This document shows positions 1 to 64,000 of a stretch of DNA of 64,000 bases, piece after piece. Source of the DNA: Eledone cirrhosa (taxonomy: Eukaryota); the NCBI GenBank assembly GCA_964016885.1, contig OZ024741.1, positions 68,386,001 through 68,450,000 on the forward strand, read 5' to 3'. A program made the translations under genes and the position numbers. The notes below the pieces were generated by a model. The model was not told the origin of the DNA. It did not search any database and saw only the letters and a list, made by a program, of their open reading frames with translations. Each line of letters starts with the position of its first letter. Position 1 is the stretch's first letter.

Positions 1-218
1 CAACGCTTCATGTTTATCTTTATTTTCACTCTTGCTTTTATTTCATTTTATTTTATTTTATTATTATCATGTAACACTTTATTTTTATCATGTAACACTT
101 TATATGTAAATTGCCATGCTATTTCATTTGATGAATGTCACCCCACTGTTGATCAATATTCGCATATGTTTTATGTGTCTCTTGGGTTGAAAAGGAGGTC
201 AAGTATGTTATAAATAAC

Positions 219-272
219 TGCTCCGAAGAAATGCAAACCTCGGTTTGGAGGAAACAATTGTAAGCAAATAAA
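219..272 (+). ncRNA. Degenerate minimal type I hammerhead ribozyme at a PLE pseudo-LTR end
   Basis: tgct-CCGAAGA (one change from CTGANGA)-stem II caaacc/ggtttg-GAAA-palindrome caattg-TA-agca (pairs with tgct)-AATAAA, followed by (TA)n at about 303. Confidence 0.6.
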
Positions 273-330
273 TGACTTAAACTGAACTTTGATTACTGTA
301 ATCTATATATATATATATATATATATCGAC

Positions 331-495
331 AGTCAATCGACTTTCGTCAAATCGGACCGAGGAAACAATGTTTCCGTTGGTCTTTCAAGTTGCTAATACT
401 GTCTATCGCAACTCCAGTAAAGTGTCTTGCTCAAGGAAACAACGCATCACCCGGTCCAGGAATCGAACTCTCTAAGCACTCTGCCACGCACCTTC
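331..495 (-). mobile_element. tRNA-derived CORE-type SINE (family B), internally deleted
   Basis: Reverse complement matches 51193-51412: B-box GAGTTCGATTCC, CORE-like ccttgagcaagacacttt, and the same 3' tail (gaaagaccaacggaaaca...gtccgatttgacgaaagtcga). Confidence 0.75.
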
Positions 496-519
496 ATAAA
501 AGTTCTTTTGTATATATAT

Positions 520-1199
520 GGAAAAAATGAAACGAAATTTCATTTCTCACTCTTAATAAGTGTTACTTAAATATAAGTATGTATACGTACATACATATAT
601 GTATACAGACGTACACTAGTATGTATATATATACATACATGCACATATATATATATATATATATATATATGTACGTATGGGTATACCGACAACTTATTAT
701 AAAGCTCGGTTTGTTTGTAAACAAACAGCCCGAATTAAGCCGTACTGTGTTTAGCAACCATCGTTGCCCTTTTGTTCAACACTGACAAAGGAACGATGTA
801 CTAGTTTCAAGCTTATTAGCTATCGTCAACATCGTATACCTTCCTGCCAGATGATTGAACATCTCAAAGTATATACTTTCCTTATGCATATTAACGGCTG
901 AGCAGCCTAATTTGCATATCGAGTAAGTTAGTCGGCCGGGCGCACCGATAACGATAAATTGAAAAAATGAAACTAAATTTCATTTCTCACTCTTAGTACG
1001 GCTGTTACTTAAATATAAGTATGTATACGTACATACATATATGTATACAGACGTACAGTAGTATGTATATATATACATACATGCACACGTATATATATGT
1101 ACGTATGGGTTTACCGAACACTTATTATAATGCTCGGTTATAATGTACGTCTGTATACAAATATGTATGTACGTATACATACTTATATTTAAGTAACAG
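520..1199. repeat. About 190-bp direct repeat pair (520-711, 961-1140) plus an inverted partial copy (1144-1199)
   Basis: gaaaaaatgaaac.aaatttcatttctcactctta...tgttacttaaatataagtatgtatacgtacatac...gctcggtt recurs with about 440-bp period. 1144-1199 is the reverse complement of about 1003-1057. Confidence 0.75.
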
Positions 1200-2115
1200 A
1201 ACCCGCAAAATGGTAGCACAGTGGTCCGGATAACCAAAGATGTGGATTCGATTCCCATGTACGTCAATACTCATCTTTTTCCATTTCTCCGAGGGTTCTT
1301 AACCCCACTATCAGGCTAAATAATTTCTTTAATTTCTTTAGTCAAAATACGGTGATATATATATATATTACAACCTGTCTGATGGTCGGGTCGTTGGCGA
1401 CTAAACTGGCAACCCCACCAAGGTTTCTTGGTGAGGAGGGTGACTTTGGGCATCCTGCAGGACTAAAAACAAAACCTGTCAAAGGGCAAAGGAGCTCTTA
1501 AGAGTCAATGGCCATCCAAAATCACCGGGAGAGATGACCCCTTAGCCTTTGTCAAGGCAGAATTCTAGGAGAAGGAAAACTCTGATATAACACCTGCAAC
1601 CCTGATGGTATCCAATGATGTTGACTTGTTCTTCTTTTTGGTAAATATCATCTTAGTTAAGAGAGTGGGACTGGCCTTGTGCAGTGCCTTTACTCACTAT
1701 AAAAGCTTCACGGCACAGGCATTGCTTTATATCTGGAGATCTCTCTGCACTTGTCATCACATGGTACCATGGGCCCAGCACTATGTGTCAATGATTGTCA
1801 CAGGTGTAGTGTTTGTACCAGAGTTTTCAAGTCGCTGGCTGGACTAAAAAGTCACACTCGTTCAGCGCATCGGTAGGGGTTCTCCTACATGGATATAAAG
1901 TAGTGGCCGTACTCGAAAACGAGTTGGCAGCCACCATATATGTATGTATGTATACAAAAGAACTTTTTATGAATGGAGATGTTCACTTACCGTAAGTTAT
2001 ATTTATCAAGATGAATAGAAGCTCAATGTTTTAGTATCAGTAATTAAAAGGTCGAATTAAAATGTATGAAGTAAGATCCGGACCATTTAAGATAGGCAGT
2101 GTCACAGAGCATAAG

Positions 2116-2302
2116 ATTGGATTGGGAGTATCAGTAGAGAGTCGGACGCCATTCTTTGCAGCAAAGAGTTACGGCCCTTTATGGTCTGAGTTCAAATCCC
2201 GCCGAGGTTAACTTTGCTTTTCATCCTTACGGGGTCGATAAAATAAAGTACCAGTAATACACTGGGATAATTGCTGGCCTTGTGCCAAAAGTAGAACAAT
2301 TA
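2116..2302 (+). mobile_element. tRNA-derived SINE (family A)
   Basis: A-box-like tgggagtatcagt, B-box GAGTTCAAATCC, central tttcatccttacggggtcgataaaataaagtaccag and 3' ggccttgtgccaaaagtagaacaatta. About 25 related copies occur in the window. Confidence 0.85.
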
Positions 2303-2320
2303 TTTAAAAAGAAAAATAAT

Positions 2321-2507
2321 TTTTTCTACTTTTGGCACAAGGCCAGCAATTACACAGTGTATTACTGGTACTTTATTTTATAGACCCCGTAAGGATGAAA
2401 GGCAAAGTTAACCTTTGCGGGATTTGAACTCAGAATGGCAAGGGCCGTAACTCTATGCGTCAAAGCATGGCGTCCGGCCCTCTACCGATACTGCCAATCC
2501 ACCGCCC
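2321..2507 (-). mobile_element. tRNA-derived SINE (family A) with 18-bp TSD
   Basis: Full-length reverse copy. TTTAAAAAGAAAAATAAT is duplicated at 2303-2320 and 2508-2525. Confidence 0.9.
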
Positions 2508-2699
2508 TTTAAAAAGAAAAATAATGATCGTAGATGAATACGTTTTGAATTGAGTGAATGGGATTCTTTTGTTATTCATATATATGTGTGTGTGTAATTA
2601 AGAGGAACAAAATGAGGTTTCACATTAAGGTTATAATTGGTGAGGCGCAATTACGGACGTTTCACAGAGTGGTGGCTTATGAGCTATATTAGTGTTATA

Positions 2700-2790
2700 G
2701 AAGAAGAAGAAGAAGAAGAAGAAGAAGAAGAAGAAGAAGAAGAAGAAGAAGAAGAAGAAGAAGAAGAAGAAGAAGAACAAGAAGAAGAAA
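2700..2790. repeat. (GAA)n microsatellite
   Basis: Direct reading. Confidence 0.97.
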
Positions 2791-2931
2791 GGGGTGAGGA
2801 GTGGGGAGGAGGAGAAGTAGTGTTGGTAGTATGTGTTAAGTATCGCATCGACTCTACGAAAGTTAAAGTTAACTCTAGATTGGATTTGAGCTCAGACCGA
2901 GTAGAGCTGGAACAAATAACTCGCGTTCTTA

Positions 2932-3144
2932 TCTCTCTCTCTCACACACACTATCCTTCTCTCTCTCACTTCACTATCCTTCCCCCTCTCGCTCGCTCTC
3001 ACTCTCTTTCCCTCTCTCTCCCTCTCCCTTTCTCTGTCACTCTCTCTCTGTCACTCTCTCTCACTCTCTCTCACTCTACTTCTCTCTCCCTCTCCCTCTC
3101 CCTCTCCCTCTCTCTCTCTCACTCACTCTCTCTCACTCTCACTA

Positions 3145-3201
<57 letters not shown>

Positions 3202-3205
3202 ACTA

Positions 3206-3257
<52 letters not shown>

Positions 3258-3321
3258 TCTCACTCTACTTCTCTCTCCCTCTCCCTCTCTCTCACTCACT
3301 CACTCTCTCTCACTCTCACTA

Positions 3322-3395
<74 letters not shown>
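2932..3395. repeat. Compound (CT)n polypyrimidine tract with internal higher-order duplication
   Basis: Interruptions such as ctcactctacttctctctccctctccc and cactatccct recur at about 200-bp spacing. Confidence 0.95.
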
Positions 3396-3401
<6 letters not shown>

Positions 3402-3844
3402 GAAGAAATCGGCTGTTTACAAATAGAGACAATGTAATTCCGAGAATAACAATGAAATGCCAGCTTCAGATAAATAATTGTGAATTTACGACGAGTTGTG
3501 TCCCTTTAGGTCAAACTATATTTTGCCAATTAAATATCTAACGATTAATATAAAATAACCACCACCTGTTGTGTGTGTGTGTGTACGTGCATGTCTGTGT
3601 GCGTGTGTGTAAGCGTGTGAGTGCGTGTATCTATGATTAAGATTCTATCTGTGTGTGTTTATATTTCGTAACTTAAAGGTTCGATAACAAGAGATCGATA
3701 AAATAAATACCAGATGTGAAAGGATAAGTACTGGTATCAATATAATCGATGAAATCCCGTCAATGCCATTTCCCATTATGGCCACAGTCTAATGAGGGAA
3801 ACCAGTAAATGAATAAACGAAGATATACGCATATATACCTTTCA

Positions 3845-4083
3845 CAGCTCATCTGTCATCGGTTGCCATAGCCTCTCAGTGAAGGTCCATGTTCCTCAAC
3901 AAGACAGACTCGACCGTTGCAAAAGATATCTAGATCTTATTACTTTTCCTTGAGCGACTTCCAGATCTTTGGTAATTTGGGACATATTTGCCATATACAG
4001 TATGTGTCTTGCTTTTGTTGATATAAATTTTTTTCTGAACTGGATATTGAAGCTTCAAGATATTTGAAATGTTCAACAACTTT
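3845..4083 (-). pseudogene. RTE-clade LINE RT C-terminal fragment
   Basis: The minus strand translates KVVEHFKYLEASISS, resembling the V..FKYLGS motif, followed by degenerate VESVLL/TWT-like sequence. Confidence 0.45.
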
Positions 4084-4339
4084 TAGTTTCTATCCAGATT
4101 TGAGTTTATTATCACTGGATCTGTATGATATAACTGCATAGTATTTAAGAATAGACATCCTTTGATAGCTTCTTTCTCTATCCTTTCAAGTAGCTCCAGG
4201 CCATAGTAGCAACACACAAACAAAAATAACCTCTCCGATCCATAATATCGTAAAGATACGCACCAACACATAAAATTGCTAAACAAGAAAACAGTATTAT
4301 CAAGAAGTACTAAAAAATACAGTATAAGATTATCTGAAT

Positions 4340-5620
4340 AATTTCTGTTCGATCACCTAAAGAATTTCTAGAAAGGAAAAAGTAGGTACTGTCTCCAGGT
4401 TAGATGTAGAAAGTTTATTTACTCATGCCCTATTGATAAAACAGTAAAAATATTATTACCTAATATATACAAACATTAAAGCCGCTCATGATACCAGCAA
4501 ACCTATTTATTAAATATATACAACAGAACTACTTTTTCCCTGCCAACAACGTAATTTATGTAAACAAAAAATAGAGTGGACATAGGTTTTCCCTTAAGGT
4601 CCACTTTTGCTCCATTCTATCCAGCCAGCTTAGAAAACAAGGTATTACCAATGCACTAGCACGAAATTACAGCAATTATGAGGACGATATATTTGTTGTA
4701 ATGGATTCCCTGAAAGATATTAAATGATTGAAAAAAATTGAGAAAGGAAATCTGTTCTCAAATTTACCGCCCAGAAGAGTAAAAAGCTGACCCGATTTAT
4801 AGATATAAACATCAAGATTGCTGAAAACAGACACTTGGCGTCCGTTAGACAAAAAGCACAAACAAGTGTATCTACTTACATAGAAATTGCGAATGTCCAC
4901 TCACATATATATCAGTAGTAAAACCTTCCTTAGGAGAACATTTAGATTCTCTTCCTCAAAAATAACACTAGATGAAGAATTGCATAGAATAAAGCAAAAA
5001 TTTAAAAAAAAAACACTGATATTCCAATAGATTAATTGACGAAGCCATAGACATAAATATAATGCTACACATACATCAGATATCATAGCTATCAAAAATA
5101 CATAAACTACACATAAAGTATACTATATAAATCAAATGCATATATATAGGCTACAGGACAGACGAACATATAATCAAAAACCTCATAAATCATAACACAA
5201 AATGCATCACAGTAAACTATTAATTAGCAGTAATAAATTACTACAAAAACTCAAAAGCCATAAACTTTATTAACAACAAACCACAAGTATGCAAGCCCGA
5301 GAACAAGCTACAAATGACAAATGGGATTTACGAATTTGGCTGCAAAAATGAAAGTTGTAAACTTCATGAAAGCAGTTGTTTCATTGACCATACAAGTAAA
5401 ACCTTTCGTAGGCTGACTATAAATTTACCAGGAACAATTACAACACACTACATCACACCTCGCAAAAGTTAGATAAGAGGCATTAAAGGACAATATGTCT
5501 CTATTATACAAAATTCCGAACAAAGATAAGCAATAAATCATGAAAGCAATACATATATCTCCATTTGACGGCAAGATCAATCAATATTCAGTATGGTGTC
5601 AGCTACATAAGAAACTCAAA
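4340..5620 (+). pseudogene. Penelope-like element relic: reverse transcriptase plus GIY-YIG endonuclease, frameshifted
   Basis: Manual translation: LDVESLFTH (about 4400), KQKNRVDIGFPLRSTFAPFYPASLENK (about 4560-4640, matching G.AMGSPL.P.FANFYM..LE), YEDDIFV (about 4678) and GIYEFGCKNESC...CFIDHTSKTFRRL (about 5323-5415). Confidence 0.8.
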
Positions 5621-5964
5621 CACTTTATAAACAGGTAAATTCTGACGTGTGAGTCTAACTGTAAAATTCAGGAGTCATATTACGGTAAGAAAGCCAGAGA
5701 ATGATGGCGAAGTAAGAAAACCTACGTATAACTTCATAAAATACTTTTATTAAAGAGGCAGTAAACATAAACTAACAACACTCTTAAAGAGGAGATTGTT
5801 GGAGTCTAGAAACAAAGACAAAATTATAGAGTTAGAAACTTTGTTGTTCCAGTCAAACTGTAGAGGCTTATTATAAAATCCTTTATACACACATACCCCA
5901 TAAACTAAAATTACCCATATAGATACATGTGCAATACCATCAGCATAATATCGTTACCATTAAA

Positions 5965-6060
5965 CCAGGATGTCGCTAAACGTAACATGAGATTGTACTT
6001 CGATACATGAAGCTGGATCACAGTAGCTGAGAATAGAAACCAATGGAGAGGATTGATTCC
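5965..6060 (+). pseudogene. RTE-clade LINE extreme C-terminal fragment
   Basis: QDVAKRNMRLYFDT*SWITVAENRNQWRGLI resembles the D..KR.M....W...A.DR..WR terminus of RTE ORFs. Confidence 0.45.
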
Positions 6061-6238
6061 CTTTTGAGTCAAGATATTTTGTATGGACAGTCATCGTCAA
6101 CTATCAACAGATGCCCATGATATATGACTGATTCTCTCTTTCTATCGACCTTCGATTAATGAAAATCTATGGTTAAATTGGAATTGATAAAGTATAGAAT
6201 GAAACTAAACAATGACAAACATTTTATGCATTCTCTAC

Positions 6239-6561
6239 CAGGGCCGGATTTAATGGGGAGTAAAAGGGGTAACTGACCCTGGCCCCCTGCAGTGGGGAGC
6301 CCCACCAGCGACAGCCGTAGCAACTTATTTGTGCCCACAGCAGGGCTGTATGGTTTTAGTATAGTTACATTTTTTTTATGTAATACCTGTATGTATAACT
6401 TTTCAATTCCAATTATTTGCGCCAATCTACCTTTTATATATAAAATTGGAAGTTTTGTTGTGTATTCTAATTTTTTGTGTATGAGGGCCCTCCCCCGCTT
6501 CCAAATCTTAAGTTTCCCCAGCCCCCAGTCCTCCATCCCCCAATGTCTAAATCCAAACCTG
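6239..6561. mobile_element. hAT-type MITE
   Basis: Imperfect TIRs CAGGGCCGGATTTA / TAAATCCAAACCTG. The 8-bp flanks ttctctac / cactctac (6 of 8 match) are consistent with an 8-bp TSD. Confidence 0.65.
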
Positions 6562-6923
6562 CACTCTACGGTTGCAGCTATCAAATCAATGCATAAGAAA
6601 CTTAGTTGTGAGAAACAATATCAAAAATGGAGGAATAGAATCAAACAGAACTTACCCAGTGGTTATATCTATGTCCGGCTTCCGAAGTGTTTCAAAACAC
6701 CATATCATAGATACCTTTTCAATTGTTAATGAGATCGACATACAAATAAAGATGACTGCAGTAATTAACACCTGTCAAGAAATTGAATTATAATAAAACA
6801 GATTAGTACCTTTCAGAGTGAAGCTAGAGGTTTGCTTTAAAGTCTTAAGTCTAGTACATATTTAGTTAAACTGGGATGGAAATATTTAACAAGTGTCGTG
6901 CTTAAGGTATATCTCATATAAGT

Positions 6924-7036
<113 letters not shown>

Positions 7037-7046
7037 CACGCACACA

Positions 7047-7088
<42 letters not shown>

Positions 7089-7181
7089 GAGAGGGGGGAA
7101 AGAGAGAGGGAGAGAGAGTTATAAAATTCCTCCGCGTTGCCAGATTCTCTATATATGCATATATATATATATATATATATA

Positions 7182-7492
<311 letters not shown>

Positions 7493-7583
7493 GAGTATAT
7501 GTTGGTTGTATACCAACACCTCAGTATGCAGATTGGAGCACTCGACGAAGTGAGCAGGTCGGTTTGGTTACGCCGGAGTAATG

Positions 7584-7994
7584 TAAAATAAGATAAAATA
7601 AATAAGTCAAATGTTTAAAATTTAGCTTCGTTTATTAATGCTATATATATTTCGGTGACAGCCATCTTTGGCTGTGACCTCTTTAGGCAGTCCGAATTAG
7701 TGTGGTATAGACAAGTACATAAGTTGTTGAGGTGTATAACCTTGTCAATACTCTGATATGCTCAGTTCCTGGTTGGGTTGTTATTTCACTGAGGAACTGG
7801 AATCATATGATTCCAGGAACTGGGCATATCAGAGTATTGACAAGGTTATACACTTCAACAACATATGTACTTGTCTATACCACACTAATTCGGACTGCCT
7901 GAAGATGTCACAGCCAAAGATGGCTGTCACCGAAATATATATAGCAGTAATAAACGAAACTAAATTTTAAACATTTGACTTATTTATTTTATCT

Positions 7995-8001
<7 letters not shown>
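7584..8001. mobile_element. Fold-back PLE pseudo-LTR palindrome with about 188-bp arms
   Basis: 7584-7772 is the near-perfect reverse complement of 7813-8001. It ends in (TA)n. Confidence 0.85.
7894..7954 (+). ncRNA. Type I hammerhead ribozyme, intact core
   Basis: actgc-CTGAAGA-stem II (acagcca/tggctgt)-GAAA-tatata-TA-gcagt (pairs with actgc)-AATAAA. Confidence 0.85.
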
Positions 8002-8038
<37 letters not shown>

Positions 8039-8108
8039 AATGTAATCTTAGTTTTTCGAATATTAATAATTGTTTCTACTTTTGGCACAAGGAAACTGAC
8101 TGGCCAGT

Positions 8109-8205
8109 CTGCTGATATGCAAATCTGGCTGATCAGTGGATCTGCTAATATGCAGATCTGACTGATCAACCAGTCTGCTAATATGCAAATCAGGCCGATC
8201 AGTCA
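8109..8205. repeat. 33-bp minisatellite, 3 copies
   Basis: tctgct(g/a)atatgca(a/g)atc..gatca recurs every 33 bp. Confidence 0.75.
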
Positions 8206-8487
8206 CTGTGTATTTTTGAAAATACCATATATTTTCACTAGTTCTGACAGTTTGGCAGGTGAACAGTGCGCTGTACTGATGAAGGGTGATACCCAGAAAC
8301 ATTAGTGTCTGCAGTTCTGTTTGCATGCCAACACAAGAGCAAGAATAAAGTGTTCATTCTGCTGACATGGCTATAAAATTGAGGCTTGTTTGCAAAATTG
8401 CAAAATTGCAAACAAATCGAATGTTATTATTAATATTCGAAAAACTCAAATTACATTTATTGTATTCAGCCATGAAGAGCGAAATTT

Positions 8488-8532
<45 letters not shown>

Positions 8533-8658
8533 GCATTTTTCAATCTAGCTAACTTAGTCATTTACAATACAAACACGGATATGTTGGTATTTGTGTTTAT
8601 CAAATATATTAATTTATATTAACCTGTATATATATATATATATATATATATAAGAAAA

Positions 8659-8869
8659 CGATCGACTTTCGTCAAATCGGACCGAGGGAACAATGTTTCC
8701 GTTGGTCTTTCCAATTGCTAATACTATCTATCGGTCGCAACTCCAGGTAGAAGGAGCAACGTGAAATAAAGTGTCTTGCTCAAGGACATAACGCATCACC
8801 TGGTCCAGGAATCGCACTCACAACCTTACGATTCCGAATCCAATTCCCTAACCACTCAGCCACACGCCT
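8659..8869 (-). mobile_element. tRNA-derived CORE-type SINE (family B), full length
   Basis: Reverse complement: ggcgtgTGGCTGAGTGGttagg (A-box)...gagtgcgattcc (B-box)...tgtccttgagcaagacacttt (CORE-like)...tail. Lies between (TA) tracts. Confidence 0.85.
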
Positions 8870-9492
8870 ATATATATATGGTGGGGTGTATATCTAATAA
8901 TATACACAATGTTTTTATGAAACACATTTGACAGCCTTTCGCTATGAATCTTTAAGATTGTGACCACCGTCATACATCCTTAGTCTCAGCCAAAACAAGG
9001 GAAAGCAGCCGACACCCTTGTTTCTCGCTTGCTGGAGGTTGTCAACGCTGCATATCCATCTAGTTTTCACTGAGACAAAAATAAGCTAGAATCTCACAGA
9101 GACAGAAGAGGAGGAGGAGGAGGAGAAGAAGAAGAAGAAGAAGAAGAAGAAGAAGAAGAAGAAGAAGAAGAAGAAGAAGAAACGAACGAACTGGGGAATG
9201 AAAGCTAGAGGAAATAAAAATGAAAGAATTTAAAGAAAAGATGAAGGAGAGAGAGGGGGGGAGAGAAAGAGAGATAGTTAAAATGTGGAAGAGGTGTGTG
9301 GAAGCAACTGTCTAAAGAAATCTCGGTATCGTTCGGGTGTTACCGTAGATAAGTCTTAAATTAATTTGTGTAGGGTGTGTACGTGAATATGTGTATACGA
9401 ATATAGTTATACATACATATCTGTGTATATATATATACATAGATATGTATGTATAAGTATGTTCGTAATACATACATAACATGAAAGTGAAA

Positions 9493-9708
<216 letters not shown>

Positions 9709-10318
9709 AAGAATCACGATTTCTGCAAAGCTGAGTGACGGGTCGTTCTTGGCACGAGCAAGTATTGCAACCAAACTCTTTAACCATCTCATTATTATCA
9801 TCATCGTCATCATTATCATCATCGTCATCATCATTATCATCATTATCATCATTATCATCATTATCATTATCATCATCAGCATCAGCATCATCACTATACA
9901 TTTCATCCACCGTCATCAACCCGACTTAACCTTGGCTGTGTTTCGTTTAACTGTGAAATATAAACAGTACACGTTGACAAGGCACCTGATGTCATTACGT
10001 TTTCTACATGTTTTTCGTGTTATTATTTCGCTACTGTTCTTGTTTAACCCTAGGCAAACCCTCATCCAACTAACCTATTATCAAAGGTATCCCAAACACC
10101 TCAATCCCAGCATTTTCTTTTATTTATATATTTATCCATCTATTTCTTTTTTTATAGAGTAGTGAGAGCGACGGTTGAAAGGCTCTTTGCTATTCGTTGC
10201 CACACTCTGCGCTCTGTGTTCAAATCCCACCGAGGTCAATTATGGTTTTTATTCTTTCTAGGTCGGTGAATAATTTACTTTTTTCTAATTATATATATAT
10301 AGATTTTCCCTTTCCCTC

Positions 10319-10395
<77 letters not shown>

Positions 10396-10471
10396 CGAAG
10401 GAAATGTGGTAAGGAACCAGGTGGACCATAACGCACCAAAGTACTCAATACTTGAGGTAGTAGAGTGGGTA

Positions 10472-10573
<102 letters not shown>

Positions 10574-10730
10574 GTTTCTACTTTTTGGCACAAAACTACC
10601 AATTATCCCAGTGCATTACTGGTGATATATATATACAGTTATATATGTATACAGATGCATACCTATGCTAGCAAATATATATGTTTTGTCTTAGTAACTT
10701 TGTGGTTCTATGCAAGGGATGCAGAACAAT

Positions 10731-11219
10731 TATATGAAAGACGTAAATAAGAAAGTTATGAAAATTGACTTACTTACTAAAATTTCACTCCAACTAATTA
10801 GTTTCTGTAAGGGGATAAATATGGTTACGGAGCGTATCCATAGAGAAGCCTTACGTCATTAGGGAGTCTATTCTCAGCTAAGCTTCCAGGCAATGCGGGG
10901 ACACTGGAAACTTATATAAAAATAATTCAGTGGTTGGAAAAAAGCGAGCGGGGCTAGATTCCAAGACATTGAAAAATTCACTGCCTACTTGGTTAAGTGG
11001 CAAATTCAAAAGAATCAATCACGTGACACTGAGGTTAATCAGCTAGGAGTGGGGGTGCTATTAAGACAGAGCCTAGCCACTACTATTAATCAAAGTAGTA
11101 ATTTCGGCAAGTTTTGCTCAACAAATAATATGGAGTTAATTATAAAGAATTAGTATATCTGAAATTAGTATGTAGTGAAATTTTAGTAAGTCAATTTTCA
11201 TAACTCTCTTATTTACGTC

Positions 11220-11228
<9 letters not shown>
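10731..11228 (-). mobile_element. PLE-type fragment with about 65-bp inverted termini and a degenerate HHR
   Basis: 10731-10805 is inverted relative to 11161-11228. The minus strand at 10788-10867 reads ctcc-CTAATGA-cgtaagg...ccttaca-GAAA-ctaattag-TT-ggag. Confidence 0.6.
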
Positions 11229-11259
<31 letters not shown>

Positions 11260-11263
<4 letters not shown>

Positions 11264-11712
11264 ACGAAGCCAATCATCAGCTGCAAATGGTAACACTTGA
11301 ATTCGAAACACTGCTTCAGAGATCAACAAAAGAAAGCGAGGAAAAACGAATGGATCACGTGACTGGTTTCAAGCATGGTGCACAGTTTTTTTGTGTTTTT
11401 TTTGTGTATGTGTGTTTTACTGGAGGTAGAATATTTAAACTGGTGGTGTGACCACTGCAGGGAGTTGCTATGAGGTTGGCAGCGAGAGCAGTCGGTCTGA
11501 AGTATAGTAAAGACAGTCGGTGTAAAGTTAGCGATGTGAATTGTCGGCGTGACCCCGGGCGGCGAAGAACAACATTATACAAGACATCCAACCTGGTACG
11601 TTTATTTCTTCCATTCTAAGCAAGTTGGCTACCTTGGCAGGCTTGCTGTTTCCTAGCTGCTGACTTTGGACTGTTGGAGTCGTATTGTAGTTGAAGAGCG
11701 CATTTTGCAACA
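11260..11712 (-). mobile_element. Solo LTR (453 bp)
   Basis: Termini TGTTAC...GCAACA. Flanks atat/atgt fit a 4-bp TSD with one mismatch. AATAAA on the minus strand at about 11601. GC-richer than its flanks. Confidence 0.55.
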
Positions 11713-11754
11713 ATGTATATATATATATAAAAAAATTAAATTAAATATAACCTC

Positions 11755-11800
<46 letters not shown>

Positions 11801-11805
<5 letters not shown>

Positions 11806-12430
11806 TAATAAAAACAATGAATAAAAACAGAGAACAAGTTCCTTATATTAAAAAATTCATCATTTTACGATCGTTTCTAGGATATATATGTGTGTTGGTA
11901 TGTATATCATATAGATCTATGTAAAAAATTTACAAACTATCAGAGGAAATATACATACCTTCACATATATATGCTGTCTTCAGAAATAATTGTTTCTACT
12001 TTAGGCACAAGGCCAGCAAATACCCAGTGTATTACTGGTACTTTATTTTATCGACCCCGTAAGGATGAAAGGCAAAGTCAACCTCGGCCAGAAATAATGA
12101 AGACAGGATATATTTCCGAAGAAATCATATATATGTGAAGGTATGTATATTTCCTCTGATAGTTTGTAAAATTTTTACATAGATCTATATGATATACATA
12201 CCAACACACATATATATCCTAGAAACGATCGTAAAATGATGAATATTTTAATATAAGGAACTTGTTCTTTGTTTTTATTCATTGTTTTTATTAATTTATC
12301 TTGACTCTGTTTTCCTGTGATTTTCATCGAAAATGTTCGAATGCATCTTCTCTTTTCATGATATTTGGATTACATTGAGTTCTTCATACGGATTGGACAC
12401 TACCGTATATTTTGGTAGATTTATCTACAT
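11801..12430. mobile_element. Fold-back palindrome (11801-11972 / 12127-12298), probably PLE-derived, with a truncated family A SINE in the loop
   Basis: About 170-bp near-perfect inverted arms. The SINE at about 11991-12088 (-) is flanked by the TSD CAGAAATAAT. Each arm has a GAAA-cgatcg-TA HHR half-motif. Confidence 0.8.
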
Positions 12431-12515
12431 ATATATATATATATATGCAGAGGTTATATTTAATTTAAAAAATATTATAACTGATATAAAGCACTCAACA
12501 GATTAGTGGAGTAAA

Positions 12516-13375
12516 TCTATATATATAAAACTGAGGTTGTCTGTCTGTCTACTAAAACCTTCGGCACACATCTCCTCTTAAACCGTACGTTCAAATTTCG
12601 GTGAAATTGCTACACTTATAGATGAAGATCCGGCGGAACCATCGGTCAAATAAATTTTCAAATAAGTTCTTGTTTTTGATTATGTCATCTATATATATAA
12701 AGCTGTGGTTGTCTGTCTGTCTATCGATTTTTGGCACATATCTCCTCTTAGAATCTCTGACGGAATTGCACCGAAATTGCTATACTTGTACATTGAGCCC
12801 TAGCGAAGACATCGGAAAAAAATATTTCAAATTGACCCACCCTATGTGACGAAATCGAATCTAATGTATCGATTTTTGAGACTAAGTGACGAGTTATTTC
12901 CCTTTGTTCTGTTTACATTGAGCGTCTTACGTTCTGTTTACATTTTCTGCGTGCAAAAATTAAAAAAATTACGCTGGCTTTCTCAGCGTTTAAAATGACA
13001 TTAACACAATACACGAACAGTTGTCGAGCCAGCAAAATTTTGACCTGCAAAATTCATCAGTTCGAACACTAAGCTTCCGTTTTGCTTCATTTCCATTTAA
13101 AAGCCTTTTAAAACAATATTTTTACTTGAAAACAAGTCTATTTAAAGACTACATAAAACAAGCAAATATTTCCTCTTTTGTTATAACATTCGGGTTATCG
13201 TTATGTTTTCTTAACTTCATAAGGCATATTGTTGGTTGAGGGAATATTAATCAAAAACACCACATGCAAGTCTGCACAGTAGACACTACAGTTTTTAAGC
13301 CAAAAAAGAAACTTAACATTGTAACTTTAACACAGCTACTGAGCGACCCCGAGCAACGCCGGGTTTTACTGCTAG
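12516..13375 (+). mobile_element. Non-autonomous Helitron with a duplicated 5' end
   Basis: A|TCTATATATATAAAAC...gtctgtctgt start, repeated at about 12688. The 3' hairpin cccg-agcaacgc-cggg is followed by CTAG|T. Confidence 0.75.
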
Positions 13376-13494
13376 TATACAATATATTAATAAATAAACA
13401 ATATATTAATACCTAGGAATAAGGACTTTCTAAAACAACTTATAGAAAACAACTTATAGAAAAATCGGACTCTATATATATATATATATATATA

Positions 13495-14540
13495 CGAGAG
13501 TGGGCTGAAAAGTGCATAGACTGTGGAAGCTTGCATGCAATAATTTCAACTCTTCTAAACGGCGGCATTGTTTCTTTCCAAGTAAACTGACATCTGACTA
13601 GTCAAAGAAAGCTTCGAGAGTAACTAGTAGCGACTTCTCTTGAAAATGGATAGAATTTGGCATCGTGGTGTTATCAAGTACTTGCAGAAAAAGGGTTTAG
13701 CCCCCAAGGACATTCATGCTAACATGGTTACTACATTAGATGATGACACTCTAACTTTATCAACAGCGAAAAGGTGGGCAACTGAAGTTAGGATGGAAAG
13801 GGAGAGTCTTGAAGGTGATCCAAGGTCTGGACGTCCTGCAACTACCACCAGTGAGGAAAACATTCATCGTGTTCACCACATGTTGATAGATGACAGGCGA
13901 TTGACTATAAATCAAATAGCCAATGCTATTAGCATATTCTGTGAAAGAGTTGAGAATATTCTACGCCATGAACTTGGCATGACGAAGGTTTCTACTCGGC
14001 GAGTGCCACGTCTTCTGATCAAAAGCGGACCAGGTTCATCACATCTCAGGAAAATCTGGCATTGTTTGAGACAGATCCAGTTGGTTTCCTTGAACGTTTC
14101 CTAAACCAGGATGAGTGTTGGGTTCATCACTTAGAGCCAGAGACAAAGAGACAATCTATGCAGTGGAAACACCTCTCCTCACCTACTCCAAAAAAGAATA
14201 ATTGTTTCTACTTTAGGCGCAAGGCCAGCAATTTGAAAGGGAGGGAAAGGGAGAGTCGATTAAATCGACCCCAGTGCGTTACTAGTACTTTATTTTATCG
14301 GCCCCATAAGGATGAAAGGCAAAGCTAATCTCGGCGGGATTTGAACACAGAATGTAAAGGGTCGTAACTCTATGCTGAAAAGCATGGTATCTGACGCTCT
14401 ACCGATACTGCCAATTCACTTCATCTGCAAGGAAGGTGATGGCCTTAGTGTTTTGGGATGCAAAAGGTGTTCTGTTTATCGACTATCTTCAAAAGGACCA
14501 CACCCTCAAGGGAGAGTATTATGCCAACTTGCTCAAATTT
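13495..14540 (+). mobile_element. Mariner (Tc1/mariner) transposon relic, 3'-truncated and interrupted by a SINE
   Basis: TA|CGAGAGTGGGCTGAAAAGT TIR-like start. ORF 13640-14104 has the HTH (RGVIKYL...D.PRSGRP) and RVPRLL (equivalent to WVP). FLNQDECWVHH carries the first catalytic D. VMALVFWDAKGVLFIDYL follows the SINE. Confidence 0.9.
14197..14420 (-). mobile_element. Family A SINE inserted in the mariner transposase
   Basis: Full reverse copy splitting the transposase between TPKK and SARKVM. Confidence 0.85.
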
Positions 14541-14639
14541 CCTTTGCCAATTTTGATTTACATTTCTCCAATGCATCTGATGACATATATGTGGTTTCAA
14601 CTTGAAATTACTGGTATTGTGGAATTAGGTCGTATTGAT

Positions 14640-14691
<52 letters not shown>

Positions 14692-17600
14692 TGTTTCTTT
14701 TATTTGCCACCAGGGCATCAAAAGTGGGACAAGTACAATGGGGGGAGTTTACAAAACAAGGCGTCCTCAATAAGGAGGAGGCAATAACAATATATAAAAA
14801 TAAAATAAAATATAACAAAAATAAAATTTATAACAAAGTCCTCAATAGAGAGGAGGCGCCTTGGGAGGTCGCACACACCCCCGAAAAAAGTGTGCAACCC
14901 TTCTCCTCAGGAGCACAGAGAAGGGGTGCTCCCTTGGTCTTTCATCTTCCTCACCTATAGTCTGATGTAGAGTGAAGGCCCATTCACACGGGCCATTCTC
15001 GCCACTTTCACCCATCTTTCATAAAAACGGCTGGGGTGCAGCACCTCTCTCTCCATCCTGATCCTTCTTCCGAAATGATATCGGAAGAAACGGACCAGTT
15101 GTTGGCCAGAGAGAAAGGTGTCTGACCTCAGTCCTTTCAGACGCGCCCGCCATACAACCTCTTTCGCCATGGCTATTACGCACAGAAACACCTCCTCTCC
15201 TTCGTTTTTGAAGAGGGGAGGCGGCTTGATCGTTACAATAGACTCGGTGGTCAACCGGATCGGTCCCACCCTTGACAGCAGTTGTTCGACATAGCCCCAC
15301 AGATCGGCAATGCTCGAGCAGTGTACCAATGCGTGTGCAACGGTTTTCTCGTCGCACACGCATCTGGGACAGATCTTTTTCGATGGGTCCCTACTCGGGC
15401 GCCCGTGTCTGTAGAGCCTTTCTCAAACGGGCAGAGCCCTTCTGTAGCATTGCCAGGCCAGGGAGCTCTGGAAGTTATCCATGGGTCCCGGTCTGAATTT
15501 CCTACCGAACAGGTTGGCCAGTTCGTCTTCCTCCATGCCTAGGGCTTCTCCGAGGGCGTCGTCGCACCTGCTAACCACCAGCCCTCTATAGAATGACGAG
15601 GTGGATTCTCCACTGACAGCCGGGTCCGCCTGCCAGAGAGCCGTGAGCGCCTGGGCACACTCGGTGTGCCAGGCGCCCAGTTTTCTCGGTCTTTGCTTGA
15701 CCCAGGATTGCAGCTCGGTGAGTGAGATGAGTCTGGGAAAGGCTCGCCTCACAAACGGGGCCCACACCGGTTGACCGGAGAGGAATACCTGAAGGTGCCG
15801 TAGCCTTAATGCGTGTTTACGTATCATTAGCCACGGCATCCCCAGCCCTCCTTTCGAAGGGTGTTGACAGCAGATGGATCTCCTCACCATAGGAGCCCGC
15901 TTCTTCCAAAGGAATTGGAAGAGTGCGCGCTCCATTTTGGCGAGCGTTTCCCTTGGGCAAGGCACAACGGTCAGGCGGTAGTAGATGACGGACGCTATAT
16001 AAGTGTTCGCAACCTCCGCCCGACCTTTCAGGGACAGTTTGCACCTGGCCCACTTCTGGGTCAGTGCAAACACCCTGTTCGTCACCTCACCCCAGTTCTT
16101 CTCCACCTGGAGGTCTGGTCCGAACCAGACCCCGAGCAACTTCACCGGGCCCTCCGTCCAGCGCCCGACGACGCCATCGGAGGGCATCGATCTGCCCCTC
16201 CACGTGCCGAGTTGCAGACCGATCGACTTGTCCCGGTTCAGCTTAGCCCCTGTAAACCTTTCGTACTCCTCCAGTAAGGTGCCGATCGCCCCGATTTCCG
16301 AGGCCGTCGACACCATTACTGTTACGTCATCGGCGTAGGCTGACACCGCTTTCCGCAATCCCGGTTCCAACGGGATGCCCTGCAACAACTCCAACTTCCG
16401 CAGCAGTGGCTCTAGAGTCATTACATACAGAAGGGAGGAGAGAGGGCACCCCTGTCGGATGGACCGCGCGATTTCGAACGGCTCCGAGAGGTAGCCGTTC
16501 ACCTTGACCCTAGAGCAGATGCGGCTGCTGTGCATGGCATTGATCCAGCCCCTGAAAACGGGTCCGAAGCCTGCCGCCGCTAGCACCGCATCCAGGTAAC
16601 CATGGTCGACCCTATCGAATGCCTTAGATTGATCCAAGTTGATCAGGGCCCCACCAAAGCCGGGTTCGTTCCCAACCCTCTCTATGATGTATCGCATGAG
16701 GTGGAGGTTATCGTGGATGGACCTGGACGGGATAGCACATGTCTGCGCATCCCCCACCAGGTTGCCCACGACAAGCGCCAACCTCTTTGCTAGCACCTTG
16801 GCCAAAATCTGTAACTCTGTATTTAGCAGAGTTATGGGCCTGAAATTATTTATATCGTCCCCCTTGTTCTCGTCCTTCCTCACTAGCGTGACTACGCCCT
16901 TGGTCACAGCACAGGGAATTCTCCCGTTCTGTTGCCAGTTGCAGTAAACCGCCTCGAGGAGATCGGGGAACAAGTCCGGCATAGCTAGATATAGTTCGTA
17001 TGGAAGACCATCGAGACCCGGGGATTTGCGTTTGCCGCATTGGCTCAGCACGTCCTCCATCTCAGCGGCTGAAATCGGCTCCTCGCAGGACTTCGCCTCC
17101 CTGTCCGAGAGACGCGGCAGGCCGTCGAGGTATGGACCGAAGTCCACGTCCCCAACCGGCCCCCCGCCCCCTCCGAACAATTCGGCAAAGTGCTTTTGAA
17201 AAGCCTCGCACATCTGCTTAGGTTCAAGGATCACCCGTCCATCCTGGTCTCGCAAAGACCGGATAGTGGATCTGCTCCCTCTTTTGGCTTCTGTCACGCG
17301 GGCCCAGCTAACAGCTTTGGTCCCCTCGTTTCCCAGAGCACGTATTTTGCTTCGGACGATGCAGCCTTCGTGTTTCGCGTCGAAGAACTGGCCCAGGGCC
17401 GTTCTCGACGCTAGCACTCTGGCCACGTCGCCGCTTCTAATTGCCTCTTCTACACTATCTACCAACTCCCTTTCCTTCCTATTTCTATTGGAGGCTAACT
17501 CCTTACTAAATTCTATAGAGACTACTCTAATCTCTCTTTTGAGAGATCCCCACCACCTGCTGTTGACGATGGCGCCCGTCAACCGCTCCTTAACTAAAGT

Positions 17601-17760
17601 GCTAATCCGGTCCCTGTAAGCCTTACTTGCCGGTAAGGACAAGTTGAGCTTCCAGTAACCGGGTCCCTGTCTATGAGTTCTGTCAAGGTTGATCATGCAG
17701 GTCACTAACTTGTGGTCTGAATAGCCAACCATGCGCATTTTTGGACAACTTAAAAAGTCC
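14692..17760 (-). mobile_element. L1/Tx1-clade non-LTR retrotransposon, 5'-truncated, inserted in (GATA)n
   Basis: GC-rich island bounded by (ATAG)n at 14639-14691 and 17763-17807. The 3' UTR ends gtggcaAATAAAagaaacat(atct)n. Confidence 0.92.
14955..17738 (-). pseudogene. L1/Tx1 ORF2: APE C-terminus, reverse transcriptase and CCHC zinc knuckle, with one in-frame TGA at 15423-15425
   Basis: Motifs SDHKLV, GPGYWKLN, KSPGLDG, FRPITLLN, LDQSKAFDRVDH, RQGCPLS, YADD and GGLG. Read-through of the stop gives ERLYRHG...CPRCVCDEKTVAHALVHC, in frame with ORF 14955-15359. Confidence 0.92.
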
Positions 17761-17762
17761 TT

Positions 17763-17808
<46 letters not shown>

Positions 17809-18054
17809 GTTTTTCTTTATTTCAGACACAGACACACGGAGGGACGGACGGACAGACAGATAGATAGATATGTATATATTTATGTGTGTATTTATGTATG
17901 TATATAAAAGTTTAAAATAATGTAAAGACAAATTACAGAAGAGATACAAGACGTATCTAATCATGTACAAGTAACACCTCTTTTTTTAACAAAACACGAT
18001 GCAACCTATCTGCGGTACCCACAAAATCTTATATGAGAGTCACGTACTGAGCCA

Positions 18055-18335
18055 AGATGTGGTTAGGGTATTCGGCTCCCAATCGTAAGGTCGTGAGTTC
18101 GATTCACGGCGGCACGTTTTGTCCTTAAGCAAGACACTTTATTTCACGTTGCTCTAGTTCACTCAGCTGGCGAAGATGAGTTGTACATGTAATTCGAAGG
18201 ACCAGCTTTGTCTCATTCTGTATTACGCGCGCCTGTGGAATGCTCAGTCACTTGCACATTAATTTCACGAGCAGGCTGTTCCGTTGATCATATCAACTGG
18301 AACACTCGTCGTCGTAACCGACGGAATGCCAGTTT
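18055..18335 (+). mobile_element. CORE-type SINE with an alternative 3' tail (related copy at 40315-40670)
   Basis: tgtggttagggt...GAGTTCGATTC...gtccttaagcaagacacttt. The tail gaatgctcag.cactt.ca..ttaatt...caactggaac is shared with 40580-40650. Confidence 0.7.
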
Positions 18336-18445
18336 TCATACTGACCCAAGAATGTTGTAAAATGGAGGTGACAGATATCTACCAGTGTCATGTATAACTA
18401 TATGTGCGTAAGTTAGTGCGTGTGTGTGTTTGTACATACACAGTG

Positions 18446-18904
<459 letters not shown>

Positions 18905-19104
18905 TACACATATATAAATATATATATATTGTATGGCTTACCATTTTCCATTCCGCCATAGTGGTTATCATATAAATCTCGTGAATCTCTTCGCGACTTC
19001 AATGCTTATCTTCGGTATGTATTTTCGTTCTCTTTCCCTCTCAGTCTGTGGTAGAGAAATCAAATCCTTATGATAAATTTCTTGAAAATTAAAAACATTT
19101 TTGA

Positions 19105-19970
19105 GTGGTAAAAACAGCCATGGGTACTTCAGTAACCCCAACATAAGCAAATCTAGTTAAGAAAATTTATGAAAAGTCACTAAAACATTTTGGAGTCAAT
19201 TTTTGTTGATATCTAAAAGGAAACGGTTTCGTATGGCTGTTGAATCCTGTGTGACAAAACTGTAGATAAACTTGAGAAGCTTACGAATATCAAAGATGCA
19301 GTAAATACGGATAGTCGGTTCACAATGGAATTTAGCAAAGAAGAACTCCTGTTTGGGATATTTTAATAACGATAATAGCTATACGGATAGAAATGGATAA
19401 CTGTTATAAACCCACAGACAAAACAATATTTATTATTCACATCCTGCAATCCTAAACATACACGAGTGTTTATTCTTTTTACTTTGGTGAAATAAATATG
19501 CACAATTGTTTCCAAGCCAACAATACGAGACCAACACTGACAGAATTATAAACTATCTTAATCCTCTGAAAATTTCCTAAAATTAGTGAAAAGAGCGAAA
19601 AATATAAATATTCCTGACTTATGGAGGGTAAAAATAAAGCCAAAGAAAACACTTCCATTCATATAAACATACAATCCGAGGAATATTGAAATCTATAATC
19701 ATATTCACAGGAATCTATCCATTATTTATAATGGTTAAAAAAAATATGAAAAGAATCTTGGAGAATCAACAAACTATAATGAGCAAACAACAACGAAAAT
19801 TTGCTTTAATTTCTCACAAGTGTAAAAATTCACAAATAGATTCCCAAACCTTAAATTGCAAAATGTGGAAAACCTACTTGCAGAATTTGTGAATATATAA
19901 CGGAGGGCTCGGAATTCAGTTTGATGATGACCAAACTTTTAATCTTAAAAATAGTTTTACATTTTCATCT
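19105..19970 (+). pseudogene. Penelope-like element relic (Neptune-like): RT C-half and Cys linker
   Basis: KTAMGTSVTPT*ANL, FTMEFSKEELLF, YKPTD..QYLLFTSCNPKHT and KCGKPTCRICEYI across frameshifts. Confidence 0.75.
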
Positions 19971-19994
19971 AGACCTACGCGCACGCACATACAG

Positions 19995-20645
19995 ACACTT
20001 TCACAAACCCAGTGAAAAACTTAGGTACATCATAAGGGTTCTAGTCACCCACCTATAGTCTCTTCATATATATCATCAATAAGTAAGAGGGTATCCAAAC
20101 TAACTTCTAGAAAAGTTATCTTCGACAGGGAGGGCCCCTACTGCAACGCAGCCCTAAGCAGCAGCGGCTTCTCAGAGAAAATCTCTTACTCTCCAGATCG
20201 CCGCCATATATCTAGCAAGAAAGAAAAATAAGCATAAAGCCGTCGTGCGGTTCCCACCACCTTTCGCACTCAACGTAAAGACTAACAAAAGTAGAAAATA
20301 CCTGGCACTTTCAGATTTGCACTTCTCTGTAGGACATAAATACCGGCAAATTGTTAGGTGCCACACAGTGAAAATAGGCTACTCGTGTACTAAAAACATC
20401 ACCAATAAAAGCAAGAGCCTTCCACCTTCCGGATGCTCATGCAGAAAGCCAGAAGCATGCCCTCTCGACCAACAGTGCAACACTCCAGCGGTAATATATG
20501 AAGCAGAAGTCACCCCCACCAACCAGAATCACCTAACAAAAGCCTGGACTTATGTAGTTATGTCTGGGAGCCGTTTAAAAAGCCGATTCTCGAACCACCA
20601 AATGACCTTCCGACATCCGGACAAAAAACATACCATCTTGTTTCA
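19995..20645 (+). pseudogene. Penelope-like element relic (different lineage): thumb/linker and GIY-YIG
   Basis: HKPSEKLRYI..SSHPP. ORF 20245 reads FPPPFALNVKTN...HF...TVKIGYSC..N...CSCRKPEACPLDQQC...VIYEAEV...YVVMSGSRLKSRFSNH. Confidence 0.8.
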
Positions 20646-20875
20646 GTCGGTCGGCTTTGGCCACATACATACATACATACATACATACATACATACATAC
20701 ATACATACATACATACATACATACATACATACATACATACATACACATATGTATATGAATATATATATGTGTGTGTGTATGTGTGTGTAGGATATCTGTA
20801 GATAATAGTCATGGCAAACAATGGTGAATCTACTGAAAGACAGCTTATTTAATATAATTAAAATAGTGTGTGAAA

Positions 20876-20959
<84 letters not shown>

Positions 20960-21132
20960 AGAGAGAGAGACGGGGTTCAGACACAGGCTTGGTGAACCTC
21001 AGTCAGATCAGCTGGATAAGGATGTAAGACTCGAAACCCCCAGTAACTCCAGAACAGGACACCAATGACGTTTCAAAGGATCTACATACATATCATATAT
21101 ATGTATATATATACATATATATATATATATAA

Positions 21133-21320
21133 TGAAGGAGTTGTGGTAAGGAACCAGATGGACCATAACACACCAGAGTACTCAATACTTGGGGTAGTAG
21201 AGTGGGTAATAGGAAAATGTATGACCCCGACGGCAGAGCTCAAGCCGTTTCGACGGCTATTTCAGTCCAGAAATAGCCGTCGAAACGGCTTGAGCTCTGC
21301 CGTCGGAGTCATACATTTTC

Positions 21321-21324
<4 letters not shown>
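21133..21324. mobile_element. PLE pseudo-LTR fragment with fold-back palindrome (21209-21324) containing an HHR 3' half
   Basis: Arms are about 54 bp. Each strand has GAA-ACGGC-loop-GCCGT-C (stem III plus GUC triplet). The outer part is shared with 10397-10472. Sits in (TA)n. Confidence 0.7.
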
Positions 21325-21387
<63 letters not shown>

Positions 21388-21729
21388 TGTATAGAGAGGG
21401 AGAGAGATTGGATTCAGTCGTATGTATACTACTTGGACATAGACTTGTGCTTGATGGACCTCGGTCGTGTCCCCTGGATGAGGGTTCATGTAAGACTCGA
21501 AACAACCAATGATTCCAGGATACAACACTGATAAAGGATATGGAAAGTAAATGGCATCAAGGCCACCACATCACATATAATGAAGATAAGGAAGTGAGGG
21601 GGGAAAGCGTAATAGTAATTAGCAAAGATATATTACTGAAATAATAAAACCAAACACTCACTGCATTGGATTCCGAGACATTAGTGACGGATATGGGACG
21701 ATTAGTGCATGGTTATAGGTCCAAGTAGG

Positions 21730-21804
<75 letters not shown>

Positions 21805-21949
21805 CGCGTGTGCAGTGACCTTTGTTTTATTTTTGGTTTTCATTTTTTTGTTTTGTTTCCGTATTTTCTTCGATAATGGAAGAAGTGTCGACTTCACATC
21901 TAATGTGGATGAAGGTTTTGTGAAACGAATTCTTTTTTAATGATGATGA

Positions 21950-24900
21950 TAGTTGTGGTGTTGGTGATGGTAGTGGTGGTGTGGGAGTAGCCGTGATAAT
22001 GATGGTGGCGGCGGTAATAGTGATGGTGGTGGTGGTAGTGGTGATGGTGGTGATGGTAGTAGTGATGGTGGTGGTGGTAGTAGTGATGGTGGTGGTGGTA
22101 ATGGTGATGGTGGTGATGGTAGTAGTGATGGTGGTGGTGGTAGTAGTGGTGGTGGTGGTCGTAGTGGTGATGGTGGTGATGGTAGTAGTGGTGGTGGCGG
22201 CGGTAATAGTGATGGTGGTGGTGGTAGTGGTGATGGTGGTGATGGTAGTAGTGATGGTGGTGGTGGTAGTAGTGATGGTGGTGGTGGTAATGGTGATGGT
22301 GGTGATGGTAGTAGTGGTGGTGGCGGCGGTAATAGTGATGGTGGTGGTGGTAGTGGTGATGGTGGTGATGGTAGTAGTGATGGTGGTGGTGGTAGTAGTG
22401 ATGGTGGTGGTGGTAGTAGTGGTGGTGGTGGTGGTGGTAATGGTGATGGTGGTGATGGTAGTAGTGGAGGTGGTGGTGGTAGTGGTAGTGGTGTTGGTGG
22501 TGGTAATGGTGATGATGGTGATGGTAGTAGTGATGGTGGTGGTGGTAGTAGTGGTGGTGGTGGTGGTAGTGGTAGTGAAGGGGTAGCCGTGATAATGATG
22601 GTGGTGATGGTAATAGTGATGGTGGTGGTGGTAGTAGTGATGGTGGTGGTGGTAGTAGTGGTGGTGGTGGTGGTAGTAGTGATGGTGGTGGTGGTAGTAG
22701 TGATGGTGGTGGTGGTAGTAGTGATGGTGGTGGTGGTAGTAGTGATGGTGGTGGTGGTAGTAGTGATGGTGGTGGTGGTAGTAGTGATGGTGGTGGTGGT
22801 AGTAGTGATGGTGGTGGTGGTGGTAGTGATGGTGGTGATGGTAGTTGTGATGGTGGTAGTGGTAGTAGTGATGGTGGTGGTGGTGGTAGTGATGGTGGTG
22901 ATGGTAGTTGTGATGGTGGTGGTGGTAGTAGTGATGGTGGTGGTGGTGGTAGTAGTGATGGTGGTGGTGGTAGTAGTGATGGTGGTGGTGGTAGTAGTGG
23001 TGGTGGTGGTGGTAGTAGTGATGGTGGTGGTGGTAGTAGTGATGGTGGTGGTGGTAGTAGTGATGGTGGTGGTGGTAGTAGTGATGGTGGTGGTGGTAGT
23101 AGTGATGGTGGTGGTGGTAGTAGTGATGGTGGTGGTGGTAGTAGTGATGGTGGTGGTGGTGGTAGTGATGGTGGTGATGGTAGTTGTGATGGTGGTAGTG
23201 GTAGTAGTGATGGTGGTGGTGGTGGTAGTGATGGTGGTGATGGTAGTTGTGATGGTGGTGGTGGTAGTAGTGATGGTGGTGGTGGTGGTAGTAGTGATGG
23301 TGGTGGTGGTGGTAGTAGTGATGGTGGTGGTGGTGGTAGTGATGGTGGTGGTGGTAGTAGTGATGGTGGTGGTAGTGATGGTGGTGGTGGTAGTAGTGAT
23401 GGTGGTGATGGTAGTAGTGATGGTGGTGGTGGTAATAGTGATGATGGTGGTGGTGGTAGTGATGGTTGTGGTGGTAGTAGTGATGGTGGTGGTGGTAGTA
23501 GTGATGGTGGTGGTGGTGGTAGTGATGGTTGTGGTGGTAGTAGTGATGGTGGTGGTGGTGGTAGTGATGGTGGTGGTGGTATTGTGATGGTGGTGGTGGT
23601 AGTAGTGTTGGTGGTGGTGGTAGTTGTGATGGTGGTGGTGGTAGTAGTGATGGTGGTGGTGGTAGTAGTGATGGCGGTGGTGGTAGTAGTGATGGTGGTG
23701 GTGGTAGTTGTGAATGTGGTGGTGGTAGTAGTGATGGTGGTGGTGGTAGTAGTGATGGTGGTGGTAGTAGTGATGGTGGTGATGGTAGTAGTGATGGTGG
23801 TGGTGGTAGTAGTGATGGTGGTGGTGGTAGTAGTGATGGTGGTGGTGGTAGTAGTGATGGTGGTGGTGGTGGTAGTGATGGTGGTGATGGTAGTTGTGAT
23901 GGTGGTGGTGGTAGTAGTGATGGTGGTGGTGGTGGTAGTGATGGTGTTGATGGTAGTTGTGATGGTGGTGGTGGTAGTAGTGATGGTGGTGGTGGTAGTA
24001 GTGATGGTGGTGGTGGTGGTAGTGATGGTGGTGATGGTAGTTGTGATGGTGGTGGTGGTAGTAGTGATTGTGGTGGTAGTGGTAGTAGTGATGGTGGTGG
24101 TGGTGGTAGTGATGGTGGTGATGGTAGTTGTGATGGTGGTGGTGGTAGTAGTGATGGTGGTGGTGGTGGTAGTGATGGTGGTGATGGTAGCTGTGATGGT
24201 GGTGGTGGTAGTAGTGATGGTGGTGGTGGTGGTAGTGATGGTGGTGATTGTAGTTGTGATGGTGGTGGTGGTAGTAGTGATGGTGGTGGTGGTAGTAGTG
24301 ATGGTGGTGGTGGTAGTAGTGATGGTGGTGGTAGTGATGGTGGTGATGGTAGTTGTGATGGTGGTGGTGGTAGTAGTGATGGTGGTGGTGGTGGTAGTGA
24401 TGGTGGTGATGGTAGTTGTGATGGTGGTGGTGGTAGTAGTGATGGTGGTGGTGGTAGTTGTGATGGTGGTGGTGGTAGTAGTGATGGTGGTGATGGTAGT
24501 TGTGATGGTGGTGGTGGTAGTAGTGATGGTGGTGGTGGTGGTGGTAGTGATGGTGGTGGTGGTGGTAGTAGTGATGGTGGTGGTGGTAGTAGTGATGGTG
24601 GTGATGGTAGTTGTGATGGTGGTGGTGGTAGTAGTGATGGTGGTGGTGGTGGTGGTAGTGATGGTGGTGATGGTAGTTGTGATGGTGGTGGTGGTAGTAG
24701 TGATGGTGGTGGTGGTGGTGGTAGTGATGGTGGTGATGGTAGTTGTGATGGTGGTGGTGGTAGTAGTGATGGTGGTGGTGGTAGTAGTGATGGTGGTGGT
24801 GGTAATAGTGATGGTGGTGGTGGTAGTAGTGATGGTGGTGGTGGTAGTAGTGATGGTGGTGGTGGTAGTAGTGATGGTGGTGGTGGTAATAGTGATGGTG

Positions 24901-25030
24901 GTGGTGGTAGTAGTGATGGTGGTGGTGGTGGTAGTGATGGTGGTGATGGTAGTTGTGATGGTGGTGGTGGTAGTAGTGATGGTGGTGGTGGTGGTAGTGA
25001 TGGTGGTGGTGGTGGTAGTAGTGATGGTGG
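21950..25030. repeat. (GGT)n-derived minisatellite, dominant 21-mer ATGGTGGTGGTGGTAGTAGTG
   Basis: Direct reading. A unique marker gaaggggtagccgtgataatgatgg lies at about 22577-22601. Confidence 0.95.
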
Positions 25031-25149
25031 TGATGATATTGATGATAATAATGATGATGATACTGACAGCGACGATAATAACAACCTCCTCTGTTATGAT
25101 GATGATGATGATGTTGTGTTGTTGTTGGTGGCGGTTGTGGCGGTGGTCG

Positions 25150-25972
25150 TGGCGGCGTGGTGATGGTAGTGTTGGTGGTAGTGGCGGTGGTGGTGGTGGT
25201 GGTGGTGGTGGTGGTGATGCCAATGATGGTGGTGGCGGTGATAGTAGTGGTGATGGTAGTGTCGGTGGTAGTGGTGGTGCTAGCAGTGATGGTTGTGGTG
25301 GTGGTAGTGGTGGTGGTAGCAGTGATGGTAATGGTGGTGGTAGTGGTGGTGGTAGAGGTGGTGGTAGCAGTGATGGTTGTTGTGGTGGTGGTAGTGGTGG
25401 TGGTAGCAGTGATGGTTGTGGTGGTGGTAGCAGTGATGGTAGTGGTGGTGGTAGTGGTGGTGGTAGTGGTGGTGGTAGCAGTGATGGTTGTGGTGGTGGT
25501 AGTGGTGGTGGTAGCAGTGATTGTAGTGGTGGTGGTAGTGGTGGTGGTAGTGGTGGTGGTAGCAGTGATGGTTGTTGTGGTGGTGGTAGTGGTGGTGGTA
25601 GCAGTGATGGTTGTGGTGGTGGTAGCAGTGATGGTAGTGGTGGTGGTAGTGGTGGTGGTAGTGGTGGTAGCAGTGATGGTTGTGGTGGTGGTAGTGGTAG
25701 TGGTAGTGGTGGTGGTAACAGTGATGGTTGTGGTGGTGGTAGTGGTAGTGGTAGTGGTGGTGGTAGCAGTGATGGTTTTGGTGGTGGTAGTGGTGGTGGT
25801 AGCAGTGATTGTATTGGTGGTGGTAGTCGTGGTGGTAGTTGTGGTGGTAGCAGTGATGGTTGTGGTGGTGGTAGCAGTGATGGTAGTGGTAGTGGTAGTG
25901 GTGGTGGTAGCAGTGATGGTTGTGGTAGTGGTAGTGGTGGTGGTAGCAGTGATGGTTGTGGTGGTGGTGTTG
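25150..25972. repeat. (GGT)n-derived minisatellite variant with the GGTAGCAGTGATGGTTGT unit
   Basis: Direct reading. Mirrored at 57150-57645. Confidence 0.9.
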
Positions 25973-26171
25973 GCCGTCGTGATTCTTCACCTCCAGACAT
26001 CTACAGTCGATTTTATTTCATATTTATACTATCAAATTTTTGTTTGCGGTTATTTTTTTTTTCTTTTGTGGGGAGGGGGACATTTTTTTTTATCCGCCTT
26101 TCACTATATAAAAGCCCATCCCCCTACCTCCTTCTAGACAAGAACGAGACAAAGTCGACTCCCCCCCCCCC

Positions 26172-27155
26172 CCCATCAGCACCACCACCACCACCAACAC
26201 CACCACCACCACCACCACCATCACCAACACGACCACCACCACCACCATCACCATCACCTACACCACCATCACCAACACCAACACCACCACCACCACCAAC
26301 ACCACCACCACCACCATCACCAACACCACCACCACCACCAACACCACCACCATCACCTACACCACCACCATCACCAACACCAACACCACCAACACCAACA
26401 CTACCACCACCACCATCACCAACACCACCACCACCACCAACACCACCACCATCATCAACACCAACACCACCACCACCAACACCAACACCACCACCATCAC
26501 CACCAACATCACCAAAACCAACACCACCACCATCACCAACATCACCAACACCACCAAAACCAACACCACCAACACCAACACCAACACCAACACCATCACG
26601 AACACCAACACCACCAACACCACCATCACCAACACCAACACCACCACTACCACCACCACCACCACCAACACCAACACCACCACCAACACCACCACCAACA
26701 CCAACACCAACACCACCACCAACACCACCACCACCACCACCAATACCACTACCACCACCATCACCACCACCACCACCAACACCACCACCAACACGACCAC
26801 CAACACCAACACCAACACCACCACCAACACCACCACCACCACCAATACCACTACCACCACCATCACCACCACCACCACCAACACCACCACCAACACCACC
26901 ACCACCACCACCACCACCACCACCAATACCACTACCACCACCACCACCAACACCAACACCACCACCACCACCAACACCAACACCAACACCAACACCACCA
27001 CCAACCACCGTCACCACCACTACCACCAACACCAACACCACCACCACCACCACTACCAACACCACCACCACCACCAACACCACCACCACCACCACCACCA
27101 CCAATACCACTACCACCACCAACACCACAACACCACAACCAACACCACCATCACC
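26172..27155. repeat. (CCA/ACA)n degenerate trinucleotide array on the opposite strand to the upstream GGT arrays
   Basis: Direct reading. Mirrored at 55925-56950. Confidence 0.92.
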
Positions 27156-27474
27156 AGCCCCCTCCCCACACCACCCACACTGTCCACCGTTGAAGTTTGA
27201 ACTCCGAACCTAAATAATCTGAACATTTACCGTTCCTGTCAGTCCCACTTGATTTGTCTTCTGTTGAAAATGGAATATTCCGTACAATGAAGAGACGGAA
27301 TCATCGAGATTCTGGTTTTAAAGGTTAAATGCATACACACACACACACATACACACACACTCACACACTCTCTCTCACAAACATGTACATATATATATGT
27401 GTGTGTGTGTGCATGTGTGTGTGTGCATGTGTATTCATGCATACGTACATACAAATATATATATATATACGTAT

Positions 27475-27508
<34 letters not shown>

Positions 27509-27568
27509 GTATATATAATAATGAAATGACAGGAGGCTGGATTTGTGTAAATCCTTGAAAGGTTTATT

Positions 27569-27626
27569 ATACTATGATCATTTCAATGACCGGGTTCCGT
27601 ATGAATCCGGTGATATCATCAGGTAT
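27569..27626 (-). ncRNA. Type I hammerhead ribozyme in the pseudo-LTR. Copies: 30372-30429 (-), 31810-31867 (+), 47956-48013 (-, GAAA mutated), 48160-48217 (+), 51064-51121 (+)
   Basis: ATAC-CTGATGA-stem II (accgg.ttc/gaa.ccggt)-GAAA-palindrome tgatca-TA-GTAT (pairs with ATAC)-AATAAA. Confidence 0.8.
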
Positions 27627-30600
27627 TCGAAATATAATACGTGAATGTAATAGGTAAAATCCATGGGGCTGAAAATCGAGACCCGAGGGCGACCGCTATT
27701 CTGTTCCTTCAACCTCAGCCGGTCGCCCTGGAGTGACGTGGCTAAATTTTATAGTATGCTACTACCGGTCAGATGAACGAAAACAGAAAGAGATGGGAGG
27801 ATAGGTTAACGTCGATCCCATGACACAAGGTAAAAGAAAGAAAGAAAGGAAGGAGAAGAAGGGGGAAGAAAGAAGAAGAGAAGTCAGGGTTAATGTCAGC
27901 TAAAAGAGGAAGGTAACTACTACTGGTCAGATCTAGGCAAGCAAGAGGGGGAAGGAAGATAAGTCTGCGGGAGGAGGAGAGGAGAGAAGGAAGGGAAGAG
28001 AGAAGTAGAAAAGTAAGGGTTGATGGCTACAAGAAGGAAGATAGAAAGGAAGAGGAAGAAAGGTCGATATTAATGTCAGACCACAGTCAAGCCAGGAGTG
28101 GCGCGAGAAAATTTTCACAGGGACCCGCATCTTAGCGGAGATGAATATATTGGGAGTCAGTGTTTTACAGTGTTTAGACTTCTAGGATGAAGTTAAAAAA
28201 ATTTAATAATCAATATTCAATATTAAAGAGGTTAGAAAATTTAAAGTTCAACAGTTTAACAATTAATTATATAATAGTTCCGATTTGTTCTGTAATTTAA
28301 AGGTACTATTTGGCGGTTAAAACAACGGCCGCGCCCCGGGCCCCATGGCGAATTAAGCCACGCCGAGTATTTTCATTTACTGAAAGAAGGGGAAATTTAT
28401 TTTTCCAAGCACTCCAGGTGAGCTCGTTCGCCAGGGAGCTGGTCGCGCCGCCATTAAAACCCACCCAACAGTCCGACAGAAAGTTGGAACTTTAAAATTT
28501 AGCTTAGAGAAGTAAAAGAGTAATGGTTGATAGCTACAAGAAGGAAGATAGGAAGAGAGAGGAAGGAAGGTCGATATTAATGTCACACCACAGTCGGGCC
28601 AGGAGTGGCGCGACAAAATTTTCACAGGGACTCGCATCTTATCAGAGGTGAATATATTGGGGGTCAGTGTGTTACAATGTTTAGACTTATAGGATGAAGT
28701 TAAAAAATTAATAAATTAATAATCAGTATTCCATATTAAAGAGGTTAGAAAATTTAAAGCTCAACAGTTTCAGGTTGATATATATAATAGTTCCGATTTG
28801 TTCTGTAATTTAAAGGTACTATTTGGGTGTTAAAACACCGGCCGCGCCCCGGGCCCCATGGCTAATTAAGCCACGCCGAGTATTTTCATTTACTGAAAGA
28901 AGGGGAATTTATTTTTCCAAGCACTCCAGGTGAGCCCGTTCGCCAGGGAGCTGGTCGCGCCGCCGCCAAAACCCACCCAACGGTCCGACAGAAAGTTGGA
29001 ACTTTAGAATTTTGCTTAACTCTATCGGATGAAGTTGAAAGAATTCAGAATAACATTATGAAACTAAGGAGTAAGAGGATTGAGAATTGAACAAACAGAA
29101 AATTGAAGATTAGACATTCAAATAACTTCTATGAGGTTTTGGGTTGCGGGGTTTAATTAAATAGTCTTTTATGAAGAAACGTTAATTGTATTATGTAGAT
29201 GTGTAATTTATCCTAGTGGGATGTAGAGTACGGGATATAGTCGTGTAATGTTTAATTTTTGTTCTCAGGAGGAGACATTCTAGTGTCGTGTGCTAATGGG
29301 TACAGGTCCCAATGTGAGGAGTAGAAATACATGGATACATATAAGTGGAATACGTGGAAGAGCTAATGGGTACAGGTCCCAATGTGAGGGGTAGAAATAC
29401 ATGGATACATAGAAGAGGAATACGTGGAAGAGCACATTGGTACAGCAGAGGTATAAATATATAAACATATCAATATATAGGTATAAACATGTAAATGAAC
29501 CAACAAGAGTGGTGTTGGAGTAAGATGGAGAAATCAGGACATTAATACAGCAAACAAAGATGTGAAGATATAGATAAACAAACAATAGTCGTTGTCTAGT
29601 AAATGTAGAGTTCAAGAGACAGGAGAAATACAATATAGTTCAGGTTGCGGTATTTATGTTCCCAGGGGGAAATATTCCAGTGACGTGTGCTGAGGGTACA
29701 CGCGAGTAAAAGTCCGAATAAGGGAAGTAGAAAGTACATGGATGTATAGAGGTAGAATACGTGGAGGAGCATTAATACAGCAAATAAAGATGTAAAGATA
29801 TAAATAAACAAACAAGAGTCGTTGTCTATTAAATGGAGAGTTCAAGACACAGGAGAAATACAATATAGTTCAAGTTGCAGTCAGATAATGCATATAGATG
29901 TGGAAACAGTGCGTGTTCGAGTCTGGGAGTTCAGTGTGAGTTATACATGCCCAGAAGTATAGGGTAGCCATTTAGTTAATTCAGTGCAGTACAATACATG
30001 TTATGGTCCAGTCCGTGGAGTTTCGTCGAAGTTCGGATATTCTGTGAGGGGAGTAGCAATGGGCCAGGCGAAAGCACCGGGTAGCCAAAGTTCGAATTGT
30101 GGTTAGATATATTCAGTCCCATGCCGCTGTTGATTATTACATTTTGAAGTGCTCAACATTTCAGGAGCGTTATTTATTCAGGTTTGAGGTTCACCACTGT
30201 ATAGAGCTGGTCTATTCCGTATGGTCAATCGTAATGCAATAATATAGAGAGTACTCAACGTAAAGCAGTTCAACCGTCTTTGTTTTTGTAGTTGGTGGTG
30301 CTATTACGGAGTTAAATATTATAATGAAATGACAGGAGGCTGGATTTGTGTAAATCCTTGAAAGGTTTATTATACTATGATCATTTCAATGACCGGGTTC
30401 CGTATGAATCCGGTGATATCATCAGGTATTCGAAATATAATACGTGAATGTAATAGGTAAAATCCATGGGGCTGAAAATCGAGACCCGAGGGCGACCGCT
30501 ATTCTGTTCCTTCAACCTCAGCCGGTCGCCCTGGAGTGACGTGGCTAAATTTTATAGTATGCTACTACCGGTCAGATGAACGAAAACAGAAAGAGATGGG

Positions 30601-31462
30601 AGCATAGGTTAACGTCGATCCCATGACACAAGGTAAAAGAAAGAAAGAAAGGAAGGAGAAGAAGGAGGAAGAAAGAAGAAGAGAAGTTAGGGTTAATGTC
30701 AGCTAAAAGAGGAAGGTAACTACTACTGGTCAGATCTAGGCAAGCAAGAGGGGGAAGGAAGATAAGTCTGCGGGAGGAGGAGAGGAGAGAAGGAAGGGAA
30801 GAGAGAAGTAGAAAAGTAAGGGTTGATGGCTACAAGAAGGAAGATAGAAAGGAAGAGGAAGAAAGGTCGATATTAATGTCAGACCACAGTCAAGCCAGGA
30901 GTGGCGCGAGAAAATTTTCACAGGGACCCGCATCTTAGCGGAGATGAATATATTGGGAGTCAGTGTTTTACAGTGTTTAAACTTCTAGGATGAAGTTAAA
31001 AAAATTTAATAATCGATATTCAATATTAAAGAGGTTAGAAAATTTAAAGTTCAACAGTTTAACAATTAATTATATAATAGTTCCGATTTGTTCTGTAATT
31101 TAAAGGTACTATTTGGCGGTTAAAACAACGGCCGCGCCCCGGGCCCCATGGCGAATTAAGCCACGCCGAGTATTTTCATTTACTGAAAGAAGGGGAAATT
31201 TATTTTTCCAAGCACTCCAGGTGAGCTCGTTCGCCAGGGAGCTGGTCGCGCCGCCATTAAAACCCACCCAACAGTCCGACAGAAAGTTGGAACTTTAAAA
31301 TTTAGCTTAGAGAAGTAAAAGAGTAATGGTTGATAGCTACAAGAAGGAAGATAGGAAGAGAGAGGAAGGAAGGTCGATATTAATGTCACACCACAGTCGG
31401 GCCAGGAGTGGCGCGACAAAATTTTCACAGGGACTCGCATCTTATCAGAGGTGAATATATTG

Positions 31463-31596
31463 ATTTCTTTATTAGCCACAAGGGCGCAACAAGAAAGGGG
31501 ACAATACAAAGACATGCCGGGGATTTTACATACAGTCGTGTAAAAAAATATAAAAACAAACAATTTCAACAATCGAAATCCCCAATAGGTTAAAAA
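31463..31596 (-). mobile_element. Short 5'-truncated L1/Tx1-type 3' end inserted in the second tandem unit
   Basis: The minus strand ends tgtcccct...gcccttgtggctAATAAAgaaat, like the 3' ends at 14692 and 41243. It replaces about 34 bp present in unit 1 (28660-28693). Confidence 0.7.
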
Positions 31597-32062
31597 ATGA
31601 AGTTAAAAAATTAATAAATTAATAATCAGTATTCCATATTAAAGAGGTTAGAAAATTTAAAGCTCAACAGTTTCAGGTTGATATATATAATAGTTCCGAT
31701 TTGTTCTGTAATTTAAAGGTACTATTTGGCGGTTAAAACACCGGCCGCGCCCCGGGCCCCATGGCTAATTAAGCCACGCCGAGTATTACATTCACGTATT
31801 ATATTTCGAATACCTGATGATATCACCGGATTCATACGGAACCCGGTCATTGAAATGATCATAGTATAATAAACCTTTCAAGGATTTACACAAATCCAGC
31901 CTCCTGTCATTTCATTATAATATTTAACTCCGTAATAGCACCACCAACTACAAAAACAAAGACGGTTGAACTGCTTTACGTTGAGTACTCTCTATATTAT
32001 TGCATTACGATTGACCATACGGAATAGACCAGCTCTATACAGTGGTGAACCTCAAACCTGAA

Positions 32063-32132
<70 letters not shown>

Positions 32133-32199
32133 ATATATATATATATATGTGTATATATGTATATATATATGTATATATATATATATATATGTGTGTGTG

Positions 32200-32230
<31 letters not shown>

Positions 32231-32789
32231 TTGTGTGTGTTTATGTAGATACACGCTCACAAAGTCGTCTAGTTATATACATATATTAATAACGGGTATC
32301 TAACAGGGTGGGTTCTGCATAATTTGTAATGTCCTACCTGGTACCATACAAGAGTAATTCTTATCTCTGTGTGACCTTTTACCGATACAACATTCTTCAA
32401 TTTGCTACCATTAAGTTCAGGCACCTGTCTGTTTACCTGTGTCAATATGCCTTTATATGTCTGCATGTGTGTATACCTTTGTTTAGTGTGTGCATTCGTA
32501 TGTATGTATAAGCATGTATATAAGCAGCGAATTGGCTGGGCTGTTAGAATGTCGCATAGAATGCTCGGCAGTATTAGTTACGTCTGTCTGCACTAGGGTT
32601 CAAAATCTGCCGAGACCAAATTCACCTTTCATTCTTTCGAGGTCGATAAATAAAAAACCAGTACAGTACTGGGAGGGGGTTCGATTTTTTATCGATGCGT
32701 TCAGACCTGAAGACGAATGAGTTCCACTAGGTTTGAAATGCCCAAAACATGCAGTGTGCCTAGTCAAAATGGCGTCCCTACGACTCCAT

Positions 32790-33080
32790 CAGGAGTTAGT
32801 CTAAAAAAGTCTAAAGTCTGTCTTAAGCCAGAATGTTCGTTAGGCAGGCGCTAATCCCGGTTTCATGGCGTGAAACGAATGAGAATAAAAGGACGCCAGT
32901 CCATCGCAGGGTTAAACTCCCAGCCATTGCTGGTACTCATTTTCAGCTGAGTATACTGGAGCAACGTAAAATGAAGAATTCTGCTCAAGAACACAACACG
33001 CAACCCGGCGCAGGAATCGAACCCATGACATTATGATCACAAGTCCAACACCCTTACCACTCGTCCACGTGCCTCCACTT
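32790..33080 (-). mobile_element. CORE-type SINE (mirror copy at 54553-54845, +)
   Basis: ggcacgTGGACGAGTGGtaagg...GGTTCGATTCC...tgttcttgagcaga...cagctgaaaatgagtacc. Confidence 0.75.
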
Positions 33081-33459
33081 CGGAAGTTAAGAACTCTTTA
33101 TTTTTACTTATAACACCGACTATCTGTTAAGAATTGTTGCACTCTTAGTCACTAAATATGTCTCAGATTAACTAAGATTGTACGGCCTAGGTATCTTATG
33201 CATGTATACATATACATACATATGTGTGTGTGTATTTTCAGTACGTATGGGTATATCTATGGGTATATGTTGATATATGTATAGTTATCACAATAAACAA
33301 TTCATTGTAATAACGGATTCTGATTTAGGCACAAGGCCAACAATTTTAAGGGAGGAAAGTCGATTAAATCAACCCCAGTGCATTACTGCTGCTTTATTTT
33401 ATCGACCCCGTAAGTCTCGGTGGGATTTGAACTTCTTCCATATTCAACTTCGCTTTTCA

Positions 33460-33562
<103 letters not shown>

Positions 33563-33709
33563 TCTCTCTCCCTCTCTTCAGACCCAAAGAGGGATAAGCT
33601 CCGCTAGGTTTAAAATTTCCAAGACACGTCATGTGGCACGACTGTGCCCTTACGGCTCCACTAGGAACTAATAAACCATGTTGTAATGTTCATAAATATG
33701 TCTCTGTAG

Positions 33710-34022
33710 TTAAAATGTTAGCTTTGTAAAATCTATGATTCCGATACCTCTGTATGACACTTCTATGTGTGGAATTTTGTAGAGGGATTGCTCACAATTA
33801 GATATGCAGTGGCCCAGTGATTCAGACCTGCCAATCTCTAAAATCACAAACGGAGAGGACCATGAAAAACACTGTCTCAAAACAGGGAGAAATGAGGCAA
33901 ATTGGGGAGATTTTACATAATGAAAGTTATACCCATTTTCACAAGAGAAGATAGCTCTCACCCACCCCAAAGTGGATGTGAGATCTCCCCGTCAGATGAA
34001 GAGAGTTGACAGGCCTGGTGAT
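33710..34022 (-). pseudogene. Possible CR1/L2-clade LINE 3' fragment (mirror at 53655-53968)
   Basis: PGLSTLFI*RGDL resembles the L.L.TL..RR.RGDL motif of CR1 ORF2 C-termini. Otherwise degenerate. Confidence 0.3.
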
Positions 34023-34058
34023 TAGATCGTTATAGGCAACGATATTATTGTTCACAAA

Positions 34059-34240
34059 GGTGGATTGGCAGAGAGTCGGACGCCATGCTTTGCGGCATAG
34101 AGTTATGGCCCTTTACGATCTGAGTTCAAATCCCGCCGGTGTTAACTTAGCCTTTCATCCTTACTGAGTCGATAAAATAAAGCACCAGTAATGCACTGGG
34201 GTAATTGCTGTCCTTGTGACAAAAGCAGACACAATTATTG
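34059..34240 (+). mobile_element. Family A SINE with 15-bp TSD (mirror at 53440-53620, -)
   Basis: ATTATTGTTCACAAA at 34044-34058 and 34234-34248. Confidence 0.9.
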
Positions 34241-34286
34241 TTCACAAATGCATGGTATAAAATTTAACCCGCCCAAAAAAACCATT

Positions 34287-34357
<71 letters not shown>

Positions 34358-34790
34358 CGGTGAATCGAACAAAAATTGCCTCGTATTATTTGACTCCGTC
34401 TTCATTATATCTTCTCAGGTACAGGTTAAAATTATTTATTTCTACATAATGAATTCGTTGAAATAAGTACCAGACAAAATATTGGCATGGTTATAATGAA
34501 GTAAATACCTTTAAGAATGTGCCCCAAAGATTGCAATCAGTACAAGAATCAGAAAAAATAAGATTACCTGATTAATCGATAATTAGCTTCATTGCCACAA
34601 TCATCACTAGCAGCATATTCATTACTTTAAAAATAAAACCAATTGCTATCCATGAATCGTATTGTAAAGCCAGATATGTCGCCGTTGTCGTCTGCGCAAA
34701 GATTGGTTACTGTCTTTCCTCTTGCGTTTCTTCAGTGTGGTCATTTGAAGGCTGCATATCAATGAAGTCCAATCAAATCACCCACTCACT

Positions 34791-34828
<38 letters not shown>

Positions 34829-34838
34829 ACACATACAT

Positions 34839-34907
<69 letters not shown>

Positions 34908-34990
34908 CATACATACATACATACATACATACATACATACATACATACATACATACATACATGTGTGTGTATGTGTGTATAGCATATATA

Positions 34991-35079
<89 letters not shown>

Positions 35080-35781
35080 TACATACATACATACATACAT
35101 ACATACATACATACATACATACATACATACATACATACATACATACATAAGACTCTAGAAGGCGGGAATCGGTCAAAAAGTTCTTCCGGATTACTGAATA
35201 ATAACTGACAGTATAGGAAAATCATGAACAGTTTCAAAAGATAAAACCCTGGCCTTTGGTAAAATGTAAATGAGGAAGAGTGGAGGAAGAGAGAGACAGA
35301 CGGGAGAACAGAGAGACAGATAAATGGGAGCAAAGAGGGAGGGAGAAACAGAGAGATAGTATAAGAACAGACAGACTTTGAGGCAAATATACAAAGAAAT
35401 ATTGATTGTGTCAATGAAAAGAGACAGTGGAATATATACACACACACACACATATTTATATACACACACACACACACATATATATATATACTCACACAAA
35501 CACATATATACACACATATACACACATATATATACACACACACATATATATACACACACACACATACACACACACAAACATATATATATATATATATATA
35601 TATATCTAAGGCGGGTAAAATTCCCGTATATATGTATATATATATATATATATACATATATATACATATATATATATATACATATAGTAATAAATATATA
35701 TATATACATATAGTAATAAATATATATATACATATAGTAATAAATATATATATATACATATAGTAATAAATATATATATAC

Positions 35782-35812
<31 letters not shown>

Positions 35813-35848
35813 CATATATATGTATATATATATATATTTATATACATA

Positions 35849-35886
<38 letters not shown>

Positions 35887-35891
<5 letters not shown>

Positions 35892-36082
35892 TCTTCTACT
35901 ATAGGCGCACAAGGCCACCAATTTGAAAGGGAGGGGAAGTCGATTTAATCAACACAGTGTATTACTGGTACTTTATTTTATCGACCCCGTAAAGATGAAA
36001 GGCAATGCTATCCTCGGCGGGATTTGAACTCAGAACGTAAAGCGCCGTAACTCTATGCCGCAAAGCATGGTGTCCGACGTTT
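35887..36082 (-). mobile_element. Family A SINE (mirror at 52030-52225, +)
   Basis: Matches the family consensus. The 5' A-box is truncated. Confidence 0.8.
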
Positions 36083-36483
36083 TAAAGAAGAAGAAGAAGA
36101 AGAATTTCTATATTTAATTTCCATTAATATTATTATTCTTTTTTGTTCCTCTTTTAATATATTTATATCTTTAAATGTCAATTATGTTCCCTTCGCTTCC
36201 CTCTCTCCATTTATATACGTGTCTAGTATCTACCTGTGAGTCTATGTATGCATCTCAGTGTACTCTGTAAAACGTCTCATCCTTGTTGTTCGGTTGCTAG
36301 CAGGAATTACGAATTAAGTTTGGACTAATAGGAATATCTAAATAAATTTCTCTTGCGGACAGATAAAGTTTTAACCTAAATTTGCTAGCTTTCGGTGGAT
36401 TTACACACCTATACATATAGAGACAGCCACAGACACACACGCGCGAGCGCGTTCGCATACTTATGGAGATAGGAAGAGAGAAA

Positions 36484-36546
<63 letters not shown>

Positions 36547-36549
<3 letters not shown>

Positions 36550-36745
36550 TTATTAAAATAACAGATTGAAGTTTAAGCAAAGAATCGCTGCTTTCACCCC
36601 GTTAAGGGTGAAAACAGCGATTCTTTGCTTAAACTTTAATCTGTTATTTTAATAAATATTTGCTCTATGGTTCTTATATATCTGATATATATTTATCCTT
36701 ATCGAGCCCTCTTTGGATTTTAGACTTCACATTTATTATTATTAC
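36547..36745 (+). mobile_element. PLE pseudo-LTR 3' fragment with fold-back (36547-36657)
   Basis: About 53-bp inverted arms centred on ccc-cgttaa-ggg. Same family as 37650-37940 and 42350-42515. Confidence 0.8.
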
Positions 36746-36753
36746 TATATATA

Positions 36754-36940
36754 GTGGTGGATTGGCAGTATCGGTGGAGGGTCGGACGCCATGCTTTCCA
36801 GCATAGTTACGTCCCTTTACGGTCTGAGTTCAAATTCCGCCGAGGTTTACTTTGCCTTTCATCCTTACGGGGTCGATAAAATAAAGTACCAGTAATGCAC
36901 TGGGAAATTGGTGGCCTTGTGCCTAAAGTAGAAACAATTA
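36754..36940 (+). mobile_element. Family A SINE, full length
   Basis: ggtggatTGGCAGTATCGG (A-box) and GAGTTCAAATTCC (B-box). Flanked by attactatatata repeats. Confidence 0.88.
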
Positions 36941-36964
36941 CTATATATATATATATATATATAT

Positions 36965-37042
<78 letters not shown>

Positions 37043-37043
<1 letters not shown>

Positions 37044-37503
37044 TCATCATCATTCGTCGACTACTGTCGAGATGTTGGATCTCACTCTCATGCCCCAGAA
37101 TTCCCTGTCCCCCATCGCCGCCCCCAGGTCCTGTCTACTGATTCTCGTATCTATAGAGATAACGTCAGGGAATGACAGCTTCCTACTCCTAGTCAGGCTG
37201 GAGTCAGGGTTCCAGAGCAAGAGAGCGGATATGATTTCATTGCTGGCACGGTGACAGTGGCCAGCAAATTGAGCTCTCCGGGATTTTAGAAGGGCAGAGG
37301 CTCGAGGGAGTTTGCCATAGATTTTAGACAAGGTGGGATGTTGTTTCCAGGATAGGTTTTGCACTCTCATTAAGAGGCGGGTATATGTGCCATCCAATCT
37401 CCTCTCAAGTTGTGATGTTAGTGTCCAAGTTCCGGATCCATAAAGTAATATGGGCTTAATGGTTGCTTGGAATATTTCCAGTTTTAGCTTGTTGGTAAGC
37501 TGA
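37043..37503 (-). pseudogene. RTE-clade LINE 3' end, 5'-truncated
   Basis: LKLEIFQATIKPILLYGSGTWTLT..LERRLDGTYTRLLMRVQNLSWKQH...RRAQFAGHCHR...MGDREFW, followed by a (GAT)n tail. Confidence 0.85.
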
Positions 37504-37524
37504 GATATATATATACATATATAT

Positions 37525-37591
<67 letters not shown>

Positions 37592-37779
37592 TTGAGATAT
37601 ATATATACATATATATAGTAATAATAATAATCACCGCTCCTATTAATGACGTATTATTCGTTTTTTCCCGTTCTTTGCCAGCGAACGTTTCCACGAACCA
37701 AAGTATCGTCTTCCTGTCTTCCTCCGGTTGCAACGTTTTTTGAAATATCCAGTTCTGCGTTTACAGATTGACTTTGTTA

Positions 37780-37828
37780 GTTTCAGAAGATCCCGTTAAG
37801 GGTGAAAGCAGCGATTCTTTGCTTAAAC
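37780..37828 (+). ncRNA. HHR-like motif with variant core CAGAAGA (second copy at 42446-42496)
   Basis: gttt-CAGAAGA-tccc/ggg stem II-GAAA-gca...tgc-TT-aaac. AATAAA about 17 nt downstream. Confidence 0.6.
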
Positions 37829-38189
37829 ATTAATCTGTTATTTTAATAAATATTTGCTCTACGGTTTTTATATATTTGATATATATTTTCCTTATCGAGC
37901 CCTCTTTGGATTTTAGTCTTCAATTTTATTATTATTACTATATATATATATATATATATATAGGGAGAGAGAGAGAGAGATCCACCTGCACACACTGTTA
38001 GGGAGTTGCCCTGATAGTATGAGGCTTATCGATAAGCAGTTTAATCAGGGGTCTTTCGTGACAGGGTCAAAAGATTTACTAATGTCTGCAACATGGTTTT
38101 CCACGAATATCTAATTATCTGGTGAGTCAAATAAGAATGTAAGAATGAGAGGCACTAGTAGATCTGGCTTTATGTAAGTAGTAATGTGG

Positions 38190-39360
38190 TCATCTTAGGA
38201 GGATGGAAAGAAAAGTGGCTCTCAGCTAGATTCGAATTCAGAACGTAAAAAGCTGGAAAAAATGCCGCAAATATATTGTCCGATACCTAACGATTCTGAC
38301 ATTAAATATCCATAATAACAGTAATGATAATGGTTCCTAATTTATGCAAAATGTCAGAAATTCGGGTTGAGGAGAATGTTGATTAAATGGTATTTAACTG
38401 GCATTTCATTTTATCGAGTCCGGACGAATAAAAGTTGACATCAGCAGGATTTGAATTCCGAACGGAAAGATCTGAAACATATACATTAATGCATCTTTTC
38501 TGACGTTCTAATGATTCTCCTAACCTATCACCTTTGGTTTCTAATTTAGGAACTAGGCCAGAACCTGGGGGAGAGGGGCATGTTGAGGAAAGTTTATTAA
38601 ATCGATACTGTAAAGGAAAGTCTATATAATCGATACTGGAATGATGAAGGGCAAAGTTGACTTCGACGGGATTTGAATTCAGAACGTAAAGAGCCGGCAA
38701 AAAAGGTCGCAAATATACTGTCCGATACTCTAACGATTCTGACATTAAACTACAATAACAATTATTTCTATCGTTGGCATAAGGTCAGCAATTTAAGGGA
38801 AGGAAAAAGCCGATTATATACTTTATACGAAAAGCAAAGTTAACCTCGGCGGGATTTGAACTTCGAACTTAAAATATTGCTACCGAAAAAAATACTACAA
38901 AGCATTTGGACGGCACTCTAACGACTTTGCTAAGCCACCGCTCTTGAATTAAACCATCCTAATAATTGTTTTACTTTAGTCACAAGGCCAGCGATTTGGA
39001 GAAAGGCGAAAGTCAATTAAATCGACCCTAGTGCATTACTGGTGCTTTATTTTATCGACCCCGAAAGGATGAAAGGCAAAGCTTACCTCGACAGGATTTG
39101 AACTCAGAACGTAAAGAACCGTAACTGTATGCTGCAAAGCATGGTGCCTGACGCTCTACCGACACTGCCAATCCACCACCCTCAAACCACCCTAATAATG
39201 GTTTCTATAGGTGGTGAACAGGCAGAGTCATTAGAACATCGGTTTGAATGCTTTGTGGTATTCGTTTCGGGTCTCTGAGTCCTGTGTTCAAAACCCGCTG
39301 ATGTCAATTTTGCTTCTCATCCTTTCGAGATCGATAAAAGAGTACCTGTCTAGTACTGGG
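38190..39360. mobile_element. Cluster of at least six family A SINEs, five minus-strand in tandem and one plus-strand
   Basis: Repeated ggatttgaa(c/t)tc.gaacg..aa B-box complements at about 38230, 38450, 38670, 38852 and 39095, and a plus-strand copy at 39210-39360. The copy at 38967-39183 has the TSD aaacca(t/c)cctaataat. Confidence 0.8.
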
Positions 39361-40829
39361 ACCGATTCTTCCTTTATATCTCTTTCACTCTTTCTCTGAG
39401 GGAAACTGGGTGAGCTCCGACCTAGTGAGGGGACAGGTTCCACCTGGTCTAAAATTCCACACCACACGTCACAGCGGCGCCCCTACGACTCCCTCAGGAG
39501 TTACGGATCAAGAAGAAGAAGAAGAAGAAGAAGAAGAAGAAGAAGATGATGATGATGATGATGATGAAGAAGAAAAAATAATGGTTTCTAATTTAGGTAG
39601 GAGGCTGGCAATTTATTTTAGTAGGGTGTGAGGTAGTCGATTTTATTGACTCTCGTACTCACCTGATGATTATTTCGTCCTCCTCCCCGTAGAGTGAAAG
39701 ACACACCAGTAGGATTTGAAGTCGTAAACTAGAAGCCTCACCTGGTTTAATACCAGTCGGCAATGCCTGGACATTATCGATGAGTGTGACCAAAAGGGTT
39801 TCGCCGCTCTGCGCGTATTTCGGGGAGCTCCGTCTGACAGCATTTTCGTGCCTGTAGAGTTGATCTGGAACTAAAAGTGTCCCCGATTGTCACTCCTGCT
39901 CGCAGGCTTTTACACAAATTTCAACCACACTGTTTTGATCGACTCTGAAGTTGTGGTAGAAGCCGGCACTTGCTCAAGCTGACACGCTTTGGTATTGAAC
40001 ACGAATCCCTGCATCCATACCGCCATTCCTTCTGACTTGTTATCAGCGTGAGGCCTTCTCTCTCATGCTTACTATTTCGTCTTACACCAAACCCATTCCT
40101 CTCACGTAGTACATGACCATGAATGGGAACAAGTGATTTCTAACTTAATGCTGTATGACAAAAGGATAACATTTTGGTTTTTCTTTCAGCATTTATTATT
40201 TTTTTTTGTTTTTCGCTTTAATAAAACAAAACAAATATTACTTGACCTTTTATATAAACAAAACAAGAAAAAATGGCAAAGCTACGTGCTTCTCGTTGTA
40301 TTATATTATATTGTAGACGCACCATGGCCGAGTAGCTGAGAAGTTTGCTGTGTAATTATTAAGTCCCGGGTTCTATCGTGCCACAGGGTATCGTGGGCAA
40401 GCGTCATTTAACATAGCCTCGGGTCAACCCATGTCTTTCGAATGAAATTGGGTAGACGGAAATTGTTTGGAAGTCAGCCGGATACACAGTATCTGTAATT
40501 TAAAGAGCCAGCCTTGTTACACACTGTGTCACGCCGAATCTCACTGAGTATTACATTAAACGTACACGTGTTCGTCGAATGCTCAGCCACTTACATGTTA
40601 ATTTTCCGAGCTGTTGATTCGATGATTGAACAACTGGAACTCTCATCGTCGAAACTGACAGAGGTCCATTCCATATATTATATTTTCTCCAATAATTGCT
40701 CGCCTATTTATAAATGGTAAGAATTGAGTGTGTCGCATGGTCAAACTCATTATTGTATATGGCACATCAATCCCAATAAAGTTTATTATGTCCATAAAAC
40801 TAATAGTGTTTTAGAATTAATATAGACCA

Positions 40830-41222
40830 CCAGTGAATGAAAAGAAAAGTTGATTTCGATGGGGTTTGAACTTAGAACACTGAGTTAAAATCTTGCCTAA
40901 CTTGACCTTTGTTTTCCTCCTTTCAGGTTCGATGAAACAAATACTAACAAAATACTAGGGTCGATACAATAGATTATACTCATGACCCAAATGTGTGATT
41001 GTGTGCCTTTGTTCAAAATAATAATGGTTTTTGATTTAGGCACAATGACAACAATTTGAGGGGAGGGGAAAGTCGATTAAATCGACCCTAGTGAATTACT
41101 GGTACTTTTTTTTTTATCTATTCCGTAAGGATGAAAGGCAAAGCTAACTTCGGCGGGATTTGAACTCAGAATGTAAAGAGCCTTAACTAAATGCCGCAAA
41201 GCAATACTGCGAATACACCGCC
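40830..41222. mobile_element. Family A SINE fragments in mixed orientation
   Basis: Consensus motifs gtaaggatgaaaggcaaag and ggcgggatttgaactcagaa. Confidence 0.7.
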
Positions 41223-41242
41223 TTTTGTTCGAAATAATAATA

Positions 41243-41660
41243 ATTTCTTTATTAGCCACACAGGACTAACATGAGAAAAATATAAAAAATGACGCAGGAC
41301 AGTACAGAACTATGAAACGTTTTTTTTTCGTGTAAAAGTGTGACCCCTCCACCCCAACAAACTTATTAAAATTATAAAAGAAAAAGAAAATATTCCCTAA
41401 TAGGGAAGAGTCATACGATGACTACTCGTGGAAAACCTCATAATAGCCACGGTCACCCTTATCACAAAGGTTAGTACCCTCTCTCAGCTGTCCCCCTCTA
41501 GTCTTCAGGTGTATACTCAGAGCAGGCCCCTTCACTCGGACTATGCTTACCTCTCTCAACCTCATTTCAACAAATTTGCTGGAAAGCAGTATTTCCCTTT
41601 CCGTCCTCAATTTACGTTTCACATGAAACTTGAAAAAAAATCTATGAGGGCTTAGCTAAA
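41243..41660 (-). pseudogene. L1/Tx1-clade 3' fragment related to the 14692-17760 element
   Basis: FFKFHVKRKLRTEREILLSSKFVEMRLREVSIVRVKGPALSIHL aligns by eye with FFRYHFGRRIRMEREVLHPSRFYERWVKVARMARVNGPSLYIRL. The 3' end is gtggctAATAAAgaaatt(att)n. Confidence 0.8.
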
Positions 41661-42012
41661 GGGGAAAGTGTTTCGGCCTAGCCCCAAAAACAGCATAAAG
41701 GTTGCCCTGACACAATACATCCGCAGTTTTGATTCTGTCATATAAAAACTGTAACATTATCATGGAGCTGTTTAGAATGAAAATCTTCAGGATTTTAATT
41801 CTTTTCTCAATTTTGTTTAGATGCTATTTTTATGTTACCATATTTGAATTTTTCTTTAGTTTTTCCATACTAATGTTCAGTAAGTGATTAATAATAATCG
41901 CTGTGTTCTTGAAAATTGATCCATATTAACTCTTGTCAAATTGAAAATAGATATGTAATAATTCTTATCAACATTTTTTTTTATTTTTCCACAATAATCC
42001 TCGTTATTTTAA

Positions 42013-42094
42013 AAATCAGTTGAACTCTGTTCAGAAATCAGTTGAATTCTGCTCAGAAATCAGTTGAACTTTATTCAGAAATCAGTTGAATTCT
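42013..42094. repeat. 22-bp minisatellite, about 3.7 copies
   Basis: aaatcagttgaa(c/t)t(c/t)t...cag repeated. Confidence 0.85.
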
Positions 42095-42140
42095 AAAAAC
42101 ATCAGCCAAAATTTTCTGACTTTAATATATTCAATTTTCA

Positions 42141-43606
42141 TCTATACTATAAAGCTGACGGCCGTATGTAGGTAACAAACTTTCCGCCAAGCGGCTGGAC
42201 CAAATTTGCACCATAGATGTAACTTTTTCCAAGTAAAAAAGTGAGGGTATTTTCGTCTACTGAATTTTGTTAAAAGATTAAAGACATTATTTAAATATTC
42301 ACTTCTTTAAAATTTTCAAATGTAAACACTTCCGGTTATACGACATTCCTAACGTCTTCACGAACCAAAGTATCATCTTCCTGTTTTCTTTCGGTTGCAA
42401 CGTTTTTCGAAATATTTACTTCTCCGTTCACAGATTGATTTTTTTAGTTTCAGAAGATCCCGTTAAGGGTGAAAGCAGCGATTCTTTGCTTAAACTTTAA
42501 TCTGTTATTTTAATACATATATATAATTATATATTCGTGTACAGATATTTTTGCATACACAAAAACAAAATATAAACAAACGTATTTATTTCACGAAAGA
42601 ACAGACGGCTTATCGTAATTGTTACTGCCCATATGCCACCCAAAAAGTCCTAGCCTGGCCGCAAGATCCGATTTTCCAGAAGAAAAAAATGTTACTAGAG
42701 CAACAGAGAGACTAAACTTCGCGATTACCATCAACAAAGCTCAGGGTCAAAACTTAAAAGAGGTTGGCCTTCATCTGGGGAAACCATGGTCAATTGTATG
42801 TAGGATGCTCACAAAACAATCTCTTCATCTTTGCTCCCGATGGCCGAACAAAAAATATTGTATACTCTGAGGCTCTAACAATGTAATTTATGTATTTTCT
42901 GTTACTTGGAATTTCCATTATGGTTGTACAAATTATTGTAAAGTTTGTTAAAAAATTTGTTCTCTGTTCAACCTTTATTGTTGTAACTATTAATTTTCTT
43001 TAACGTACTGGCTGAGAAAAGAAACCTACAATGAAAGAACATCTTAAAGTTTACCCAAGCCAAATGTATTTATTAACATTTCTATCTGCAGGTTCTTAAC
43101 AAGCTTACTGGCGCTTTAGTATGGTATTCAATCCTCATATCGTTTTTGATTGATATGGTGCATATATCGCAGCTATTCATATGTTTTAAACATTAGATAA
43201 CGATTGCTGATGTACATTGTACGGCAGAATTAGCTGAAAAATATTTTGAATGAACAAATAAAAGAGATATAAAAGAGAGATGTTTGTTGGTTGGTTCCTT
43301 CGCGTATCACACGAAAAAAACGAAAAGTGACAATCGGAAAGTATGTACAGGATTGGGATAAGAGTATATCTAGGAAAGTTTATTGATACTAATTTTATAA
43401 CACCAAAGAAGAAGAAAGACATACCACGTATGCTAACCAACCTGACTGATGTTTCTAGCAGGTTGGTAATCAACTATAAGGGATTCTCTCTGCGAGTTCG
43501 TTGTCAGTGATGATCGTGTTTCGCGGTCTATGTCTCCGATTCCAACGGTGGTTTACACACACACACACACACATACACACACGCACACGCACACACACTC
43601 ACACAG

Positions 43607-43654
<48 letters not shown>

Positions 43655-43665
43655 ACACTCAACAA

Positions 43666-43701
<36 letters not shown>

Positions 43702-43797
43702 TGTAAACAAGACAATGCATTCAATACAGACGTTTTCTCTTCTGCCGGTCTTCTCTTATCATTTGTTAACCCTGGAGAAGCTGGGTACCTCAGCTAG
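42141..43797 (+). mobile_element. Deleted Helitron with a PIF1-like helicase C-terminal remnant (42700-42886)
   Basis: A|TCTATACTATAAA 5' end. RLNFAITINKAQGQNLKEVGLHL and HGQLYVGCS...LFIFAPDGRTKNIVYSEAL. A candidate 3' end ccc..gggtacctcagCTAG|T lies at 43794-43797. Pairing these two ends is inferred. Confidence 0.7.
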
Positions 43798-44517
43798 TGT
43801 TATATAAAACACGAGAAATCATTATTGTTCACAAACATGATGTGGTAATGCTTTAAAGGAAATTACCCAGTTCTTTTTATTAATTTGATTTCTACGTTTT
43901 TTTTTTATGTCAGAATCTTCAGGCTTAAAAGAATTTCTTCATGTAACACCATATACGAATCTTTCATTATCATGTCGAAAAAATCGTATCATTGCATCGT
44001 GGCCGTAGAAGGAATGGTAGAGAAACAGATGGAGGTAGCAGTATACTCGACTGTGAAGTAACGCTACCATTTCTCCGACATGTTAAAAGATGATTCACCG
44101 AATAAAGTATTTTATGACTGGAAATTTTAAATACAAACCATGTATAATTTCGCCATAACGTCTGGACTTTAAAATTATTTTAAAATTTAATATAATTACA
44201 CAATTCTTCCAAAATTGCTTCAAAATACAATCGAAATATCTTCTTCTTCTTCTTCTTCTTCTTCTTCGCCCACTTATTCCCGGAGGGTCGTGAGGGCAGA
44301 ATCCCCAAACACACAAGTCCCAGGGTCTTATCAGAAGCAACCGCCTCAAATACATCCGGCTGGATATTTAAGCGAGACCAATCTCTAATAAACAAAATGA
44401 AACCAACAAATAAAAAGAAACCTTCTTAAATCATCCATGAGCTTAGTCGGCAATTCAGCTGAATCATCAATTAGACACGGTTGCTATACACACACACACG
44501 CAGTCGCACACACGCAG

Positions 44518-44589
<72 letters not shown>

Positions 44590-44604
44590 ACACACACACA
44601 CATA

Positions 44605-45230
44605 TACCAGCTGAGGTACCCGGTAATACCCGGGAGCAAGGGTATTCCCAGTCCCATTAAAATGCCCAATGCCTCTCAGACCAAAAATGAAATCAAAATA
44701 TAGGACAAACAAAAGCGAAGACAAATTCATTTACGAAACAATAATACAAACAAATATTGTTGATTACATTGGTCAGGCGAAAAATGTTTGTCAGAGAAGT
44801 TGAGTGTTGCTATAAGGAAAAAAATAGAACCCCCATTAGGGGGTTTCATTGCTGAAAATGTGTGAATAGGTATCATATCTTGTCATTTACCTATGGTTTA
44901 AATTTCATATAAATCGAAGGGAAACATTTTTTTAGTGGGGGTTTTGTGCCCCCGAGGAACCCTTTTGATTAAAATGAAATATACTTACCCAAGTACCCTG
45001 GGCAATGTAGTTTCATAATATATGTGGTTATGGGGGTCTATCTCCAAAACCATAGGAGGAGTTCGTGAAATCTTGTTCCATTTATTGGCCAAAATTTACA
45101 CCATTAGGGTATCTTAATATTATTGAAATTTGCTGTAATTTTGTGAATAGGCATCATATTTTGTCATTTACCTATGGCTTAAATTTCATATAAATCGAAC
45201 GGAAAAAATTAAGGGGGTGGGGGCACACGC
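44605..45230 (-). mobile_element. Non-autonomous Helitron-like element with an internal direct repeat of about 65 bp
   Basis: The minus-strand end cccgg-gtatta-ccggg-tacctcagCTGG|T matches the terminus at 43770-43797. The repeat lies at 44862-44926 and 45143-45206. Confidence 0.55.
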
Positions 45231-45233
45231 ACG

Positions 45234-45312
<79 letters not shown>

Positions 45313-45588
45313 GCACGAAGCTGTACAAGTTGGCTCAACTAAAATAGGATTAGAATTTAGCTTCGACATAATTGTATACAAATATGTATGTGAATTTCCT
45401 ATACCTAAAGATATACGGTATGTTTCTCAATAAACATTTTGAAAGCCACAGCTATGAATAACTTGTACAGCTTCGTGTGTGAGTGAGGCGAAATACTATA
45501 TATAGTTTTTCGCCTCACCCACCCGCTCAGCGGCACTGACCACCATTCATAGTTGTCGCTTTGAAAATGTTTATTTATAAACGAAATT

Positions 45589-45626
<38 letters not shown>

Positions 45627-45819
45627 CACACGCGTGTGTATGTATATATTTATCTATAAAGAAGCGTGAAAAGGTTATATTCCATGATAGACATCATATC
45701 GATCATGGTGTCTTTTTTGAGAAAACGTTTTACAAACGAATGCTTTTCCTGGCACAAATCCCTGTACGACCGTCAGGGATAATTTGTACTTACACCAAAA
45801 TGGATGCACCCAGAGTATG

Positions 45820-45891
<72 letters not shown>

Positions 45892-46433
45892 GATATATGG
45901 AATGTAGAAAAGTGACAAAAATAGTAAAAAGAAAAGAAAATACAGTAGAAATGGTGGAGGGGTTTTTCAGTATGATATCAAAACATTTATTTATAAAGTG
46001 GGGATTTCCGTATTTAATCGTGGTACCGGTTTCAGCATTATATGCTTTTTCAACGACGGAAGTGTGAAGTGTAGTTAAATTGCATATTTATACGAATAAT
46101 AATTGTTTGTATGTTAGGCACAAGGCCAGCAATTACCCAGTGCATTACTGGTACTTTATTTTATCGACCCCGCAAGGATGAAAGGTAAAGTTAACCCCAA
46201 TATATATAATGAAATAAATAGAGATGATATAAAGTATATATCTTTCGTTTATTACTATTATTTATATATATATATTTATATATATATATATATAAGTCGT
46301 GGGTCCAATTGGGGGTAACCACAGTAAGTAGGGTATTCAGTACAATAGTAGAGTGTAAACATCAAATTTAATATAGAAGTGGTATCTACAGGACTAGAAC
46401 TGTTTTATTCGAAGGAAATCATCAAGATGATTT

Positions 46434-46481
<48 letters not shown>

Positions 46482-46629
46482 ATATATATACTTATATATA
46501 TATATATAAATAAACCACAACAGTAAAACACCTTCAATCTCAAGTTTACTTTTGAATCATAAGAATTCTGAAACCGGTTAAATAAATATATATTCTTGAA
46601 AGACTGCTTTTGCATTTTCAATTTCTTTT

Positions 46630-46692
<63 letters not shown>

Positions 46693-46732
46693 ATATTAAC
46701 AAATGGAAACTATATTTATAAAACCATAGTTA

Positions 46733-46794
46733 TTTTATTATACATATTTCAAGGGCCACCAAGGCAATTTATGGTGCGCTTTCATCAGATAAAA
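46733..46794 (-). ncRNA. Type I hammerhead ribozyme, intact core
   Basis: ttttat-CTGATGA-aag..cacca/tggtg..ctt-GAAA-tatgta-TA-ataaaa (pairs with ttttat). Confidence 0.75.
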
Positions 46795-47129
46795 TACAAT
46801 ACAGAATTAGTTTTATAAATAAATATTGACATACCCTGAAAAAAGACAACCTTAACGGTTGGAGCTTCCTGGATAGGAATTATATATATAATATATATAT
46901 ATATAATTGTTTTGCAAGGTATTTATTATATATTTCTGGCAATATCATAACAACATGACCTTCCCCAAATATATATATATATATTATATATATATATTAT
47001 ATATATATATTATTGAGTAAAATGACAGGAGGCTGGACTGGTTAAATTCCTTAAAGATTTATTATACAGACTATGCACATTTTTATCCAGTTCTATCCAG
47101 TGGTGAAGCTACAAACCTAAATGAAATAC

Positions 47130-47193
<64 letters not shown>

Positions 47194-47292
47194 AGTACAT
47201 CATATTCGAAGTTCGATCAGCAGCTAAGCCAACGAATGCCTTCAGCAGTGCAGCCAAGCACTCGACAAGAAATAGACCTCAGAGTAATAATA

Positions 47293-47372
<80 letters not shown>

Positions 47373-47640
47373 GATTGGTGCTCTGAAATAACGATGTATA
47401 CATGGATGTATGTATAGTATATTTGGCAAACCTCCAATTATATATATATATAGAGAAAAATCCTGTCGTTCTATTTAGTTGCTAAAAATCTTTTTTGGTA
47501 GCGATCATAGACTACAAGTCTACGATTTCCCGCCTTCACCAACGTATTTATGGGTTACTTTCACGACCTTTCAGACCTGTATTAGTTGGAGTGAGGTCAT
47601 ATATTTTATCGTTCCTGGGGTTTTTAACCCTAGGATACGA

Positions 47641-47730
47641 AAATGCTTCTCTGATGATCTTTGCTTTTCCATTAATATCCACGTGATATCTAATGTTTTG
47701 CAACATGAAACTGTACAGTTAGGGCCATTT
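47641..47730 (+). ncRNA. Type I hammerhead ribozyme, intact core with long stem II loop
   Basis: aaatgcttct-CTGATGA-..ttgc...gcaa..-GAAA-palindrome ctgtacag-TT-agggccattt. Stem I is 10 bp with 2 G.U pairs and 1 mismatch. Confidence 0.75.
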
Positions 47731-47839
47731 GAATAGGTAAATATTTATATTATATTTTTTAATTTTGATTAATTTTATTTGTATATTAATTTTGATTTAT
47801 TTTGAAAATTTGGTTGAATTTTACTTGTTCTGCTTATCT

Positions 47840-47901
<62 letters not shown>

Positions 47902-47904
47902 ATA

Positions 47905-50900
47905 ATAATGAAATGACAGGAGGCTGGATTTGTGTAGATCCTTGAAAGGTTTATTATACTATGATCATTTTAATGACCGGGTTCCGTATGAATCCGGTGA
48001 TATCATCAGGTATTCGAAATATAATACGTGAATGTAATAGGTAAAATCCATGGGGCTGAAAATCGAGACCCGAGGGTCTCGATTTTCAGCCCCATGGATT
48101 TTACCTATTACATTCAGCCCCATGGATTTTACCTATTACATTCACGTATTATATTTCGAATACCTGATGATATCACCGGATTCATACGGAACCCGGTCAT
48201 TGAAATGATCATAGTATAATAAACCTTTCAAGGATTTACACAAATCCAGCCTCCTGTCATTTCATTATAATATTTAACTCCGTAATAGCACCACCAACTA
48301 CAAAAACAAAGACGGTTGAACTGCTTTACGTTGAGTACTCTCTATATTATTGCATTACGATTGACCATACGGAATAGACCAGCTCTATACAGTGGTGAAC
48401 CTCAAACCTGAATAAATAACGCTCCTGAAATGTTGAGCACTTCAAAATGTAATAATCAACAGCGGCATGGGACTGAATATATCTAACCACAATTCGAACA
48501 TTGGCTACCAGGTGCTTTCGCCTGGCCCATTGCTACTCCCCTCACAGAATATCCGAACTTCGACGAAACTCCACGGACTGGACCATAACATGTATTGTAC
48601 TGCACTGAATTAACTAAATGGCTACCCTATACTTCTGGGCATGTATAACTCACACTGAACTCCCAGACTCGAACACACACTGTTTCCACATCTATATGCA
48701 TTATCTGACTGCAACTTGAACTATATTGTATTTCTCCTGTGTCTTGAACTCTCCATTTAATAGACAACGACCCTTGTTTGTTTATTTATATCTTTACATC
48801 TTTATTTGCTGTATTAATGCTCCTCCACGTATTCTACCTCTATACATCCATGTACTTTCTACTTCCCTTATTCGGACTTTTACTCGCGTGTACCCTCAGC
48901 ACACGTCACTGGAATATTTCCCCCTGGGAACATAAATACCGCAACCTGAACTATATTGTATTTCTCCTGTGTCTTGAACTCTACATTTACTAGACAACGA
49001 CTATTGTTTGTTTATCTATATCTTCACATCTTTGTTTGCTGTATTAATGTCTTTCCACGTACTCTACCTCTATACATCCATGTACTTTTTACTCCCCTTA
49101 TTCGGACTTTTACTCGCGTGCACCCTTAGCACACGACACAGGATTGCCCCCCCCCCCCCGGGAACATAAATACTGCAACCTGAACTATATTGTAATTCTC
49201 CTATGTCCTGATTTCTCCATCTTACTCCAACACCACTCTTGTTGGTTTATTTACATGTTTATACCTATATATTGATATGTTTATATATTTATACCTCTGC
49301 TGTACCAATGTGCTCTTCCACGTATTCCACTTCTATGTATCCATGTATTTCTACTCCTCACATTGGGACCTGTACCCATTAGCACACGACACTAGAATGT
49401 CTCCTCCTGAGAACAAAAATTAAACATTACACGACTATATCCCGTACTCTACATCCCACTAGGATAAATTACAGATCTACATAATACAATTAACGTTTCT
49501 TCATAAAAGACTATTTAATTAAACCCCGCAACCCAAAACCTCATAGAAGTTATTTGAATGTTTAATCTTCAATTTTCTGTTTGTTCAATTCTCAATCCTC
49601 TTACTCCTTAGTTTCATAATGTTATTCTGAATTCTTTCAACTTCATCCGATAGAGTTAAGCAAAATTCTAAAGGTCCAACTTTCTGTACGACCGTTGGGT
49701 GGGTTTTAGCGGCGGCGCGACCGGCTCCCTGGCGAACGGGCTCACCTGGAGTGCTTGGAAAAATAAATTTCCCCTTCTTTCAGTAAATGAAAATACTCGG
49801 CGTGGCTTAGTTCGCACTGGGGCCCGGGGCGCGGCCGGTGTTTTAACCGCCAAATAGTACCTTTAAATTACAGAACAAATCGGAACTATTAGATATATCA
49901 ACCTGAAACTGTTGAGCTCTAAGTTTTCTAACCTCTTTAATATGGAATATTGATTATTAATTTATTAATTTTTTAACTTCATCCTATAAGTCTAAACATT
50001 GTAACACATTGACCCCCAATATATTCACCTCTGCTAAGATGCGAGTCCCTGTGAAAATTTTGTCGCGCCACTCCTGGCCCGACTGTGGTGTGACATTAAT
50101 ATCGACCTTCCTTCTTCTCTCTTCCTATCTTCCTTCTTGTAGCTATCAACCATTACTCTTTTACTTCTCTAAGCAAAATTTTAAAGTTCCAACTTTCTGT
50201 CGGACTGTTGGGTGGGTTTTAATGGCGGCGCGACCGGCTCCCTGGCGAGCGAGCTCACCTGGAGTGCTTGGAAAAATAAATTTCCCCTTCTTTCAGTAAA
50301 TGAAAATACTCGGCCTGGCTTAGTTCGCCATGGGGCCCGGGGCGCGGCCGGGGTTTTAACCGCCAAATAGTACCTTTAAATTACAGAACAAATCGGAACT
50401 ATTATATAATTAAATGTTAAACTGTTGAACTTCAAATTTTCTAACCTCTTTAATATTAAATATTGATTATTAATTTTTTTAACTTCATCCTAGAAGTCTA
50501 AACACTGTAAAACACTGACTCCCAATATATTCATCTCTGCTAAGATGCGGGTCCCTGTGAAAATTTTCTTCCGCCACTCCTGGCTTGACTGTGGTCTGAT
50601 ATTAATATCGACCTTTCTTCCTCTTTCTTTCTATCTTCCTTCTTGTAGCCATCAACCCTTACCTTTCTACTTCTCTCTTCCCATCCTTCTCTTCTCCCCT
50701 CCCCCTGTCTTCTTCCCGCAGACTTACCTTCCTTCCCCCTCTTGCTTGCCTATATCTGACCAGTAGTAGTTGCCTTCCTCTTTTAGCTGACATTAACCCT
50801 GGCTTCTCTTCTTCTTTCTTCCCCCTTCTTCTCTCTCCTTCCTTTCTTTCTTTCTTTTACCTTGTGTCATGGGATCGACGTTAACCTATGCTCCCATCCC

Positions 50901-51536
50901 TTTCTGTTTTCGTTCATCTGACCGGTAGTAGCATACTGTAAAATTTAGCCACGTCACTCCAGGGCGACCGGCTGAGGTTGAAGGAACAGAATAGCGGTCG
51001 CCCTCGGGTCTCGATTTTCAGCCCCATGGATTTTACCTATTACATTCACGTATTATATTTCGAATACCTGATGATATCACCGGATTCATACGGAACCCGG
51101 TCATTGAAATGATCATAGTATAATAAACCTTTCAAGGATTTACACAAATCCAGCCTCCTGTCATTTCATTATAATATTTAACTCCGTAATAGAAGGCGTG
51201 TGGCTGAGTGGTTAGAGTATTGGATTCACAATCGTGAGGTTGTGAGTTCGATTCCTGAACCAGGCGATGCGTTATGTCCTTGAGCAAGACACTTTATTTC
51301 ACGTTGCTCCTTCTACCTGGAGTTGCGACCGATAGATAGTATTAGCAATTGGAAAGACCAACGGAAACATAGTTTCCTCGGTCCGATTTGACGAAAGTCG
51401 ATCGACTAGAATATAGCACCACCAACTACAAAAACAAAGACGGTTGAACTGCTTTACGTTGAGTACTCTCTATATTATTGCATTACGATTGACCATACGG
51501 AATAGACGAGCTCTATACAGTGGTGAACCTCAAACC

Positions 51537-51540
<4 letters not shown>
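47905..51540 (+). mobile_element. Second insertion of the non-coding Penelope-like/retrozyme element: inverted head (47905-48076), then pLTR-body-pLTR with a 2904-bp HHR-to-HHR period
   Basis: Reverse-complement homologue of 27518-30490 with scattered substitutions and different internal sub-repeat numbers. Both ends lie in (TA)n. Confidence 0.88.
51193..51412 (+). mobile_element. CORE-type SINE (family B) inserted in the element's terminal repeat, TSD ATAG
   Basis: The empty site actccgtaATAGcaccacc is seen at about 48277 and 31927. The filled site has ATAG at 51189-51192 and 51413-51416. Confidence 0.92.

Positions 51541-64000
<12,460 letters not shown>

Follow-up and report, generated by a model that had tools for sequence, protein, structure and literature searches.

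Two separate insertions in one region of the Eledone cirrhosa genome carry the same ORF-less unit, which measures 2803 bp in one insertion (copy A) and 2904 bp in the other (copy B) from hammerhead to hammerhead, and this raises the question of whether such a unit moves as a very large retrozyme or as a non-autonomous partner of Penelope-like elements (PLEs). The region that we analyzed, hereafter the window, is a stretch of 64,000 nt (GCA_964016885.1, contig OZ024741.1, positions 68,386,001-68,450,000, forward strand), and the evidence base consists of these two long copies, both located in this 64-kb window.

Organization and coding capacity of the unit

Copy A contains a complete 2803-bp unit (27518-30320, reverse strand), whose 3' end is the short one of two end types (end-1, 55 nt past the hammerhead cleavage site), and a 5'-truncated upstream unit in partial tandem with it (30321-31787, reverse strand). 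The sequence at 27518-28659 recurs at 30321-31462 with 5 differences over 1142 bp and a period of 2803, which confirms the unit length and the partial tandem described in an earlier note on this DNA, and another 191 bp of the truncated unit differ from the full unit at 2 positions. Through a 4-nt microhomology, this main arm is joined to an inverted 5' arm (31784-32062, forward strand) that begins 80 nt upstream of the cleavage site, comprises a pLTR, an intact hammerhead and a tail, and stops at the long end (end-2, +199). The 144-nt tail that separates the short from the long 3' end is also found as an internal copy in A (30177-30320, reverse strand). In copy B, an inverted arm (47902-48076, reverse strand), which begins 117 nt upstream of the cleavage site and ends at end-1, meets a fold-back junction (48030-48140) made of a near-perfect hairpin and then a slippage duplication of ~28 bp. 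The complete 2904-bp unit (48134-51037, forward strand; 48214-51117, again 2904 bp, between the predicted cleavage sites) is followed by a terminal pLTR and tail (51038-51542, forward strand) ending at end-2 in (TA)n. The two units are identical at 2679 of 2732 ungapped aligned columns (98.1%) and differ by 6 indels, which bears out the earlier description of the 2904-bp unit as a homologue.

Internal repeats make up ~63% of the unit body, and the ~490 nt just past the cleavage site are unique and A-rich. Two tandem sub-repeats of ~507 bp (27999-29018 in copy A, reverse strand) are ~90% identical to each other, and since the same 31 sites distinguish repeat 1 from repeat 2 in both A and B, this duplication is older than the A/B split. 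Gene conversion between the 507-bp sub-repeats was not supported as a source of the A/B divergence, with only 2 of 32 changed sites common to both repeats. Another block (29255-29881 in copy A, reverse strand) holds repeats of ~230 bp and ~70 bp, the number of which is unequal between A and B. Taken in its full length, the pLTR does not fold better than shuffled sequence (z -0.96), and a tRNA gene search found none.

The longest stop-free stretch in copy B spans 112 codons, the lengths of 5 of the 6 A/B indels are not divisible by three, and the single ORF with RT and GIY-YIG endonuclease that characterizes an autonomous PLE is absent from the unit. Hydra-clade profiles scored below 0 bits against the unit, while the positive control, a remnant at 19957-20634, was detected with an E-value of 5e-37. 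A six-frame Pfam search over ~2745 of the 2904 bases returned nothing below E 0.04; as Pfam barely detects intact PLE proteins (a weak RT/GIY-YIG match in 1 of 4), this blank is weak. Of 12 short motifs used to look for traces of Poseidon, Neptune, Nematis and Naiad, 2 were found, against a shuffle mean of 3.3. An 'IRTL..R..F' and 'NGYP' look-alike near 48480-48630 was discarded as an RT-thumb relic, since its parts lie in different frames and the motif counts are under the shuffle mean. Homologue searches gave 0 matches with the first ~490 nt read through in two sense frames (weak negatives), no usable match with a 58-aa piece of the third sense frame as an Atlas query, and 0 matches with the PLE remnant of the window. 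The statement in the earlier note that the body holds no recognizable RT or endonuclease remnant is confirmed within limits: the apparent lack of such traces was assessed sensitively for the Hydra clade only, and for the other clades by the 12 motifs.

Hammerhead motifs near the pLTR 3' ends

A minimal type I hammerhead motif is intact in 5 of 6 copies, near the pLTR 3' end, and consists of a 4-bp stem I, the core, stem II, GAAA, an 8-nt palindromic stem III and the UA site, followed by AATAAA. In copy A, the motif lies in the terminal pLTR (27569-27626, reverse strand), at the tandem junction (30372-30429, reverse strand) and in the inverted arm (31810-31867, forward strand); in copy B, it lies in the first pLTR (48160-48217, forward strand, with predicted cleavage between 48213 and 48214) and in the terminal pLTR (51064-51121, forward strand). 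In the sixth one, which belongs to the inverted arm of B, the GAAA box is altered by a G-to-A change. None of 2000 dinucleotide shuffles of the unit produced a motif with an 8-nt palindrome and 0.15% produced any motif. The hammerheads that had been noted at each unit boundary are confirmed. Since the Rfam models were blank, with E-value scans of the whole window and of copy B returning no hammerhead family and just microsatellite and hairpin look-alikes, this call relies on a descriptor scan.

Position 4 of stem II is a C.C mismatch in three different pLTR families of the window, which also have the UA site and the 8-nt palindrome in common, and the flanking pairs of their hammerheads show compensatory changes; the pattern describing the three families was composed after viewing them, and its count shows non-chance only. 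In our reading, the predicted hammerhead is a genuine motif of the PLE type with a conserved structure. The predicted minimum-energy fold of the monomeric motif is an inactive rod in which the core is sequestered.

Insertion anatomy, source lineages and occurrence elsewhere

Both insertions display the anatomy of PLEs, with a partial tandem that forms pLTRs, and both also have an inverted 5'-truncated copy and a one-sided tail; passages of PMC8557442 give partial tandem, inverted 5' copy and one-sided tail as the published PLE pattern. A and B use the same pair of fixed 3' ends, which lie 55 and 199 nt beyond the cleavage site, with their positions swapped, and this fits the use of two RT start sites (cf. 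PMC11167929). All 4 insertion ends lie in (TA)n. Insertion A is flanked by two copies of a target duplication within (TA)n (27503-27517 and 32062-32076), 13-15 bp long relative to the empty allele with edges blurred by microhomology. This empty allele is an unbroken (TA)n tract on the mirror arm (~55550-55581), and the duplication is recognized by a G-interrupted TA landmark that is present once in the empty allele but flanks the insertion on either side. A large inverted duplication in the window has its inner break at the right end of copy B, and because the mirror stops there, copy B has no mirrored empty site. The earlier observations that both insertions sit in (TA)n and that the mirror arm lacks copy A are in agreement with these findings. 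Judged from sequence, the anatomy, the two 3' ends, the (TA)n target with its 13-15 bp duplication, the empty allele and the absence of an ORF are shown.

Relative to the cleavage site, the 5' ends of the four arms are found at -80, -109 to -117, -117 and -1326, so that none of them lies at 0; three of the four stop 80-117 nt upstream and every arm reads through the site. This distribution would fit an uncleaved linear RNA template. The long arm of copy A exceeds 1.5 units, and for this arm a circular template fits as well as a tandem source. An attempt to tell these two templates apart by dating insertion A against the mirror duplication gave 7/2954 versus 7/1612 differences (p 0.27).

The duplicated parts within insertions differ at 10 positions over 2090 bp (~0.5%). 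Between A and B, the 3' halves differ at 44 of 1458 columns (3.0%) and the 5' halves at 9 of 1274, with a split point picked after viewing the data. Since the 3' halves are 3.0% apart compared to 0.5% within insertions, further source copies are or were present, and two or more lineages of source copies that have diverged from each other are shown, as far as can be read from the two copies. The proposal of the earlier note that the element is recently mobile, protein-free and dependent on a PLE RT/GIY-YIG protein is probably correct, considering the PLE anatomy, the empty site with its duplication, the ~0.5% internal divergence and the absence of an ORF.

Sampled 31-mers of the unit were present at shares of 0.59-0.60 in runs of organism A and of 0.45 in one run of organism B (2 studies, one being possibly the source of the window), close to the 0.53 of copy A 31-mers that are present in copy B; six further runs (organisms C-H) with word shares of 0.07-0.16 were left out of the count. 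Pattern scans found 1 locus (L001) in metagenome contigs, which has merely 23-26 bp in common and was judged a chance match, 0 in viral contigs and 0 in prokaryote genomes. In the search for an autonomous PLE with this pLTR, no partner was found within the window, and the published Hydra-1_Obim hammerhead differs by eye. In the supplement text of Craig 2021, as far as it was accessible, two 11-nt pLTR motifs gave one chance match, to unrelated GC-rich sequence. The published octopus library lists 190 Penelope-like consensus sequences.

Nature of the element and route of insertion

The reading that we favor, with a probability of about two in three, is that the element is a non-autonomous Penelope-like retroelement, in which pLTRs with a hammerhead and a tail surround ~2.6 kb of non-coding, largely self-duplicated DNA. 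A tandem source locus would be transcribed from a start ~110-120 nt upstream of the hammerhead, a position suggested by three arm ends only, into a linear RNA longer than one unit that would be used without prior cutting. An autonomous PLE would supply the RT/GIY-YIG protein, which would bind the pLTR/tail region and make a staggered cut through both strands of a (TA)n tract, and each broken end would prime reverse transcription at one of the two internal RNA sites (+55 or +199). Joining of the two cDNAs head to head, via microhomology or fold-back, would yield a long arm and a short one in inverted orientation, with a tail at a single end. For pairing of its palindromic stem III, the hammerhead would depend on a second copy as partner, and its cleavage would not be the insertion route. 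Because of the (TA)n preference, of the Hydra remnant in the window and of the U.U pair at the base of stem II that is seen in many Hydra hammerheads (14 of 26 Hydra rows of File S2, by our count) and also here, Hydra is the leading candidate for the partner clade. The 144-nt tail speaks against a non-autonomous PLE, as it exceeds the 30-40 bp usual for PLEs.

An autonomous PLE has exactly this kind of pLTR, tail and insertion anatomy, and the body could be the long UTR of such an element whose ORF was deleted in one or two masters, the copies being occasional offspring rather than a self-sustaining family. Recently active Penelope insertions of Octopus vulgaris average ~5.5 kb (1,795,539 bp/329 insertions, PMC13282606), enough for an ORF and kilobases of UTR, a comparison that applies only if the host is an octopus, and the unique, A-rich ~490 nt lie where PLE ORFs start. 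We nevertheless consider such a gutted by-product rather unlikely, given two collinear source lineages that are 3% apart in the 3' half and both ORF-less, near-identical sequence under two organism labels, and the lack of coding traces in the first ~490 nt in 2 of 3 sense frames (weak negatives). Artefactual assembly or passive segmental duplication of a unit that never retrotransposed could be suspected from the large inverted duplication that breaks at the right end of copy B, but A and B have different flanks, opposite end use, private indels and 53 substitutions, and the target duplication of copy A is seen against an empty allele, so that this explanation is highly improbable.

According to the retrozyme model, paired hammerheads would cut a tandem transcript, the 2.8-2.9 kb monomer would become a circle, as proposed in the earlier note, and rolling copying by a PLE RT would produce partial tandems. 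The junction of such a circle would be identical to the tandem junction in the genome. Intact, structurally conserved hammerheads at every unit boundary and the copy A arm of >1.5 units, which could derive from a circle, are in line with it, as are the circles proposed for PLEs (PMC4209133) and those demonstrated for animal retrozymes of 200-400 nt (PMC7229834). The arm ends point the other way, since they cluster upstream of the cleavage site like run-off from a linear 5' end, and a second family folds back ~150 nt upstream of its own site. Cleavage itself would be hindered by the predicted rod fold that hides the core and by a stem I of just 4 bp with the partner hammerhead 2.8 kb distant; minimal PLE hammerheads are poor cleavers in vitro (PMC4209133), and only 1 of 9 Xenopus retrozyme dimers was cleaved in vitro. 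Moreover, insertion of Anolis Poseidon does not require cleavage, and uncleaved RNA is the dominant template of this only PLE reconstituted in vitro (PMC11167929). Action through a cleaved circular monomer is thus disfavored and we regard it as unlikely. Distinctly doubtful is the joint proposal of a 2.8-2.9 kb protein-free RNA replicon family present in an animal across several related species, with hammerheads that are activated as dimers and form a structural class of their own (8-nt palindromic stem III, C.C in stem II) and a circle copied back by a PLE protein; if it was true, this would be a retrozyme 3x larger than any that we found reported and invisible to tandem-repeat screens limited to 1 kb.

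Non-autonomous Penelope-like elements, to return to the favored reading, have been described before. In passages of PMC8557442 and PMC9977147, the Chlamys elements MRC1 and Chlamys-N4_cRei of Chlamydomonas are likewise protein-free PLE partners with pLTRs, head-to-tail copies and microsatellite targets, but they belong to a green alga and to the N-terminal-EN clade, mostly do not have canonical hammerheads, insert into (C)n/(CA)n and depend on a partner that is known; a search of passages and supplements did not yield their lengths. Autonomous C-terminal EN+ PLEs (Hydra, Penelope/Poseidon and Neptune, in passages of PMC8557442, PMC4209133 and PMC11167929) share the minimal hammerhead near the pLTR 3' end, the partial tandem, the inverted 5' copy, the one-sided tail and a ~2-3 kb unit size, and Hydra also shares the (TA)n target, whereas our unit has no RT or GIY-YIG ORF and a 144-nt tail. 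Its stem III is an 8-nt perfect palindrome, as opposed to mostly 9-10 nt plus a 1-2 nt loop in the Hydra rows seen. The short non-autonomous Penelope of Heliconius, described just as short in passages of PMC6685494, is also found in an animal. Animal non-LTR retrozymes, which have been argued to descend from PLE pLTRs, are likewise non-coding, tandem and bounded by type I hammerheads (PMC7229834; bioRxiv 10.64898/2026.07.22.740005). They are expressed as circles and form arrays, whereas our 2803/2904-bp unit is arranged as a partial tandem with inverted arm and tail. Their unit is typically ~300 bp (PMC7229834), so that the earlier estimate of a tenfold larger element holds at 2.8-2.9 kb, and reported units span 51-972 bp in a screen limited to 1000-bp periods (PMC7229834; bioRxiv 10.64898/2026.07.22.740005). 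Our unit has a hammerhead per unit and no coding capacity, as retrozymes do, but is not <1 kb: it is ~3x the largest animal retrozyme unit that we found in print, a range set by that 1-kb-limited screen.

The novelty lies in size and completeness, the mechanism being borrowed and the category already described. Animal PLE parasites need not be small, and a pLTR and tail suffice to move an element that equals an autonomous PLE in length. This points to a PLE-class analogue of the LTR-class LARDs, which passages of PMC6431247 describe as kilobases of non-coding DNA between terminal repeats that are likewise moved in trans. Such a class would be overlooked by retrozyme screens (period limit 1000 bp) and by ORF-based PLE annotation, and offers a natural test case for two PLE questions, the role of the hammerhead and the origin of tails and inverted arms.

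Other pieces lie in or near the two insertions. A diverged 125-bp relative (~80%) at 47004-47128 has outward-facing ends of both types and, of a related hammerhead, the 3' half; the possibility that it ends exactly at a cleavage site was dismissed after alignment. The tail of copy B hosts a secondary SINE-like insertion (51193-51412, forward strand) with a 4-nt duplication, 95% identical to 8659-8869. In copy A, a foreign 134-bp piece (31463-31596) interrupts the truncated unit in place of 34 bp; we take it to resemble the 3' end of a LINE, and its sole match elsewhere in the window is an exact one of 18 bp at 41243.

Two insertions of a hammerhead-bounded unit

Comparison of the window with itself returned both the 2803-bp unit in partial tandem and the 2904-bp homologue that the earlier note had described: within copy A (27518-32062, main arm on the minus strand), 27518-28659 is repeated at 30321-31462 with 5 differences over 1142 bp and a period of 2803 bp, and the homologue, copy B, occupies 47902-51542 and is oriented the other way. 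Measured between hammerhead cleavage sites, the units of A and B are 2803 bp and 2904 bp long, and 2679 of their 2732 ungapped columns are identical, with 6 indels. The window is repeat-rich (40% GC) with many (TA)n tracts, one of which runs without interruption through the place matching A in the mirror arm, the other arm of an inverted duplication, so that copy A is indeed missing there, as had been claimed. This apparent large duplication (21938-36553 versus 51550-61133; two haplotypes are possible) is about 0.2% diverged outside repeats (6 mismatches in 2699 non-repetitive columns). Its inner break falls in the (TA)n tract that borders copy B on the right; in the other arm, it adjoins a palindrome at about 36546-36660; long arrays of a 21-bp-period satellite flank it (22000-25965 and 57157-64000).

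In both insertions, two 3' ends of the element point outward, located 55 nt (end-1) and 199 nt (end-2) past the cleavage site. The long arm of copy A runs to end-1 and its short inverted arm to end-2, and these are swapped in copy B, where the long arm runs to end-2 and the short inverted arm to end-1. Both ends share a few A/T letters with the target. Since a G-interrupted TA landmark flanks A on both sides, whereas the empty allele has it only once at the matching position, the target duplication of A amounts to 13-15 bp. In A, a 4-nt microhomology joins the arms; in B, they meet at a fold-back hairpin accompanied by a slippage repeat of about 28 bp. A foreign piece of 134 bp breaks up copy A, and the tail of copy B is broken by a SINE-like copy (51193-51412) that is 95% identical to a second one at 8659-8869. 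For endonuclease-bearing Penelope-like elements (PLEs), the signature described in PMC8557442 and PMC8969392 combines a partial tandem, an inverted 5' copy and a one-sided tail, and PMC11167929 accounts for the tail of the only reconstituted PLE by two internal RT start sites.

The hammerhead motif and the body of the unit

A descriptor scan located five intact type I hammerhead motifs, which bears out the proposed hammerhead at the unit boundaries, and a sixth, in the inverted arm of B, no longer has the G of its GAAA. When the unit was shuffled 2000 times, the palindromic form never appeared; neither of two Rfam scans detected a hammerhead. Stem II has a U.U at its base and a C.C at position 4, which might suggest decay, but the same C.C is common to two other families of Penelope-type terminal repeats (pLTRs) in the window (7894-7948 and 46731-46796) and U.U is found at the base of stem II in 14 of the 26 Hydra rows that we counted in File S2 of PMC8557442. 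In these two families, stem III is likewise 8 nt long and palindromic or nearly so, the UA site is present and the 3' end follows some 50-58 nt downstream; their flanking bases differ from those of the unit yet pair, although this pattern of three families was composed post hoc. From these shared features, the unit's motif is a conserved PLE-type hammerhead of putative activity. In the modelled minimum-energy fold of the monomer, the core would be paired with stem III; PMC4209133 describes minimal PLE hammerheads as needing dimers and cleaving weakly. The motif at 7894-7948 belongs to a fold-back pLTR pair (7490-8004) with one short and one tailed end in a TA/GA tract, and the third family is a solo pLTR (46690-46880, minus strand). 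More hammerhead-like motifs with a different stem III are located at 7270-7367 and 8270-8315, one of them a fold-back pair.

Internal direct repeats cover 1829 of the 2904 bases: a pair of 507-bp units, plus a block made up of 230-bp and 70-bp units. Within the window, the only other sequence that matches the body significantly is a 125-bp relative at 47004-47128. The longest stop-free stretch is 112 codons, and 5 of the 6 indels between A and B break the frame. A homology test was seeded with the window's own PLE remnant (20218-20607) using the best 150 of 1366 matches, of which the four longest, when checked, showed the defining features of Hydra, DKT and CxCx5C. With this set, the best TBLASTN match within the two insertions had an E of 0.72, versus 1e-25 at the remnant; with profile HMMs, the units stayed below 0 bits, versus 119-135 bits for this control, which rules out a Hydra ORF relic. 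The claimed lack of any RT or endonuclease remnant thus stands for the Hydra clade, while other clades were covered by weak tests only: Pfam, which also barely recognises intact PLE proteins, found nothing in the unit, 12 short motifs were no commoner in it than in shuffles, and a homologue search with two read-through frames gave no match. The remnant itself belongs to the RT-thumb and GIY-YIG part of a Hydra-clade PLE, now decayed (19957-20634, plus strand), which has a CxCx5C linker motif and is ended by a (CATA)n tract.

Route of insertion

Relative to a cleavage site, the 5' ends of the four arms map to -80, -117, -109 to -117 and -1326. Since RT run-off on a cleaved linear monomer would fall at 0, where none of them is found, and three are near -100, the hammerhead-cut monomer put forward in the earlier note is disfavoured as the template of insertion. 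A circular giant retrozyme is unlikely: a circle would permit read-through of the cleavage site, but it leaves the clustering of three ends near -100 without a reason. We consider a gutted by-product of a long-UTR PLE only slightly less improbable, and an artefact very improbable indeed. By comparison, a linear transcript that begins within the pLTR and continues through hammerheads left uncut would explain all arm ends, if two or more units were present in the source of A, and it agrees with the in vitro finding that unprocessed RNA is the main substrate of a reconstituted PLE (PMC11167929). We thus favour, with a probability of about two in three, mobilisation of such uncut RNA by a PLE RT/GIY-YIG that would be supplied in trans, with two-ended priming; here, transcription start, partner and priming are all inferred. 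In the second hammerhead family, the fold-back lies about 150 nt upstream of its site.

Family and published relatives

Duplicated parts within insertions differ at only 10 of 2090 positions (0.5%). Between A and B, by contrast, 44 of 1458 columns differ in the 3' half, as do 9 of 1274 in the 5' half, which shows that A and B derive from different sources, partly recombined or unevenly constrained, and that other copies exist or have existed. Among 15 listed sequencing runs, four runs of one organism contain 0.59-0.60 of 278 sampled 31-mers and one run of another contains 0.45; these five come from two studies, one of which is possibly the window's own source. Of the 31-mers in A's unit, 0.53 recur in B, so the shares in the runs resemble those of a family with about 2% diversity. 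In one run of 88 million letters, the share equals that of runs 16 times its size. Single-copy sequence would hardly ever be retained in a run of this size from genomic DNA of a gigabase genome, which, if this run is of that kind, hints at a high copy number.

Non-autonomous PLEs are known from Chlamydomonas (MRC1 and Chlamys-N4; PMC8557442, PMC9977147), and short ones from Heliconius (PMC6685494). Also among them are animal retrozymes, whose origin a 2026 preprint places in pLTRs (bioRxiv 10.64898/2026.07.22.740005); these have units of about 300 bp (PMC7229834), unlike the 2803 and 2904 bp found here; the range of 51-972 bp reported in that preprint comes from a screen confined to 1000 bp or less. 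No multi-kilobase, hammerhead-bearing, ORF-less animal PLE was found in the literature searched, most subscription papers being outside its scope, and the element may already be an unnamed consensus in Repbase, Dfam or the octopus repeat library of PMC13282606. Altogether, the feature is real and is a non-autonomous PLE as large as an autonomous one, within an already known category. The window also holds a LINE-type RT ORF of 797 codons (14958-17816, minus strand; Pfam RVT_1, E 1.7e-25) with an adjoining zf-RVT piece, and a mariner-type transposase remnant (13631-14325, plus strand) with a weak HTH_48 match.
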